Shown: positions 1-64,000 of the stretch, piece by piece | How the letters are laid out: each line of letters starts with the position of its first letter | Numbering within the stretch: position 1 is the stretch's first letter | DNA from: Blautia sp. | GTDB taxonomy: Bacteria > Bacillota > Clostridia > Lachnospirales > Lachnospiraceae | Length of the DNA: 64,000 nucleotides | Direction of reading: 5' to 3' | Assembly: GCA_034118545.1 (NCBI GenBank) | Contig: JAXFBD010000069.1 | Location: forward strand, 9,948 to 73,947 | Translations under genes and position numbers: made by a program | Notes under the pieces: generated by a model | Told to the model about the DNA's origin: nothing | What the model saw: the letters and a program-made list of their open reading frames with translations, nothing else | Databases searched by the model: none

Positions 1-110
1 TCCGCCATACCTGCCAGACAAAAGCCCATTGCCTCCCAGTCAATCTTTTTTTTCATGGCCTGCAGCACATCCGCCTCATCATCTACCAGTAATATATTGT
101 ATAATTCCAT
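1..110 (-). CDS. Two-component response regulator, N-terminal receiver domain (partial, runs off window)
   Basis: Manual translation MELYNILLVDDEADVLQAMKKKIDWEAMGFCLAGMA has the receiver LLVDDE motif; AGGAAAGG upstream of the ATG at 110. Confidence 0.85.
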   Translation of the reverse strand, partial: MELYNILLVDDEADVLQAMKKKIDWEAMGFCLAGMA

Positions 111-241
111 CCGGTTTCCTTTCCTGCTCCATTTATCGCAAACAGATTTTATACTTTCCTATTACTTTTCATTATATCAAAAAATTCGTAAATTGACATA
201 TTTCTAATATAATTTGAAGGAATTTTTGTAAAATTTAACGC

Positions 242-269
242 TTGACTATATTAAAGAAGGGACTAAAAT
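242..269 (+). promoter_or_regulatory. Putative sigmaA promoter of the atp operon
   Basis: TTGACT-N16-TAAAAT about 50 nt upstream of atpB. Confidence 0.4.
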
Positions 270-320
270 AAATGCGTATCCAGTGAAAGTTTTAACAAAA
301 TAAAATGTCAGGAGGGAAAA

Positions 321-1145
321 ATGAAAGCAAAAAAGAAAAAAGTTGGTCTGCTTCTCTGGCTGGCAGTTATTGCTGTTCTTGCCATTGGAAGTGTTCTGAC
401 CGGCAGTTCCGGCAAAAAAGAAGAATCCGTTAAGGCCGCCATGCGTGATGCAGTGCTGCATGATGCAAACCGCATCAGCCTGTTCGGACTTAAAGATGTT
501 AACCCCGGACTGATTTCTGCCATTACAGTCACCGTCCTATTATTGCTGGCTGCATTGTGTATCCGGATCTTTGTTATTCCGAAGTTTCAATACGTTCCGG
601 GTAAATTCCAGCTTGTACTGGAACAGCTCGTAGGCATGTTTGACAATATGGCCAAAACCAACAGTCCCCACAGAAACAAATTTCTCGGGGCATATATTTT
701 TGCGGCAGGTGCCTACATCTTTGTGGGAACTCTGTTTGAATTATTCGGTCTGCAGGGTATCACCACAGCCGGCAGATCCATTACCCTGTCCGCTCCGCTG
801 GCAGATGTCAACGCGGCTATCTCACTGGGATGCCTCTCTTATCTGGTCATTATGTCCGGCGGTATTGCAGAAAACGGATTCAAAGGGATCCTAAGCACAT
901 TAAAGGAATTTTCCCTGCCGATCTCCATGAGCTTCCGTCTCTTCGGTGCTTTGCTCAGCGGACTTCTGGTCACCGAGCTGGTTTACTACTACATAACACT
1001 CAGCTATGTCCTGCCTGTTATTGTAGGTATTTTATTCACAGCACTTCACGCTCTCATTCAGAGCTATGTGCTTACCATGTTAACAGCATTATTCTACGGC
1101 GAAATGGCCGAACCTGCTGTAAATAAAAAAACACCCCAAAACTAA
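321..1145 (+). CDS. atpB: F0 subunit a
   Basis: Hydrophobic, essential Arg in SFRLFG, LIQSYV motif, first gene of the atp cluster, GGAGG RBS. Confidence 0.93.
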   Translation: MKAKKKKVGLLLWLAVIAVLAIGSVLTGSSGKKEESVKAAMRDAVLHDANRISLFGLKDVNPGLISAITVTVLLLLAALCIRIFVIPKFQYVPGKFQLVLEQLVGMFDNMAKTNSPHRNKFLGAYIFAAGAYIFVGTLFELFGLQGITTAGRSITLSAPLADVNAAISLGCLSYLVIMSGGIAENGFKGILSTLKEFSLPISMSFRLFGALLSGLLVTELVYYYITLSYVLPVIVGILFTALHALIQSYVLTMLTALFYGEMAEPAVNKKTPQN

Positions 1146-1158
1146 GGAGGACAAAAAA

Positions 1159-1539
1159 ATGAAATTATTATCCAAGAAAAAAAATATTATGATGATCCTG
1201 GCTATGACTGTTTTACTTTCCTGCACCATGCCGCTGATAGCTTTTGCAGGCTCTGACGATGCAGTTGAAACCACCACTGAAGCTTCTATAGAGGACACCT
1301 CCTCTGACGGCATGGTTACCAGCAGCAAAGCTATTGCAGTAGCTATCGCCATCGGTCTTGCAGCAGGCGGCGGTGCCATTGCCATGGGTCTCGCAGCCTC
1401 CAAATCTGTAGAAGGTATTTCCCGTCAGCCGGAAGCAGAGGGAAAAATCCGTACCACCTTTATGTTAGGTCTTGTATTTATTGAAACCGCTATCATTTAT
1501 GCATTACTGGCAGTTATCCTGATTATTTTCGTATTGTAA
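1159..1539 (+). CDS. atpE: F0 subunit c with long N-terminal extension
   Basis: GLAAGGGAIAMG, RQPE loop, FIETAIIY ion-binding Glu; AAGGAGG RBS. Confidence 0.95.
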   Translation: MKLLSKKKNIMMILAMTVLLSCTMPLIAFAGSDDAVETTTEASIEDTSSDGMVTSSKAIAVAIAIGLAAGGGAIAMGLAASKSVEGISRQPEAEGKIRTTFMLGLVFIETAIIYALLAVILIIFVL

Positions 1540-1555
1540 GAAAGGCTGGTAGAAT

Positions 1556-2050
1556 ATGAATATTCCACTGAATATAGACTGGCAGCAGATTCTGCTGCAT
1601 TTACTGAACTTCTCTATTCTGGCCGGAGGATTATATATACTGCTGTATAAACCTGTCAAAAATTTCATGGAGCAGCGGGAAAAGCATTATCAGGACATGG
1701 ATACACAGGCTGCAGAAAAGCTGCAGGATGCAGATAATCTGCAGAAAAGCTACGCCGAAAAGCTGAAAACAGCTGATGCACAGATCCTTCAGAAACAGGA
1801 GGCTGCCCAGAAGGAAATTGCCGCTTCCACAAGCCGCCAGCTTGCCGAGGCCAAAAAACAGGCTGACAAAATCCTGGCTGACGCCAAAACGGCTTCTGAA
1901 CGGGAAAAAGAAAAAATCATGGCTTCCGCCCAGCAGGAGCTTATGGATATGGCCATGACAGCAACCGAAAAATTACTTCTTTCCCAGAATGATGTTTACG
2001 ACCAGTTCCTTGATATAGCAGAAAAGGAGGATGGCCATGACAAACAATGA
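1556..2050 (+). CDS. atpF: F0 subunit b
   Basis: N-terminal TM (QILLHLLNFSIL...LLYKPV) followed by a coiled coil. Confidence 0.93.
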   Translation: MNIPLNIDWQQILLHLLNFSILAGGLYILLYKPVKNFMEQREKHYQDMDTQAAEKLQDADNLQKSYAEKLKTADAQILQKQEAAQKEIAASTSRQLAEAKKQADKILADAKTASEREKEKIMASAQQELMDMAMTATEKLLLSQNDVYDQFLDIAEKEDGHDKQ

Positions 2051-3806
2051 ATTAACAGAAAAAAAAGCAATTCTGAGAAGCAGCGCAGAGCCTTCTGAAG
2101 AGCAGAAAAAACGTTTCCTCACCTTCCTTTCCAAAGCTTACCATCAGGAAATGGAGCTGGTCTGGGAAAAGGATGAGGCTCTTTCAAACGGCTTCCGTCT
2201 GCAGGTAGGTGATGCAGTATATGACTGGAGCCTGGAAAGCCGTATTCGTCAGTTCAGAGAACGTCTGAGCCAGCTGGATCCCGGGCAGGAACGGATCATT
2301 CCGCTCATGAAGGATGCTGCCGCCAGCTGGACTCCTGAAATTTATTCCGAAGAAGTGGGAAAGGTTATTTCCGTAGGTGATGAAATTGCCACCGTAAAGG
2401 GACTGGACCACGCCACATACGGAGAGATCCTGTTATTTGACAACGGCGTAAAAGGTATGGTCATGGATCTTCAGCGTGATCATATCGGCTGTGTACTCTT
2501 CGGAGACGGAGACGAGGTCGCTCAGGGAAGCATTGTCCGCCGCACCGGAAAAACCGCAGGTGTTCCCGCCGGAGACGAATTCCTTGGACGTGTAGTCGAT
2601 GCTCTTGGACAGCCTATTGACGGAAAGGGCGAGATCACCTCCGATGCATATCGTCCCATTGAAAATCCGGCACCGGGAATCCTGGACAGACAGCCGGTTG
2701 ATAAACCTATGGAAACAGGTCTTCTGGCCATTGATGCCATGTTTCCCATTGGCCGCGGACAGCGTGAACTGATCATCGGTGACAGGCAGACAGGCAAAAC
2801 CGCCATAGCCCTTGATACCATTCTCAATCAGAAGGGCAAGGATGTTATCTGTATCTACGTTGCCATCGGGCAGAAAGCAAGCTCTGTAGCCCAGCTTGTG
2901 CAAAATCTGAAGAAGCGTGATGCCATGGACTACTGTATCGTTGTAAGCGCCACTGCCAGCGACGCGGCATCTCTTCAATATATCGCACCTTATGCAGGAT
3001 GCGCCATTGCAGAATACTTTATGGAAAAGGGCAGAGATGTCCTGATCGTGTATGATGACCTGTCAAAGCATGCCATTGCATACCGTGCACTGAGCCTTCT
3101 GCTGGAACGTTCCCCGGGCCGTGAAGCTTATCCCGGAGACGTGTTTTATCTGCATTCCAGACTTCTGGAACGTTCCGCTCATCTTTCCGATGAAAAAGGC
3201 GGCGGTTCCATGACCGCTCTTCCCATTGTGGAAACACAGGCCGGAGACGTATCCGCCTACATTCCCACAAATATTATTTCCATCACAGACGGACAGATTT
3301 TCCTGGAAAGCGATCTGTTTTTCTCCGGTCAGCGTCCGGCCGTCAACGTAGGCCTTTCCGTATCCCGTGTAGGCCGTGCTGCCCAGACCTCAGCCATGAG
3401 AAAAGCGGCCGGTGCCATTCGTCTGGATCTGGCACAATACCGTGAGATGGAAGTATTTACTCAGTTTGCCAGCGATCTGGATGAGACAACCAAACGTCAG
3501 CTTCAGTACGGACAGGGTCTGATGCAGCTTCTGCGCCAGCCTCAGTACCATCCTCTGAAGCAGCATGAGCAGGTTATCACCCTTGTAGCTGCCCTGAACC
3601 ACATCATGCAGGAAATTCCCGAAAAAGAAATCCACGGATTTCAGGAGGGTCTTCTTGCTTATGCCCGATCTCATGCACAGAGCCTGATCAGCGAAATTGA
3701 TTCCACCGGACAGCTAAGCAGCGATATGAGGGCATCCATTCTCCGGCTGTCCGAAGAATACCTGGCAGAATACAGGCAGAAAACTGCAGCAGAAAGCGGT
3801 GAATAA
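2031..3806 (+). CDS. atpA: F1 subunit alpha with N-terminal delta(OSCP) C-domain-like extension
   Basis: GDRQTGKT Walker A, PGREAYPGDVFYLHSRLLER; about 100 extra N-terminal residues with GFRLQVGDAVYDWSL. Confidence 0.97.
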   Translation: MAMTNNELTEKKAILRSSAEPSEEQKKRFLTFLSKAYHQEMELVWEKDEALSNGFRLQVGDAVYDWSLESRIRQFRERLSQLDPGQERIIPLMKDAAASWTPEIYSEEVGKVISVGDEIATVKGLDHATYGEILLFDNGVKGMVMDLQRDHIGCVLFGDGDEVAQGSIVRRTGKTAGVPAGDEFLGRVVDALGQPIDGKGEITSDAYRPIENPAPGILDRQPVDKPMETGLLAIDAMFPIGRGQRELIIGDRQTGKTAIALDTILNQKGKDVICIYVAIGQKASSVAQLVQNLKKRDAMDYCIVVSATASDAASLQYIAPYAGCAIAEYFMEKGRDVLIVYDDLSKHAIAYRALSLLLERSPGREAYPGDVFYLHSRLLERSAHLSDEKGGGSMTALPIVETQAGDVSAYIPTNIISITDGQIFLESDLFFSGQRPAVNVGLSVSRVGRAAQTSAMRKAAGAIRLDLAQYREMEVFTQFASDLDETTKRQLQYGQGLMQLLRQPQYHPLKQHEQVITLVAALNHIMQEIPEKEIHGFQEGLLAYARSHAQSLISEIDSTGQLSSDMRASILRLSEEYLAEYRQKTAAESGE

Positions 3807-3808
3807 TC

Positions 3809-6110
<2,302 letters not shown>

Positions 6111-6111
<1 letters not shown>

Positions 6112-6530
6112 TGCAGAACTTTCGATTACAGATTCTGGCCATGGACCGCGATTTTTTTGACGGACAGTGCGAATCTCTTATCGTTCCTCTTCCCACCGGA
6201 CAGATGGGGATCCAGGCATATCATAACAATATGATCGCTGCCATCGTACCGGGAGAGCTGAAATACCGCGTTCCCGGAGAAGAATTCAAAACCGTTGCCG
6301 TTTCCTCCGGTATTATGAAAATAGAGGATAACGATGTAATGGTCATGGTGGGTACCGCAGAGCGTCCCGAGGAAATCGATGCAAACCGGGCTCAGCGCGC
6401 CAGGGACGAAGCCATGGAAGCCATGCTTCAGAAAAAAAGTATTCAGGAATACCAGACTGCACAGGCAAACCTGGCCAGAGCATTAAACCGACTGAAGGTT
6501 AAGCGAAACTCAACCAGCATCAATATATAA
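6111..6530 (+). CDS. atpC: F1 subunit epsilon
   Basis: GQMGIQAYH beta-sandwich and C-terminal ARALNRL helix; last gene of the operon. Confidence 0.95.
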
Positions 6531-6535
6531 AAAAT

Positions 6536-6580
6536 GGATGCTGCAAAATTCAAGCTGCGAATTTTGCAACATCCTTTTTT
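6536..6580. terminator. Hairpin between convergent atpC and mglC, probably bidirectional
   Basis: GGATGCTGCAAAATTC-loop-GAATTTTGCAACATCC followed by T6, A-run on the left. Confidence 0.8.
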
Positions 6581-6598
6581 ATACCATAAGGTATGATT

Positions 6599-7588
6599 TT
6601 ATTTCTTTGCAATATATTTACGGATATCCAGTGCAATAGCAACTACGATAACCACGCCCTGTGCGATGTACTGATAGTTTGTGTTAACGCCCAGGAACTG
6701 AAGTGCGGATTTCAGAAGCTCGAATACGGCAACACCGATGATAACACCGGAAACTTTACCGATACCACCGTTAACGGAAACACCACCGATGGTACATGCT
6801 GCAATCGCTTCCAGCTCGTAGCCCTGTCCCATGTTAACACTGGTACCACCGGATTTTCCACCAAGAAGGAAACCGGCAATTGCATACATACAAGCTGCTG
6901 TTACATAAATGATAATTTTGGTTTTCTTTACATTTACACCGGAAACCTCTGCTGCCACTTCGTTTCCACCGATGGCATACATGTATTTTCCATGACGGGT
7001 GTAATTATATACAAACCAGAAAATAGCTGCTGCAATTACAAGATAAATGAACAATACCGGAATTCCGGCAATCTTGCCCTGTGTTACAGTGATATAATCT
7101 GCACGGTAACCACCGATCGGAACAGAGTTTGTAATAACCAGTGCAATACCATAAATAATGAGCTGCATACCAAGGGTACCGATGAATGCCGGTACGTTAA
7201 GGTAAGAAATTACGATACCGTTGATCAGACCGAAAATTGCACAGATTACCATTACAATAATCAGTACAATAAATACATTAAGAACCGGGAAGTCCGGCCA
7301 TACTTTACCGGGTGCATCCGGTTTCTGAAGCATGATACCTGCCAGACATGCACTTAAACCAACCGCACGACCTGCGGAAAGGTCCGTACCCTTTGTGATC
7401 AGACAGCCGCTGACACCAAGTGCGATGATAACACGGGGTGCGGCATTGATTGCCAGGTTCATGATGTTTCTCATACTTCTGAATGTAGGAACTGTGATGC
7501 TTACGTATGCTACCAGAATCAGAAGCAGAACAATAATTCCGTTATTAAGCAGAAGCTCTTTAATATCTATTTTCTTTGATTTATCCAT
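6599..7588 (-). CDS. mglC: Galactose/methylgalactoside-type ABC permease
   Basis: TKGTDLSAGR, GKYMYAIGGNEVAAEVSGV, YELEAIAACTIGGVS. Confidence 0.9.
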   Translation of the reverse strand: MDKSKKIDIKELLLNNGIIVLLLILVAYVSITVPTFRSMRNIMNLAINAAPRVIIALGVSGCLITKGTDLSAGRAVGLSACLAGIMLQKPDAPGKVWPDFPVLNVFIVLIIVMVICAIFGLINGIVISYLNVPAFIGTLGMQLIIYGIALVITNSVPIGGYRADYITVTQGKIAGIPVLFIYLVIAAAIFWFVYNYTRHGKYMYAIGGNEVAAEVSGVNVKKTKIIIYVTAACMYAIAGFLLGGKSGGTSVNMGQGYELEAIAACTIGGVSVNGGIGKVSGVIIGVAVFELLKSALQFLGVNTNYQYIAQGVVIVVAIALDIRKYIAKK

Positions 7589-7605
7589 CTTTTCTCCTCC
7601 TTTTC

Positions 7606-9111
7606 TTAGAACTGAGCGGCATAATGCATGATTTTTTCCTGCGTTGAATCTTCACCGGAAACCTCACCGGTGATTCTGCCGTTACACATAACCATAATAC
7701 GGTTTGAAACACCTATAAGCTCCGCCATTTCTGAAGAAATCATGATAATACCTTTCCCCTGTTTTGCGAGTTTGATCATAATCTGATAGATCTCATATTT
7801 GGCACCTACGTCGATTCCTCGTGTAGGCTCATCCATGATGAGAACATCCGGGTTATTTGCCAGCCAGCGGGAAATGATTACTTTCTGCTGGTTACCACCG
7901 GACAGGGACTGAATCAGTGTTTTGCTGTCCGGAGTTTTAATGCTCAGTTTTGCCACATTATCCTGAACAAGATCTTCGATTTTTCTCTTGTTCAGCTTAA
8001 TCCCTGCTTCCAGATAATGATTCAGGGAGGCAATGGATACGTTATCTGCAATGGACAGACAGCCAAGGATTCCGGAACCGCGGCGGTCCTCGGTAATCAT
8101 TCCGATGCCGTTATTGATGGCATCCTGCGGCCGCTTAATGTCCAGTTTCTTTCCGTTTAATTTAATTTCTCCGCTGGTGATATGACGGATTCCGAAAATT
8201 GCTTCCATCAGTTCCGTACGCTGTGCACCTACAAGACCTCCAAATCCAAGAATCTCTCCCTTTCTCAGCTTAAAGGAACAGTCCTTAAAGGAATTGTCAT
8301 GAATACTTGTAAAATTGTTTACTTCCAGAAGTACATCACCCGGCTGGTTATCCAGCGGCGGATAAATATTGGTCAGCTCACGTCCAACCATCTGTTTTAC
8401 GATTTCATCATCACTGATGTTTTTCATTTCCCATGTTCCTACATAGGTACCGTCTCGCATGATAGTAATATCATCAGATATCCGGCGCAGCTCCGCCATC
8501 TTATGGGAAATAAATACAAAAGATACTCCTCTGTCACGCAGGTCGCGGACAATTCGGAATAATGCCTCAACCTCATTATCCGTCAGGGAAGAGGTCGGCT
8601 CATCAAGAATAATCAGTTTTGCTTCCTGAGAAACTGCTTTTGCGATTTCTACGGACTGCATCTGTGAAATGGATAAATCTCCAAGCTTTTTCTTCGGGTC
8701 AAAGGGCATTTTTACATTATCCAGCCACTTTTTCGCCTCTTCATTCATTGTTTTGTGATCAATAACCTTAATCGGCCCCACTGATTTCGTCGGGTAACGT
8801 CCAAGGTACATATTCTCTGCGATGGTACGTGCCGGTACCGGCTGCAGCTCCTGATGCACCATGGCAAGGCCTTTATGTAATGCTTCATCCGGATTGGCGA
8901 TGGTAACTTTCTCACCATCAACATATACTTCGCCTTCGTCCATATGGTAAATACCGAACAGGCACTTCATTAAAGTAGATTTACCTGCACCGTTTTCTCC
9001 CATAAGAGCATGGACAGTACCCGGACGCACTTTCAGGACTGCCTGATCCAGTGCTTTGACGCCGGGAAAGCTTTTGCTTACGCCGCGCATCTCCAATCTA
9101 TATTCTGCCAT
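7606..9111 (-). CDS. mglA: Sugar ABC transporter ATPase with two NBDs
   Basis: GENGAGKST, LSGGNQQK, DEPTRGIDVGAK; start moved to the ATG at 9111 behind AAAGGAGAG. Confidence 0.92.
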   Translation of the reverse strand: MAEYRLEMRGVSKSFPGVKALDQAVLKVRPGTVHALMGENGAGKSTLMKCLFGIYHMDEGEVYVDGEKVTIANPDEALHKGLAMVHQELQPVPARTIAENMYLGRYPTKSVGPIKVIDHKTMNEEAKKWLDNVKMPFDPKKKLGDLSISQMQSVEIAKAVSQEAKLIILDEPTSSLTDNEVEALFRIVRDLRDRGVSFVFISHKMAELRRISDDITIMRDGTYVGTWEMKNISDDEIVKQMVGRELTNIYPPLDNQPGDVLLEVNNFTSIHDNSFKDCSFKLRKGEILGFGGLVGAQRTELMEAIFGIRHITSGEIKLNGKKLDIKRPQDAINNGIGMITEDRRGSGILGCLSIADNVSIASLNHYLEAGIKLNKRKIEDLVQDNVAKLSIKTPDSKTLIQSLSGGNQQKVIISRWLANNPDVLIMDEPTRGIDVGAKYEIYQIMIKLAKQGKGIIMISSEMAELIGVSNRIMVMCNGRITGEVSGEDSTQEKIMHYAAQF

Positions 9112-9179
9112 TCCACTCTCTCCTTTCACCAAATTTCCTGCTGCTGTTCACAGCGGCAATTTCTGACCTTTTCATAAAA

Positions 9180-9207
9180 TTGGGTGTGCCCTCATCGACA
9201 CACCCAA
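9180..9207 (-). terminator. Intercistronic hairpin after the binding-protein gene
   Basis: TTGGGTGTG-N10-CACACCCAA; a usual position for an mRNA-stabilising or attenuating stem. Confidence 0.55.
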
Positions 9208-9250
9208 CATTTTATTACGCTTTCTTCAAAAACCGTAATTCTAAATCTTA

Positions 9251-10303
9251 TTACTGGATTTTTGCAAGAATTTCTTCTGCGTTGTCAGCGGTAACTTTTA
9301 CATAGTCAACCATGTTGATTGGGTCAACTTCTTCACCCTTCAGATATTTAACTGCCATCTGAGCTGCTGTCTGAGCCTGGCCGAAATGATCGTTAAATAC
9401 AGTACCTGTAAATTTGCCGTCAACGATGCTCTGAACAGCGTCTGTAAGAGCGTCAACACCTACTAAGTAGATATCTTCGTTAATAACTCTGCCTGCTGCT
9501 TCGATAGCCTGTTTTGCACCAAGTGCCATTGCGTCGTTGTTGCAGAATACAACTTCTACCTGATCACCAAACTGTGTCAGAGCGTCCTGTGTGATCTGCT
9601 GGCCTTTAGCCTGATCCCAGTCACCTCTCTGAAGAAGAAGTTCTTCAACTTCTGTTCCGGCGTCTGTAAGAGCTTTGATGGAGTACTCTGTTCTGTACTG
9701 AGCATCTACGTTCTCCGGGTCACCCTGAACCATGATATAGGATACTTTGCCGTCGCCGTTGATATCGCCGCCGTTTGCTGTTTCAAGGATTTCTTCGCCC
9801 TGGAATGTACCGGACTGTCTTGCGTCAGCACCTACGTATGTAGCTTTGATTCCTTCAGCTGCCCATCTGTCAGATTCTGTTTCATCCGGCTGACGGTTAA
9901 TGTAAACAACAGGAATTCCTGCATCGTTGCAAAGGTCTGTGATCTGCGGAGCGGAGGAAGACTGAACAAGGTTCAGAATCATAACGTCAACCTGATCTGT
10001 GATGAAGTTGTTGATCTGGTTTGTCTGCTCAGCCTGGTCATTTTTACCATCCTGAACTACGATGTTTTCCTCTTTGAATCCAAGGTCTTCTGTCAAGTAA
10101 CGAACCAGCTCTGTACGATACAGTGTCATGAAGTTATCAGCGAACTGATAAATGCTGATACCGATTTTGGTATTCTCTACATCTACACCTTCCATGTCAA
10201 CTGCAGCAGCTTCTGCTTCTTCTGCAAATACAGATGTAGCTCCAGCCAGTGTGGTAACACCCATTGCTACGCAAAGTAAGCCAGCCAAAAATTTTCTTTT
10301 CAT
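9251..10303 (-). CDS. mglB: Galactose/glucose-binding protein
   Basis: KIGISIYQFADNFM, VGADARQSGTFQG, NNDAMALGA; signal peptide without lipobox Cys. Confidence 0.85.
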   Translation of the reverse strand: MKRKFLAGLLCVAMGVTTLAGATSVFAEEAEAAAVDMEGVDVENTKIGISIYQFADNFMTLYRTELVRYLTEDLGFKEENIVVQDGKNDQAEQTNQINNFITDQVDVMILNLVQSSSAPQITDLCNDAGIPVVYINRQPDETESDRWAAEGIKATYVGADARQSGTFQGEEILETANGGDINGDGKVSYIMVQGDPENVDAQYRTEYSIKALTDAGTEVEELLLQRGDWDQAKGQQITQDALTQFGDQVEVVFCNNDAMALGAKQAIEAAGRVINEDIYLVGVDALTDAVQSIVDGKFTGTVFNDHFGQAQTAAQMAVKYLKGEEVDPINMVDYVKVTADNAEEILAKIQ

Positions 10304-10476
10304 GATTATACATCCTCCTTTTATTTTGCGGTCATATCATGTCTGCCGCTTTCTTGATTTACATTTTATCAAGTTCAGATTATAAAGAAAATATAAAATT
10401 TTTGGCTCTTCCTATAAATTTCTTAACACTATGAATATTTTTTCAGGGAAAAACAATCTGATTTTGTGCATTTTCA

Positions 10477-10490
10477 TGGTAACGTTATAA
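10477..10490. promoter_or_regulatory. Possible LacI-family/cre-like operator upstream of mglB
   Basis: TGGTAACGTTATAA with AACGTT palindromic core, about 175 nt upstream of mglB. Confidence 0.25.
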
Positions 10491-10493
10491 AGT

Positions 10494-11521
10494 TCAGCTT
10501 TTATTTATTATCTGAATACAATAACGGTAAATCGACTGGTAAGTGGCCTCCGTATAGTGGACACCGTCATCATTTCCGCTTTCCTGTTCCACACCGCTGT
10601 CAAAAGAATACCCTGTACGTGTTAAATAATCCGTACAGTTAATCCATTTATACTGTCTGGACAGCTTTTTTTCAGAAGAGTATTAAAACGGCAGATTTCC
10701 CCCGCCTTTCTCACTCCTTCCGTGACAGACATCTTACAGTTTGTCGGATTTACTGACATATAAAATAATCTGCAGTTTTTTGCGGTCAGAGTGCTTCCCA
10801 GCATATTCATGTAGGCAGCATAAGTGTCTGAAATCCGGTCCGGATTCACAACTTTCCTGTATTTATGCGATAGATCATTTACCCCCAGATTAATTACAAC
10901 AGCAATTTTCCTTTTGCTCTTATCCTCCCGGTTGCACTGATCCACCATATTAATAAGTTCTCTGAAAGCTGAATTCTGCAGCCAGTGAAGCTTTGCGCCA
11001 CCGTGCCCGATAAATCTGACTTCTGTCATTCCCTCTGTACTTTCATCCTGATCAAAGCGGAGTCCCATGCGATGAGTCCGGGAATCTCCCACAAAAATCA
11101 CCATTTTATATTTAGACATGTTCAGTCGGGGAAGGTTTCCCCATTCTGTTGTCTTCGCATTACCGCAGTTATAATAAACCGGATATAGCTTCACATTTCT
11201 CAGAACATAAATATTCTCTCCTGCTGTATAGTCCGGTACTGTCTTTTTCGGTGACAAAGCCCATCCCAGGAAAGTTTTTCCCTTTGGATTTTTTCTGGCC
11301 GGCAGCGTAAAAGAAGCCCCTTTTTTCCTGAGGACCTGCTGTGTCATCACACCATTACGGTCATATAAGGATATGGTATATTTCCTGGCTGTACGCCCCC
11401 CGCCGGAAAAGCTGCTGCCGGATGCCGCCTGTACTGTCCCTGTCATCATCACAATGATAAGCAATGCGCATACCATGCAATGTAGTTTTTTCATAATAAA
11501 TTTCCTTTTTTTCTGTTTCAT
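10494..11521 (-). pseudogene. Secreted SGNH/GDSL hydrolase with InlB B-repeat-like N-domain, frameshifted at an A7 run
   Basis: Blocks FVGDSRT and NLGVND lie in ORF 10622..11521; the catalytic DGVHY block lies in the -1 frame after the T7 at 10666-10672 and ends at TGA 10494-10496. Confidence 0.85.
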
Positions 11522-11656
11522 AAATACCTTCCCATATAAATTTCACATAGAACAATCAAATATTTTGCTCCATCATATCATAAATTTATTTTTTCGTATA
11601 TATCTAACAGTAACAATCTATTTTTTTTGTGCCCGGGCACCCTTCCAATATAAACC

Positions 11657-11685
11657 TTGCCCTGCTGTTGATTTCAAGATATAAT
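11657..11685 (+). promoter_or_regulatory. Putative sigmaA promoter for DUF4317-GGDEF
   Basis: TTGCCC-N17-TATAAT. Confidence 0.55.
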
Positions 11686-11759
11686 ATTCCTGAGGGAAAC
11701 AGAATCATGACAAACCTGTTAAAAATCTTCTGTACTCTCATTATACACGAGGTGAAGAC

Positions 11760-12884
11760 ATGAATAAAAAAGAAATTTCTGAAATCAGGAAACAATTTAC
11801 TCCGGAGCACTGCTCCATAACCCGGATCTGCGGATGTTACGTGGACGGTGAAAAAAACAAAAAAACCGAACTTAAAGAAGCTTTTCTCTCTTTATCCGAA
11901 GAGGAAAACTTTAAATATTTTGAAATTTTTCGCAAAACCCTTTCCGGCACCCTTGGAAAAAATCTTATCAACATGGAATTTCCGCTGGCACAGGAACAGG
12001 AGGGGGGTACTCAGGATTTTCTGATGAAGCTGCGGGCAAGCAAGCTTACAGATGACACTCTTCTGGAAGCTTTTTATGACAGAATCATCGAAAATTACGA
12101 TTACGGTGAAAACTACTATATCATACTGATTCATGCAGTTTACGATATTCCCGGAAAATCCACAGACGGAGCTGAAATGTTTGATGCCTCCGATGAGGTT
12201 TATGACCATATTCTCTGCAGCATCTGTCCTGTGAAGCTTTCCAAAGCAGGTCTCTGCTACAATGCTCAGACCAATCTCATTGAAGACCGTGTCCGTGACT
12301 GGATCGTGGAAATGCCGGATCTTGGATTCCTTTTTCCTGTATTCAACGACCGAAGCACCGATATCCACGGCCTGCTTTATTACACAAAAAATGCTGAAAC
12401 CATGCGCAGCGAATTTATTGATACCTTATTCGGCTGCTGCACACCTCTTTCGGCTGCAGGGCAGAGAGATTCCTTTAATGCTCTCATCGAAGAAACTCTG
12501 GGCGATAACTGCGCCTATGACACAGTTGTAAATATCCATGAAAAGCTGAATGAAATTGTGGAAGCCCAGAAGGATCTGCCGGATCCGGTGGTTCTGACCA
12601 AACCGGAGGTACGCCGCCTTTTTGAGGAATGCGGTGTGGAAGAAGAAAAGCTGGAGACCTTTGATCAGCAGTACGAGGCTGCCGCCGGAGAAAATTCCTC
12701 TCTCATGGCTTCCAATATCACCAATACCCGGAAGTTTGAGATCAAAACACCGGAAGTCGTTGTCCAGGTAGATCCTCTCAGTGCCGATCTGGTGGAAACC
12801 AGAGTCATTGACGGAAGGAAATGTCTGGTGATCCCCATGGAAGGTGAGGTTGTGGTGAATGGGGTCCATATTAATCTGATATGA
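11760..12884 (+). CDS. DUF4317 family protein
   Basis: MNKKEISEIRKQF...SITRICGCYVDGEKNK start typical of this clostridial family; GAGGTG RBS. Confidence 0.8.
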   Translation: MNKKEISEIRKQFTPEHCSITRICGCYVDGEKNKKTELKEAFLSLSEEENFKYFEIFRKTLSGTLGKNLINMEFPLAQEQEGGTQDFLMKLRASKLTDDTLLEAFYDRIIENYDYGENYYIILIHAVYDIPGKSTDGAEMFDASDEVYDHILCSICPVKLSKAGLCYNAQTNLIEDRVRDWIVEMPDLGFLFPVFNDRSTDIHGLLYYTKNAETMRSEFIDTLFGCCTPLSAAGQRDSFNALIEETLGDNCAYDTVVNIHEKLNEIVEAQKDLPDPVVLTKPEVRRLFEECGVEEEKLETFDQQYEAAAGENSSLMASNITNTRKFEIKTPEVVVQVDPLSADLVETRVIDGRKCLVIPMEGEVVVNGVHINLI

Positions 12885-13960
12885 AAATAATTCAAAAAAT
12901 CAAAGCATTTTATTCACAGAAAAACACAGATCCGCCTGTACATTATTTTATCTCCGTTTTACGCTGGGCACACCGGATTATGATTATATATTTTGTCGAT
13001 TATATGGCTCTTGCCTGGCATTTTCAAATGGACAGAGAATTTCACAGGGCAATTCTGTGGATGCTGCTGGCCTTTGCTGCCGTGTTTCTCACACATCACA
13101 TTGCCGCCTCCTTTAACCTGGGAATTTATGCTATTCTGGCGCTGGGCTGGTCAAGCACGTTTGTTTATAATTTCGGATGGGACTGCGGAGGTCAGAACTT
13201 TATCATCCCTCTGATGATTATTGTTTTTTTCTCCATTTACCATTCCGTCCCCCAAAAAGTTTTCTTCATGATTTTGCTTTTTTCCATTCGAATGTATCTG
13301 TTTTATTACAGTCTGAATTATCCGTCACAATATGCTCTGGAATCACGGGTTTCCACTCCTCTGCAGCTTCTGAGCACCACATTTATTTTTCTGCAGATTA
13401 CCGTTGTCTGTCTTCTTTTCAGCAGCAATATCCAGAAAGCAGAAAAACAGCTTACGATCTACAATGAGGAGCTTCGCAGACAGGCATCCACAGATGCCCT
13501 CACAGGACTCTATAACAGACGCTATATGGTGGATATCCTTGAAAAAGAAATTCAGACCCGGCCGTCCGGTGTTTTCAGTGTGGCACTGGGGGATATTGAT
13601 CTTTTCAAAAACATCAACGATACTCTCGGTCATAATTTCGGTGATCAGGTTCTGTTGGAATTATCACGGCTTATTCAGGACACTGTACAGAACAGAGGAA
13701 TTGCCTGCCGGTGGGGCGGAGAAGAGTTTCTTCTTTTTCTGCCAGGTATGAATATCGATGAGGCCAGCAGATTCATCGCAGATTTAAACAGCGCCATCGA
13801 AAAACTGGATATTATTTATAAAGACCAGCGAAGCCATGTTACCATGACCTTTGGAGTGGAGGAATTCTCCCCTGGTTATACCCTGACAGATCTGATTAAA
13901 TATGCCGATGATAAGCTCTATTATGGAAAAAGGCACGGACGAAACCAGGTGGTTTCCTGA
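12881..13960 (+). CDS. Membrane-anchored diguanylate cyclase
   Basis: Several TM helices, then TDALTGLYNRR, DIDLFKNINDTLGH, RWGGEEF; ATGA overlap with the upstream gene. Confidence 0.92.
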   Translation: MKIIQKIKAFYSQKNTDPPVHYFISVLRWAHRIMIIYFVDYMALAWHFQMDREFHRAILWMLLAFAAVFLTHHIAASFNLGIYAILALGWSSTFVYNFGWDCGGQNFIIPLMIIVFFSIYHSVPQKVFFMILLFSIRMYLFYYSLNYPSQYALESRVSTPLQLLSTTFIFLQITVVCLLFSSNIQKAEKQLTIYNEELRRQASTDALTGLYNRRYMVDILEKEIQTRPSGVFSVALGDIDLFKNINDTLGHNFGDQVLLELSRLIQDTVQNRGIACRWGGEEFLLFLPGMNIDEASRFIADLNSAIEKLDIIYKDQRSHVTMTFGVEEFSPGYTLTDLIKYADDKLYYGKRHGRNQVVS

Positions 13961-13992
13961 GGAACAACATTTCAGAAAGGGATCTGAAAAAT

Positions 13993-14033
13993 AAAAAAGC
14001 ACTGCTCTGCGGATATTCCCCGCATTGCAGTGC
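13993..14033 (-). terminator. Intrinsic terminator between convergent genes
   Basis: GCACTGC...GCAGTGC stem followed by U6 on the minus strand. Confidence 0.7.
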
Positions 14034-14047
14034 CCTGTCTCTTCATT

Positions 14048-15346
14048 TCATTTTTCTTCTGTTTCTTCTACAGCTTCGCCTTCATCTTCTGACACCGGCT
14101 CTTCCAGTTCTTCTGCATCTGCAGATTCATCTTCTGACATAACGTCTTCCGCATCTTCAGCTTCAATTTCCTCGATGCCGTAATCTTCAAGCTCTTCTGC
14201 GTCCGCATTATCCAGATCTATGATTTCTTCATCTGATTCCTCATCAATGACCTCTTCGGAGGAAGCTTCATCATCAGATGCCTCTTCTGTCTCGTCTGCG
14301 CTGTACTGGATGGTATATTTATGCTTATCTGTAATCTTCAGGTTCTTTAATACCTTTTCATCTACTGTGATTTCAGCTTCTTCCATCCACTCATCCACTT
14401 TGCCGTTATAGTATTCGCTTTCTTTTTCGCTCTTTAAAGATTCCTTCTTGGAAGCTGTGGCCTCTTCATCATTCTCTGTATCAAAACGTACAATATAAAT
14501 ACTGCCCTCTGTTTCGATCAGCTCATCTGCCACCTGTCCTTCCTCAAGACTTCTGAGCACTTCAATAACCTCATCCGGATATGCGCTGCTGTTTTCTTCC
14601 TCATCCTCAGATACATTAGCATCAAAGGTACCGGAAAGGGCAGAATATGTTTCGTCAAATTCCTTGGCGATCTCATCCATATCTGCAGAAGGATCCTCTT
14701 TTATCTTATCAAGAATCTCCTGTGCCTGCTCTTTTTTGGCAGCGACATCATCCTCTGACAGTTCCTCATCATCTGTTGAGATACTGATATAAGTAAATCC
14801 TGACTGCTGTGCCTCTTCGTCCGTAACTTCCACATTTGCCTCTTCATACAGCGCATCTGTCATCTTTGACTGATAAGTCATCAGCTCCAGATATGTCTTA
14901 ACATCATCCTCTGTTACTGCAAGATCCGCAATGGCTTCTTCAGTATTTGCCTCCATGAAAGAAGCAGCTGCCTCTGCAATGGCATTCTCTTCCTCTTCTG
15001 TCAGTTCAACCTGGTAATCTGCCGCCTTCTGGCGAAGCAGCTCCTCGCGTTCCAGATTCTCCACAATCTGTGTAACCGTCTGGTCACCATAGGACTCCTC
15101 TCCTTCTTCTGCAGCATCATCCCAGATATTAGTCGCGGAACCAAAATAACTTAAATACATGGCCTCAATCTGTGCCTGCTGATAACGGGCAGCAAGACTT
15201 ACTGTACCCATTTTGATCTCTGTTCCGTTTACCGTTGCCACAGTGGCACTTCCGTCTAATTTCTTTTCTCCACAGCCGGTAAGCAAAGATGCGGCCATCA
15301 CACCTGCCATTGCTGCCACTGCTGTTCTTTTTACTGTTTTCTTCAT
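14048..15346 (-). CDS. PrsA/SurA-like foldase lipoprotein with acidic tail
   Basis: Lipobox LLTGC, ATVNG, parvulin-like EILDKIKEDPSADMDEIAKEF; downstream of mfd as in pth-mfd-prsA clusters; GGAGG RBS before ATG 15346. Confidence 0.75.
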   Translation of the reverse strand: MKKTVKRTAVAAMAGVMAASLLTGCGEKKLDGSATVATVNGTEIKMGTVSLAARYQQAQIEAMYLSYFGSATNIWDDAAEEGEESYGDQTVTQIVENLEREELLRQKAADYQVELTEEEENAIAEAAASFMEANTEEAIADLAVTEDDVKTYLELMTYQSKMTDALYEEANVEVTDEEAQQSGFTYISISTDDEELSEDDVAAKKEQAQEILDKIKEDPSADMDEIAKEFDETYSALSGTFDANVSEDEEENSSAYPDEVIEVLRSLEEGQVADELIETEGSIYIVRFDTENDEEATASKKESLKSEKESEYYNGKVDEWMEEAEITVDEKVLKNLKITDKHKYTIQYSADETEEASDDEASSEEVIDEESDEEIIDLDNADAEELEDYGIEEIEAEDAEDVMSEDESADAEELEEPVSEDEGEAVEETEEK

Positions 15347-15447
15347 CTCTTCCTCCATATGTTACCCAAATATACTAAGAGTATAAACTCTTTTTATCCA
15401 TTGGGCAAGATAATTCAAAAAATTCAGATATTTTTCACACTTCCATG

Positions 15448-18400
15448 CTACTCCTCCACAAGGCGCCCCAGTTCTTCTACAAATTCTGTCAGGGCGAAAA
15501 TCACATCTCCCTGGGGAGTAAAAAGAAATTTGGGCTCCTGCTCAGCCTTGAACTGAAGACCTCTCCTGTATTTCTGCAGAAGCTGCGGGATTCCCGCCGG
15601 ATTCAGCTTTGCCTTTTCATAGAGGGTCAGGCGGATTTCTTTTCCTGTCTGCTTGATTTCTGTCACATATGCCTGATGGGCAGCCGCTTTCAGCCGGGCA
15701 ATGGCCAGAAGATTAAGTACTGCCTTGGGAGGCTCGCCAAACCGGTCAAGAAGCTCCTCCAGCATATCATCGTATTCTGTCTGGTTTTCAATCACCGCAA
15801 TCCGTTTATAAATATCCAGCTTCTGGAATTCATTGCCGATATACGTATCCGGAATAAAGGCATCCAGATACAGATCAATAGTAGTATCAAAGTCATCCAT
15901 GGTCTGGATTCCTTTTTCCTCTTTGACCGCCTCACTGAGCATTTTACAGTAAAGGTCATATCCCACTGCATTCATATGTCCGTGCTGCTGAGCTCCCAGA
16001 AGATTTCCGGCGCCGCGAAGTTCCAAATCTCTCATGGCAATCTTAAAGCCGCTCCCAAGATCCGTATACTCCCGGATGGCAGCCAGACGTTTTTCTGCTG
16101 TTTCCTTCAGCATCTGATTGGTCCGGTACATCAAAAATGCATAGGCAGTCCTGTTTGACCGTCCGATACGGCCTCTGAGCTGATACAGCTGTGAAAGTCC
16201 GTAACGGTCCGAATCATGAATGATCATTGTATTTACGTTGGAAATATCAAGTCCCGTCTCAATGATAGTTGTGGATACCAGAACATCAATCTCCCCGTTA
16301 ATAAACTGGTACATCACCTGCTCCAGTTCCCGCTCGCTCATCTGCCCGTGGGCAAAGTCCACTCTGGCATCGGGCAGAAGCTTTGAAATTCTAAGTGCCA
16401 TCTCTGCAATATCATTCACACGGTTATATACGTAATAAACCTGTCCGCCTCTTCGTAATTCTCTGCTAATGGCTTCCCGGACGGTTTCCTCATCATATTC
16501 CATTACATACGTCTGAATAGGCATCCTGTCAATGGGAGGCTCCTCCAGAACACTCATATCCCGGATTCCGATCAGGCTCATGTGCAGCGTTCTCGGAATC
16601 GGCGTCGCCGTCAGCGTAAGCACATCCACGTCTTTTTTAAGCTGCTTGATTTTCTCTTTATGAGTCACTCCAAACCGCTGCTCCTCATCTATGATCAGCA
16701 GGCCCAGATTTTTAAATTCCACATCCTTCGAAAGAACTCTGTGGGTTCCGATAACGATATCCACCTGACCTTTTTTCAGATCTTCAATGGTCTTTTTCTG
16801 CTGGGCAGCTGTACGGAAACGGCACAGCAGATCCACCCGGACCGGAAACTCCTTCATTCGCTGCACGAAAGTGTTATAATGCTGCTGCGCAAGAATAGTA
16901 GTGGGAACAAGATATACCACCTGTCTGCTTTCCTGTACGGCCTTAAATGCCGCTCTGAGAGCAATTTCTGTTTTTCCGTATCCCACGTCTCCACACACGA
17001 GACGATCCATGATCTTACTGCTCTCCATGTCCCGTTTCGTATCTTCAATGGCCGCAAGCTGATCTTCCGTTTCCTCATAGGGAAACATCTCTTCAAACTC
17101 TTTCTGCCAGACTGTATCCGGTCCGCAGACATAGCCCTCCTTTTCCTGGCGGATAGCATAAAGCTCCACCAGCTCTTTTGCGATATTTTTGACGGCACCC
17201 CGAACCTTTGTCTTTGTTCTGTTCCATTCCTGGGTCCCCAGTTTATTCAGTTTAGGTGTTTTTGCCGTATCGGAGCCTGCATATTTCTGCAGCGCATCCA
17301 GCTGAGTTGCCAGTATATAAAGATTGCTTCCGCCGCTGTATTCTATTTTAATATAATCCTTTGCCACCTTGTCTACGGAAACCTTTTCAATCCCTTTGTA
17401 GATTCCCAGGCCATGCTTTTCATGAACCACATAATCACCAATGGACAATTCCGAAAAGTCCTGGATTCGTTTTCCGTTATATTTTTTCTTTGGCTTCTTT
17501 TTTTTCTGCTCCTGGCCAAAAATATCCGTCTCTGTGATAATTGCAAATTTTACCATGGGATACTCAAAGCCCTTACGGGCATGACCATACCCCACCATAA
17601 TCTCTCCGGGCTGCAGCACCCGGTCGTAATCCTGCCCGTAAAACGCGCTGAGCCCTTCCGCCTGCAGATCCCCGGCAAGACGCTGTGCTCTCGTTCTTGA
17701 ACCGGAAAGAAGTACGATCCGGTATCCCTGTTTTTTGAACCGGCTGAGATCCTTTAAAAGAAGCTCAAAATTACTGTTATAGGGACTGACAGATTTTACC
17801 GTCAGATTAAATTTCTCCGTGATTTTCCATCCGGACTGCCTGGGCTCCAATGCACAGAGAGCAAAACAATTATAATGATTCAGCTTTTTCTGGAGCACAG
17901 CATATTCGCAAAGCCACTGATCAGGAAGATTTTTTTCACCCTTTTCTTCCCGATGCATCCGGCTGATGCGAAATTCCTCTTCCACTGCCAGCCCCTTTTC
18001 TGTCAGACGATTAGGTTCATCCAGAAAAACAGCCGTGATCTTTTCCGGAAAATAATCCAGCAGAGAAACCATCTTTTCTCCGTCCTGCTTTTCTACGGCC
18101 GGATAGATATAAATTTCATCCAGATTTTCCAGAGAACGCTGACTTTCCGCATCAAAGCTTCGGATGGAATCAATTTCATCCCCCCAGAGCTCAATTCTCC
18201 AGGGATTGTCTTCAGTAAGGGGATAAATGTCCACAATACCGCCTCTGACAGAAAACTGTCCCGGCAGCTCCACCTGCCCCACACGTTCATATCCCAGATC
18301 CACCAGATCCGCCTTCAGTTTATCCAGATTTATCTCACTGTCGTTTTTAAAATGCTTCACACGGCGGGAAATACCTGACAGCGGCATCAGATAATCCATA

Positions 18401-18765
18401 CATCCGTCCACGCTGGTGACTACGGTAACCTCGTCCTGTTCCAAAAGAGCCTTTACCACGCGCATCCTCTGCCGTATCAGCAGATTTCCATGGATATCCG
18501 CCTGAAAAAACAGCAGGTCTTTCGCCGGATAATACAATATTTTATTGTCGTAAAACCGGTAATCCTCGTAGATTTCCTTCGCCCGCCGCTCATCCTCTGC
18601 CAAAATCAGGCGACAAGGAAAAAGCCCGGAAAGCCCATACATCAGATGGGCCTTCTGGGACTCGATACAACCGGAAATCTGAAGAATCCCCTGATTTGTT
18701 TTGCTGCGTTTTATTATCTCCTCATACTCTGCAAATTCCTGCAAAGGCTGCAAAAAAGTTTTCAT
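15448..18765 (-). CDS. mfd: Transcription-repair coupling factor
   Basis: CarD-like [49 protein letters not shown]. Confidence 0.97.
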
Positions 18766-18790
18766 AGGAACTCCTGTTCTTCCAAACTGC

Positions 18791-19378
18791 TTATTGTTCT
18801 GTTTCCTTCGCCGGCTTCCTGTTATATAAATTCATTGCCGCATCTGCCCCCCGGGAAATCATGATTTCCACTGCATCTGCAGCTTTTTCTATGGACTCAT
18901 CCACCAGCTTCCGGTCCTGGTCCGTAAAACGGCTCAAAACATGGTCTGCCAGATCCCAGCCCTTTGGCTTGGCACCGACTCCCACTTTTATCCGAAGGAA
19001 CTTATCAGTTCCCAGCTTTCGGATTATATCCTTCATCCCGTTATGGCCTCCGGCACTTCCCTGCTTGCGGATCCGAAGCTGTCCCGGCTCCAGATCAATA
19101 TCATCATATATCACGATCAGTTCTGTTTCCGGATCGACTTTAAAGTAATTGGCCATCTCCTGTATGGGACCACCGCTTAAGTTCATAAAAGATAATGGTT
19201 TCATCAGAATTACCTTTTCGCCGCCAATGATCCCCTTACCGAACATGGCATTAAATTTCACACCGCTCTGGGCAATATGATGCTTCTCGATCAGACAGTC
19301 CAGAACATCAAAGCCCATATTATGGCGTGTTGCCTCATACTGCCTGCCCGGGTTTCCCAATCCTGCTATTAAATACAT
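18791..19378 (-). CDS. pth: Peptidyl-tRNA hydrolase
   Basis: AGLGNPG, TRHNMGF, FMNLSG, GSAGGHNG. Confidence 0.97.
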   Translation of the reverse strand: MYLIAGLGNPGRQYEATRHNMGFDVLDCLIEKHHIAQSGVKFNAMFGKGIIGGEKVILMKPLSFMNLSGGPIQEMANYFKVDPETELIVIYDDIDLEPGQLRIRKQGSAGGHNGMKDIIRKLGTDKFLRIKVGVGAKPKGWDLADHVLSRFTDQDRKLVDESIEKAADAVEIMISRGADAAMNLYNRKPAKETEQ

Positions 19379-19387
19379 ATGCTCTCC

Positions 19388-20338
19388 TTAATTAAAATAA
19401 ACCATTTCCTCCTCCAGAGGCTCGCAGGGGGTTACCTCATCCGCATACAGAACAATTCCCTCCCCCTGGTATTCCATTCTTTTTTCAAAAGCAACCTTTG
19501 CGGTGATTTCCACCCACTGACCTTCCTTCAACTTGGGGGCAAAAGCACTTTTGCAGACATAACCCAGAAAAGTAGTATCATCGGCACAGCATGTCATAGC
19601 CACTCGCCCCGGAACAAAAAACTTGCTTCCCATGCCGCGCGGCTTCAGTACACGTCCTTTAAACCGGACAGTTTTATTCACATAGGTATCCGGGTTGTCC
19701 ATGGAATCCACAAACCAGATTCCATAATCCTCCGGCAAAATATCAATTATGGGGGCATTTACATCGAAAGGCATCTCATCCTGGAAAATATCGTCCATCT
19801 CGCCGCCTTCCCCTTCAAACACTATTTCTGCCCGCTGGTTTGCCACCTTAATTCCACGACGGTAAGAGGGCAGCGGATCCTCTTTTTTGCACCGGTTAAA
19901 AAGAACCATATCCGTGTCACGAACCATGTCCATAAAAAGAGATTTCATATTTGCCATATATGTCTGGAAAGTACTTCCATCCACACAGGTAATCATCTGC
20001 TCAATTCCCCAGCCTTCCGGTTTCTTCATTTCCTCAAATTTACTGGTAAGCCACATGCCATTATATTCAACAACCACTCTTTCCGGCTGATGAATGATTT
20101 CCATGGCATTCAGGCGCTCATAGGTGAGATCCTCCTCTTTTTCAATTACCTCAACTACAATCCCGTAATCCTCCAGCATCTGCGGGCTGTATTCTTCCTC
20201 TCCCTCTTCGCAGAGGATCAGAAGAGTCTTTCCCTCTATCTGAAAATAATCCTGGCTGAGCGTAAAGCTGAGAAAAGTCGTTTTTCCGCTTTCCAGAAAG
20301 CCGTTAACGAGATAAATCGGAACAGTATATTCATCCAT
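19388..20338 (-). CDS. CobW-associated GTPase-like protein with C-terminal CCADD domain
   Basis: NGFLESGKTT, EYNG, C-terminal GRVAMTCCADD. Confidence 0.75.
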   Translation of the reverse strand: MDEYTVPIYLVNGFLESGKTTFLSFTLSQDYFQIEGKTLLILCEEGEEEYSPQMLEDYGIVVEVIEKEEDLTYERLNAMEIIHQPERVVVEYNGMWLTSKFEEMKKPEGWGIEQMITCVDGSTFQTYMANMKSLFMDMVRDTDMVLFNRCKKEDPLPSYRRGIKVANQRAEIVFEGEGGEMDDIFQDEMPFDVNAPIIDILPEDYGIWFVDSMDNPDTYVNKTVRFKGRVLKPRGMGSKFFVPGRVAMTCCADDTTFLGYVCKSAFAPKLKEGQWVEITAKVAFEKRMEYQGEGIVLYADEVTPCEPLEEEMVYFN

Positions 20339-20359
20339 ATTCTTAACTCCTCCCGCACA

Positions 20360-21517
20360 TTAAGCAAGACCAAACAGCTCTTCCAGTTTGCTTTCATTCA
20401 TTTTGGATCCAATCACGCACAGACGGCCTGTATACTCCGGTGCCCCTTCACGAATCTCTGTTTCTTCCGGAACCATGTCAAAATAAATCCAGGTTCCGTC
20501 CTCCGCCGGAAGCATTCCTTTTGCACGAAGGATCGTTCCGTAATCCTCTGATTCTGAAAGAGTTTCCAGTATTTTTTCAATATCTTCCTTCTTATATTTT
20601 TTAACAGTTTCACGGCCCCAGCTTGTAAACACCTCATCTGCATGATGATGGTGGTGGTCATGCTCATGATGGTCATGGCCGCATCCGCATTCATGGTCAT
20701 GATCGTGGTCGTGATGATGATGCTCATGCTCGTGATCGTGGCCGCATCCGCATTCATGGTCATGTTCATGCTCATGATGATGGTGCTCATACTCGTGATC
20801 GTGGCCGCATTCGCATTCATGGTCATGTTCATGCTCATGATGATGGTGCTCATGTCCGTGGTCGTGAACATGTCCACATTCCGGGCATACTGCCTCTTCC
20901 ATCATTTCCTCTTCCAGAGAAACCGGGTGCTCCATTACTTCCACCAGTTTTTTGCCGTCCAGCTTTTCAACAGGTGTGGTAATAATCGCTGCTTTTCCAT
21001 TAATGGTACGCAGCAGCTTCATTGCTTCTGCCGCTTTTTTCTCGTCTACAATGTCAGTACGGCTCATGATAATGGCTCCCGCATACTCCACCTGATTATT
21101 AAAGAACTCACCAAAATTTCTCATATACATACGGCATTTTTTTGCATCCACAACCGTAGTATAGCTGTTTAATTTAATATCCACTTCATCCTGTACACCC
21201 TGTACTGCCTTAATTACATCAGAAAGCTTACCCACACCTGACGGCTCAATAAGAATTCTGTCCGGATTATATTTGGATACCACTTCTTTTAATGATGTTC
21301 CGAAATCTCCCACCAGAGAACAGCAGATACATCCTGAATTCATTTCACGTATTTCAATGCCGGCTTCCTTCAGAAAACCACCGTCAATCCCGATTTCACC
21401 GAATTCATTCTCAATGAGTACCACCTGTTCATCCTGAAACGCTTCCTTTAAAAGCTTTTTGATCAGTGTTGTCTTTCCGGCACCAAGAAATCCTGAGATA
21501 ATATCAATTTTAACCAT
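20360..21517 (-). CDS. COG0523/CobW family metallochaperone GTPase
   Basis: GFLGAGKTT, IENEFG, GCICC, IEPSG, His-rich linker, CobW C-domain. Confidence 0.93.
   Translation of the reverse strand: MVKIDIISGFLGAGKTTLIKKLLKEAFQDEQVVLIENEFGEIGIDGGFLKEAGIEIREMNSGCICCSLVGDFGTSLKEVVSKYNPDRILIEPSGVGKLSDVIKAVQGVQDEVDIKLNSYTTVVDAKKCRMYMRNFGEFFNNQVEYAGAIIMSRTDIVDEKKAAEAMKLLRTINGKAAIITTPVEKLDGKKLVEVMEHPVSLEEEMMEEAVCPECGHVHDHGHEHHHHEHEHDHECECGHDHEYEHHHHEHEHDHECGCGHDHEHEHHHHDHDHDHECGCGHDHHEHDHHHHHADEVFTSWGRETVKKYKKEDIEKILETLSESEDYGTILRAKGMLPAEDGTWIYFDMVPEETEIREGAPEYTGRLCVIGSKMNESKLEELFGLA
20641..20870 (-). repeat. Intragenic tandem repeat, three 63-nt units encoding His-rich/CxC modules
   Basis: GGCCGCAT(C/T)CGCATTCATGGTCATG at 20677, 20740 and 20803. 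Confidence 0.9.
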
Positions 21518-21624
21518 TTTTACATATCCTTTCTATCATAACGTAGTTTGACCAGGAAGCCTTAATACCCCCTGGTTTTATATATTATTATGATTCATTT
21601 TTAACATTTTATTATATCAGAACA

Positions 21625-21672
21625 GGGGCTGTCACATAATCAAACACAAATGTTTAAAGATGTGACAGCCCC
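21625..21672. repeat. Palindromic element / terminator after the small HPr-like gene
   Basis: GGGGCTGTCACAT...ATGTGACAGCCCC, 13-bp perfect inverted repeat. Confidence 0.75.
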
Positions 21673-21691
21673 AATCCCAAATGATCCTTAA

Positions 21692-21925
21692 TTAGCCCTG
21701 GATCATGAAGTTCATTAATTTATCAATGTCTTCTTTCTCGTATGCAACGATTTCCAGCTCCGGAATTTCTCCGCCGGAGAAAATGTTTGCCAGAGATACA
21801 TACTGGGATAATTTGGATTTCAGATTCAGTCTGTCACCCTCACCTGTTACCAGCTCTACTTTACCTGTACAGCTGTCAACTACTTCAAAAAATTTCTGGA
21901 CATCTTTAATATTAGATACTTTCAT
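21692..21925 (-). CDS. Small HPr-fold-like protein lacking the His15 motif
   Basis: RLNLKS resembles the HPr Ser46 motif; AAAGGAG RBS; own promoter. Confidence 0.7.
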   Translation of the reverse strand: MKVSNIKDVQKFFEVVDSCTGKVELVTGEGDRLNLKSKLSQYVSLANIFSGGEIPELEIVAYEKEDIDKLMNFMIQG

Positions 21926-21983
21926 GTTAATTCTCCTTTCAACATGTTCGTTATAAATATATCAACTTCCTGATTACGCGCTC

Positions 21984-22012
21984 ATTATATATCAGCCATT
22001 TACAAAATGCAA
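21984..22012 (-). promoter_or_regulatory. Putative sigmaA promoter for the HPr-like gene
   Basis: TTGCAT-N17-TATAAT on the minus strand. Confidence 0.6.
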
Positions 22013-22092
22013 CCCGTATTTTGCCAAAAATAATACCTGTATTTTCGGCAAATTCATCATCATACATAAGTATTTCAGGAAAAACGCCTGTA

Positions 22093-23985
22093 TTAATAGG
22101 TAAATATAGCTATTCCGTAAGGCGGAAGCTCATACCCGAAGGAGAATGGACGATTATCACATTCGATTTTTTCTGCCTTATATACCTCCGGCTGAACCAT
22201 ACCTTCCTCTGTCATGATCAGTTTATACTGTTTCTTCTTCGGAACACCCACTCTGTACTCCGGACGTGCCACCGGTGTAAAGTTGCAGACTACCAGAATG
22301 TTATTTCTCTTTGTGGGAGATTTTCTTACAAAACTGAAGATACTTCTGTCGCCATCGTTGGGATTGATCCATTCAAAACCTTCCGGATCATTATCTGATG
22401 CATACAGCGCAGGATATTTTTTGTAAATATGAAGCAGTACTTTTACAAACTCCTGCAGGTCTTTGTGATTATCCTCTCCAAGAAGGAACCAGTCAAGCTC
22501 TCTCTCCTCGCTCCATTCACGAAGCTGGCCGAATTCCTGTCCCATAAACAGCAGTTTTTTGCCGGGGTGACACATCATAAAGGCGTATCCGGCCTTCAGG
22601 TTCTTAAATTTATCATCAAGCTCTCCCGGCATTTTATTCAACATGGAGCATTTCAGATGAACCACTTCATCATGGGAAAGTACAAGGATATATTTCTCAC
22701 TGTACGCATACATCATGGCAAAGGTCATCTTATTGTGGTGATATTTACGGAAATATGGATCCTGCTTCATATATTCCAGGAAATCATTCATCCATCCCAT
22801 GTTCCATTTCAGAGAGAATCCCAGCCCGCCGTCTTCTGCCTTTCCGGTTACCAGCGGCCATGCGGTGGATTCCTCTGCGATCATAACCGTACCTTTATTT
22901 CTTCCCAAAACGACTGAATTTAAATGTCTGAAGAATTCAATCGCCTCAAGATTTTTGTTTTCACCATATTTATTGGCAACCCACTGGCCATCCTGTTTGC
23001 CGTAATCCAGATAAAGCATAGATGCAACGGCATCCACACGAAGACCGTCCACATGACACTCCTCGATCCAGAACAGAGCGTTGGCAATAAGGAAGTTCTT
23101 CACCTCAGGGCGGCCGTAATTATAAATCTTGGTTCCCCAGTCCGGATGCTCTCCCTGTCTTGGATCTGCATGCTCGTAAACCGCTGTTCCGTCAAACATG
23201 GCAAGACCATGGGCATCTCTCGGGAAATGTGCCGGAACCCAGTCAAGAATCACGCCGATTTTCTGACGATGAAGATAATCCACCAGATATTTAAAATCCT
23301 GAGGTGTTCCATACCGTGAGGTCGGTGCATAGTATCCGGTTACCTGATATCCCCAGGAACCGTCAAAGGGATGCTCTGCGATTCCCATCAGTTCCACATG
23401 AGTATAACCCATATCCTTCACATATTTTGCAAGCTTTGGTGCCACTTCCCGGTAATTGTAAAATCCCTCTTTATTTTCTTCTGTAGATTCATGCTTCATC
23501 CAGGAACCGAGATGAACCTCATAAATAGACATTGGACTTACGGTTTCATCGAAGCTTTCACGATTCTTTAACCACGCCTGGTCCTTCCAGGTATAATCGG
23601 AAATGTCTGCGATAATAGATGCTGTTCCGGGGCGTTTTTCAGCTGCATTTCCATATGGATCAGATTTGTAAAGCTGCTCTCCGTGCATTCCCACAATATA
23701 ATATTTGTACTGCTGTCCCACTGCTGCCTTCGGTACGAAAGTCTCAAACACTCCGATCGGTCCAACCTTTTTCATAGGATTTGCTTCCAGATCCCAGTTA
23801 TTAAATTCTCCGATAACAGAAACACTCTGCGCATTTGGTGCCCATACTGCAAAATACACGCCTTTTTTGCGGTTCTGTGTAGTAGGATGAGCACCTAACT
23901 TTTTATAAACATCATAGTGTGTGCCCTGACCAAATAAATACTGATCCAACTCTGTAAATTCCATTTTCGGCTTCGCTTTTGCCAT
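22093..23985 (-). CDS. glgB: 1,4-alpha-glucan branching enzyme
   Basis: FAVWAPNA, WGYQVTGYY, DWVPAHF, RVDAVASM, AEES, LSHDEVVH. Confidence 0.96.
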   Translation of the reverse strand: MAKAKPKMEFTELDQYLFGQGTHYDVYKKLGAHPTTQNRKKGVYFAVWAPNAQSVSVIGEFNNWDLEANPMKKVGPIGVFETFVPKAAVGQQYKYYIVGMHGEQLYKSDPYGNAAEKRPGTASIIADISDYTWKDQAWLKNRESFDETVSPMSIYEVHLGSWMKHESTEENKEGFYNYREVAPKLAKYVKDMGYTHVELMGIAEHPFDGSWGYQVTGYYAPTSRYGTPQDFKYLVDYLHRQKIGVILDWVPAHFPRDAHGLAMFDGTAVYEHADPRQGEHPDWGTKIYNYGRPEVKNFLIANALFWIEECHVDGLRVDAVASMLYLDYGKQDGQWVANKYGENKNLEAIEFFRHLNSVVLGRNKGTVMIAEESTAWPLVTGKAEDGGLGFSLKWNMGWMNDFLEYMKQDPYFRKYHHNKMTFAMMYAYSEKYILVLSHDEVVHLKCSMLNKMPGELDDKFKNLKAGYAFMMCHPGKKLLFMGQEFGQLREWSEERELDWFLLGEDNHKDLQEFVKVLLHIYKKYPALYASDNDPEGFEWINPNDGDRSIFSFVRKSPTKRNNILVVCNFTPVARPEYRVGVPKKKQYKLIMTEEGMVQPEVYKAEKIECDNRPFSFGYELPPYGIAIFTY

Positions 23986-24041
23986 TTGAAAACCCTCCTT
24001 AAAACGTTAAATTTCACAGCATTCCCCGGCGCTGTTTTATA

Positions 24042-25394
24042 TTATTTCATTTCTATAATCTGACTCTCATTGGGCTGCAGACACACAGATATTGCATCGC
24101 CCTGTATGTCAAATACCGAACCGTCCAGCAGACTGACACAGGTCTTTCCGCTCTGCGGTACACGTATCCGAAGCTGCGCTTCCTGCTCGTCATTATTCAC
24201 CGCCACGATCACACCTTCATTTCCCAGAATTCTGGCAAATGCGTACTGACGGTTTGTCAGCAGCAGCTCCTGATAAACACCATCTGACAATGCCTGGTAA
24301 TCCCTGCGGATTTTTCCAAGGGTCTTTATCCAGGAAAGAAGCTTTGGATCCGGTATCTCCTCAAGTGCCTCCTCCAGATTCACTGCAGGGCGCAGAAAAT
24401 CATCGTTACTGCCCTCTTTTTTTCCCTGAATTCCCCATTCTGATCCATAATAAACAGATGGAATTCCGGGAAGTGTAAACAAAAGTGTGTGTACCGGATA
24501 AATGTGGCCCGGTACCTTCAGTTTAGATGCGATTCTGTCCACATCGTGATTGTCTACGAAAGAATAAAGCCTCATACCTCTGTAAATTCCACCATTCTGG
24601 TCGAATTCCCTTCGGATGGTATGTGCAATTTCAAAATAATTGTGGTCGTTATGTCCGGAGTACAAACCTTTGTGAAGCTCATAATTGGTTACACTGTCCA
24701 GCATATCCGGCTTTACATAACGGCTGTAATCTCCATGAATCACCTCACCCATCAACCAGAAATCAGCTTTTTTACTGTTGACGAAGCGGCGCATATCCTG
24801 CATGAAAGAAAAATCCAGACAATCTGCACAGTCCAGGCGTATGCCGTCAATATCAAACTCATCTATCCAGAAGCCGATTACGTCCAGAAGGTATTCCCGC
24901 ACCTGCGGCTCCCACAGATTCAGATTAACCAGCTCAAAGCAATTGCGCCATGCCTCATAGCCAAATCCATCATTGTAAGGTGTATTCCACCCGAAATTGA
25001 TTCCTTTATACCAGCAGCAGTAAGGAGAATTTTCTCTGTTGCGCTGAATATCCCGGAAGGCAAAAAATTCTCTTCCTGTATGATTGAACACACCGTCTAC
25101 CACTATCCGGATGCCCATTCCATGAGCTTTTTCCACGAAATGCCTAAAATCCTCATTGTCACCCAGACGACGATCCACCAGCCTGTAATCTCTGGTATCA
25201 TAACCATGAGATGTGGATTCAAATAAAGGTCCTATATATATCGCCGTGCAGCCAAGCTCCGCCACATGGGTAAGCCATTTCTCCAGCTCCCCAAAACGAT
25301 GAGTAACCTCCGTCTGCTCATTACGCCTTGGCGCTCCTGTCATCCCGATAGGATACATGTGATAAAATACTGCTTCTTCAAACCATCTGCCCAC
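24042..25394 (-). CDS. GH13 alpha-amylase/neopullulanase-like glycosidase
   Basis: HGYDTRDY, DGVFNH, GIRLDCAD, GEVIH, FVDNHD; GTG start at 25394 behind GGGAGG. Confidence 0.9.
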   Translation of the reverse strand: MGRWFEEAVFYHMYPIGMTGAPRRNEQTEVTHRFGELEKWLTHVAELGCTAIYIGPLFESTSHGYDTRDYRLVDRRLGDNEDFRHFVEKAHGMGIRIVVDGVFNHTGREFFAFRDIQRNRENSPYCCWYKGINFGWNTPYNDGFGYEAWRNCFELVNLNLWEPQVREYLLDVIGFWIDEFDIDGIRLDCADCLDFSFMQDMRRFVNSKKADFWLMGEVIHGDYSRYVKPDMLDSVTNYELHKGLYSGHNDHNYFEIAHTIRREFDQNGGIYRGMRLYSFVDNHDVDRIASKLKVPGHIYPVHTLLFTLPGIPSVYYGSEWGIQGKKEGSNDDFLRPAVNLEEALEEIPDPKLLSWIKTLGKIRRDYQALSDGVYQELLLTNRQYAFARILGNEGVIVAVNNDEQEAQLRIRVPQSGKTCVSLLDGSVFDIQGDAISVCLQPNESQIIEMK

Positions 25395-25546
25395 TACGAT
25401 GCCCTCCCGTTTCAGCAACTGACTTTTAGTCATTTTTTTATTATTATATCAATCAAGTCAGTTTACGTCAACGAAAAATCCCTTATAAAAAACAGGAAGG
25501 CCAGCCTCCCGTCTGTATCAATTTGGTAAGCTGTCCTTTCCCTGTA

Positions 25547-26863
25547 CTAGTATTCTTCGCCGTCGCTGTAGGATTCATCATAGTATCCGTCATCGTAAGA
25601 TTCATCATAATACTCATCTGACGACCCGTCATCATAGCTGTCATCATAAGAACCGTCATCATAAGACTCATCAGAGCCATCAGAAATATCACCGGAAGAC
25701 TCACCCTCCGATGCATCTCCCTCAGAAGCTGTGTCTGTGCTTCCATTATAACCTGCCACAAGCCCTGCATCAAGGCTGCTCTGCCAGAAATCCGAATATG
25801 ACGCATTCTGCAGTGTCACGCCCTTGGCTTGTGCCATCTCGCTGAGTGTCACAAGCTTATAGCCTTTTTCTATCAGATCCGGTATGATTCTCAGAGCTGC
25901 CTGCACGGAAGGCTCGTGGATATCATGCATCAGAATAATACTGCCGTCTGTCAGATCACCATTCATGATAGTGTTATAATCCATCTCCACATCCAGATAA
26001 GACCAGTCCATAGAATCCAGGGACCACATAAAAAACGGTTTCCCTACAGCATCGATCACACTCTGATTGTAAGACCCGTAAGGAGCACGGGCTACTGTTG
26101 AAGCCTGTCCGCAGGCTTCGATCAGCGCATTATCTGTATCAGAATATTCTTTGGCAGCACTGTCAAGATCCATTGATGTCAGATCCAGATGATCCCAGGA
26201 GTGGCTTCCCAGCTCACAGCCCAGTTCCACCATTCTCTTTACGGTATCAGGATAGGAGGATACCAGCTGCCCCAGCATAAAAAATGTAGCATGGGCATTA
26301 TTCTCTTCCAGACAATCCAGAAGCGTATCCGTATACTGTCCCGGCCCGTCATCAAAGGTCAGAGCCAGCATTGGTTTCTTTTTCTCTTCATTGTAAGAAC
26401 CGTCCTCATTAAAGTAATAGTCCTGTACACCCTTCGAAACCCATCCTGTCTGCATGTAGCCATTCTCATCAAAAGAATACTGTACACCGTCAATTACCTG
26501 GAAACCGCCTGCATAATATGTACCGTCACTGTTCTGATACCAGCGGCCGTCTGCACTGTCGTGCCAGCCCGGTGTCATCTCCGAAAGCTTGCTCACATCT
26601 CCCTGTCCCTTAAGCGGCCGTCTTGTCGCTGCATTGGGATCTGCCGCCACAGGCTCTGCCTGAACCTCTGTGGTTGTCTCATTGGTTGTCCGGCCCTGGC
26701 CGCTGCCGCTGATCCTGTGTGCGATAGGGAGAATCACTCCTCTGACGGCAAAATTCAGAACCAGTATCACAGCAACTACGCACATTGCCAGCTTGGTCAG
26801 CTTACGAATCATAAGCTGACGTTTTTTTCTGCGCATGCGCTCGCGCATCACTCGTTTGTCCAT
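25547..26863 (-). CDS. Membrane-anchored polysaccharide deacetylase (NodB/CE4) with cell-wall-binding repeats
   Basis: TFDDGP, HSWDH, RAPYG, LMHD; YSFDENGYMQTGW and YYFNEDG repeats; Tyr/Asp tail. Confidence 0.92.
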   Translation of the reverse strand: MDKRVMRERMRRKKRQLMIRKLTKLAMCVVAVILVLNFAVRGVILPIAHRISGSGQGRTTNETTTEVQAEPVAADPNAATRRPLKGQGDVSKLSEMTPGWHDSADGRWYQNSDGTYYAGGFQVIDGVQYSFDENGYMQTGWVSKGVQDYYFNEDGSYNEEKKKPMLALTFDDGPGQYTDTLLDCLEENNAHATFFMLGQLVSSYPDTVKRMVELGCELGSHSWDHLDLTSMDLDSAAKEYSDTDNALIEACGQASTVARAPYGSYNQSVIDAVGKPFFMWSLDSMDWSYLDVEMDYNTIMNGDLTDGSIILMHDIHEPSVQAALRIIPDLIEKGYKLVTLSEMAQAKGVTLQNASYSDFWQSSLDAGLVAGYNGSTDTASEGDASEGESSGDISDGSDESYDDGSYDDSYDDGSSDEYYDESYDDGYYDESYSDGEEY

Positions 26864-27035
26864 TATGTATTTATCCCCGCCTTAACTGCTGTGCAGGATA
26901 CAAACACTGCACAGCACTGTAAAATAAACTATATGTTCTCTGTTTTATGATACATCATCTGAACTGGAAAAACAATGGGAATTCAGCAAAGAATTCACAA
27001 TTATTACTGTTCATGTTACTGTTCATCTGCCGGAC

Positions 27036-28493
27036 TCAGTCACCGAAACTACCGCCGGAGGAATTATCACCTGCCGCAAAAGGATCCTCATCCTCCAGCA
27101 CATCTTCATCTTCCTCGAAGCTGTCTACTGCATCTTCATCTATATCCTCCACAGCCACATCCTCATCTTCCTCTGCAGCTGTACTTTCCGGAAATTCATC
27201 GCCGCTTGGCATAACTGTCTCACCGGAGGCTTCCGGAGCATATGCATAATAGGTTGAGTCACCTCCATCACCGCTGACGCCCACCGTATCTCCTGATGAT
27301 ACCTGTTCTTCCACATTGGCATTATCAACAATGAAATCTTCCACAAGAAGCAGACCTGTCTGTTCATCCACTGCCGCAGCGCCATAAATGGAAACCAGCT
27401 CTTCTATGGTTTCCGCATTATATGTTTTCAGGATTTCTTCACGGACAGCATCTGCCTCCTTGCTTTCCAGCGAAAGGCCTTCTGCATCCATAATTCCCTG
27501 GATAATAAGATTCTGCATGACAACGGCCTGTGCATACTGCTCACACTGTGCATTAAAATCCTCCATGGAAATCCCCTGAGAGGTTACATAATCCTCCAGT
27601 GAAAGGCCTTCCGGCTCAGCATAATAGGACTCGATAGCCTCCTTATACTCAGAAACCGCCTTGTCAATATCCTCCTGCGGATACTCTTTCACCTCACTGC
27701 CGGACATTACTGTTGTCCACGCAGTACTTCTTAAAGTGCTTTTTGCAGTTTTGGCTGCAGATTCCTTCATTTCATTTTTTACTGCCTCTTTATATTTGTC
27801 TGCAGTATCATAATCAGTGTTTGATGAAGCCCATTCATCTGTAAGCTCCGGAGCTCTGCGGAACTTTTGCAGAGTAACCTTAAATACTGCTTCTTTTCCG
27901 GCAAGGGAATCCTCAAAATAATTTTCCGCAAAAGTCAGATTCAGATCCTTCGTTTCTCCGGTTTTCATTCCGATAATGCCTTCCTCAAAGCCTTCGATAA
28001 ATGTTCCGGAACCAATGGTGAGATCATAATTCTCATCACTTCCGCCTTCAAATTCCACACCGTCCACAGTTCCCACATAACTGATCGTTGCAATGTCGCC
28101 TTCTTCCACTGAGCCTTCTGAAACTTCTTCAGCATACCCCTGGAGACGCTCATCAATTTCAATATCTACGTCCTCATCAGTAATATCTGTCACTGCATTC
28201 TCCAGCGAAAGCTCCTTATACTGTCCGATCGTGATATATTTCTCCACATTATCAACAGACACAAGACGGGACGGCTTATACTCTGTATTCTCCTGTTCTT
28301 CGGAATCCTCGCTGTCCTCTTTTTCATCTTCCTTACTGTCTTCGGATTTTTTTTCTTCAGAACCGGAAGCTTCTGATTCCTCCTGTGTTTCTTTTGTACT
28401 TTCCGTTGTTTCTTTATTACCGCAGCCGGCTGCCGATGCGGTAAGACACATTACACTCATTGCCAGAACGGCAAGATACGCTTTACGTTTCAT
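27036..28493 (-). CDS. Lipoprotein homologue of trigger factor (FKBP plus C-domain)
   Basis: Lipobox AAGC; GDIATISYVGTVDGVEFEGG, IGSGTFIEGFEEGIIGMKTGETK; no GFRxGxxP ribosome-binding motif. Confidence 0.85.
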   Translation of the reverse strand: MKRKAYLAVLAMSVMCLTASAAGCGNKETTESTKETQEESEASGSEEKKSEDSKEDEKEDSEDSEEQENTEYKPSRLVSVDNVEKYITIGQYKELSLENAVTDITDEDVDIEIDERLQGYAEEVSEGSVEEGDIATISYVGTVDGVEFEGGSDENYDLTIGSGTFIEGFEEGIIGMKTGETKDLNLTFAENYFEDSLAGKEAVFKVTLQKFRRAPELTDEWASSNTDYDTADKYKEAVKNEMKESAAKTAKSTLRSTAWTTVMSGSEVKEYPQEDIDKAVSEYKEAIESYYAEPEGLSLEDYVTSQGISMEDFNAQCEQYAQAVVMQNLIIQGIMDAEGLSLESKEADAVREEILKTYNAETIEELVSIYGAAAVDEQTGLLLVEDFIVDNANVEEQVSSGDTVGVSGDGGDSTYYAYAPEASGETVMPSGDEFPESTAAEEDEDVAVEDIDEDAVDSFEEDEDVLEDEDPFAAGDNSSGGSFGD

Positions 28494-28530
28494 AATAATC
28501 AAACTCCCTTCTGCTTATCCTGTCTGTCGA

Positions 28531-30024
28531 TTACATTTGAGGTACCGGCTCAGGTCTGGAAGAATCCCACACTTCTGAAACATCAAACAGATCACTTAAC
28601 ATTTCCGGATTATAATACATCCGGTAACCGTCCAGATTTCTTCTGCCCTGGCGAAAATACTGATCCGTGATCTGCACCCAGTACTGATTGGAATCAACAT
28701 TACAGTAATAGTTAAATCCCTGACTCTTATAGTAGGCAAATTTCTCATTATCCATACTGTAGCCCTGCCAGTCACCGATATCTGCTCCAAAGGCAAAAAT
28801 AATCATATCGGTTTTTCCCAGAATAGGCGCCACATATGCCTGCCACTTTTCATTGTCGATCCGCAGCTCCTCTGCGGAAGAGCTGGTGGCATTTTTATGT
28901 CCCCAGGTATGGCTGGCAAACTCCCAGCCTTCTGCCTTCATGGCTTCTGCCACCTTAGTTGCCTGGGCTACATCCTCTTCGTAATTGAAATCCGGATGAT
29001 TCTCAAGAAATTCTCTCTGATTGTCCTGCAGATTCTCTCCTGTTTTATAAGCTATATCTGTCCTGTATCCCAGCACACCGTTGTACCCTGTCATTGCCAG
29101 GATTCCTTTCCGTCCGTGATAGGAAAAATCCGGGTGCTCTTTCACAAAAGTGTCAATAAGAGGCACCATATCATAATCTCCCACTGAAACGCTGCCGTCA
29201 TCCTCAATATACTCACACTTTACATCACCGTTATCATCCAGAACAAGCCTGCTGGCATATCCGTCTCCATCCATATAGTGATAATAGCTCACATCATCCT
29301 GAGAAAGCACAAAAGCCTTCTTTCCCGGAGGCAGCATAATGGTTCCCCGGCTCATGGTTCCGTCATCATTTACATATGCCATATCATGAGGGCTGACCAG
29401 CACATATCCCTTCTCATACATGCTCTGAATGATTTTATTAAATTCACTGACAGTAGTCATCACCTGATTGTATCCCGGCTCATCTGAATCTCCGTCAAAA
29501 GCTTTACTGGTATCATAGATCAGTGTATGGAAGAAAACATGAGTAATCTGCTCCAGCGGATACTCCTCACAGGAATCCTTAACACTCTGATATTTCGCCG
29601 CAGCCTGCTGCATTTCCTCGCTGCTCTCGTAATCCGGCTGACTCTTCAAAAACTCAATGGCACCGTCATAATCATACTGCGCAGCTTTTAATTCTGCCTG
29701 CGCCATCGGTGTTCCGCTTTCGTAATTACCACTGACAGTAATGGGTTCTGACTGTGCGGATGACGAACTGCCGTCTTCTGTTCCGTCTTCTGTATCACTG
29801 CCATTTTCCGGTTCTTCTGTCGGTTCCGGCGTAGGTGTGGGCTCCGGTGTAGGTGTTGCTGTAGGCTTTACTTCCACCGCTTTTTTGCTCTCCTGCTTCT
29901 CTTTTCCAAAAAACGGAATACTTTGCACATCATCCCTGAACGGAAGTACTGAGCTGTGAAAAATCCCTGCCAGTGCAGCCAGACAGAGAACAGCAGCCAG
30001 TACTGTTACTAAAAGCTTCTTCAT
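28531..30024 (-). CDS. Secreted polysaccharide deacetylase family protein
   Basis: N-terminal TM, PT linker, HVFFH, SQDD, SHTWGH. Confidence 0.75.
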   Translation of the reverse strand: MKKLLVTVLAAVLCLAALAGIFHSSVLPFRDDVQSIPFFGKEKQESKKAVEVKPTATPTPEPTPTPEPTEEPENGSDTEDGTEDGSSSSAQSEPITVSGNYESGTPMAQAELKAAQYDYDGAIEFLKSQPDYESSEEMQQAAAKYQSVKDSCEEYPLEQITHVFFHTLIYDTSKAFDGDSDEPGYNQVMTTVSEFNKIIQSMYEKGYVLVSPHDMAYVNDDGTMSRGTIMLPPGKKAFVLSQDDVSYYHYMDGDGYASRLVLDDNGDVKCEYIEDDGSVSVGDYDMVPLIDTFVKEHPDFSYHGRKGILAMTGYNGVLGYRTDIAYKTGENLQDNQREFLENHPDFNYEEDVAQATKVAEAMKAEGWEFASHTWGHKNATSSSAEELRIDNEKWQAYVAPILGKTDMIIFAFGADIGDWQGYSMDNEKFAYYKSQGFNYYCNVDSNQYWVQITDQYFRQGRRNLDGYRMYYNPEMLSDLFDVSEVWDSSRPEPVPQM

Positions 30025-30362
30025 ACATTACCCCTTTCTTAACCTAAAAACACCCCTCCTGGTTTTTATTATATCACATCCGTTATCCGACTATGTAATC
30101 ATCTGATTCTCCCAACAGAAAATTCCTCCCGTTTCTGCGTCTGTTCATTGCTTCATTATACCTGTTCATTATTTATATTTCCACCATTTTCCGTGCTGTA
30201 TATATTATGTTTTTGTTAACGAACTTCATATATACCTTAAAACCCTGATTTTTCATGATGGAATTCATTTTTACAATTGCCTTTTTCCCAAAATAATGGT
30301 AGAATAAACTTCGCGTAATACATAGGGTAAAACCACAAATCATACATATTAGGAGGATTTTT

Positions 30363-30809
30363 ATGAGTAAAGTAACAATAGTCCTTCTGGTCATCCTGGT
30401 TATCCTGATCGCTCTTCTGATTGCCATGTATTTTTTCGGAAAAAAGGCACAGAAGAAACAGGAAGAGCAGCAGGCACAGATTGAAGCTTCCAAACAAACC
30501 GTTTCCATGCTGATAATCGACAAGAAACGACTGCCGCTGAAGGAGTCCGGACTTCCCCAGATGGTCATTGATCAGGCACCGAAGCTCATGCGCCGCTCCA
30601 AGCTTCCCATCGTTAAAGCAAAAGCAGGCCCCAAGATTTCCATTTTTATTGCAGATGAGAAGGTTTATGATCTCATTCCTGTAAAAAAAGAAATCAAAGC
30701 TGAAGTCAGCGGACTTTATATTGTAGGCGTGAAAGGAATCCGCGGTTCACTGGAAACACCGCAAAAGAAGAAAAAAGGACTTTTCGCACGTTTCCGCAAA
30801 AATAAATAA
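30363..30809 (+). CDS. Conserved-looking hypothetical membrane protein
   Basis: AGGAGG RBS, single N-terminal TM, basic cytoplasmic domain, terminator downstream. Confidence 0.75.
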   Translation: MSKVTIVLLVILVILIALLIAMYFFGKKAQKKQEEQQAQIEASKQTVSMLIIDKKRLPLKESGLPQMVIDQAPKLMRRSKLPIVKAKAGPKISIFIADEKVYDLIPVKKEIKAEVSGLYIVGVKGIRGSLETPQKKKKGLFARFRKNK

Positions 30810-30820
30810 TTATGCAACAC

Positions 30821-30868
30821 AAAGGCTGCAGCAGGAACCTTTCACCGGTTTCCCGCCGCAGCCTTTTT
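30821..30868. terminator. Bidirectional terminator
   Basis: AAAGGCTGC...GCAGCCTTTTT between convergent genes. Confidence 0.75.
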
Positions 30869-30902
30869 ATGTCTGCTTTGTTTTTTACTATACTTACTAT
30901 AT

Positions 30903-31349
30903 TCAGAGACTGAAGGCTCCGGAATTCTTAGACTGGGCCTGAATAGCCAGACAACAGTCTGCCATATGCTCCTGATTCATTTCCAGCGCATAATCCACCT
31001 TCATGCTCAGGCCTGTGTCATTTTCATCAAGCTCCAGCTTAGTGGCCGCAATTCCCATCTGCAGTGTTCCATAGGGTGTGGAATAATATGTCATATATTT
31101 CTTTCCCTGTTCAAAAACCATATGTACATTTACAAGCCCTTTTTTTCTTACCTCCAGCCCTTTTGGAGACATCTTGATATAATTTACAGTAGGCTCTGCG
31201 GAATCATCCAGAACCTCCTCAAAGCGCAGATAATGACTTCCGTTACGAAAATAATATTCCCCCGGCACAACGATCTCGATGGGCTCCTGTTCATCCTCCG
31301 CATCCATCATCTGCAGCCCCCGTACATGAATCAGCACATCTTTATCCAT
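30903..31349 (-). CDS. DUF1934 family protein
   Basis: GSHYLRFEE, MVFEQGK, YSTPYGTLQMGI. Confidence 0.85.
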   Translation of the reverse strand: MDKDVLIHVRGLQMMDAEDEQEPIEIVVPGEYYFRNGSHYLRFEEVLDDSAEPTVNYIKMSPKGLEVRKKGLVNVHMVFEQGKKYMTYYSTPYGTLQMGIAATKLELDENDTGLSMKVDYALEMNQEHMADCCLAIQAQSKNSGAFSL

Positions 31350-31363
31350 TTTTGTCCTCTTTC

Positions 31364-32185
31364 CTAATATTTTTCGATATTAATTTTTTTGGTCATTTCC
31401 ACATCATATGGAAGAATAGAGTTTGCAAAATCCTTAAACTTATCTGCAAGGTCACTGACATAAAAACGATAGGGAAATTCTTCCTCTTTCTGTTCTGTGC
31501 TCAGCAGATCCTTCTCGGACAGCAGCCGTTTCAGCTCCAATGCAGTCTCATAGGCAGGATTTACAAGACGTACGCTTTCCCCCATCACCTCACGTATGGT
31601 AGATCGAAGCAAAGGATAGTGGGTACAGCCCAGTATCAGTGTATCGATATCCTTATCCTGAAGCTCTTTTAAATATCTTCTGGCAACCTCCGTAGTCACC
31701 GGGTCATGAAGCCACCCTTCTTCCGCCAGTGAGACAAACAACGGACATGCCTTGCCGAACACCGTAATCTCAGGATTAAGCTCCTTCAGATACTGGGCAT
31801 GGATTCCGCTGCCTATGGTTCCCACCGTTCCAATAACACCCACACGATTATTTCTTGTCTCCTGAGCTGCCACTCTTGCTCCCGGCTCGATTACTCCCAG
31901 CAAAGGAATATCCAGTTCATCACGGACCTCATCCAGCGCAAAGGCGCTGGCTGTATTACAGGCAACCACAATAGCTTTAACCTGCTGTTCCTCCAGAAAA
32001 CGAATGATCTGGCGGGAGTAACGGATAATCGTTTCTTTTGATTTGCTGCCGTAAGGAACACGGGCAGTATCACCGAAATATACGATTTTTTCTGCGGGCA
32101 GATTCCGCATGATTTCCCGGGCAACCGTCAGGCCGCCCACACCGGAGTCAAAAACGCCTACCGGTGCATCCTTATCTATCTTCAT
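31364..32185 (-). CDS. murI: Glutamate racemase
   Basis: FDSGVGGL, PYGSKS, ACNTAS, LGCTHYP. Confidence 0.97.
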   Translation of the reverse strand: MKIDKDAPVGVFDSGVGGLTVAREIMRNLPAEKIVYFGDTARVPYGSKSKETIIRYSRQIIRFLEEQQVKAIVVACNTASAFALDEVRDELDIPLLGVIEPGARVAAQETRNNRVGVIGTVGTIGSGIHAQYLKELNPEITVFGKACPLFVSLAEEGWLHDPVTTEVARRYLKELQDKDIDTLILGCTHYPLLRSTIREVMGESVRLVNPAYETALELKRLLSEKDLLSTEQKEEEFPYRFYVSDLADKFKDFANSILPYDVEMTKKINIEKY

Positions 32186-32300
32186 GAATCCTTCTCCATT
32201 TTGATGTAATCAATTATTCCCTGAGTGTGCTTTAAGAACGCTCAGGCTCTTTTATTCTAACACCAATTGAAGGCAGAAGCAAGCAGATAGACTCGCTTTC

Positions 32301-32537
32301 TCAATCTATAAAGCTCAGAATCCAGAAGGATATTTTCCTGTGAGGAATTTTCGTATTTTCATCCCGTTCTTCCCTTTGCTCACTTTTCTTTCCCTGTGAA
32401 AAACAAAATTCCGGATAAAGCATGCCCCACCATGCCATCTGACGGTCAGGCAGCTTCAAATCTCCCACACCCGTAAGAAGTACAGCCGTTAAAAATGCTG
32501 CCAGCAATCTGTTTTTTGTCTTTTTTAACCAGTACAT
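32301..32537 (-). CDS. Small secreted protein with a SpoIIR C-terminal-like motif
   Basis: Signal-like N-terminus, WWGMLYPEFCF, CAGGAG RBS, hairpin downstream (about 32220-32248). Confidence 0.55.
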   Translation of the reverse strand: MYWLKKTKNRLLAAFLTAVLLTGVGDLKLPDRQMAWWGMLYPEFCFSQGKKSEQREERDENTKIPHRKISFWILSFID

Positions 32538-32563
32538 GAAATACTCCTGATAATATTTATAGA

Positions 32564-32593
32564 AATTATGAGCATATCTCTGTCTGTTTATTC
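32564..32593 (-). promoter_or_regulatory. Possible forespore (sigmaF/sigmaG)-type promoter
   Basis: GAATA-N18-CATAATT upstream of the 78-aa ORF. Confidence 0.3.
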
Positions 32594-32636
32594 ATAAGCG
32601 ATGAATAAAAAGCACCCGGCTGAAGGTCCAATGCAC

Positions 32637-34307
32637 CTAATATGACAATGTGAGTGCCTCATCGGAAACACGTATCCGCAAAAGCTGCGGAAGCGTCCCG
32701 CTCTTTTCTTTTTCATAATATAGCCGGCGAAGAGTAGTTCCCGAAATCTGCTCGCCTGCCGGACGGTTTTCCAGAATTCCCTGAAGATATTCTCCTGCTG
32801 TACTTCCCTGGCTGCCGGTCCATTTCAGTACCTCTTTCGGATCGGCTGCCCGGAAAACATAAATGTTTTCCCCCACCTGCGGCTCCTGTTTCAGATAATC
32901 CAAAAGCACCTTCCAGCCCTCTCCCGCTGCCAGCCTATCCCCCAGGATCAGAATCTGAAGATGCCCCATATCCAGATATTTTTCCTGAGACTTCAGCCAT
33001 ATTTCATCGATCTCTTCAAAACTGTTCCCGGTTATGGACAGAAGCCGGGGACCTTCTTCCTCCGGCTTTTCCTGTCCGGTAGCCTCCGGCATATCCGGCA
33101 TCCCATAATAAACAGTAAAACCGTCTTCCTGCTGCTCCACACCAAGAGCCAGGGGATAGGATCTCTTTTCCGGTTCCATTCCACTGCACCCTGCCAAAAA
33201 CATGCATAGTAAGATCATCGAAATTGCAGAAGCAGCCGCTCTTTTTTTCCGTTTCTGTTTTCCTCTGAAAAGCAGAAAAAGCTGTGCCAGGAGAAGTCCG
33301 GGAACAAAAATATATCCCAGAAATGTCCCATAATAATCACCAATTCCATACCCGAAGGGCTTACCCACAGAAAGCAGCCATGTCAATACCGCCAGCCAGA
33401 TCCGTCCTGTCCCCAGATGACTGCTTCGGATGATCTGATGACCGTAGTAAAAAAGACTTCCCAGAGCAAACAAAAGACTGTAAACCACAAAGCCCATCCA
33501 CAATACGTCAAACCTGGCCAGTACATTTCCCGGCAGATCAGCTCCGGACAAAAGAGGCAGAACCGGATACACCTCTTTATTCACCCGATTCCATCCCAAA
33601 ACAGCAGGGAGTAGCAGCTCCATCCCCGTAAGAATGCCGCCCAGGGTAAGAATCCCCAAAGCCGCCGCCTTCCCGGAGCTCCCCTGCTTTTCCACATTGC
33701 CCAGCACAAAGGGCATCAGTCCTGTCCCCGAAAAGGCACAGAGACATCCATACGTACTTTTCCAAAACCCGCCGGCCGTCACGGGAGACTCCCTTCTCAT
33801 CTCCGCCAGCCAGGAAACATTTCCCTGACCGGCACACAGAAGCAGCAGCAGGAATACTGCTGCCAGCAAAATCCCTCCCGACACCTCTGCCACTCTTCCT
33901 CTTCTCTGCATTCCTTTATGCGTTCCAAAGGCACATACAGCTGCTGCAGCAGCCGAAAGAATTTTTCCGGAAATCCCCTTAATAAGACTCACCGGCACAA
34001 TTTCTTCCAGAACAGACAGCAGGTATGCTCCTGTGAAAATGGTGTACATCAGAAAAAAAATCCCCAGCACAGGCCCCCAAAACGAACCGGCAGATTTTTT
34101 CAGATCTCCGTAATAAGGTGCCAGGCGAATGAGCCAGATCACATAAAAAAGGAGCAGTGCCACTGCTGCGGCTGTCCCTGCCAGACCATTCATTCCCAGT
34201 TGATTTCCCTCCCGGAACAGACATAAAAGCAGCGGTGCAAAAAAAGCCAGTACCATTTGTCTGTACAGCTGTCTGTGAGAAATTCTGTTGTTTTCCGCAA
34301 ATTTCAT
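32637..34307 (-). CDS. Germinant receptor B-subunit-like permease fused to a C-subunit-like domain
   Basis: ENNRISHRQL start, about 10 TMs, RFDVLW, then internal FLAGCS...RSYPLALGVE. Confidence 0.8.
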   Translation of the reverse strand: MKFAENNRISHRQLYRQMVLAFFAPLLLCLFREGNQLGMNGLAGTAAAVALLLFYVIWLIRLAPYYGDLKKSAGSFWGPVLGIFFLMYTIFTGAYLLSVLEEIVPVSLIKGISGKILSAAAAAVCAFGTHKGMQRRGRVAEVSGGILLAAVFLLLLLCAGQGNVSWLAEMRRESPVTAGGFWKSTYGCLCAFSGTGLMPFVLGNVEKQGSSGKAAALGILTLGGILTGMELLLPAVLGWNRVNKEVYPVLPLLSGADLPGNVLARFDVLWMGFVVYSLLFALGSLFYYGHQIIRSSHLGTGRIWLAVLTWLLSVGKPFGYGIGDYYGTFLGYIFVPGLLLAQLFLLFRGKQKRKKRAAASAISMILLCMFLAGCSGMEPEKRSYPLALGVEQQEDGFTVYYGMPDMPEATGQEKPEEEGPRLLSITGNSFEEIDEIWLKSQEKYLDMGHLQILILGDRLAAGEGWKVLLDYLKQEPQVGENIYVFRAADPKEVLKWTGSQGSTAGEYLQGILENRPAGEQISGTTLRRLYYEKEKSGTLPQLLRIRVSDEALTLSY

Positions 34308-35830
34308 AACTGCCCCTTTCCGTCATCCGACGTTTCCTTTTTTTTATGGAATTTTCCGTATCTCAGGCGGATACTCTGCTGGCTTCTTGCAAAAACGGGT
34401 CTCTGTTCCCTTTTTCGAAAAGGAAGACGGAAAATACCGTCTCCCACATTTCGTTCCGGTGCTTTTTTTACAAAAGGCAAAAGATAAGGCATTCCAAAAC
34501 TTAAAAGTCCTGCCAGATGAGATATTGTCAGATAAATTCCCAGAACGATTCCGTAAATTCCAAGATAACCGCCCAGCAAAAGAAAAGCATATTTCAGCAG
34601 ACGAAAAGCAGAGGCAAATTCTTCATTTGGTATGGCCAGAGAACCAAGGGCAGTAAGTGCCACGATTATCACAACAACAGGACTGACCAGATTGGCTTCC
34701 ACAGCCGCCTGACCGATGATAAGACCTCCCACGATTCCAATGGCATTTCCCAGCTCTCCGGGTATCCGCACACCAGCCTCACGTATCAGCTCAAAGGCCA
34801 GTTCCAGAAAAACCAGCTCTGCCACACTGGAAAAAGGTACTCCAGCCCTCGCTTGTGCAAAAGACAAAATCAGATTTGCAGGCAGTATCTGTGTATGAAA
34901 ACGGATTGCTGCCAGATAAAGTCCCGGCAAAAGAGTAGCCGCCGCCAGGGCCAGATATCTCAGAACCCGGAGAAAACTGGCCATTTCGAAGCGATTATAC
35001 CAGTCCTCGCTGCTTTCCATAAAACTGTTAAAATTTCCCGGCAGAATCAGCGCTGCCGGAGAATTGTCACAGAGAAGCACAATTTTTCCGTTCAGCATCT
35101 CCTGGGCCGCTCTGTCAGGCCGCTCTGTGGTCTGAAACTGTGGAAAGGGAGAATACCATACATCCTCTGTCAGCTGCTCCACCATTCCGCTGTCAAGAAT
35201 CCCATCCACTTCAAAGGTTTCCAGCCGCTCCTTAATTTCCTCCAGCAGTTCCTCCCGGACCAGATCCTGAATATAAAGAAGCTGCAGGACCGTATTGGAC
35301 CGAAGTCCTGTTCTGTGTTCCTCCACCTTCATCCTGGTATCCCGAAGCCTTTTTCGCACCAGAGCAGAATTTGTTTTCACACTGTCTCCAAAACCTTCCC
35401 GGGATCCCCGGAGAACCTTTTCGGTTTCTGCTTCAGACACCCCCATGGACGGATAGCCCTTGCTGGATATTTTCATAGCCTCCGGATATCCGTCCATAAA
35501 AAACACTGCATTTCCGGCCAGAACACTTTCAATGGCTTCCTCCATATCCGTAAACTTCTTCACATCCGCAATTCCCAGGCTGTTGTTTTTTACAAATTCC
35601 TGAATCCGCTCAGGAGAGATTTCCCAGAAGTGATTGATCATCTTTCCCAGCGCAGAATCCTGAAGCATCATGTTGGATACTGCCACCTCCGGATAAACCA
35701 TCAGACAATCCACCTTCCGTTCATCTCCCAGCTTCATGGGACGGATCAAAATATCATCGCAGTTTTCAAAACGCACTCGAATATAGGCTTCATTTTCTCT
35801 CAGATTTGAAGAAATCAATCTTTTTTCCAT
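34304..35830 (-). CDS. Spore germination receptor A subunit (GerA/GerKA family)
   Basis: EKVLRGSREGF, PFPQFQTTERPDR, REAGVRIP, IVGGLIIGQAAVEA. Confidence 0.92.
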   Translation of the reverse strand: MEKRLISSNLRENEAYIRVRFENCDDILIRPMKLGDERKVDCLMVYPEVAVSNMMLQDSALGKMINHFWEISPERIQEFVKNNSLGIADVKKFTDMEEAIESVLAGNAVFFMDGYPEAMKISSKGYPSMGVSEAETEKVLRGSREGFGDSVKTNSALVRKRLRDTRMKVEEHRTGLRSNTVLQLLYIQDLVREELLEEIKERLETFEVDGILDSGMVEQLTEDVWYSPFPQFQTTERPDRAAQEMLNGKIVLLCDNSPAALILPGNFNSFMESSEDWYNRFEMASFLRVLRYLALAAATLLPGLYLAAIRFHTQILPANLILSFAQARAGVPFSSVAELVFLELAFELIREAGVRIPGELGNAIGIVGGLIIGQAAVEANLVSPVVVIIVALTALGSLAIPNEEFASAFRLLKYAFLLLGGYLGIYGIVLGIYLTISHLAGLLSFGMPYLLPFVKKAPERNVGDGIFRLPFRKREQRPVFARSQQSIRLRYGKFHKKKETSDDGKGQL

Positions 35831-35894
35831 TGCTTTGGCACCTCATCCAGATAATCTCTGCTGTTCACAGCAGTATATGATCAATTAAAAACAC

Positions 35895-35922
35895 AAAAAG
35901 AGAGACGCTGTGCGTCCCTCTT
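35895..35922 (-). terminator. Intrinsic terminator after gntR
   Basis: AAGAGGGACGC-ACA-GCGTCTCTCTTTTT on the minus strand. Confidence 0.7.
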
Positions 35923-35979
35923 AGAATCTCCGGATACTGTCAATTTTATACAGCGGTTTTCTGCCGCTTAATAATAACT

Positions 35980-36687
35980 TTATTTCTTTTTTCTGGTGCT
36001 GCTTTCACGTGCTGCCTCTTCAGCCGCAATGGTACGGATGATCGCCTGACGCTGATTCTCAATATGACGGAAGGAAATCTCCTGGGCCGCCTTCACATCC
36101 CGCCGGCGGATCGCCTCCGTAAGCTCTCTGTGTTCCTTTGCCAGATCATTTCTGGTTTCCTCATCCTTCAGATATTCCACGCGGTAACGGTAAATCTGTT
36201 CCCGCAGATTATTCAGCACCTGAATCAGCCGGCGGTTATCGGATGCTTTGTAAATAATCTCATGAAATGCCACATCCGCTTCTGCCAGATGTACCAGATT
36301 TCCATCCACCATTGTCTGTTCAAATTCCTTTTCGGAAGCCCAGAGCTGATCCATCTCTTCTTCTGTCATACGGTTGCATGCATTTTCCACTGCCATGTTC
36401 TCAAGAACGATCCTTACCTCCAGAACATCATTCAGATCCTTCTCCGTAATGTTTGCCACCTGGGCACCCCTTCGGGGAATCATTACAACCAGACCCTCCA
36501 GCTCCAGCTTGCGCATTGCCTCCCGGATGGGGGTTCTGCTTACTCCCAGACGCTCTGCCAGGGCAATTTCCATCAGTCTCTCACCCGGTTTCAGCTCCCC
36601 TTTTAAAATTGCCTGACGGAGTGTATTAAAAACTACATCCCGCAAAGGCAGATATTCATTCATGTGAACTGTAAAATCACTTGTCAT
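35980..36687 (-). CDS. GntR/FadR family regulator
   Basis: LAERLGVSRTPIREA HTH and FCD domain; ATG 36687 behind GGAGGAG, overlapping the ispE end. Confidence 0.92.
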   Translation of the reverse strand: MTSDFTVHMNEYLPLRDVVFNTLRQAILKGELKPGERLMEIALAERLGVSRTPIREAMRKLELEGLVVMIPRRGAQVANITEKDLNDVLEVRIVLENMAVENACNRMTEEEMDQLWASEKEFEQTMVDGNLVHLAEADVAFHEIIYKASDNRRLIQVLNNLREQIYRYRVEYLKDEETRNDLAKEHRELTEAIRRRDVKAAQEISFRHIENQRQAIIRTIAAEEAARESSTRKKK

Positions 36688-37558
36688 TTGTATCTCCTCC
36701 GTTTCGGTTGTATATTTCCGTCGCAAATACTGTTCTGGCCAGCCCGCTCTCCCTGAGCACAGCTGCTGCCCCTTCCATTTTATCCTTACTGTCAAAAATT
36801 CCAAACACAGTAGGACCGCTTCCGCTCATCATGGCTCTGACTGCTCCGTTTCCTTCCATCAGTTCCCGAATCTGCCGGATCACCGGATACTGCCGGACGA
36901 TCCCCGGTTCAAAAACATTGCTCATCTTTGCAGCCATGGAATACAGATCTTTTCTTCTGATATCCTCTATCATCCCGTCAATATCCGGATGACTGGCAAT
37001 CTCCGAAAGATTTAAATTCTCATAAGCCATCTTTGTGGAAACATTGATACCCGGTTTCCCCACAAGTACGTAACACGCCGGAAGAGGATCCAGCCGGGTA
37101 AGCTTTTCTCCGATCCCTTCCGCAAGCGCTGTTCCCCGCATAATACAGTAAGGAACATCTGCCCCTATCTTCACAGCACGTTCCATTAATTCCTTTTCTG
37201 TCAGATTCAGCCGGAAAAGCCGGTTCAATCCCACAAAAGCAGCTGCAGCATCAGAACTGCCCCCTGCCATCCCCGCAGCTACGGGAATAAATTTTTCAAG
37301 ACGGATCGCCACCCCCTCCTGAATCATAAACTCATCCATCAGAAGCTTCGCTGCCTTATAAACAAGATTCCTCTCATCCGCAGGAACATAAGGCACATTC
37401 ACTGACAACGAGATTCCCGGTTCTCCTTTTTTTCGGATATCCAGCACGTCGTACATCTGAATGGTCTGCATGATCATTCTCACATCATGATAACCATCCG
37501 GTCTTTTTCCAAGGATATCCAGACCAAGATTGATTTTTGCAAGAGCGCGTAAACGCAT
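36677..37558 (-). CDS. ispE: 4-diphosphocytidyl-2-C-methyl-D-erythritol kinase
   Basis: AKINLGL, PVAAGMAGGSSDAAA, GADVP, MSGSGPTVF. Confidence 0.96.
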   Translation of the reverse strand: MRLRALAKINLGLDILGKRPDGYHDVRMIMQTIQMYDVLDIRKKGEPGISLSVNVPYVPADERNLVYKAAKLLMDEFMIQEGVAIRLEKFIPVAAGMAGGSSDAAAAFVGLNRLFRLNLTEKELMERAVKIGADVPYCIMRGTALAEGIGEKLTRLDPLPACYVLVGKPGINVSTKMAYENLNLSEIASHPDIDGMIEDIRRKDLYSMAAKMSNVFEPGIVRQYPVIRQIRELMEGNGAVRAMMSGSGPTVFGIFDSKDKMEGAAAVLRESGLARTVFATEIYNRNGGDTNDK

Positions 37559-37582
37559 AATTCCCCTCCACAGCTTTTGTAT

Positions 37583-37594
37583 TTTGTATACAAA
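37583..37594. promoter_or_regulatory. Putative GntR-family operator
   Basis: Perfect palindrome TTTGTATACAAA about 25 nt upstream of ispE-gntR. Confidence 0.5.
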
Positions 37595-37644
37595 TTATGT
37601 GTATATATTTTATATGATTTTTTTTATCCTTTCAAGTACAGAAT

Positions 37645-39213
37645 TCATTTTTTGTCCCACTGCACTACCTTCTTTACAATCAGCAACGGCTGTCCCGGCT
37701 GAGGCTCCTGCTCTGTCAGATTGTTTACCGTACGGATTTCCTCCATTGTTGTATAGCAGCGTTTTGCAATATCCCACAGCGTATCTCCGGGCTTTACCAT
37801 ATACACTGTTATACCAGGAAGACTGCGCAGAAGCTTTTTATCCAGAGGCCGTTCCTCCACATGGTCAATAATCAGCTCCTCCTGTCGTCCGAACACCAGC
37901 GCATTCAGGCCGATAGTGGCTTTTATTTCAATTTCATTACTGTCCACCATGGTAGTGGAAAGCTGTTCCAGGGCAGCCCTCAGATAATAAACGCTCTCAC
38001 CGGTGATTCCCTGTGCCTCCACCACATGAGTGAAAGGCAGCATAGCTTCCATGGAATAAAACGGTATTTCATCATTGCCTACAATATACAGCACCTTCAG
38101 ACTGATAATTCCTTCTGTGTGAATTCCGTTTTCCACCACCCTGGTTTTGTCGATTTTTACCTTTCCGTCACTGTGACAGATCTGCAGAATTTTACCCTGA
38201 GTTTCCTTTACCGCCACCCGGTCTGCCACACGGCATTTGGAAAAGTTCCTGATCAGCAGGCTGTCCAGCTGCTCTTGGTTTCCGACAGATACACACTCTC
38301 TGGAAGGTGTATATACATCCTGTACCAGATCAAATTCTTCTTCTCTGTACAGCTTCATATCCAGTTCCAGAACCACATCTGCTGTCAGGATTCTCTGTTC
38401 TCCGTCCGAATCAGGTTTCACCTCCAGATTCCGATACATCGCAGTAGAGCTGATATTGGGAATCAGATTTTCCCCGGAGCCGCCGCATTCCACCTGACTG
38501 GTAAAGGGCAGCGAATATTCCGCCCACTGCAGGGGACTTCCCTCATCATCTCCCACATAAAGCACAAAAACAAACAGCTCACCCCTTGCCCGTATAATAT
38601 TTTCCTCCGGACGCATATCCAGTCCCCGGACCTGCGCCGTATACCACAAAAGCTCTGCAATGTTGGGCTTATTGGAAGCAAGGGTAATTTCCTCTCTGAT
38701 CCGCATGGTATCCTTTTTATGTACCTGCAGAGTCATCAGCCGTAAATGCTTCTTTTTTACGGAAACTCCATCTTCCTCCACTGCCACCGGCAGACGGATC
38801 CCGTAATCCTGATCCACAGATGCCCTAAAAGATACAATTCCTTTAATATTCATTTTCCGTGAATGAATGATATGAATGCTGATATCCTCAATTTCCCATT
38901 GCAGGCACATTTTGTCGCCGGAGGCAATTCCCTCCAGATTAAGCGTTTCTTCAAAAGGCAGTTTCGCCCCCAGGCTGTAAACATTCCCTTCCCCTTCTCC
39001 CACATAGAGCAGATCCACATTCAGATTCCCTCTCAGGAAAGCATGCCCTTCGCTGAGGCGTACCTCATCTACCGTCACGTTCCCTTTGTTCTGGATCATA
39101 CGCCCGATGTCTGCCTTTGCATCCGGAACATTATAGTCCGAATCAAAGGTCACCTGAGCTGTCGCCCTGCTTTTTGTTCTCATAACCTGAATACATTCTT
39201 TTTTCAGTTCCAA
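37645..39213 (-). CDS. sipL: SPOCS(DUF3794)-repeat plus LysM spore coat assembly protein
   Basis: NVPDAKADIG and SNKPNIAELL SPOCS-like segments; C-terminal YMVKPGDTLWDIAKR LysM; TTG start with AGGAGA RBS. Confidence 0.8.
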   Translation of the reverse strand: MELKKECIQVMRTKSRATAQVTFDSDYNVPDAKADIGRMIQNKGNVTVDEVRLSEGHAFLRGNLNVDLLYVGEGEGNVYSLGAKLPFEETLNLEGIASGDKMCLQWEIEDISIHIIHSRKMNIKGIVSFRASVDQDYGIRLPVAVEEDGVSVKKKHLRLMTLQVHKKDTMRIREEITLASNKPNIAELLWYTAQVRGLDMRPEENIIRARGELFVFVLYVGDDEGSPLQWAEYSLPFTSQVECGGSGENLIPNISSTAMYRNLEVKPDSDGEQRILTADVVLELDMKLYREEEFDLVQDVYTPSRECVSVGNQEQLDSLLIRNFSKCRVADRVAVKETQGKILQICHSDGKVKIDKTRVVENGIHTEGIISLKVLYIVGNDEIPFYSMEAMLPFTHVVEAQGITGESVYYLRAALEQLSTTMVDSNEIEIKATIGLNALVFGRQEELIIDHVEERPLDKKLLRSLPGITVYMVKPGDTLWDIAKRCYTTMEEIRTVNNLTEQEPQPGQPLLIVKKVVQWDKK

Positions 39214-39237
39214 AGCTGTTCTCCTTTTTAAACTTTT

Positions 39238-39642
39238 TTAAAACTGTACCGGCTCCTTCCGGTATTTAATTTTTACCACAATATATGGATAAGACGGTTC
39301 GCTTCCCGGATCTGCCTCCTGAGGTCCAAGCAGCTTTGTTTTAAAAAAAACCGCTTTGTTGGTCACTCCCAGTTCTTCCACCTGGATGCTGTACCCGCCT
39401 GTTGTCTGCTGACCGTATCCTTTCACCAGATACAGATCCTCTCCGCTTTGATATGTCATCTGAAATTCCTTTGTTTTCTTTCCTTCTATCAGTGACAGTA
39501 CCTCTTTTGGAATTTCTTCCGCTTTCAGAACAGTATAATCAAGCGGTGTTTTTTCTTCCTCCTCAATATGCACAAATCCGCACCCTCCCAGAATAAGTAC
39601 TGCTGCCCAGACCAGAAACAAAACAAGGATCTTTTTTCCCAT
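39238..39642 (-). CDS. PrcB C-terminal-domain lipoprotein
   Basis: Lipobox LGGC; GQQTTGGYSIQV and SYPYIVVKI. Confidence 0.75.
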   Translation of the reverse strand: MGKKILVLFLVWAAVLILGGCGFVHIEEEEKTPLDYTVLKAEEIPKEVLSLIEGKKTKEFQMTYQSGEDLYLVKGYGQQTTGGYSIQVEELGVTNKAVFFKTKLLGPQEADPGSEPSYPYIVVKIKYRKEPVQF

Positions 39643-39796
39643 CTGCCACTCCCGTTTTCACTTCCTGTAAATTTTATGATTACAGAAAAAGATTTATTGC
39701 AACTATTTAAAAAAATACGTATAATAAAAAAGACCATCGGTCATTTTTCTACAAAACCAGGCAGTTCTCACAGATTTCTGCCGGAAAGGAACACAT

Positions 39797-40537
39797 ATGA
39801 TACGTTTTATTCTGGTATGCATTGTTGTCATCGGATACCTGATTCTTTCCATCCCATTACTGATCGTGGAATGGATCATCGGAAAATTCTCACCATTAAA
39901 AAAGGATTTCAGCTCTCTTCGCATCATTCAGGCTGTTTTCCGTTTTATTCTGTGGATTACCGGCGTTAAGATTACTGTTCTGGGAGAAGAGAATGTCCCA
40001 AAGGATACTCCCGTTTTATACATCGGCAATCACAGAAGCTATTTTGACATTCTGCTGACCTATGTCCGCTGTCCTATCCGCACCGGCTATGTGGCAAAAA
40101 AAGAAATGGAAAAATGGCCTCTTTTATCCAACTGGATGCGTTATCTCCACTGCCTGTTTCTGGACCGCAAAGACATCAAACAGGGATTGAAAACCATTCT
40201 GGAAGCAGTGGAAAAAATAAAATCCGGTATTTCCATCTGTATTTTTCCGGAGGGTACCCGCAACAAAAACGAAAACGAGCTGGATATGCTGCCTTTCCAT
40301 GACGGAAGCTTCAAAATTGCCACCCGTGCAAAATGTCCTGTAATTCCCATCGCTCTGAATAATACAGCAGACATCTTCGAGGCGCATTTACCCAGAATCC
40401 GCCCGACCCATGTGGTGATTGAATACGGAAAGCCCATCTATCCCGAAGAGCTCAGCAGGGAAGACCAGCGGCGTCTGGGTGCCTATACCCAGAACGTGAT
40501 CCGGGAAATGCTAAAGAAAAATCAGACGCTGGTATAA
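39797..40537 (+). CDS. plsC: 1-acyl-sn-glycerol-3-phosphate acyltransferase
   Basis: NHRSYFD, FPEGTR. Confidence 0.9.
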   Translation: MIRFILVCIVVIGYLILSIPLLIVEWIIGKFSPLKKDFSSLRIIQAVFRFILWITGVKITVLGEENVPKDTPVLYIGNHRSYFDILLTYVRCPIRTGYVAKKEMEKWPLLSNWMRYLHCLFLDRKDIKQGLKTILEAVEKIKSGISICIFPEGTRNKNENELDMLPFHDGSFKIATRAKCPVIPIALNNTADIFEAHLPRIRPTHVVIEYGKPIYPEELSREDQRRLGAYTQNVIREMLKKNQTLV

Positions 40538-41055
40538 AGGCCGGACAGAACAACAGCTGCCGCCATCCCGGCAATATTTGCAAGAAGGGCGCCTGCCAGC
40601 GTATATCGTGTTTTTGACACTTTTACGGACCCGAAATATACACTCATACAATAAAAAACGCTTTCTGTGGCGCACATCATGATTCCGGCGGCGAAGCCTG
40701 TGCCGGAATCTGTACCGTACTTTTTAAAAATATCTGTAAGAAGGCCCACTGCTGCGCTGGAAGAAAAAAGTCTTACCAGCGCCAGTGGTACCAGATCTGC
40801 GCAGATTCCTGCCAGTTCCGTAATTTTCCCCAGTTTTTCTCCCAAAAAATCAAGAAACCCGGACGCCCTCAGTACTCCCACCGCTGTCAGAAGACCGATT
40901 AAAGTGGGGCAAAGCCCTGCGGAAATTTTCAGCCCTTCTCTGGCTCCTTCCAGAAAATCCCTGTATATATCCCGACGGGAGGCCAGCCCGAATCCCAGTA
41001 CATAGAGAAAAAGAAAAGGTATCATAAGTTGAGACAGATATGTCAGGACCCCCAT
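40522..41055 (-). CDS. spmB: Spore maturation protein B
   Basis: FLEGAREG, LRASG, RLFSSSAA, TESVFYCMSVYFG. Confidence 0.88.
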   Translation of the reverse strand: MGVLTYLSQLMIPFLFLYVLGFGLASRRDIYRDFLEGAREGLKISAGLCPTLIGLLTAVGVLRASGFLDFLGEKLGKITELAGICADLVPLALVRLFSSSAAVGLLTDIFKKYGTDSGTGFAAGIMMCATESVFYCMSVYFGSVKVSKTRYTLAGALLANIAGMAAAVVLSGLYTSV

Positions 41056-41138
41056 GGACCCTCCTGTCTTTTTTCTTATGATACCTTATGTTTTTTATTT
41101 AAAATTATTCATTGCCGGATACAGTTTACAACCGGAAA

Positions 41139-42335
41139 TCAGTTGTTGCATTTCAGAATGTCTTCATAAAATTCATCCATTTCCTTCTGTGTCTTAAATA
41201 CAGCCACATACATCTGATTTCCCATTGCACCGGACAGCGCATCCGGGATCCTTTCGATCATCTTCATGCAGCTTCCGTATTTTTCCATAATATCACTATG
41301 GCTCATTACAAAATCCTTACCGTCTCTGCGGCCTGCAAATGCACAGTATGCGTTTTTGCCCACAGGCATGGTGGAACGGTCAAAAGCGATCATATCCGCC
41401 CAGATCTTATATACATCTGTACTGTGTGCAAAATCCATCATATCCGGAGTAAATCCGCCGCAGGGGCGCATGTTTACTTCCAGTGCCACAATATCACCTT
41501 TCTTACCCAGCCCCTCCTGATCTGCCAGAAGGCGGAAAAACTCAAAGTGCACGAAACGGCTCTTTACGCCGAAGCTTTTTACTGTTGCACGACCTGCTTT
41601 TCTTGTATCCTCAGGAAGCTTTTTCAGAATATAATAAATGGAATTATCCTCATTATTTACAATATCCATAATGGACATCGGTGTCACATTTCCCGTCTCG
41701 AACATGGGCTCCCCATGAGAATCAATGATCGCATCATAGGAATTCACCTCACCATTTACATACTCTTCCATGATGTACTGAGTATTTGGCCATTTATATC
41801 CGAAAAACTCCTTCATCTGCTCATCGTTTTCCAGACGGAAGGTGTGGGAAGCACCCACTCCGTTATCCGGCTTTGCAACCACAGGATAACCCACCTGTCT
41901 TGTAAACTCCAGACATCCCTCAAGATTATCCACCATATGATAACGTGCCACCGGGATTCCGGCTTTTATGTAGAATTCCTTCATTTTTGATTTATATTTG
42001 ATCCTTGGCATATCAGATACCTGAAAACCGCTCTGGATATTAAAATCTGTACGCAGCTTGGCATCTCTTTCCAGCCAGTATTCATTGTTGGATTCCAGCC
42101 AGTCAATACGGCCATGCTTATGAATAAAAAAGGCAACTGCACGGTATACCTCATCTTCATTTTCCAGGCTGCTGACCTTATAATATTCATTCAGACTTTC
42201 TTTCAGATCCTCTGAAAGCTCATCATAAGGCTGATCACCGATTCCAAGTACATTCAGACCGTTTTTCTTTAATTCCCGGCAAAACATCCAGTAATTTGTA
42301 GGAAAATTGGGGGAAATAAATACAAAATTTTTCAT
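41139..42335 (-). CDS. Stand-alone ATP-grasp enzyme of unknown function
   Basis: KSKMK, VAKPDNGVGA, MEEYVNG, EVNMRPCGG. Confidence 0.85.
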   Translation of the reverse strand: MKNFVFISPNFPTNYWMFCRELKKNGLNVLGIGDQPYDELSEDLKESLNEYYKVSSLENEDEVYRAVAFFIHKHGRIDWLESNNEYWLERDAKLRTDFNIQSGFQVSDMPRIKYKSKMKEFYIKAGIPVARYHMVDNLEGCLEFTRQVGYPVVAKPDNGVGASHTFRLENDEQMKEFFGYKWPNTQYIMEEYVNGEVNSYDAIIDSHGEPMFETGNVTPMSIMDIVNNEDNSIYYILKKLPEDTRKAGRATVKSFGVKSRFVHFEFFRLLADQEGLGKKGDIVALEVNMRPCGGFTPDMMDFAHSTDVYKIWADMIAFDRSTMPVGKNAYCAFAGRRDGKDFVMSHSDIMEKYGSCMKMIERIPDALSGAMGNQMYVAVFKTQKEMDEFYEDILKCNN

Positions 42336-42365
42336 AAAAATCTCCTTCTCTTTTCTCTTTTGCTG

Positions 42366-43127
42366 TTATTCTTTTTCATCCAGTAAATAGGGAACAAAAT
42401 ATTCTACCTGCTTATACCACCAGCACCAGTCATGCGAACAGTCATATCCCCAGAGATCAACCCAGACAGATATTCCCTTTTCCTGAAAAATCTCACCCAG
42501 ACGTCTGGTGGATTCCGGCAGCTCCCATGATCCCTGTCCGGCACAGATCACTGCTTTTTTCTTATTAAACAGATCGATATACGGATGATCCTCAGGCATG
42601 TTTTCCATATAATGAATGGGGGAATTTGTATACACAAGATCGTCCATATAGCTGCCAAAGCCATATTCCGCCGTGTAGATTCCGCTCAGTGCCAGAAGTC
42701 TGTCAAAAAGATCCGGTCGGCGCAGATACAGATTCGCTGCATGAGTCGCGCCCAGGCTGCATCCAAATACCATAATTCCCGGATAGCCTTCCCAGCCGTT
42801 TCTCTGATTTACCATTCCCCGCATAAAAGGAACCATCTCATCGGTGATATAGCGTATCCACTGCTCATACCGCTCAATTCTCCACCGGGGATCTCCCTGG
42901 CTGTCTGACCAGGTCTCTTTGTCTATAGTATCAATGGAAAATACCATAACCTTACCGGCATCGATCCAGGGTGCCCATACATCCGTCATATGGAAGTTCT
43001 CAAAATCAAAAAACCGTCCATCCTGACAGGGAATAAAAAGCACCGGCCGTCCGGCATGTCCGTAAACCTTACATTCCATCTCCCGGTTCAATGCCGGACT
43101 GTAGTCCTTAAAATACTGTGTTTCCAT
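42366..43127 (-). CDS. Alpha/beta-hydrolase esterase-family protein
   Basis: GCSLG nucleophile elbow, HDW. Confidence 0.85.
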   Translation of the reverse strand: METQYFKDYSPALNREMECKVYGHAGRPVLFIPCQDGRFFDFENFHMTDVWAPWIDAGKVMVFSIDTIDKETWSDSQGDPRWRIERYEQWIRYITDEMVPFMRGMVNQRNGWEGYPGIMVFGCSLGATHAANLYLRRPDLFDRLLALSGIYTAEYGFGSYMDDLVYTNSPIHYMENMPEDHPYIDLFNKKKAVICAGQGSWELPESTRRLGEIFQEKGISVWVDLWGYDCSHDWCWWYKQVEYFVPYLLDEKE

Positions 43128-43140
43128 ATGACTCCTCCTT

Positions 43141-43917
43141 TCAGGGCTGATATGTCAGTGTGTGTATAACAAAGGGAAGCTGTTTCTCCCAGCTTGCCTC
43201 GCAGTGATTTCCAAAAGGAACGATCCTGCTGGTTACAAAAATCTTTCTCTGAAGTAGCATAAAAGTCATCTTTTCAAACTGAGACTGCATCACCTTATGG
43301 AAGTTGATTTCCCTGGAACCGTAATCCATATAAATGGTGGTATCCGTATCAATTTTCGCCGTTTTAACCAGCCTCTCCAGCTTCTGGGGATTTGTCCAGA
43401 TGGACGGGGAAAGCGCCGCTGCTTTGGAAAATACATCGTTATATTCCAAAACCGCATACAGGCTCATGAGACCTCCCATGGAGCTTCCTGCAATATAGGT
43501 ATTTGCCCGATCCGGCAGTGTCCTGTAGTTTCTGTCAATCTCTTCTTTGAAGGTATGGATCAGCCACTCCATGGTTTCCTTTCCCTTACCTTCAATTTTA
43601 CCGAATTTGGGATCTGAAAAATTATAGGGAGAATACTCCTTCAATCTGCCGTTATCCGCATCATGGCTGCATTCCACCGCCGCAATAATCATCTGCGTAT
43701 TGGTATAATCCATATATTCCTTCATTCCCCAGCATTTACCATAGGTAGCATCGGAATCGAAAAAAACATTATGTCCGTCAAACATATATAATACCGGATA
43801 TCGTTTATCCTTTTCATATTCATAAGATTCCGGCAGGTAAATATAAGCCGTACGTTCTTGTGGCCCTGCCTGTGCCGGAAACATAACGCTCCATCTTTTT
43901 ACCATTGTTGTCTCCAT
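43141..43917 (-). CDS. Alpha/beta-hydrolase esterase-family protein
   Basis: YPVLYMFDGHN, GSSMGG, HCEASW. Confidence 0.85.
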   Translation of the reverse strand: METTMVKRWSVMFPAQAGPQERTAYIYLPESYEYEKDKRYPVLYMFDGHNVFFDSDATYGKCWGMKEYMDYTNTQMIIAAVECSHDADNGRLKEYSPYNFSDPKFGKIEGKGKETMEWLIHTFKEEIDRNYRTLPDRANTYIAGSSMGGLMSLYAVLEYNDVFSKAAALSPSIWTNPQKLERLVKTAKIDTDTTIYMDYGSREINFHKVMQSQFEKMTFMLLQRKIFVTSRIVPFGNHCEASWEKQLPFVIHTLTYQP

Positions 43918-43946
43918 TTCTGTAAGTCAGTAATTTTTACTTTCCG

Positions 43947-43975
43947 ATTATACTCCAGTTTTTTTTGAAAAACAA
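43947..43975 (-). promoter_or_regulatory. Putative sigmaA promoter of the esterase-esterase-ATP-grasp unit
   Basis: TTGTTT-N17-TATAAT with an A8 run in the spacer. Confidence 0.5.
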
Positions 43976-44030
43976 TACGGCATTTTTCCGGTTTATTCCA
44001 GAAAAAATAAAGAAAAACCGCTGTTTTTCA

Positions 44031-44624
44031 TCATTTATCCATTATCTTGCAAAACACCACTGCCGTTGCCGTACTCACCAGGGTCGCCGCTATCCCCGGC
44101 CCTACAATGGCCGACGGATTCACGCTTCCGTACTGTGCCCGGTAGGCAATAATATTCACAGGAATAAGCTGCAGAGAAGACACATTAATAATCAGGAAAG
44201 TACACATGGCATTGCTTGCCGCATCTGTCTCTTGTTTTCCCCGTTTTTCCCGGCGAATTCTGTCCAGTTCTTTAAATGCCATCAGGCCGGAAGATGTGCT
44301 GGCCCAGCTCAATCCCAGGATATTAGCCAGAAAATTCAGAGAAATATACCGGGCTGCTTTAGAATATGGCTCTAAATCAGGAAATAAAAAGCATAATAAA
44401 GGACGCAGCTTATTTGAAAGCTGCGCCACAAGCCCTGTTGTTTCTGCTATTTTCATCATCCCTGTCCACATTGCAGTGACACCTGCCACAGACAGACAAA
44501 GTGAAACAGCTTCCTTCGGGGATGCCACCACTGCCTCTGTCACTGCCTGCAGATTTCCTGTAAGGGCTGCATAAACAATTCCAGTTAAAATCATTCCACT
44601 CCACAGATAAGTAATCATCGCCAT
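44031..44624 (-). CDS. spmA: Spore maturation protein A
   Basis: MWTGMMKIAE, ANILGL, FLIINVSSLQLIP, YGSVNP. Confidence 0.88.
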   Translation of the reverse strand: MAMITYLWSGMILTGIVYAALTGNLQAVTEAVVASPKEAVSLCLSVAGVTAMWTGMMKIAETTGLVAQLSNKLRPLLCFLFPDLEPYSKAARYISLNFLANILGLSWASTSSGLMAFKELDRIRREKRGKQETDAASNAMCTFLIINVSSLQLIPVNIIAYRAQYGSVNPSAIVGPGIAATLVSTATAVVFCKIMDK

Positions 44625-44652
44625 TCTCTTTTCGCATATGCTTATCTTATAC

Positions 44653-46095
44653 TTATGCCATGAGGTTCTGTTTATTACAGGTCTTCCCTGTTCTCTGAAA
44701 AATCCTGGTTCCGCACCGGGCTGCCCAGGTCTTCCCGTCCCTTATGTAAAATTCCACCGTACTGATCCGTTTCTTATGATCTTCTCTGCTTACCGCAGCA
44801 AAAACAGTCTTCTGACAGTAAAGAAAGTCCACCGGCTCGCCGTTAAAGCTTCCTGTGAGTTTCCCGTCTGCAAGCTCCACAATACAGTGCTGGGGAAGAC
44901 CCTCTCTGGACAGGTAATCGCCGCATAAAATCTCCGGCATGGAAAAAACTCCTCCGGAAGGCCATGCCCAGTAATGCTGTGTTTCGTAAGGAAGACCCAG
45001 CACGTAATTATAACAGGCCCATTTAAATTCATCCATATTCTGCTCGCCCTCATTACACAAAACCGCCACAGAATATCCTCCCTCTATCAGAGCCCCGCAT
45101 GAAGAAACTCCCCGAAGTGCTCCGGAATGATCACAGACAACTCTTCCATTTATCAGTTTTTTCTCCAGTCCCAGACAGTAATACGGCTCTGTGGAGGCGG
45201 GATATCCCCTGCCGATCAGAAGCTCCACAGCTTCCTTTGGGATTACCTGCTGCCCCTCCCAGACTCCTCCGTCACAAAGTGTTTTATAATATTTTGACAT
45301 GTCTGCGGAGGTGGATTTTACGCAGGCACAGCCTCTGTACGGCGGCAGCACCGACCAGTTTTCATCCTGCCAGAAGCCGCCGTCTTCCTCTCTCACAAAA
45401 ATACTGCTGATGTTTCCTTTTGCAAGCTTTATAGCCTCGGAACCATCCAGATCCTGTACTGTCCGGGTCATTCCCAGAGGCCGGAAAATTCTCTTTTCAA
45501 GAAACCTCTCCAGAGGCATTTGTGCCGCCTGATCCACCACATAGGACAGGATAGCATACCCCTCGTTACAGTAGCTCATATACTCTCCCGGCATACCCAG
45601 AGGTTCGTAATTTCCCTGAGAAATATAATCCACGATCTGACCGATTTCATCCATCTTATTGGGTGCGGTTTCCCTCATATGGCGATACCAGTAGGATTCC
45701 TTTTCCACACTGTTCATGGCAATGGACCACTCCATTGGTTCCATGGGCGGTATTCCTGCCCGATGCATGGCCAGTGTACGAAGGGTCACACACTCATCGG
45801 GAATTCCCGGAATATGGAAATCCGGAAAATATTTCACAACCGGATCCTCCAGATCAAGGCTTCCCTCCGTATGAAGAATGGCACAGGCAAGAGCTGTCAT
45901 GGATTTGCTCATGGAAGCCACTCCGAAAACTGTGTTTTCATCTGCAGGCAGGCTATTTTTTATATCCCTGAATCCATATCCCTTCTGAAACAGAATTCCT
46001 TCCGGTCCGCGGATGGTAACTGCCATTCCCGGATAACCCCTTTTCTCAAAAAGTCCTGTCAGATATACATCAAAAGCTTCTATATCTCTCTTCAC
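44653..46095 (-). CDS. Serine hydrolase, beta-lactamase/S12 D-peptidase family
   Basis: SMSK (SxxK), YCN (YxN), HSG; extra C-terminal domain; no signal peptide. Confidence 0.85.
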   Translation of the reverse strand: MKRDIEAFDVYLTGLFEKRGYPGMAVTIRGPEGILFQKGYGFRDIKNSLPADENTVFGVASMSKSMTALACAILHTEGSLDLEDPVVKYFPDFHIPGIPDECVTLRTLAMHRAGIPPMEPMEWSIAMNSVEKESYWYRHMRETAPNKMDEIGQIVDYISQGNYEPLGMPGEYMSYCNEGYAILSYVVDQAAQMPLERFLEKRIFRPLGMTRTVQDLDGSEAIKLAKGNISSIFVREEDGGFWQDENWSVLPPYRGCACVKSTSADMSKYYKTLCDGGVWEGQQVIPKEAVELLIGRGYPASTEPYYCLGLEKKLINGRVVCDHSGALRGVSSCGALIEGGYSVAVLCNEGEQNMDEFKWACYNYVLGLPYETQHYWAWPSGGVFSMPEILCGDYLSREGLPQHCIVELADGKLTGSFNGEPVDFLYCQKTVFAAVSREDHKKRISTVEFYIRDGKTWAARCGTRIFQRTGKTCNKQNLMA

Positions 46096-46103
46096 TTTTT
46101 CGC

Positions 46104-46898
46104 TCAGCCTCCCATAAAATTCAGTGCCACCCGCACATCATAATAATTTTTTGCTCCATACCGTACCGTATGGCTGTCCACCATTTCCGCCCCGGGAAAC
46201 CATCCTGCATTACGGGCATCAATATGAGATGCGAACTGAATTTCCAGTATATATTCCTCCGGCATTTTCCGCAGAGGAGGAAGCTCTGTCAGCGCTTTTG
46301 CCGCAGCAGCTTTCATCTGTTCTGCTGCATCTTCCGGATGAAGACTGACAGTCCCGCCCCCAATTCCTTCCTTTACTGCAAATGTATGAATTCCCGGATA
46401 TTCTGCCTCAGCATATTTACAGATTTCTCTGTCTCCCGAAAGAAAAACCGACGGAATCCCACTGGCATCTGCCCAGTGAGAATTCAAAGTAAATTCCGAT
46501 GCAAGCCGTCCATTAAGCCAGATACGACTGAAACGGGAGCTGCTTATGGTATGAGCCAGAGGGCTTTTGTCAGAGCCTGCCGGTGCATGATATCCCACAT
46601 ACATCACCCCGTCATACCCCTCCCCGAGACCTGCCATCATAGATGCAGGACTGGCCATCCATCCCCTGATCAGAGTAACTCCTCTCGGAAGAAGACGGGC
46701 ATCAATATTACAGGCATCTCCGTGTCCGTCCCGGACAGTCACACAATGTCCTGCTTCCAGAGCAGCTTCGCAGACAGCCGCTGTTTCCAGCGTCATCTGC
46801 CTGCAGGCCTGCTCATATCCTTTTCCGCCGGTTCTTGTTTCTTCCCATCGGGTAACACCGGCAACCCCTTCAATATCCGCACTGATAAATAACTTCAT
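46104..46898 (-). CDS. dppA: M55 family D-aminopeptidase
   Basis: ISADIEG, DGHG, GYHA, LAHT, LSGD. Confidence 0.9.
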   Translation of the reverse strand: MKLFISADIEGVAGVTRWEETRTGGKGYEQACRQMTLETAAVCEAALEAGHCVTVRDGHGDACNIDARLLPRGVTLIRGWMASPASMMAGLGEGYDGVMYVGYHAPAGSDKSPLAHTISSSRFSRIWLNGRLASEFTLNSHWADASGIPSVFLSGDREICKYAEAEYPGIHTFAVKEGIGGGTVSLHPEDAAEQMKAAAAKALTELPPLRKMPEEYILEIQFASHIDARNAGWFPGAEMVDSHTVRYGAKNYYDVRVALNFMGG

Positions 46899-46937
46899 TT
46901 TTTATTTTCCCCTGTGTTTATTTTATATTTTCAGCAG

Positions 46938-47969
46938 TTACGGCAGGTATTCCCGCACACCATGAACCGTATTTTTACGTATCCCTGTCATTCCCTCACT
47001 GTGATATAAAGAACTGATCACCGCTTCCTCCACAGCCTCTGCAGCAGCCTCAAAAACAGGATCCATGGCATCATCCAGAATCTCACTTCTGGTAATAATT
47101 TTCTTTTTGCTGTAATGGGGGATTTTATCCGCCGTGGAAAAGGCAATGGCAATATCTCCGCTTCCATTTCCCAGATAAGACCCGGTTCTTCCAAGCCCCA
47201 CTACACTTCTTCTCGCCACGCGCCGAAGCTGCCTGTCATTCATGGGAATATCCGTTGCAAGGAGAATGATTACGGAACCTTTTTCCTTACCGCCAATCCG
47301 TTTTTCCTCTGAAACGTCCACAACCTTTCCGTCAATGCGCAGATTCCCCAAAACACCGAAATTAGACATCACAAGTGCTCCGATGGTATACCTCTGCTCA
47401 TCGACCAGAACCATTCTGGAAGAAGATCCAATACCGCCCTTCAGCCCCATACAGATCATTCCCCGGCCGGATCCCACAGCCCCTTCTTCAAAATCCTCAC
47501 TGCAGTTTTCCAATGCCTGAAAGACATGTTTTTCCGTCACATGAAGTCCCCGGATATCGTTCAGGCTTCCGTCATTGCATTCTGTCACCACACAGTTTAC
47601 CGTTCCTGTCAGCGTGCCGATATCTTTGTTTCTTTCCAGCATATATTTTACAAGGGCTGTCAGAGCCGTCCCCACGCTTAAGGTATTTGTCATCACTATG
47701 GGTGTTTCCAGCGTTCCCAGTTCATCGATCTGGATAAGGCCTGTGCTTTTGCCAAATCCATTGATCACCGCTGTACCGGCCGGCAGCTTCTCCCGAAATG
47801 TGTTTCCCGGGTGGGGAATTACTGCCGTCACTCCTGTATGGATATTTTTCTCTTCATCATCTATGGTAACATGCCCCACCTTTATGCCTGCCACATCTGT
47901 AATCTTGTTTCTTTTTCCCCGCTCATATTTATTATTCAGCAGTCCTGCTGCTTCCAGAGGTAATCCCAT
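46938..47969 (-). CDS. P1/S58 family aminopeptidase (DmpA-like Ntn hydrolase)
   Basis: ITDVAGIKVGH, NGFGKSTG, ECNDG, KGGIGSSSR, NGSGD autocleavage site. Confidence 0.9.
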   Translation of the reverse strand: MGLPLEAAGLLNNKYERGKRNKITDVAGIKVGHVTIDDEEKNIHTGVTAVIPHPGNTFREKLPAGTAVINGFGKSTGLIQIDELGTLETPIVMTNTLSVGTALTALVKYMLERNKDIGTLTGTVNCVVTECNDGSLNDIRGLHVTEKHVFQALENCSEDFEEGAVGSGRGMICMGLKGGIGSSSRMVLVDEQRYTIGALVMSNFGVLGNLRIDGKVVDVSEEKRIGGKEKGSVIILLATDIPMNDRQLRRVARRSVVGLGRTGSYLGNGSGDIAIAFSTADKIPHYSKKKIITRSEILDDAMDPVFEAAAEAVEEAVISSLYHSEGMTGIRKNTVHGVREYLP

Positions 47970-48013
47970 TTTTTTGCTCCCTTATGTCATATTCTTCGTT
48001 GCTGCGAAGGTTT

Positions 48014-49624
48014 TTATCTCACTCGGAGATAAACTGTTTTTCCTCCCACTACAGTTCTTTCCACCGTTACATCCTTAATACGTTCCGGCTCCAGTTCAAA
48101 AATATCATCCGAAAGCACCGCAAAATCAGCCAGAAAACCTTCTCGTATCATACCTTTTTTATTTTCCTCCAGGGAAAGCGCAGCACCGCCTTTTGTATAA
48201 ATACTCACGGCTTCCCATACGCTCAGCTTTTCCCCCGGATGCCATCCGCCGGCAGGATTTCCGTCTTCATCTGTTCTGGTCACTGCACAGTAAATCCCCC
48301 ACAGCGGATTCATGGTTTCCACCGGACTGTCAGAACCGCCCCCGAGAAGGATTCCGGTATCATGCATGGTTTTCCAGCAATATCCCAGATTCTCTCTCTC
48401 TCCCAGACGGGGTGCCGTAAGAGACATATCTGATGCTGTAAAAGGAGGCTGAATATCTGCAGCGATATGATATTCCGCCATCATGTCAAAAAGCTTTTTG
48501 TCCCCGAACTGGCAGTGGACAATCCTGTGACGCAGCTCTTTCGGCTCCTCTTCATATGCTTTTCTGAATGCATGGACACACTGCTCCACCGCGCCGTCTC
48601 CTATGGCATGGCAGGCCACCTGCATTCCTGCTTTGTGTGCTATGGATACCACCTCATCCAGCTCCTCCTGGGTATACACCGCAATCCCTCTGTTTCCCGG
48701 AGCATCCGCATAATCTTCTCTCATATAGGCCGATCTTGCACCCAGTGACCCGTCTGTGATAAGCTTAATGTTCCCTATCTTGAAAAAGTCTGTGCCATCG
48801 CCTGTACGCAGCCCTCTTTTCAGAAATTCTCTCAGAACCGGCGGACGGGGAGACTGAACCTCTTCATTTATACGAAGCGTCAGCGTTCCCTCCTGCTCAA
48901 GCTGACTATAGGCTTCCATGACTGTATCCAGAGGCGCGCCTTCCAGATCATCCGTCTGAACAGAAGTAATGCCAAAGGAATTTGCCGCTCCGGCAGCCGC
49001 CATAATGGCACGCCTGCATTCTGCCGTTTCCGGTGCGGGAATCCTGCGTTTAAATGCATCCAGTGCAGACTCCCATAGAACCCCGGTTGGATTTCCTTCT
49101 TCATCCAGCTCCACATTTCCACCGGGCATTTTTGTGTTTTTGTCAAAGTCTGCCAGCTTCATGGCAAGAGTATTCGCCGCTCCCACATGGCCGCACACAC
49201 GCTCGATCATAATTGGATGCTCTGTGGAAATCCGATCAAGCAGCGCTCCATCCGGCAGTTTTGGATCCGCAAATACGTTGTGATCATATCCGCCTCCCAC
49301 GATCCACGTTCCTGCAGGAATCTTTTTCTCAGCGATATACCTCCGTCCTTTTTCCACAATCTCATCCAATGACCGTACATTTCTCAGCTCCAGCCTCTCA
49401 TATCCCAGCCCGGTAAGCAGCAGATGACAGTGAGAATCATTAAATCCCGGTACCATGCATGCACCCTTCAGATCGATTTTTCCACAGTTTTCTTCTGCCA
49501 GAGAAAGTATATCCACATCATTCCCCACAGCTTCAATAAGACCGTCCTTTACTGCCACTGCAGAAACCGTCTCTTCACCTGCCATTGTATAAATTTTCCC
49601 GTTATAAAATATCAGATTCGCCAT
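48014..49624 (-). CDS. YtcJ/NfdA-like amidohydrolase (Amidohydro_3)
   Basis: PGFNDSHCH, DGSLGARSA, HAIGD, RIVHCQ, GSDSPV. Confidence 0.9.
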   Translation of the reverse strand: MANLIFYNGKIYTMAGEETVSAVAVKDGLIEAVGNDVDILSLAEENCGKIDLKGACMVPGFNDSHCHLLLTGLGYERLELRNVRSLDEIVEKGRRYIAEKKIPAGTWIVGGGYDHNVFADPKLPDGALLDRISTEHPIMIERVCGHVGAANTLAMKLADFDKNTKMPGGNVELDEEGNPTGVLWESALDAFKRRIPAPETAECRRAIMAAAGAANSFGITSVQTDDLEGAPLDTVMEAYSQLEQEGTLTLRINEEVQSPRPPVLREFLKRGLRTGDGTDFFKIGNIKLITDGSLGARSAYMREDYADAPGNRGIAVYTQEELDEVVSIAHKAGMQVACHAIGDGAVEQCVHAFRKAYEEEPKELRHRIVHCQFGDKKLFDMMAEYHIAADIQPPFTASDMSLTAPRLGERENLGYCWKTMHDTGILLGGGSDSPVETMNPLWGIYCAVTRTDEDGNPAGGWHPGEKLSVWEAVSIYTKGGAALSLEENKKGMIREGFLADFAVLSDDIFELEPERIKDVTVERTVVGGKTVYLRVR

Positions 49625-49694
49625 TTGTTTTTTCCTTTCGTAAACAACACTAATCAGATTATAGAATATTTACGGACTTTTTTCCAGATAAAAA

Positions 49695-49751
49695 GGGAGC
49701 TGCCGCATAATTCAAACTGCAAAATGCGTTTGATTATACGGCAGCCCTTTT
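49695..49751. repeat. Palindromic element / terminator-like stem after the peptide-binding protein gene
   Basis: GCTGCCGCATAATTCAAAC...GTTTGATTATACGGCAGC, followed by U5 on the minus strand. Confidence 0.7.
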
Positions 49752-49780
49752 ATATTATTTTTATGGAGATTACCCTCAGA

Positions 49781-51382
49781 TTACTCTGCGGTACGGATAT
49801 TCATGAAGCACATATTCCAGATCCAGGATGCATTCATTGTATAGCCTGTATATGCTTTGTTCATTGTAGCCTGTCTGTTGGGGTACATAACAAATACGTA
49901 TGGTGTATCCTGATTTACGATATCCATTACCTCAAACAGCTTCTGATTACGTTCTTCATCATCAAGGCTTGCAGCCTGCTCCTTCAGAAGCTTATCCACT
50001 TCTTCATTTGTGTAAACTGCTGCGTTGGAGCCGCCTTCACCTGCGTTATAGCTTGCCAGAAGAGGTTCGATATTACCGGAAACATCAGGATAATCTGCTT
50101 CCCAGCCGGCAAGGATCATATCGTAATCTCTGTTTCCGTCTTCGTCAAAATATTCTCCAAACTGATATGCTGTATGCTCGTCAGAAGAAAGCTTAACAAG
50201 TTCAACATTAATATTCAGCTCTTTTAATGCTTCCTGAATTGCAAGTCCCAGAGAATAGCTTAAGGAGCTTTCTGTGATCAGCATGCTGCAGTCAAAGCCG
50301 TCTGCATACTCAGATGCTGCCATGTATTCTTTCGCCTTGTCCAGATCGTAAGAAGTGTAATCGGCATTTGCAACGTAATCTTCCCACTCGTCCGGATTAA
50401 TTGTATACAGAACAGAGCTGTTGGGCAGGCATCCGCCTTCCTTTCCTGCATCCTTAATGATGTTCTCCTGCAGAGAGGCCAGATCAATGGCACTTGCAAT
50501 TGCCTTACGTACATTTACATCATCAAACGGTGCACGCTGTGTATTAAATGCCAGGAACTGGATACCCATGGTCTCCACATCCTGAACATCAAGATTGTCG
50601 CTCTTCTTCAGAGTCTCAACCATATCAGAAGGTGTATTCGGTGTAAAATCAACCTCACCGGACATCAGTGCGCTGGCGCGTGTGGTATCCTCAGGAATAA
50701 TCTTAAATACCAGCTTGTCCATCTCAATTTCCTGATCCTTATCCCAGTAATTCTCATTTTTTACCAGAACGATTTCCTGACCACTGGTCCAGCTGTCAAA
50801 TACGTATGGACCGGTGCCCATCAGACCGCTTTCTGCTGTGCCGAAAGTATCTTCGTTTGCTTCATAGAACTCTTTGCTGATGATATGACCTGCAGTTGTT
50901 GCAAAGATGTATTTCCACGTTGCAGAAGGCTCTTTTAAGTGAACAGTCAGCTCCCAGTCACCTGTCTGCTCAAAAGAATCCACGTTGTCAAATGTCCACA
51001 GAAGGTAGGATGCTGTCTCCGGATTTTTAATTCTTTCCAGAGAAAATAACACGTCATCCATAGTCATTGGTGTTCCGTCAGAAAATGTTACATCATCACG
51101 AATCTGATAAACATAAGTAACATCATCTGTTGCTTCCCAGCTGCTTGCAAGCTGTGGTTCCAGCTCATTGTTTTCATTCACAGTCAGCAGTCCCTGCGTA
51201 ATCTGATTTACAACCGGGTTTGTTGTAAAATCATAGGCAAATGCAGGATCCAGAGCTACGATATCACTGTTCAGTGCAATCGTAAATGTGTTGTCATCTT
51301 CCGCAGCAAAAGTAATCTGTGCAGGACCGATCATGGAAACTGCTACTGCTGCTGAAAGAACGCCGGCAAGTAATTTTTTCAT
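49781..51382 (-). CDS. Peptide ABC substrate-binding protein (SBP family 5)
   Basis: LDPAFAYD, IRDDVTFSDGTP, GTGPY, NVRKAIASAID, WEADYPD; signal peptide without lipobox. Confidence 0.92.
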   Translation of the reverse strand: MKKLLAGVLSAAVAVSMIGPAQITFAAEDDNTFTIALNSDIVALDPAFAYDFTTNPVVNQITQGLLTVNENNELEPQLASSWEATDDVTYVYQIRDDVTFSDGTPMTMDDVLFSLERIKNPETASYLLWTFDNVDSFEQTGDWELTVHLKEPSATWKYIFATTAGHIISKEFYEANEDTFGTAESGLMGTGPYVFDSWTSGQEIVLVKNENYWDKDQEIEMDKLVFKIIPEDTTRASALMSGEVDFTPNTPSDMVETLKKSDNLDVQDVETMGIQFLAFNTQRAPFDDVNVRKAIASAIDLASLQENIIKDAGKEGGCLPNSSVLYTINPDEWEDYVANADYTSYDLDKAKEYMAASEYADGFDCSMLITESSLSYSLGLAIQEALKELNINVELVKLSSDEHTAYQFGEYFDEDGNRDYDMILAGWEADYPDVSGNIEPLLASYNAGEGGSNAAVYTNEEVDKLLKEQAASLDDEERNQKLFEVMDIVNQDTPYVFVMYPNRQATMNKAYTGYTMNASWIWNMCFMNIRTAE

Positions 51383-51457
51383 TTTAATTTCCTCCTTTTT
51401 TTATCTGATAACCTTCCGCAAAGACTTTTTTTATATCCAAAAGTCCCATCGGCGGTC

Positions 51458-52423
51458 TCATACATGGTAACATGCCACCTTGTGCCCGTTTCCTATATCT
51501 TTAAGTTCCGGAGCTTTTTCCCGGCACTGCTGCGTACAGTAACGGCATCGGGATGCAAAGCTGCAGCCCCGGGGCAGATCAATGGCATTGGGGATGTCTC
51601 CCTCCAGGATGATGCGCTCTTTTGCATCCTCCGGATCCGCCTTGGGAATGGCAGACATCAGTGCCTGTGTATAGGGGTGACAGATATTGGAAAAGAGCTC
51701 CTTTACCGGTGCCATTTCCACAATTCTTCCGAGATACATAACCGCCACGTTATCACAGATATGTTCCACCACTGTCATTTCATGAGAAATGAACATCATG
51801 GTCATTTTCAGCTTTTTACGCAGATCTGTGATCAGATTCAGTATCTGTGCCTGTACAGAAACATCCAGCGCAGATACCGGCTCATCTGCCACGATAAAAC
51901 CAGGCTCCAGGATCAGTGCCCTTGCAATGGCAAGTCTCTGAAGCTGACCGCCGGAAAGCTCTCCCGGGCTCCTGTGCAGCATATCAAGTGGCAGGCTGAT
52001 ATACTCCATGAGCTGCTCTACCTTTTCATGAAGTGCCCTTTCATCCATACCGTAAACCCGTCCCACCTCGTAAAGAGCCGAACCGATTTTCTGTTTGGGA
52101 TTAAAGGATGAATACGGATTCTGAAATATCATCTGCATGTTTTTCCGGTAGGGCTTCAGCTCTCTGCGGTTCATCCGGGAAATATCCGTTCCGTCAAAAA
52201 GAATCTCTCCTTCTGTTATGGGAAACAATCTGAGCACTGACCTGCCCAGAGTAGATTTTCCGCATCCGCTTTCTCCCACAACGCCCATGATCTCACCTTC
52301 ACAGATCTCAAAGGAGACACCATCCAGCGCTTTCAGCGTTTTTCCTCCGGAGGGATAATACTTCTTTAAATTCTTTACTTCTATGATCTTATGATCTTTA
52401 TTGATCAGATTTTCGTTTATCAT
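51458..52423 (-). CDS. Peptide ABC ATPase (OppF/DppF-like)
   Basis: GESGCGKST, LSGGQLQR, DEPVSALD, HPYT, C-terminal Cys cluster. Confidence 0.93.
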   Translation of the reverse strand: MINENLINKDHKIIEVKNLKKYYPSGGKTLKALDGVSFEICEGEIMGVVGESGCGKSTLGRSVLRLFPITEGEILFDGTDISRMNRRELKPYRKNMQMIFQNPYSSFNPKQKIGSALYEVGRVYGMDERALHEKVEQLMEYISLPLDMLHRSPGELSGGQLQRLAIARALILEPGFIVADEPVSALDVSVQAQILNLITDLRKKLKMTMMFISHEMTVVEHICDNVAVMYLGRIVEMAPVKELFSNICHPYTQALMSAIPKADPEDAKERIILEGDIPNAIDLPRGCSFASRCRYCTQQCREKAPELKDIGNGHKVACYHV

Positions 52424-52440
52424 CAGAAAGCCTCCTCCGA

Positions 52441-53400
52441 TTACTGAATATGGTGACAGGCTGCCACATGACCGTCTCCAAGATTCCTTTCCTCCGGACG
52501 GATCTCACACTCTTTTGTTGCATAAGGACACCTTGGAAGATATGCACATGCCTTATTTTCTGCAAAAAGCTCCGGCGGACTTCCCGGAATGGTAGGAAGA
52601 TACTCCACATTCATACCGGTTTTCGGAATACTGTTTATCAGTGCTTTACTGTACGGATGCGCCGGATGGCGGAACACCGTTTTCGTATCACATGTCTCCA
52701 CCACACGCCCTGCATACATAACAGATACGCGGTCGCAGATTTCTGCCACAATACCAAAGTTATGTGTGATCAGCAAAACAGACATGCCCATATCCGCTGA
52801 TAATCTCTTCAAAAGCTCCAGAATCTGTGCCTGAATGGTAACATCAAGAGCTGTTGTGGGTTCGTCTGCAATAAGCAGTTCCGGGCTGCACGCAATGGCA
52901 ATGGCAATCATAACACGCTGCTGAAGACCGCCGCTCAGCTCAAAAGGATACTGTCCGAAACGTTTTTCAGGCGGATTGATTCCCACCCTTTCCAGCAGCT
53001 TTAATGTCTTCTTTTTCGCCTCCGGTTTACTGCATTTTTCATGAAACCGATATGTTTCAGCAATCTGTTCTCCTATGGTCATAAGAGGATTTAAGGATGT
53101 CATGGGATCCTGAAAAATCATGGAAATCCGATTTCCCCTGATGGCCTGCATCTTCTTTTTTGGAAGCTTCAGGATATCCTCCCCCTTGAAAATTATCTCT
53201 CCGCTCATACGGCTTCTCTGCTCATTATGAAGGCGCATAACAGACTTTGAAGTCATACTTTTTCCGGATCCGCTCTCACCCACAAGACCATGAATTTCTC
53301 CCGGACGAATTTCCAGATTTACCCCGCCCAGAGCATAAACGATTCCGCGGGGTGTCATCAGATCTACCTTCAGATCTTTGATTTCCAGTAAATTTTCCAT
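52441..53400 (-). CDS. Peptide ABC ATPase (OppD/DppD-like)
   Basis: GESGSGKS, LSGGLQQR, DEPTTALD. Confidence 0.93.
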   Translation of the reverse strand: MENLLEIKDLKVDLMTPRGIVYALGGVNLEIRPGEIHGLVGESGSGKSMTSKSVMRLHNEQRSRMSGEIIFKGEDILKLPKKKMQAIRGNRISMIFQDPMTSLNPLMTIGEQIAETYRFHEKCSKPEAKKKTLKLLERVGINPPEKRFGQYPFELSGGLQQRVMIAIAIACSPELLIADEPTTALDVTIQAQILELLKRLSADMGMSVLLITHNFGIVAEICDRVSVMYAGRVVETCDTKTVFRHPAHPYSKALINSIPKTGMNVEYLPTIPGSPPELFAENKACAYLPRCPYATKECEIRPEERNLGDGHVAACHHIQ

Positions 53401-54320
53401 TACTCTGCCTCCCTGCGTTTCATTCGTTTTTCCACCTTTTTAAAGGATGGAAGCTTTCGCTGAACCGGTTCAAAATACTGGTGAAGACCGTCGCTGAAAA
53501 TATTCAGAGACACAACAGTCAGCACGATTGCAGCACCGGGTGCGAGAGCCAGGTACGGGTTCATCAGCAGGAAATTTCTTCCCTCATCCAGCATGGCTCC
53601 CCAGTCTGCTGTGGGCGGCTGGACACCCAGTCCAAGGAAGCTTAAGGATGCCAGATCCAGAATGGCGTATGCCAGGTCAAGAGTAATCTGTACCGTAATA
53701 GAGGAAACACAGTTTGGAAGAATGTGCCGGAACATGATCCTTGCATCCGAATAACCAATGGAAGTAGCCGCCTCCACATAGGTTTTATTTTTTTCTACCA
53801 GTGTAAGGGAACGCACCAGCCGGGTAAGCATCGGTACATAAACAATACCCAAAGCCAGCACCGCATTGAGCATTCCGCGGCCAAAGCCTGCCACAAATAC
53901 AAATGCCAGAAGCAGTGACGGGAAGGACAGTACAATATCACAGATACGTCCGATGATCATATCTGCCACACCGCCGTAATATCCGGAAATCAGCCCAAGC
54001 GGAACTCCTGCAATTACGGAAAAAGCAACTACTCCCAGCGCAGAAATCAGTGTGGTCCGTCCGCCGTAAAACAGCCTTGTAAGTAAATCTCTTCCCACCT
54101 TATCGGCTCCCAGAAGATGTTGTGCAGAGGGCAGGGCAAGAGAATCTGCCAGGTTCTGCTCTGTGGGAGAATAGGGAGAAATTATGGGTGCAAAAATGCA
54201 GCAAAGAATCAGGATTGCCAGTATGATCATGGCTATTACCATGGATACCGTAAAAACAGTTCCCTCTTTTCTTTTGCGCCGGAAAAGAGGCTTATGCCAG
54301 AAAAGCTCTCTATATTTCAT
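53400..54320 (-). CDS. Peptide ABC permease (OppC/DppC-like)
   Basis: HLLGADKVGRD, YVEAATSIG, LSFLGLG; start moved to the ATG at 54320 behind AGAGGAG. Confidence 0.92.
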   Translation of the reverse strand: MKYRELFWHKPLFRRKRKEGTVFTVSMVIAMIILAILILCCIFAPIISPYSPTEQNLADSLALPSAQHLLGADKVGRDLLTRLFYGGRTTLISALGVVAFSVIAGVPLGLISGYYGGVADMIIGRICDIVLSFPSLLLAFVFVAGFGRGMLNAVLALGIVYVPMLTRLVRSLTLVEKNKTYVEAATSIGYSDARIMFRHILPNCVSSITVQITLDLAYAILDLASLSFLGLGVQPPTADWGAMLDEGRNFLLMNPYLALAPGAAIVLTVVSLNIFSDGLHQYFEPVQRKLPSFKKVEKRMKRREAE

Positions 54321-54333
54321 TTTTTCTCCTCCT

Positions 54334-55272
54334 CTAATCCAGTCTGATTCGCGGATCAATCAGTGCATAAACAATATCTACCAGCAGGTTGATCACCAGA
54401 AACAGTGCCACCATCATCAGCGTAATTCCCTGAACAACCGGGTAATCCGAAGATTTTATAGCACCGATCAGAATGTCACCGACACCGCCCAGCGCAAATA
54501 CATTTTCCACAAGGACCGCTCCCACTATCATGGAACCGATCTGAATACTTGCCACCGTAACAACAGGGATAATGGCATTTTTCAGACAATGCTTCAGAAC
54601 TACCCTGTGATAGGGAATTCCTTTTGCAATGGCAGTGGTGGTATAATTGGAATTCAGCTGCTCGATCATATTGCTCCGTGTGATTCTGGAGATCAGAGCC
54701 ACCATATTCAACCCCAGTGCCAGCGCCGGAAGAAACAAGTAATAGATGTTTTCAACAATGGATTTCCCGCTTCCGAAAGTGGGGAAAAGATGCAGATTAA
54801 GTGCAAATACCAGCATCAGCAGAATTGCCGTCAAAAATACCGGCGAGGCAACAAATATCAGAGTGAGCACCGACAGAATCCTGTCTGTGGCCTGATTCAT
54901 TTTTACTGCACTGATGATACCTACAGGAACAGCGATCAGCAGCGCCAGTATGGCACTCATAATAACAAGCTGAAGGGTAGTCGGAAGACGTCCCGCGATC
55001 AGAGAATTAACAGACTGTTTATACTCAAAACTGTCTCCCAGATCTCCTCTCAATGCATTTGTGATCCAGATAATATACTGTTCCGGCAGAGATTTATCAA
55101 GATGATATTTCTCTTCCAGAGACTGTCTTGTTTCTTCACTGATTCTCTTTCCCTTGGTCATGGAAGCCACAGGGTCCGAAGGTGTAATGCGGATCATGCA
55201 GAAAATCAGGATTGATGTAGCCAACAAGATTGGTATCAGCTGAAGGATCCGCTTTACGATAAATTTGCCCAT
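54334..55272 (-). CDS. Peptide ABC permease (OppB/DppB-like)
   Basis: GDLGDS, YTTTAIAKG, VLVENVF, DPRIR. Confidence 0.92.
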   Translation of the reverse strand: MGKFIVKRILQLIPILLATSILIFCMIRITPSDPVASMTKGKRISEETRQSLEEKYHLDKSLPEQYIIWITNALRGDLGDSFEYKQSVNSLIAGRLPTTLQLVIMSAILALLIAVPVGIISAVKMNQATDRILSVLTLIFVASPVFLTAILLMLVFALNLHLFPTFGSGKSIVENIYYLFLPALALGLNMVALISRITRSNMIEQLNSNYTTTAIAKGIPYHRVVLKHCLKNAIIPVVTVASIQIGSMIVGAVLVENVFALGGVGDILIGAIKSSDYPVVQGITLMMVALFLVINLLVDIVYALIDPRIRLD

Positions 55273-55299
55273 TTTCCATTCTCCTTTCCCGCTTTAAAC

Positions 55300-55340
55300 A
55301 AAAAAAGTACAATGGGAACACCTTTGTTCGTCATTGTACT
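55300..55340 (-). terminator. Leader intrinsic terminator (riboswitch expression platform)
   Basis: GUACAAUG...CAUUGUAC followed by U7, about 27 nt upstream of the first permease ATG. Confidence 0.85.
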
Positions 55341-55371
55341 GTAATTTATCACTATTATTTCATTTTATTAT

Positions 55372-55536
55372 GTAATAGCTCCACCACTGTACAGTGAGAG
55401 TTCATGACCTGTTCGCCCATAAACCAACTAAACGCCCGGGACCTGCGTCTGTTTCGGCATGAAACCCTTTCCTTCTCCTTCTCCGGCCCGCCCGGCCTCC
55501 GGAAATGTACTCTTGTTTCATGCGCCTCTATTTACC
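55372..55536 (-). ncRNA. Lysine riboswitch (L-box) fold, variant at the junction core
   Basis: AGAGGCGC, AAGAGUA/GAAAGG loop E, GCCGAA, UUGG, GAACA pentaloop; P1 AAUAG/CUAUU; P2 GCAUGAAAC/GUUUCAUGC; kissing loops CCGGG/CCCGG. Confidence 0.9.
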
Positions 55537-55543
55537 TTTGTTC

Positions 55544-55573
55544 ATTATACGCTTACATATAAAAACTTGTCAA
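55544..55573 (-). promoter_or_regulatory. sigmaA promoter of the riboswitch leader
   Basis: TTGACA-N18-TATAAT; predicted +1 near 55537, just before P1. Confidence 0.85.
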
Positions 55574-55608
55574 CAAAAATTATGCAACATTATTCACTCA
55601 ATCCGCAT

Positions 55609-55649
55609 AAAACGACAGCTCCGGAGAATAAAACATCCACGGAGCCGTC
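55609..55649 (-). terminator. Terminator after glgP
   Basis: GACGGCTCCG...CGGAGCTGTC followed by GTTTT. Confidence 0.65.
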
Positions 55650-55680
55650 ACTTTAATGCTGTTTATTCAATTGCTTCAGC

Positions 55681-58140
55681 TTACTGAATGGTAACCTTAT
55701 CCAGTTTCCAGATTTCATCTACATACTGCTGAATCGTTCTGTCAGATGAGAACTTACCTGCGCTGGCTGTATTAAGAAGAGCCTTCTTAGCCCATCCTTC
55801 TCTGTCTCTGTATGCAGCTTCCACTCTTCTGTGTGCCTCTGCATAGGACTTAAAGTCTGCCAGAATGAAGTAAGTATCTGCACGGTCATATCCGTTGGAT
55901 GTCAGAAGAGAGTCGTAGATCTCTTTAAACATGTTATAATCGCCACGAGAATATGTGCCGTTCTTAAGCTGCATCAGTACCTGTCTGATATCCTGATCTG
56001 TGTTAAAGTAGTAGTTCGGATCATATCCGCCGTGGTTTTCGAAGTTAATGACCTGATCGGAAGAAAGACCGAAAATAAATGCATTTTCCTCTCCAACCTC
56101 TTCCACGATCTCCACGTTTGCACCATCCATTGTACCGATGGTCGGAGCACCGTTCAGCATAAATTTCATGTTTCCTGTACCGGATGCCTCTTTACTTGCA
56201 GTAGAAATCTGCTCGGAAACATCTGCTGCCGCAAAGATCATCTCTGCATTGGATACACGGTAGTTTTCAATGAATACAACCTTCAGCTTACCGTTGATGG
56301 AAGCATCGTTGTTGATTACATTTGCCACTTCGTTGATCAGCTTGATAGTCTGTTTTGCACGACGGTAGCCTGCTGCTGCCTTTGCACCGAAAATAAATGT
56401 TCTTGGATAGAAATCCATCTCCGGATGCTCTTTGATCTGGTTGTACAGATACATAACATGAAGGATATTCATCAGCTGACGTTTATACTCATGAAGTCTC
56501 TTAACCTGTACATCAAAGATGGAATTCGGGTCTACCTCGATGCCGTTGTGCTCAAGAATATATTTTGCAAGACGCTGTTTGTTCTTGTATTTGATATTCA
56601 TGAATTCCTGAAGCGCCTTCTTGTCATCTGCATAAACCTTCAGTTTTTCCAGTTCAGTAAGATTGGTGATCCATCCGTCGCCGATGTGATCGGTAATCCA
56701 GTCTGCCAGAAGCTGATTTCCATGGAGCAGGAAACGTCTCTGGGTAATACCGTTTGTCTTGTTGTTAAATTTCTCCGGATACATCTCATAGAAATCTCTC
56801 AGAGATTCTTTCTTAAGGATTTCTGTATGAAGTCTTGCAACACCGTTTACGGAATATCCGCCTGCAATTGCAAGGTGAGCCATCTTAACCTGTCCGTCGT
56901 AAATGATCGCCATCTTCTTGATCTTCTCGAAATTTCCCGGGAATTTAGCCTGGATGTCCAGGATAAAGCGGCGGTTAATCTCTTCAACGATCTGGTAGAT
57001 ACGCGGAAGCAGCTCGGAGAACAGGTCGATAGGCCATTTCTCAAGTGCCTCGGACATGATGGTATGGTTTGTATATGCACAGGTATGAGTTGTAATATCC
57101 CATGCATCCGCCCATTCCAGGCCCTCCTCATCCACAAGGATACGCATCAGCTCTGCAACTGCCAGTGTGGGATGTGTATCGTTCATCTGGAATGTAACCT
57201 TCTTTGGCAGATCATGAAGATCACTGTGTTTTTTCTTGAATTTTGCAATTGCTGCCTGAAGGCTTGCAGATACAAAGAAGTACTGCTGTTTCAGACGAAG
57301 CTCTTTTCCTGCACGTGCGTTATCATTAGGATAAAGAACGTTTACAAGGTTTTCTGCAAGGTTCTTCTGCTCTACGGCTTTCTGATATTCACCCTTGTCA
57401 AACAGATCCAGGTTGAACTCTACAATAGGTTCCGCATCCCAGATTCGTAAAGTATTAACGATTTTATTATTATAACCTACGATAGGCATATCGTATGGTA
57501 CGGCTCTTACAGACTGATATCCCTCATGGATGAAATGGTTTCTTCCTGTTCCGGGATCATGTTCCACACGAACGTATCCGCCGAATTTAATTTCCTTTGC
57601 ATATTCCGGACGGCGCAGCTCAAATGGATATCCGTTCTTTAACCAGTTATCCGGAACCTCAACCTGCTCTCCGTTTACGATTTTCTGTTTGAACAGACCG
57701 TACTGATAACGGATACCGCAGCCATATGCACTGTATCCAAGAGTTGCCAGAGAATCCAGGAAGCATGCTGCAAGACGTCCCAGACCGCCGTTTCCAAGTG
57801 CAGGATCCGGCTCCTGATCTTCGATTACGTTGAGATCCAGTCCCAGCTCGTCAAGGGCTTCTTTTACTTCCTTGTATGCGGTCAGATTGATCAGGTTGTT
57901 TCCCAGAGCACGTCCCATCAGGAATTCCATGGACATATAGTAAACAATCTTCGGATCATCTTTTTCATACTGCTTCTGAGTTAAAAGCCAGTTGTCAATT
58001 ACAACGTCCTTTACTGCAAGAGATACAGCCTGGAAAATCTGCTCCTGAGTAGCTTCTTCCAGAGTTCTTCGGTAAAGCATTTTAACATTATCTTTTACAC
58101 TCTGCTTAAAAGTTTCTTTCTCAAACTGCTTATCAATCAT
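55681..58140 (-). CDS. glgP: Glycogen/starch phosphorylase
   Basis: LGNGGLGRLAACF, QMNDTHP, QVKRLHEYKRQ, EASGTGNMKF. Confidence 0.97.
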   Translation of the reverse strand: MIDKQFEKETFKQSVKDNVKMLYRRTLEEATQEQIFQAVSLAVKDVVIDNWLLTQKQYEKDDPKIVYYMSMEFLMGRALGNNLINLTAYKEVKEALDELGLDLNVIEDQEPDPALGNGGLGRLAACFLDSLATLGYSAYGCGIRYQYGLFKQKIVNGEQVEVPDNWLKNGYPFELRRPEYAKEIKFGGYVRVEHDPGTGRNHFIHEGYQSVRAVPYDMPIVGYNNKIVNTLRIWDAEPIVEFNLDLFDKGEYQKAVEQKNLAENLVNVLYPNDNARAGKELRLKQQYFFVSASLQAAIAKFKKKHSDLHDLPKKVTFQMNDTHPTLAVAELMRILVDEEGLEWADAWDITTHTCAYTNHTIMSEALEKWPIDLFSELLPRIYQIVEEINRRFILDIQAKFPGNFEKIKKMAIIYDGQVKMAHLAIAGGYSVNGVARLHTEILKKESLRDFYEMYPEKFNNKTNGITQRRFLLHGNQLLADWITDHIGDGWITNLTELEKLKVYADDKKALQEFMNIKYKNKQRLAKYILEHNGIEVDPNSIFDVQVKRLHEYKRQLMNILHVMYLYNQIKEHPEMDFYPRTFIFGAKAAAGYRRAKQTIKLINEVANVINNDASINGKLKVVFIENYRVSNAEMIFAAADVSEQISTASKEASGTGNMKFMLNGAPTIGTMDGANVEIVEEVGEENAFIFGLSSDQVINFENHGGYDPNYYFNTDQDIRQVLMQLKNGTYSRGDYNMFKEIYDSLLTSNGYDRADTYFILADFKSYAEAHRRVEAAYRDREGWAKKALLNTASAGKFSSDRTIQQYVDEIWKLDKVTIQ

Positions 58141-58154
58141 TCTTTTTCCTCCTG

Positions 58155-61100
58155 TTAGCGGGATACGCCCATAGTTACTTCTTCTTTGTTAATGTTCCAA
58201 GCCTTCACATAACCATCGGTTTCACCCAGGACAAGGCTATCTGCAAGTACATCGCGCTTAATATCATCCTGGTGTGCTTTCATAATTTCCATTATTTTAT
58301 CATTGTCCTTAACATAGACGGTGATTCTGTCCATGACTTCAAATCCGGCTTCTTTACGCATAGTCTGGATCTTACTGATGATTTCACGTACAAAGCCTTC
58401 CTCAATAAGCTCATCTGTCAGATTTGTATCCAGAACCACAGAGAAATCACCGTCTGATTCTGTTACATATCCTTCCGTCTGCGCTGTCTCAATGAGCAGG
58501 TCCTCTTCTGCCAGTTCAACCTTGTTTCCGTTGATATCCAGTGTAAGGACACCATTGGAACGCAGCTCATTCATTGCTTTTGTTCCGTCAATATCGGTAA
58601 GGGCCTGACGGATTCCGCCCAGCAGCTTGCCGTATTTCGGACCTACTGTACGAAGCTGCGGTTTAAAGCTGTACGAAATAAAGGATTCCACATCGTCTGC
58701 AAATTTCACTTCTTTTACGTTCAGCTCATCTGCAATGATATCTGTAAAGAACTTATCCATCTTATTATCAGCCTTTACATACATGGTGCCGATAGGCTGA
58801 CGGTTTTTGATATTTGCCGTATTTCTGCATGCACGGCCAAGAACAACGATATGAAGCAGCTCATCCATGTTTGCTTCCAGCTCTTTGTCGATCCATGCTT
58901 CTTCAGGAACAGGGAAATCACACAGATGAATGCTCTCCGGAGCATCTGCATCAATGCTTCTTACCAGATTCTGGTAAATATCCTCTGTCATAAACGGAAT
59001 CATTGGTGCCGCTGTCTTTGCAGTTGTCACAAGAGCAGTATAAAGTGTCATATATGCATTGATCTTATCCTGCTCCATGCCCTTTGCCCAGAAACGCTCA
59101 CGGCTTCTTCTTACATACCAGTTACTCATGTCATCCACAAATTCCTGAAGTGCTCTTGCACTTTCCGGAATCTTATATGCGTCAAGATCTGCATCCACAG
59201 TTTTTACCAGAGTCTGCAGCTTGCTTAAGAGCCATTTATCCATAACCGGAAGCTTGTCATATTCCAGTGTATATTTGGTAGCATCAAAATTATCGATATT
59301 TGCATAGAGCACGAAGAATGCATAAGTGTTCCACAGAGTGCTCATGAATTTACGCTGACCTTCCACAACTGCCTTACCATGGAAACGGTTCGGCAGCCAC
59401 GGTGCACTGTTAATATAGAAATACCAGCGGATAGCATCTGCACCGTATTTCTCCAGCGCTTCAAAAGGATCTACTGCATTTCCTTTTGATTTGCTCATCT
59501 TCTGACCGTTTTCATCCTGTACATGACCAAGAACGATTACGTTTTCGTATGGAGCTTTATTAAACAGCAATGTAGACTCTGCCAGCAGAGAGTAGAACCA
59601 GCCTCTTGTCTGATCCACCGCCTCAGAAATAAACTGTGCCGGGAACTGCTGTTCAAAAACCTCTTTATTTTCAAACGGGTAATGATGCTGTGCAAAGGGC
59701 ATTGCGCCGGAGTCAAACCAGCAGTCGATTACCTCCGGTACACGGTGCATTTCTTTTCCGCATTCCGGACACTTGATGGTAATTTCATCAATATACGGAC
59801 GATGAAGCTCTACTGTCTTTGCTTTCTCATTGCCGCTCATTTCGAATAATTCCTGACGGCTTCCGATGGAATGCATGCAGCCGCATTCACACTCCCAGAT
59901 ATTCAGTGGTGTTCCCCAGTAACGGTTTCTGGAAATACCCCAGTCCTGAACGTTTTCCAGCCAGTCGCCGAAACGTCCCTTACCGATGCTTTCCGGAATC
60001 CAGTTAATGGTATTATTGTTACGTATCAGATCATCCTTAACCGCTGTCATTTTAATGAACCAGGATTCTCTTGCATAATAGATCAGCGGAGTATCACATC
60101 TCCAGCAGTGGGGATAATCATGCTCAAATTTCGGTGCATCATACAGCTTGCCCTCTTTATCCAGATCAACCAGAATCTTCGGATCTGCATCCTTAACAAA
60201 CGTTCCTGCATAGTCTGTCTCCTGGGTCATATTACCTTTTCCGTCTACAAACTGTACGAAAGGCAGTTCATAATTCCGTCCGATACGGCTGTCGTCTTCA
60301 CCGAATGCCGGTGCGATATGAACGATACCGGTACCATCGCTCATGGTTACATAGGTATCACATGTCACAAAATGTGCTTTCTTTTTCTGTTTCTTTGCTG
60401 CCTCACCTGCGCAGGCGAAAAGCGGCTCGTATTCTTTGTATTCCAGATCCTTTCCGGTGAATTTCTCCAGAATCTCATAGGCCGGTGTATCTTCAGATGC
60501 CAGCCTGCCCAGCACTTTGTCAAGCAGAGCCTCTGCCATATAGTATACATAACCGTCAGCTGCCTTTACCCTGCAGTAAGTCTCCTGAGGATTCACACAG
60601 AGAGCCACGTTGGACGGCAGTGTCCACGGAGTCGTGGTCCATGCCAGGAAATAAGCATCCTCACCGATCACCTTAAAGCGCACGATTGCAGAACGCTCTT
60701 TGACAGTCTTATATCCCTGGGATACCTCCTGTGCAGACAGCGGAGTTCCGCAGCGCGGGCAGTACGGCACGATCTTAAAGCCTTTATATAAAAGCTTTTT
60801 ATTCCAGATTTCCTTCAGTGCCCACCACTCAGATTCGATAAAATTATCATCGTAGGTTACATACGGATTTTCCATATCGGCCCAGAAACCAACGGTAGAG
60901 GAAAAGTCCTCCCACATGCCTTTGTATTTCCAGACACTTTCCTTACACTCTTTGATGAACGGTTCCATACCATATGCTTCGATCTGATCTTTTCCGTCCA
61001 GTCCCAGCTTCTTTTCAACTTCCAGCTCCACCGGAAGACCATGGGTATCCCATCCTGCCTTACGGGGAACCATATAACCCTTCATGGTACGGTATCTGGG

Positions 61101-61304
61101 AATCATATCCTTGATAACACGAGTCAGTACATGACCAATATGCGGTTTTCCGTTTGCTGTAGGAGGTCCGTCATAAAAGGTATAGGTTTCGCCTTCTTTA
61201 CGATTCTCCATACTTTTCTCAAAGATATGGTTTTCTTTCCAGAACTTTTCCACTTTTTTTTCGCGGTCAACAAAATTTAAATTCGTGTCTACTTTCTGGT
61301 ACAC
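58155..61304 (-). CDS. ileS: Isoleucyl-tRNA synthetase, long type-2 form
   Basis: GPPTANGKPHIGH, WGISRNRYWG, KMSKS; GTG start at 61304 is 8 nt after GGAGG (the ATG at 61310 is only 2 nt after it). Confidence 0.96.
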   Translation of the reverse strand: MYQKVDTNLNFVDREKKVEKFWKENHIFEKSMENRKEGETYTFYDGPPTANGKPHIGHVLTRVIKDMIPRYRTMKGYMVPRKAGWDTHGLPVELEVEKKLGLDGKDQIEAYGMEPFIKECKESVWKYKGMWEDFSSTVGFWADMENPYVTYDDNFIESEWWALKEIWNKKLLYKGFKIVPYCPRCGTPLSAQEVSQGYKTVKERSAIVRFKVIGEDAYFLAWTTTPWTLPSNVALCVNPQETYCRVKAADGYVYYMAEALLDKVLGRLASEDTPAYEILEKFTGKDLEYKEYEPLFACAGEAAKKQKKKAHFVTCDTYVTMSDGTGIVHIAPAFGEDDSRIGRNYELPFVQFVDGKGNMTQETDYAGTFVKDADPKILVDLDKEGKLYDAPKFEHDYPHCWRCDTPLIYYARESWFIKMTAVKDDLIRNNNTINWIPESIGKGRFGDWLENVQDWGISRNRYWGTPLNIWECECGCMHSIGSRQELFEMSGNEKAKTVELHRPYIDEITIKCPECGKEMHRVPEVIDCWFDSGAMPFAQHHYPFENKEVFEQQFPAQFISEAVDQTRGWFYSLLAESTLLFNKAPYENVIVLGHVQDENGQKMSKSKGNAVDPFEALEKYGADAIRWYFYINSAPWLPNRFHGKAVVEGQRKFMSTLWNTYAFFVLYANIDNFDATKYTLEYDKLPVMDKWLLSKLQTLVKTVDADLDAYKIPESARALQEFVDDMSNWYVRRSRERFWAKGMEQDKINAYMTLYTALVTTAKTAAPMIPFMTEDIYQNLVRSIDADAPESIHLCDFPVPEEAWIDKELEANMDELLHIVVLGRACRNTANIKNRQPIGTMYVKADNKMDKFFTDIIADELNVKEVKFADDVESFISYSFKPQLRTVGPKYGKLLGGIRQALTDIDGTKAMNELRSNGVLTLDINGNKVELAEEDLLIETAQTEGYVTESDGDFSVVLDTNLTDELIEEGFVREIISKIQTMRKEAGFEVMDRITVYVKDNDKIMEIMKAHQDDIKRDVLADSLVLGETDGYVKAWNINKEEVTMGVSR

Positions 61305-61356
61305 AAGCATTTCCTCCTGTTTTATTTTTAGCATAAAAATATTTGTCAAAAAACAC

Positions 61357-61600
61357 AAAAACCTCCGTCCTGTAAAAGGACGAAGGTATATCACTTCGCT
61401 CAACCACCTGTTACATGATACGGGCATATTACTGCCGATATATGTTCCCTGTAACGGGGGATACCGTCTGATCCTACCAGGCGCTGCCCTTCGGAAAAGA
61501 AACTCCAAAGTGATCTTCTGCTGTCCGTACTTGCACCGGGCTCGCACCATTCCCGGCTCGCTGCCGCTTTCTCTGTACAGCATACTCTCTTTATCATTGT
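61357..61600 (-). ncRNA. Ile T-box leader
   Basis: Stem I with AGCGAG and GGUG motifs, specifier AUC (61512-61514), T-box AGGUGGU (within 61397-61409), terminator CCUUCGUCC/GGACGGAGG-U5. Confidence 0.9.
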
Positions 61601-61634
61601 TTTTATCAATATCCTATTCTTATTCGCGGATTTA

Positions 61635-61664
61635 ATTATAATGGTTACAAATTCCATATGTCAA
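61635..61664 (-). promoter_or_regulatory. sigmaA promoter of ileS
   Basis: TTGACA-N18-TATAAT upstream of the T-box. Confidence 0.8.
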
Positions 61665-61829
61665 GTCTTTTTTCTTCTGTTCGGCTCCCGCAAAATCAGC
61701 CAAATCAGACATTCTTCCATATTTCCTCTCCTTTATTAATAGAATTTTCACATACAAACAGTGGTATCAGCCCCAAAAAGGTGCTATAATCACAAAGTAA
61801 AAATAATTATTCAACAAAAGGATATCATT

Positions 61830-63089
61830 ATGTTCAAAAAAAGTCGCTCTTTTCTTCATATTTTTCTCTGCTGTTTTTTCAGCGCCGGAGTTCTTTTTTC
61901 AAATGCGGGAACCAGCCTGGTCTCAGCAGAAGCTGCAAACGAAGAAGATTATGAGGTACCGTCCACCGAGGAAAACCCTCACACAGCCTATTACGACCAG
62001 GCAGCTGACACCAATTCCATTGAAGGATGGCCTGCCGGTCCGAATATCGAAGGACAGGCAGCTGTCCTGATGGATGTGAATACCGGTGCCGTTCTTTATT
62101 CCAAAAATGCCGATACCGAACTGTATCCGGCCAGTATTACCAAAATCATGACCACTCTTCTCGCCTGTGAAAACCTGAACCGCAAGGAGAAGCTGGTTGT
62201 CTCTGAGGCTGCCGCTTACGGCATCGAAGCCGGAAGCTCCAGCATTTATGCAGATACTGATGAAGAATTTATCATTGACCAGGCACTGATGGCTGTCATG
62301 CTGGAATCTGCCAATGAAATGTCCCTTGCTGTTGCAGAGCGTGTATCCGGTTCCGTCAAAAAATTTGTGGAATTGATGAATCAGCGTGCACGATCTATCG
62401 GCTGCACCCATACACATTTTAATAACCCCAACGGCCTGACAGATGAAAATCACTATACCAGCGCATCAGATATGGCCAAAATCGCCAGAACAGCCTGGTC
62501 AAATCCCATGTTTGTGCGTTACTGTACCAGAGATATTTATGAAATCCCTCCCACCAACAAGCAGCCGGAAACAAGGTATCTGCTCAATCACCACAAAATG
62601 ATGAAGGGCCGTGATTATGCCTACAATGGCGTCCTCGGCGGTAAAACAGGCTATACAGTGGCTGCCGGAAACACACTTGTCACCTATGCCAAACGCAATC
62701 ATCTGACGCTTGTGGCTGTTGTTCTGAATTCCATCGGCGGCGCCTATTCCGATACAGCTGCCCTGTTGGATTACGGCTTTAATAATTTTGAACTGGTTGC
62801 TGTAAACACCTCCTCTGACATCAGCACTCCCGGTTCCATTCCCGGACAGGAATATATTTTAGAAAACAGTGGTTCCATTACCCCTCTGGAATACCGTTCC
62901 AAAACCTATGTAACCCTTCCGGTGGGCACAGATTCCGGCACGCTTACCACTCAAAGAACACATTTATTTAATGCAGTGGGGCCCTCCCGCATTCGGGTCA
63001 GCTATTATCTGGGCGACACCTGTGTGGGATACGGCATGCAATACGAAAAGGAGGTTCTTTCAAACCTCCTTCAGGATTCAACTCTTTAA
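61830..63089 (+). CDS. D-alanyl-D-alanine carboxypeptidase (S11)
   Basis: Signal peptide, PASITK, SAN, KTG; ATG at 61830. Confidence 0.93.
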   Translation: MFKKSRSFLHIFLCCFFSAGVLFSNAGTSLVSAEAANEEDYEVPSTEENPHTAYYDQAADTNSIEGWPAGPNIEGQAAVLMDVNTGAVLYSKNADTELYPASITKIMTTLLACENLNRKEKLVVSEAAAYGIEAGSSSIYADTDEEFIIDQALMAVMLESANEMSLAVAERVSGSVKKFVELMNQRARSIGCTHTHFNNPNGLTDENHYTSASDMAKIARTAWSNPMFVRYCTRDIYEIPPTNKQPETRYLLNHHKMMKGRDYAYNGVLGGKTGYTVAAGNTLVTYAKRNHLTLVAVVLNSIGGAYSDTAALLDYGFNNFELVAVNTSSDISTPGSIPGQEYILENSGSITPLEYRSKTYVTLPVGTDSGTLTTQRTHLFNAVGPSRIRVSYYLGDTCVGYGMQYEKEVLSNLLQDSTL

Positions 63090-64000
63090 TTGTTTTTTAT
63101 GGCGGAGAATATCCCGTTTCTGACGGATTTCCTCCGCCTCTTCCATTGTTGCCTGTTTCAGTTTTTTTATGGCAAAATACTTCTGTTCTTCTGTTTTCCG
63201 GATCCGGATCTTGCCCACAACATAACCATGCTCCGCGCAAAGAGACACACTGTAATATACTTTTGAATTATTCATAAACCAGCGTATTTTTCTTTTTGCC
63301 ATACAATGGCATACCGGACAGCGGGTGCTGGATACTTCACGATCCCGCATAACTCTCTCCCGGTTGGCAAATTCTCTGGAAACATATCTGTCGCAGCCCG
63401 GATAGGAAAGGAAAATCTCTTCTTTTTTATTTTTCGGATTCTGATACACATCCAGCGAAGGATTTCTGAAAATGCACTCAGGGCTGATTTCCTTTAAAAC
63501 CTCCGCTGTATAATGGGCATCCTCCAGCGCACGGTGAAATCCATGATCTTTTTTTATGGCCAGAGTATCAATGGCATGCTCCAGAGCACGCCGGCTTTTT
63601 CCATCCTCATACTGTATGCTGAACAGCTTCTGGACATCATAGTAATGCACCGGTCCCGGCAGCATAGACAGCATACCATAATATTTCAGATTTCTCTGCA
63701 GCTCCATCAGATCCTGATTTCCCCAGGTACAGAAATGTCTGTCCGGACCGCACCACTGCAGAAACTCCCGGGCTGCCTGTCCAAAAGGAACGCCTCCGGA
63801 CAGATCCCTGTAATTCACATGGATCACCTCATGGATACTGTTATGGATCCACTTATACACAGCAGGTTTGATCAGTCTCTGAAATGTATCCGTAATTTCT
63901 TTCCTGTCATTTACTTTTACCGCGCCGATTTCGATTATCTCAAAGGGCAGACGGCTGTTTGCACCTTTTTTTCCGTCCGGACTCTGATTCCACTCCAGGT
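63078..64000 (-). CDS. DEDDh 3'-5' exonuclease (partial, start beyond window)
   Basis: The frame stays open to the edge: (D)LEWNQ...EIIEIGAVK, TWGNQD, HRALEDA; C-terminal Cys/His cluster. Confidence 0.88.
   Translation of the reverse strand, partial: LEWNQSPDGKKGANSRLPFEIIEIGAVKVNDRKEITDTFQRLIKPAVYKWIHNSIHEVIHVNYRDLSGGVPFGQAAREFLQWCGPDRHFCTWGNQDLMELQRNLKYYGMLSMLPGPVHYYDVQKLFSIQYEDGKSRRALEHAIDTLAIKKDHGFHRALEDAHYTAEVLKEISPECIFRNPSLDVYQNPKNKKEEIFLSYPGCDRYVSREFANRERVMRDREVSSTRCPVCHCMAKRKIRWFMNNSKVYYSVSLCAEHGYVVGKIRIRKTEEQKYFAIKKLKQATMEEAEEIRQKRDILRHKKQLKS

Follow-up and report, generated by a model that had tools for sequence, protein, structure and literature searches.

Organization of the locus

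The window analyzed here is a 64,000-nucleotide stretch of contig JAXFBD010000069.1 of Blautia sp. Nine minus-strand genes at positions 44653 to 55272 encode a peptide-type ABC importer and four hydrolases, and a riboswitch is located just beyond them. In the direction of transcription, the features are as follows:

55544–55573, minus strand: sigma-70–type promoter TTGACA-18-TATAAT, 12/12 consensus matches
55368–55538, minus strand: lysine riboswitch aptamer of a rare subclass (RF00168, 95.5 bits, full length)
55299–55340, minus strand: intrinsic terminator through which the riboswitch acts as an OFF switch (hairpin of −14.1 kcal/mol, then U7)
54334–55272, minus strand: oppB/dppB-type permease (BPD_transp_1 and BPD_transp_1_N)
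53400–54359, minus strand: oppC/dppC-type permease (OppC_N and BPD_transp_1)
52441–53400, minus strand: oppD-type ATPase (ABC_tran and oligo_HPY)
51458–52423, minus strand: oppF-type ATPase (ABC_tran and oligo_HPY)
49781–51382, minus strand: family-5 substrate-binding protein of DppA/GsiB/NikA size (SBP_bac_5, 291 bits)
49691–49751, minus strand: strong terminator-like hairpin, 3′ of the binding-protein gene and ahead of ytcJ (−32.8 kcal/mol, z = −7.3)
49658–49686, minus strand: promoter-like site TGGAAA-17-TATAAT before ytcJ (10/12 matches; consensus match only)
48014–49624, minus strand: YtcJ-like amidohydrolase (Amidohydro_3, 349 bits)
46938–47969, minus strand: S58 (DmpA/BapA-type) aminopeptidase-like gene (Peptidase_S58, 388 bits)
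46104–46898, minus strand: M55 (DppA-type) D-aminopeptidase-like gene (Peptidase_M55, 276 bits)
44653–46095, minus strand: S12 serine hydrolase, extended C-terminally by ~120 amino acids (Beta-lactamase family, 149 bits)
44031–44624, minus strand: spmA-like Gate-domain gene (weak Gate match), 28 nt after the S12 gene

Coordinate checks and profile matches returned the positions and families that an earlier sequence-only reading had given for the nine genes. The gaps among the four hydrolase genes (44, 39, and 8 nt) and the lack of a hydrophobic leader on the hydrolases, judged by reading the N termini with no predictor used, also agree with that account. The start codon of the oppC-type gene is uncertain, with an alternative ATG 13 codons downstream. 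The spmA-like gene, 3′ of the S12 gene, is a tenth co-oriented gene of the locus and may end the hydrolase transcription unit; it is 81% identical to the gene directly after ytcJ in L123, the closest relative.

With two BPD_transp_1 permeases, two oligo_HPY-tailed ATPases, and a family-5 binding protein, the importer is of the Dpp/Opp type. None of its proteins reached an NCBIfam equivalog cutoff, and the importer is therefore not a named ortholog of Dpp, Opp, Nik, or Gsi. The N terminus of the binding protein resembles a signal peptide and contains no lipobox cysteine. In the window protein and all 11 orthologs, the segment corresponding to GWEAD aligns with GWTGD of E. coli DppA, and the equivalent of DppA Asp408, with which peptide-binding relatives hold the free α-amino group of the ligand, is kept throughout. 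No alignment of the binding protein to the DppA Arg355 region was obtained.

The YtcJ protein matches Amidohydro_3 (Pfam PF07969, COG1574) over profile positions 3 to 472 of 472. The protein carries the full HxH, Lys, His, His, Asp ligand set of a binuclear metal amidohydrolase; a comparison of 14 sequences showed no variation at these ligands (H65, H67, K287, H339, H370, and D432). YtcJ-like enzymes of known activity act on N-acyl amides and not on ordinary peptides (PMC10699109; bioRxiv 10.64898/2026.04.05.716592). Candidate substrates named in the sequence-only reading are Lys-type peptidoglycan fragments, isopeptides, and N-ε-acyl-lysine; since ε-lysine acylases count as YtcJ-like enzymes (PMC10699109), the acyl-lysine and isopeptide options stay plausible for the window enzyme.

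The S58 protein matches PDB 2DRH with an E value of 1.5e-106 and, by eye, ~55% identity that includes the GNGSGD block. The S58, M55, and S12 families were all founded on D- or β-aminopeptidases. The M55 protein scored 135 against an NCBIfam equivalog cutoff of 430; by these scores, it would be a family member and not a proven equivalent of B. subtilis DppA. The S12 protein carries the motifs S61-M-S-K64, Y175-C-N, and H323-S-G, and its best PDB match, over residues 8 to 213 only, is the N-domain of 2QMI (Pab87). It does not fit the Pab87-type CubicO proteases, which are marked by YAEAF/L and C-terminal ERY motifs and a lipocalin C-domain: neither of the two motifs occurs in the sequence.

The riboswitch and the boundary before the hydrolase genes

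The lysine-type riboswitch of the sequence-only reading is real: RF00168 matches it with an E value of 5e-24, far above the 30-bit threshold, over model positions 1 to 182 and with the five-helix architecture. The consensus promoter lies directly upstream and the hairpin-U7 terminator downstream; L007, L125, and L136 have equivalent terminators. We infer from the sequence that base pairing is possible between CACUGUAC, the 5′ strand of P5, and GUACAAUG, which forms the 5′ arm of the terminator.

In the B. subtilis riboswitch, lysine is reportedly contacted by G40-C110, G111, A112, and G144-U170 (PMC3384330). All equivalents are kept in the window aptamer (AGAGGCGC, GCCGAA, and the basal G-U pair of P4). 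The single nucleotide at the P4/P5 junction, a G in 26/26 canonical copies and thus invariant in the comparison set, is instead a C in the window, L007, and L125. The P3 closing pair of the window aptamer is A-U, not G-C. By these nucleotides, the window riboswitch is a member of a rare subclass with C between P4 and P5.

A metagenome scan for this subclass, in which copies were chosen for C at the junction, yielded 54 genuine riboswitches. Together with the three importer-linked copies (window, L007, and L125), they form 13 sequence clusters. Ten clusters head a transporter, which is a sodium:alanine-family symporter (Na_Ala_symp) in seven and this ABC importer in three; one more heads an NhaC-type gene, and the other two have no target assigned. 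A ytcJ gene lies downstream in all seven transporter-heading clusters with enough sequence. The tie of this riboswitch subclass to YtcJ spans two transporter families; the metagenome aptamers are only 54 to 63% identical to that of the window, and the YtcJ proteins only 38%. No riboswitch was found near ytcJ in any of 14 same-order genomes whose YtcJ is 42 to 67% identical to the symporter-linked type. The sequence-only reading drew no connection between riboswitch nucleotides and operon content; the unusual P4/P5 nucleotide tracks ytcJ operons.

The stem noted earlier between the binding-protein gene and ytcJ is also real, and it is strong: it has ~25 bp, and an A-run precedes the hairpin and a U-run follows it. 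The TATAAT before ytcJ is present as described, behind a weak −35 element (TGGAAA) and a 17-nt spacer. Since this terminator and promoter-like site precede all four hydrolase genes, riboswitch control of the hydrolases is doubtful here. The counterpart of the hairpin is weaker in L007 and absent from L125, where the spacer from the binding-protein gene to ytcJ is unstructured and just 53 nt long, so that co-transcription of the two is expected in that genome.

Linkage of the importer and YtcJ in other genomes

Of 11 genomic contexts of YtcJ orthologs, nine have the importer and YtcJ adjacent or nearly so. The importer genes are followed directly by ytcJ, with 53 to 63% identical products, in L007–L010, L125, L126/127, and L129; in L131 ytcJ comes first, and in L130 two genes lie between. 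A lysine riboswitch heads three importer-ytcJ copies (window, L007, and L125), while none was found at L008–L010, L126, or L129–L131, that is, at most copies. The 81%-identical YtcJ of L123 is encoded directly behind a TPP-riboswitch thiamine operon, without the importer.

The genes for S58, M55, and S12 are absent from the other riboswitch-bearing copies (L007 and L125) and from L123; the YtcJ-S58-M55 trio recurs once elsewhere, in L128, without the importer. By this distribution, S58-M55-S12 are specific to this lineage, a local add-on. The unit conserved across relatives is the importer plus YtcJ. Of the earlier claims, that of a lysine-type riboswitch, here an OFF switch, in front of a peptide-type ABC importer is borne out, as is the functional tie of the importer to an N-acyl-amide–type hydrolase, a pair kept in other genomes and accompanied by the riboswitch three times. 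The proposed unit of an importer plus four hydrolases does not hold, since YtcJ is the only conserved partner. Co-occurrence of riboswitch and cluster elsewhere was found in part: L007 and L125 have the importer and YtcJ but lack S58, M55, and S12.

Proposed role, known systems, and alternative explanations

Taken together, the riboswitch, importer, and YtcJ point to an undescribed route of lysine salvage from a small lysine conjugate; no account of a lysine-riboswitch importer with YtcJ turned up in the literature that could be searched. We consider it moderately probable that the locus takes up, under repression by lysine, a small conjugate of lysine or diaminopimelate that has a free α-amino group and is cleaved by YtcJ. 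At low lysine, transcription would read through, and a conjugate such as an N-ε-acyl-lysine, an isopeptide, or a short peptide would be imported; cytoplasmic YtcJ would then hydrolyze its amide bond, releasing free lysine. At high lysine, the aptamer would fold, the terminator would form, and import would stop. In the window, a promoter of their own would drive most transcription of ytcJ and the S58, M55, and S12 genes, and any read-through from the riboswitch unit would be no more than leaky; the three enzymes added behind YtcJ probably trim nonstandard residues of the same or related imported peptides. Lysine salvage, as the earlier reading proposed, stands as the simplest reading, but the nine-gene unit does not.

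Several observations count against lysine salvage. The genome appears able to make its own lysine, with a dapA match above the cutoff and a lysA-like match that falls slightly short of it. The changed junction nucleotide allows a ligand other than lysine, the importer-ytcJ copies mostly lack the riboswitch, and in the window a strong terminator separates the importer from ytcJ. The thiamine-operon context of ytcJ in L123 and the 14 same-order genomes described above weigh in the same direction, and no function is known for any YtcJ relative of solved structure.

Known L-box targets are lysC, asd, dapA, and lysA, and the transporters lysP/gabP, lysW (NhaC type), yvsH, and lysXY; neither a Dpp/Opp-type peptide importer nor a YtcJ enzyme is named in published surveys of lysine-riboswitch targets (PMC5584792 and PMC11477304). 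The window shares with this regulon the aptamer family, the terminator-based OFF logic, and a gene set that would raise lysine supply when it is low, but differs in the C between P4 and P5. In C. difficile CD3100-3099, a lysine riboswitch precedes a YfcC-type transporter and an M20D amidohydrolase of putative function (PMC11477304). This layout is the same and likewise implies lysine release from an imported conjugate, whereas the transporter (YfcC versus a Dpp-type ABC or sodium:alanine symporter) and the enzyme (M20D peptidase versus TIM-barrel binuclear Amidohydro_3) differ. The Streptomyces enzymes SmELA and SgELA (EC 3.5.1.17), which by literature description only fall in the same YtcJ-like family (PMC10699109), release lysine from N-ε-acyl-L-lysine, the kind of step that the operon logic calls for. 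Unlike the window YtcJ, they are secreted enzymes of actinomycetes for which no link to a riboswitch or transporter is known. B. subtilis dppA-E and the Pab87 neighborhood, reportedly proposed to scavenge D-amino acid–containing peptides, resemble the window in combining a Dpp-type importer with D-stereospecific peptidases (M55 and S12) and an Amidohydro_3-type enzyme. In contrast to the window importer, they have no lysine control; furthermore, the window M55 gene does not come first, the window S12 protein lacks the Pab87-specific motifs, and both peptidases lie outside the conserved core.

Among other explanations, the importer could take up di- and oligopeptides in general for nitrogen, under lysine control only because peptides are a main lysine source, with YtcJ and the three peptidases as broad housekeeping peptidases that have no lysine specificity. 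The standard Dpp/Opp-type transporter and the absence of a riboswitch from most importer-ytcJ copies are consistent with this, and two genomes of the same genus, G008 and G017, carry a canonical lysine riboswitch ahead of another Dpp-type importer that has no hydrolase. We nevertheless regard it as rather unlikely, since both the tight, repeated importer-YtcJ linkage and the return of the riboswitch-transporter-YtcJ arrangement with a nonpeptide symporter family speak for one defined substrate and not bulk peptides, and characterized YtcJ-like enzymes cut N-acyl amides (PMC10699109; bioRxiv 10.64898/2026.04.05.716592). The nine genes could instead form, along the lines of the sequence-only reading, one lysine-controlled system that imports and dismantles Lys- or diaminopimelate-type stem-peptide fragments of the cell wall, in which D-aminopeptidase–like enzymes would remove D-Ala and YtcJ would cut the γ-D-Glu-Lys/DAP bond. 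The founding activities of the three added hydrolase families favor such a system, as does the fact that diaminopimelate is one step from lysine. Distant importer relatives also have M55, S12, or S58 neighbors (L011–L013, L012, L024, and L026), and the S12 peptidase Pab87 of Pyrococcus abyssi, encoded beside a D-aminoacylase and a dipeptide ABC transporter, has been proposed to digest bacterial wall debris (PMC2651629). However, these three hydrolases are missing from the other riboswitch-bearing copies and the closest relative, the strong terminator precedes them in the window, and a scan of the ten co-oriented genes gave no match to the LD-carboxypeptidase, NlpC/P60 endopeptidase, or epimerase found in known recycling sets. 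Symporter-linked ytcJ operons are also hard to square with tri- to pentapeptide substrates, and we judge the nine-gene version improbable.

The possibility that the C-junction subclass has exchanged lysine for a related metabolite as its ligand (such as a carboxyl- or ε-modified lysine), whose metabolism the operon would serve in place of lysine supply, draws on the change, in 13/13 clusters, of an otherwise invariant nucleotide that adjoins the G-U pair reading the lysine carboxylate, on the changed P3 closing pair, and on the unusual gene set associated with the subclass. We find it quite improbable: all nucleotides reported to contact lysine are kept (PMC3384330), one subclass cluster lies ahead of an NhaC-type gene, which is among the classical targets of lysine riboswitches, and an OFF switch on an uptake and hydrolysis operon is most sensible if the ligand is the product, lysine. 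It is very improbable that YtcJ-S58-M55-S12-spmA is an independent unit of mere neighbors with no tie to the importer or lysine. The terminator and promoter-like site before ytcJ, and the importer-free contexts in L123 (YtcJ) and L128 (YtcJ-S58-M55), agree with independence, but the near-adjacency kept in 9 of 11 contexts and the link of the riboswitch subclass to YtcJ across two transporter families argue against it. For S58, M55, and S12 alone, such independence is much more plausible than for YtcJ.

Lysine riboswitch and transcription units in the window

The genes, the riboswitch and the order proposed in the sequence-only reading were confirmed. On the minus strand, a promoter is followed by the riboswitch, a terminator and the importer genes:

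55573-55544, minus strand: sigma-70-type promoter, a perfect TTGACA-18-TATAAT (consensus match)
55538-55368, minus strand: full-length lysine riboswitch (RF00168, 95.5 bits against a threshold of 30)
55340-55299, minus strand: terminator, a hairpin with U7 (-14.1 kcal/mol)
After the terminator, minus strand: oppB, oppC, oppD, oppF, the family-5 binding-protein gene, and genes for YtcJ-like (Amidohydro_3), S58, M55 and S12 hydrolases, in this order
After S12, minus strand: spmA-like gene, the tenth co-oriented gene

The 5′ strand of P5, CACUGUAC, and the 5′ arm of the terminator, GUACAAUG, are predicted to be able to base-pair, and we infer from this sequence layout that the riboswitch would act as a transcriptional OFF switch. 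The listed start of oppC (window 53400-54359) is a TTG that makes the gene overlap oppB by 26 nt; an alternative ATG 13 codons downstream leaves a 13-nt gap.

The gaps between the hydrolase genes (44, 39 and 8 nt) matched the earlier description, and the N-termini, judged by eye, contain no hydrophobic stretch, in agreement with the proposed lack of signal peptides. Catalytic motifs are intact in YtcJ (H65-x-H67, K287, H339, H370 and D432) and in S12 (SxxK, YxN and HxG). The terminator-like structure noticed between the binding-protein gene and YtcJ was also recovered: it is a stem of ~25 bp (-32.8 kcal/mol, z = -7.3) flanked by an A-run and a U-run, and none of 200 shuffles folded as stably. 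A TGGAAA-17-TATAAT site (consensus match) lies directly past the stem, ahead of YtcJ. Together, the stem and this site make it most likely that the window hydrolases form a separate unit, with leaky read-through at best as the alternative. The caveat attached to the original proposal probably holds, and the four hydrolases, then placed under riboswitch control, are probably transcribed apart from the importer. The same junction differs in the two other riboswitch-headed copies: in L125, the binding-protein gene and YtcJ are separated by 53 unstructured nucleotides, and in L007, the hairpin is weaker (-19.6 kcal/mol) and adjoins the ribosome-binding site of YtcJ.

The assembly yields one lysine riboswitch, that of the window. 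An NhaC-type gene in the window's own genome, G000 (L284; contig C143, 4696-5338), 78% identical to the usual lysine-riboswitch target of the genus, is truncated where its contig stops; the assembly may therefore be missing another lysine riboswitch. We therefore rejected the idea that the organism depends on the importer system because its lysine riboswitch is the sole one. Dependence is also countered by the biosynthetic genes: a dapA match passes the cut-off and a lysA-like one narrowly misses it, so the genome can probably make lysine.

The importer-YtcJ unit and its control in other genomes

The binding protein has close relatives (63-80% identical) at four loci (L007 to L010), and all four have the order oppBCDF, binding protein, YtcJ; S58, M55 and S12 are absent from each. 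Contexts of YtcJ orthologues (proteins 54-81% identical to that of the window) were also compared. The same importer-to-YtcJ order was found in L125, L126/127 and L129, while two genes intervene in L130 and YtcJ precedes the importer in L131. L128 has YtcJ-S58-M55 (60, 57 and 51% identical to the window proteins) and no importer. In the close relative L123 (glycogen phosphorylase 96% identical), the corresponding site of the chromosome is occupied by a thiamine operon with a TPP riboswitch, then YtcJ (81%) and spmA, with neither the importer nor S58-M55-S12. Overall, YtcJ partners the importer in 9 of 11 contexts, and, in these gene neighborhoods, the S58-M55-S12 set is a cassette confined to the window's lineage. 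What survives of the lysine-salvage proposal is its general idea, uptake under lysine control joined to the hydrolysis of an unusual amide; its four-hydrolase scope does not, YtcJ alone being the conserved partner. Next to more distant importer relatives (binding protein 41-50% identical) there are M55, S12, S58 or M42 genes, which indicates that this transporter clade is generally accompanied by unusual peptidases.

In L123 (4028-11629), YtcJ begins 15 nt past thiC, the last gene of the TPP-riboswitch thiamine operon; this could be a recombination accident or point to a deformylase-type function in the salvage of thiamine. An esterase-esterase-ATP-grasp cassette sits between the spmA-like and spmB-like genes of the window (41139-44624). 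L123 keeps it (11604-20568; 87, 88 and 94% identical) and has an additional bacteriocin-type insert after spmA, with a Nif11 peptide, a C39 peptidase ABC exporter and a DpnII-like gene.

Three of the importer-YtcJ copies (those of the window, L007 and L125) stand behind a lysine riboswitch, which is absent from the others examined. S58-M55-S12 is in neither L007 nor L125. One riboswitch-free copy (L126, 3876-4236) has a ~200-nt leader with a consensus-like promoter, AU-rich (A/G)UAG(A/G)UAUUU repeats and a terminator before oppB; it matched no Rfam family and may be an unknown regulatory leader. In L130 (7218-7380), a Clostridiales-1 RNA (RF01699, 110 bits) lies just 3′ of the binding-protein gene, upstream of two unrelated genes and YtcJ.

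Elsewhere in the genus, the lysine riboswitches examined precede an NhaC-type transporter, dapA or a polar-amino-acid ABC system, and in the order's other families the gene downstream is mostly asd. In G008 and G017, two further genomes of the genus, the importer behind the lysine riboswitch is also Dpp-type but not that of the window: its binding protein shares only 24% identity with the window's, and no hydrolase accompanies it. Peptide-type importers have therefore come under lysine control more than once. At these loci (L120, G008:C151, 8342-14118; also L121 in G017), the riboswitch has the canonical junction G and the genes are ordered binding protein-B-C-D-F. Low-scoring lysine-riboswitch matches with a divergent 3′ part (74 and 57 bits) were found at L111 (G040) and L112 (G044), ahead of small genes that, by N-terminal sequence, we take to resemble 3-aminobutyryl-CoA ammonia-lyase. 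If they encode this enzyme, the elements probably work as ON-type switches in the fermentation of lysine.

Among transporters under lysine-riboswitch control, the published surveys examined name only lysP/gabP, lysW, yvsH and lysXY (PMC5584792), and our literature search found no paper tying lysine riboswitches to peptide ABC transporters or YtcJ. The closest arrangement in the literature comes from C. difficile: a riboswitch, a YfcC-type transporter and a putative M20D amidohydrolase (PMC11477304). A peptide-type ABC importer with a YtcJ amidohydrolase is a new target class for a well-studied riboswitch regulon.

A junction-nucleotide variant of the lysine aptamer

In the window, L007 and L125, the single P4/P5 junction nucleotide is C (hereafter, C-type); it is G in all 26 other lysine-riboswitch copies, collected from 41 related genomes as the canonical comparison set. 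The P3 closing pair is A-U in C-type copies and G-C otherwise, with G at that position in 23 of the 26. No canonical copy (0/26) has a symporter or a window-type importer downstream. By counting positions, the junction nucleotide is the 3′ neighbor of a G-U pair, G144-U170 in B. subtilis (PMC3384330). This pair reads the lysine carboxylate, and mutations in it and in G40-C110 shift the lysC leader toward carboxyl-modified analogues (PMC3384330). Every reported lysine-contact nucleotide is kept in the C-type copies.

A metagenome scan with the exact P5 sequence of the window gave no match. With a looser pattern, AGAGGYGC...GCCGAAA...ACTCTCA, which selects for the variant itself, profile search identified a genuine lysine riboswitch at 54 of 80 loci examined among the matches listed. 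The first downstream gene encodes a sodium:alanine-family symporter (PF01235) in at least 40 of these 54, an NhaC-type transporter in two and something else in one. YtcJ (PF07969, 38% identical to that of the window) comes next after the symporter in all long-enough loci among the matches listed (29/29). When clustered at 85% identity, the subclass comprises at least 13 lineages (3 ABC-YtcJ, 7 symporter, 1 NhaC and 2 unassigned), and YtcJ is present in 4/4 symporter lineages of sufficient length among the matches listed. What is new here is that a rare lysine-aptamer variant is linked to YtcJ operons whose transporters belong to two families.

Between the symporter-linked aptamers and that of the window, identity is only 54-63%, and the one symporter-linked riboswitch inspected has its own terminator; the common C is therefore not due to recent shared descent. 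A class-wide pattern scan of 401 genomes returned the window's copy alone, so the subclass is rare among species representatives. Nor does YtcJ imply the riboswitch: no lysine riboswitch lies within 4.5 kb of YtcJ in any of 14 genomes of the order whose YtcJ is 42-67% identical to the symporter-linked type. The symporter lineage recurs in many human-gut metagenome contigs, and the pathway may thus matter for the lysine that gut bacteria gain from dietary and microbial protein in modified or cross-linked form.

A core-nucleotide variant tied to a gene set is the type of signal that earlier led to altered-ligand riboswitches. Tentatively, and with the odds against it, the C-type could be a distinct subclass for transporter-YtcJ operons, tuned otherwise than biosynthetic lysine riboswitches or sensing a modified lysine; either way it would mark an unrecognized route by which YtcJ frees lysine from a conjugate brought in by the transporter. 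N-epsilon-acyl, formyl and gamma-glutamyl lysine and homocitrulline would be among the candidate conjugates.

Substrate clues and the additional hydrolases

The binding protein has the size of DppA, GsiB and NikA and scores below every NCBIfam equivalog cut-off; its best solved-structure match is the uncharacterized 5U4O. An Asp aligned with DppA Asp408, which binds the free alpha-amino group of the ligand, is kept in the binding protein and in 11/11 orthologues. The sodium:alanine symporter family carries small amino acids. The conserved Asp and the symporter alternative favor a small, amino acid- or dipeptide-like ligand with a free alpha-amine.

Among solved structures, even a profile search with YtcJ matched only 3ICJ and 3IGH, both uncharacterized. 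N-substituted formamide deformylase is one YtcJ-like N-acyl-amide hydrolase. YtcJ-like enzymes of established activity hydrolyze N-acyl amides, epsilon-lysine acylases among them (PMC10699109), and metal-dependent bile salt hydrolases share the Pfam family (bioRxiv 10.64898/2026.04.05.716592). Given this activity and the small free-alpha-amine ligand favored above, N-epsilon-acyl or isopeptide lysine is the candidate substrate that fits best. Fragments containing diaminopimelate are possible too, since diaminopimelate is one step from lysine. Release of lysine from a conjugate offers a functional lead for the YtcJ-like enzymes, a large family in which hardly any function has been assigned, and the parts of the module are small and amenable to in vitro testing.

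S58 very closely resembles 2DRH, a protein from Pyrococcus (E = 1.5e-106), and M55 belongs to its family but scores below the DppA equivalog cut-off. S12 is similar to the N-domain of Pab87 and lacks the motifs specific to the Pab87 (CubicO) family, and its membership in CubicO was rejected. S58, M55 and S12 would be accessory trimmers of non-standard peptides, acquired in the window's lineage. The neighborhood of P. abyssi Pab87 is a good analogy for the extended window cluster: there, a D-aminoacylase and a dipeptide ABC transporter accompany Pab87, and the set was proposed to break down wall debris with D-amino acids (PMC2651629).

Follow-up and report, generated by a model that had tools for sequence, protein, structure and literature searches.

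A core-altered lysine riboswitch upstream of a candidate lysine-salvage operon in Blautia

The stretch of DNA analysed here (64,000 nucleotides from a Blautia sp.; the window) carries on its minus strand an RNA element with the architecture of a lysine riboswitch and two changes in the core of its junction, located in front of an operon for an Opp-type ABC importer and several hydrolases. Riboswitches that share these two changes are referred to below as variants. An earlier note on this DNA had taken the changed core, together with downstream genes that it regarded as atypical, as a sign that the RNA recognizes a ligand other than ordinary lysine or has a changed affinity. The question raised by the locus is thus whether a riboswitch that departs from an otherwise invariant core nucleotide still senses lysine, and what it would control by doing so.

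The riboswitch, its leader and its operon

A full-length match to the lysine riboswitch family (RF00168, model positions 1-182) was obtained with Rfam cmscan at 55538..55368 on the minus strand, with a score of 95.5 bits (E 5e-24) against a gathering score of 30; this is the same element that had been described earlier at 55372-55536. The aptamer accordingly covers the full model over 55368..55538 (minus strand), with helices P1 to P5 arranged around a five-way junction. The previous description of its architecture as intact was confirmed in all parts, including P1-P5, the loop E blocks (AAGAGUA and GAAAGG), the GAACA loop of L4, and the complementarity between L2 and L3. At the sequence level, this complementarity is CCGGG/CCCGG in the window and covaries to UUAGC/GCUAA in a metagenomic relative (L164). 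The five-helix junction was also backed by compensatory changes, since RNAalifold applied to nine distinct Opp-linked variants yielded 43 pairs, 19 of which were double-changed, and the other variant riboswitches scored 71-108 bits against RF00168. The window RNA is a genuine member of the lysine riboswitch family.

A sigma-70-type promoter can be read from the sequence at 55544..55573 (minus strand), with TTGACA at 55573..55568 and TATAAT at 55549..55544 separated by an 18-nt spacer, and its position is predicted to put the transcription start beside the first aptamer nucleotide. Upstream of this promoter lies a gene for an 819-aa glycogen/starch phosphorylase (55681-58140, minus strand; PF00343 according to the gene tables of same-species contigs), which is unrelated to the operon. 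On the other side of the aptamer, the sequence and ViennaRNA folds revealed an intrinsic terminator at 55300..55340 (minus strand), consisting of the stem AGUACAAUGACGAACA-AAGG-UGUUCCCAUUGUACU (55340..55306) followed by U7. When the leader was folded with and without the 3' arm of the terminator, the 5' half of the terminator was found to be capable of pairing alternatively with the P5 and P1-3' region as an antiterminator. Terminators were present in every variant leader read, i.e., those of Opp, AGCS, and dapA genes. A ribosome-binding site (GGAAAGGAG; 55289..55281, minus strand) precedes the first gene of the operon, which encodes an oppB-like permease (PF00528/PF19300; 54334..55272, minus strand).

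This arrangement can be read as a switch that turns the operon off. With lysine bound, P1 and P5 would be held closed, and the segment 55340..55306 would be left free to form the terminator, so that transcription would stop before oppB. Without lysine, P5 and the 3' strand of P1 would pair with the 5' half of the terminator as the antiterminator, and the nine-gene operon would be transcribed.

The oppB-like gene is followed on the minus strand by genes for an oppC-like permease, two ATPases with oligo_HPY domains, and a family-5 solute-binding protein (49781..54359; Pfam and NCBIfam), and then by a gene for a 536-aa YtcJ-like amidohydrolase of the Amidohydro_3 family (48014..49624, minus strand; PF07969, 349 bits). 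The co-oriented tail of the operon (44653..47969, minus strand; Pfam and NCBIfam) encodes a DmpA-like Peptidase_S58, a Peptidase_M55 (D-aminopeptidase), and an S12 beta-lactamase-fold hydrolase. The YtcJ-like enzyme keeps the metal-site motifs HxH, DGSLG, HAIGD, VHC, and GSD. In the PDB, the closest relatives of this enzyme are uncharacterised hydrolases (3ICJ and 3IGH), and the solved structures nearest in sequence to the solute-binding protein are peptide- or murein-peptide-binding proteins, that is, generic peptide binders; no substrate call was therefore made.

Orthologous Opp operons behind variant riboswitches, with permeases 73-86% identical to those of the window, were found in a Lachnospiraceae metagenome-assembled genome (L048) and in metagenomes (L164, L165, L166, L168, L211, L212-214, and L216-218). 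At L048, the one long orthologous locus, the YtcJ-like enzyme is 60% identical to that of the window, and the S58/M55/S12 tail was not found. The loci L216-L218 (metagenome/MAG) have an Amidohydro_3 gene upstream of the variant riboswitch and oppB, which places the enzyme outside the riboswitch-controlled unit in that lineage. The metagenome contig L166 gave a borderline match to a group II intron domain (RF00029; 40.3 bits; threshold, 40) at positions 682-775, which lie roughly 450 nt upstream of its variant riboswitch. Other orthologous Opp operons were without any riboswitch (L049-L051, L158/159, and L219-225), so the leader is not obligatory; locus L215 has too little upstream sequence for the presence of a riboswitch to be judged. 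At L219-L225, an S12 beta-lactamase-fold gene is located upstream of the riboswitch-free oppB, and the short leader contains a promoter-like TTGACA directly followed by a GC-rich hairpin and a U-run (GGGCGTTCTGCTTATTCAGAACGCCCC-T7), which may be a different attenuator.

The genome to which the window belongs (185 contigs; 90% complete) yielded one RF00168 match. It also contains lysA-like, dapA, asd, and lysC genes, the presence of which makes lysine feedback physiologically meaningful. The single match was not counted as evidence that the genome has only one lysine riboswitch, because an NhaC-type (lysW-like) gene is cut by a contig end (contig C143 of assembly G000, 4672-5334), and the leader of this gene, which the present assembly lacks, has a canonical lysine riboswitch in approximately 20 congeners.

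The changed core and its distribution

Core positions are numbered here after T. maritima. In the Rfam alignment, the consensus CUGuCA became CUcUCA in the window riboswitch, and an insert column appeared 3' of the 3' strand of P5 (GUGG-u-GGAG-CUA against the consensus UGg.AGuGCUa). Both changes reported in the earlier note, CUGUC to CUCUC and a strand after P5 longer by one nucleotide, were thereby recovered. The first puts a C (55398, minus strand) in place of the invariant G141, which constitutes the single-nucleotide J4/5 at the base of P5. P5 itself is a short hairpin (55384..55397, minus strand) with the strands UCACU and AGUGG and a GUAC loop, and it is followed by a five-nucleotide J5/1, U-G-G-A-G (55383..55379, minus strand), which was identified from the insert column in Rfam alignments and a folding-based count; the next nucleotide in the minus-strand sequence is C166 (55378).

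In the T. maritima structure, G141 is among the highly conserved nucleotides and pairs with A162, and the two form with G163 and G11 a purine quartet that is the floor of the ligand pocket (PMC3764141); the G-A pair that the earlier note had placed at the base of P5, below the lysine, corresponds to this layer. Lysine in the 3DIL structure is contacted by G11, G12, G14, G80, A81, G114, G115, and G163 (the last via water), a list from which G141 is absent, and A81 is sandwiched between the lysine and the G11-G163 pair (PMC5049679). The changed base 141 is thus a second-shell position, outside the published contact list. In the B. subtilis riboswitch, numbered in its own scheme, J5/1 forms the pairs A38-G195 and G39-G193 and leaves nucleotide 194 flipped out (PMC3082890). 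The window riboswitch lacks the nucleotides of the G141-A162 layer, having C141 and a five-nucleotide J5/1 instead, and the G141-A162-G163-G11 quartet consequently cannot form as in 3DIL.

Seven assemblies obtained independently for the window's species share the identical string. The overall survey, which covered approximately 1,400 genomes, yielded 24 distinct variants from at least six genera, and all 24 combined C141 with a five-nucleotide J5/1 (AGGCG in 12, AGGAG in 7, UGGAG in 3, and AGGGG and GGGCG in 1 each), giving the consensus (A/U/G)GGNG in place of the canonical four-nucleotide (A>U,G,C)GNG. The comparison set consisted of 75 other lysine riboswitches, 46 of which came from 60 relatives and 29 from 22 further genomes with operon homologues. 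Position 141 was G in every one of these 75 canonical sequences, and the first J5/1 position was A in 63, U in 8, G in 3, and C in 1. By the folding-based count, J5/1 had four nucleotides in 70 of the 75; in the other five, the last P5 pair is a U-U mismatch, and the register still gives four. A joint alignment with this set showed that all canonical core columns conserved at 85% or above are unchanged in the variants, except for 141 and the shifted J5/1, and the nucleotides of the published lysine-contact list are likewise all unchanged.

The genes downstream of the canonical riboswitches were as expected, namely NhaC-type lysW, dapA, asd, lysC, lysP-type permeases, a polar amino-acid solute-binding protein, dapH, and lysine-fermentation genes. 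Among the canonical-core loci, six (L045-L047, L138, L142, and L144) have the riboswitch in front of a gene for a 131-aa protein without a Pfam match, and the product of the next gene begins like a 3-keto-5-aminohexanoate cleavage enzyme. The P2 region of these riboswitches differs (GGUAAC/GAAUG); the loci look like lysine-fermentation operons, and their riboswitches may be ON switches.

The strict coupling of the G-to-C change at 141 with an extra G in J5/1 is the pattern expected of a compensated replacement. Most likely, the G141-A162 pair has been replaced by a Watson-Crick C-G pair together with one spare, variable nucleotide. A C-G pair with a bulged U had been proposed earlier for the window, and this proposal fits the co-occurrence of the two changes in 24 of 24 variants; both C141 and its G partner are invariant, so covariation is absent within the variant class, and we infer the pairing itself from the co-occurrence. 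Among the variants, J5/1 can have A, U, or G ahead of the GG and A, C, or G as its fourth nucleotide; this variation would match a bulge and nucleotide 164, which is flipped out in the canonical structure. P5 covaries among the variants (U-G/U-A/G-C, C-G/U-G, and A-U/G-U). C141 and the GG dinucleotide of J5/1 are fixed across the nine Opp-linked variants, whose compensated pairs include those of the kissing loops (L2-L3) and of P5.

When 401 genomes of the family, each representing one genus, were searched with the variant pattern, six genera matched, compared with one match for a reversed control pattern. A further 388 genomes, from other families of the class, contained no true variant; one match (L257) was obtained there, but it lacks the AGAGG block and was discarded as a chance match. 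Free trees nested the dapA-linked variants described below among canonical dapA riboswitches, which corresponds to two changes, and a single variant clade was not rejected by the AU test (p 0.71). Judged from these sequence comparisons, the core change is real and kept under selection.

The ligand and the controlled genes

In another genus of the same family (g306), the sole RF00168 match in each of six genomes, representing six species, has the variant core (ACUCUCAUC...GAUGG-AGGCG-CUA; 97-108 bits), and a terminator and dapA-dapB come after it. The lysine riboswitches found at that place in sister genera are canonical, and the dapA-dapB variant therefore almost certainly senses lysine. The window core has the same nucleotides as this core. 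The earlier note had weighed against its own proposal the case that the substitutions are common in ordinary lysC or lysP riboswitches; they do occur in an ordinary biosynthetic leader, but this leader is that of dapA, rather than lysC or lysP, and the substitutions are rare.

In four genera and their metagenomic relatives, the variant and a terminator are located upstream of an AGCS (Na_Ala_symp) symporter gene. The substrates known for AGCS transporters are alanine, glycine, and glutamine, and lysine is not among them. In one of these genera (g342) and metagenomic relatives, the gene after AGCS encodes a 537-545-aa Amidohydro_3 enzyme that is 39% identical to the window enzyme; the loci of the three other genera end inside the AGCS gene. 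The YtcJ-like amidohydrolase thus recurs beside both Opp- and AGCS-linked variants, whereas the dapA-linked variants are without it, and 18 of the 24 variant copies precede importer and amidohydrolase operons outside the established lysine genes. The notion that the variant is tied to one vertically inherited Opp operon was overturned by the AGCS and dapA contexts recovered in the pattern searches.

AGCS and the YtcJ-like Amidohydro_3 enzyme form a conserved two-gene operon, which was observed in G399 (contig C70; L229/L244, 2432-5518), in G482 (L245), and at L237-L243, in many cases behind a variant riboswitch. Three copies of this operon showed no riboswitch, but only that of Faecalimicrobium dakarense (L241), with approximately 600 nt of upstream sequence, counts as lacking one; L240 and L243 end approximately 230 and 160 nt upstream, respectively, which is too short for absence to be judged.

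The downstream genes of the window are less atypical than had been assumed, because canonical-core riboswitches also occur before another family-5 solute-binding protein/OppB-like ABC system in two congeners (L030/L038), and a lysine riboswitch before a transporter and amidohydrolase pair has a precedent in C. difficile (PMC11477304).

We consider it probable that the window RNA is a lysine-responsive OFF switch acting by transcription termination, in which the G141-A162 layer has become a compensated C-G arrangement, and that it controls a candidate lysine-salvage operon. By comparative logic, lysine is most likely the ligand. Since the same core stands on dapA-dapB, our preferred reading of the swap is a structurally compensated alternative core, by which lysine sensing would be retained, perhaps at a different threshold. 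The occurrence of a lysine OFF switch on pairs of a transporter and an amidohydrolase suggests that an amide conjugate or peptide is imported and its lysine salvaged. The Opp importer of the window, with its YtcJ-like amidohydrolase and D-stereospecific peptidases, and the sister operons of AGCS and amidohydrolase would both serve such salvage and would be turned off when lysine is plentiful.

A further possibility, to which we give rather less than even weight, is that the change is an adaptive tuning: the RNA would still bind lysine, and the extra Watson-Crick pair at the base of P5 would shift affinity or folding kinetics, so that switching occurs at a lysine level unlike that of the biosynthetic and lysW genes. 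P5 and the juxtaposition of P1 and P5 join the regulatory decision in B. subtilis lysC, where P5 can act as an anti-antiterminator (PMC3082890), and the antiterminator of the window also overlaps P5. The strict conservation of both states would in addition suggest that each is a fitness peak; however, a single origin with epistatic lock-in would explain this conservation equally well, and one clade is not rejected by the AU test (p 0.71). Moreover, the presence of the variant on dapA-dapB as well leaves no consistent split between salvage and biosynthesis.

A changed specificity, as first proposed for this element, now appears improbable. According to this explanation, the RNA senses a relative of lysine (meso-diaminopimelate, an N-epsilon-modified lysine, ornithine, or D-lysine) and represents a new subclass that controls precursor import and hydrolysis. 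C141 and the five-nucleotide J5/1 would define the subclass, its pocket would be remodelled at the epsilon end, and its preference for a lysine relative would coordinate dapA-dapB with Opp or AGCS import and YtcJ-like hydrolysis of cell-wall- or protein-derived conjugates; we regard this scheme, too, as unlikely. In its favour, the altered layer adjoins G163, a nucleotide bridged to the ligand by water, and with G141 otherwise invariant (75 of 75) and reported as highly conserved, the change could affect how strongly or how selectively the pocket binds near the epsilon-ammonium end. The 18 variants on transporter and YtcJ-like amidohydrolase operons are outside the known lysine genes, and the D-stereospecific peptidases of the window suggest cell-wall-type peptides. 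Of the candidate ligands, meso-diaminopimelate or an N-epsilon-modified lysine would be the most coherent, and diaminopimelate would also fit the control of dapA-dapB. In the guanine and FMN classes, core changes with a distinct gene association did signal new specificities. On the other hand, the variant is the only lysine-family riboswitch on dapA-dapB in the six species, where sister genera have canonical ones, the listed direct contacts are all unchanged, and an OFF switch on importers fits the sensing of an end product. Canonical cores control peptide-type ABC systems as well, a lysine riboswitch is known on a transporter and amidohydrolase pair, and no particular alternative ligand is positively supported.

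Finally, decay of the element or an artefact has a negligible probability: the score is below that of many relatives (105-136 bits) and the assembly is fragmented and incomplete, but the agreement of seven independent assemblies rules out an error of sequencing or assembly, both changes recur in 24 distinct sequences from at least six genera, covariation is abundant in all helices and the kissing loops, the remaining conserved core columns are unchanged, and the promoter and terminator are intact.

The variant represents a natural, recurrent exception to a nucleotide that has been treated as invariant, always coupled to a one-nucleotide insertion, and it offers structural biology a ready-made alternative for the floor of the pocket. 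Correlated changes of this kind, a substitution plus an insertion, are missed by base-pair covariation tests. The lysine regulon would be extended to two types of operon, with an Opp-type ABC importer and an AGCS symporter, respectively, that have a YtcJ-like amidohydrolase in common. This points to lysine salvage from amide conjugates in gut or rumen Lachnospiraceae, and an orphan enzyme family becomes testable. The locus also carries a caution for variant hunting, as an altered core with odd neighbours mimicked a new ligand until the copies on dapA-dapB turned up in a broader survey.

Comparison with known systems

A survey from 2017 listed lysP, lysW, yvsH, and lysXY as the only riboswitch-controlled transporters (PMC5584792). 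Measured against this list, neither the Opp-type nor the AGCS association seems to have been described in the literature searched.

The window riboswitch shares with the canonical L box (RF00168; B. subtilis lysC and T. maritima asd) the five-helix junction, the loop E and turn in P2, the L2-L3 kissing loops, and the docking of L4 to P2, and the listed lysine-contacting nucleotides and the terminator-type OFF platform are common to both. It differs in having C141 and a five-nucleotide (A/U/G)GGNG instead of G141 and a four-nucleotide J5/1, and in the Opp-type importer and hydrolases encoded downstream.

Variant classes with altered specificity are known for guanine-class riboswitches (2'-dG, xanthine, and 8-oxoG) and for rare FMN variants. 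These likewise show a rare change of otherwise invariant core nucleotides that recurs in related sequences. They combine changed contacts with gene associations of their own, whereas in the present case the change is in the second shell, with position 141 off the contact list, and the variant controls a classical lysine-biosynthesis operon, dapA-dapB, in addition to importers.

With regard to the operon, the dpp (dciA) operon of B. subtilis encodes the D-aminopeptidase DppA (M55) and the Dpp ABC transporter. A peptide ABC importer and an M55 enzyme are thus common to both operons, to which that of the window adds the Amidohydro_3, S58, and S12 hydrolases; the dpp operon is regulated by protein and is not known to have a riboswitch.

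A parallel at the level of gene content is CD3100-3099 of C. difficile, where a lysine riboswitch lies upstream of a yfcC transporter gene and an M20D amidohydrolase gene (PMC11477304). The families involved (YfcC and M20D) differ from those of the window, but a transporter and an amidohydrolase are likewise placed behind a lysine riboswitch, which suggests the salvage of lysine from a conjugate.
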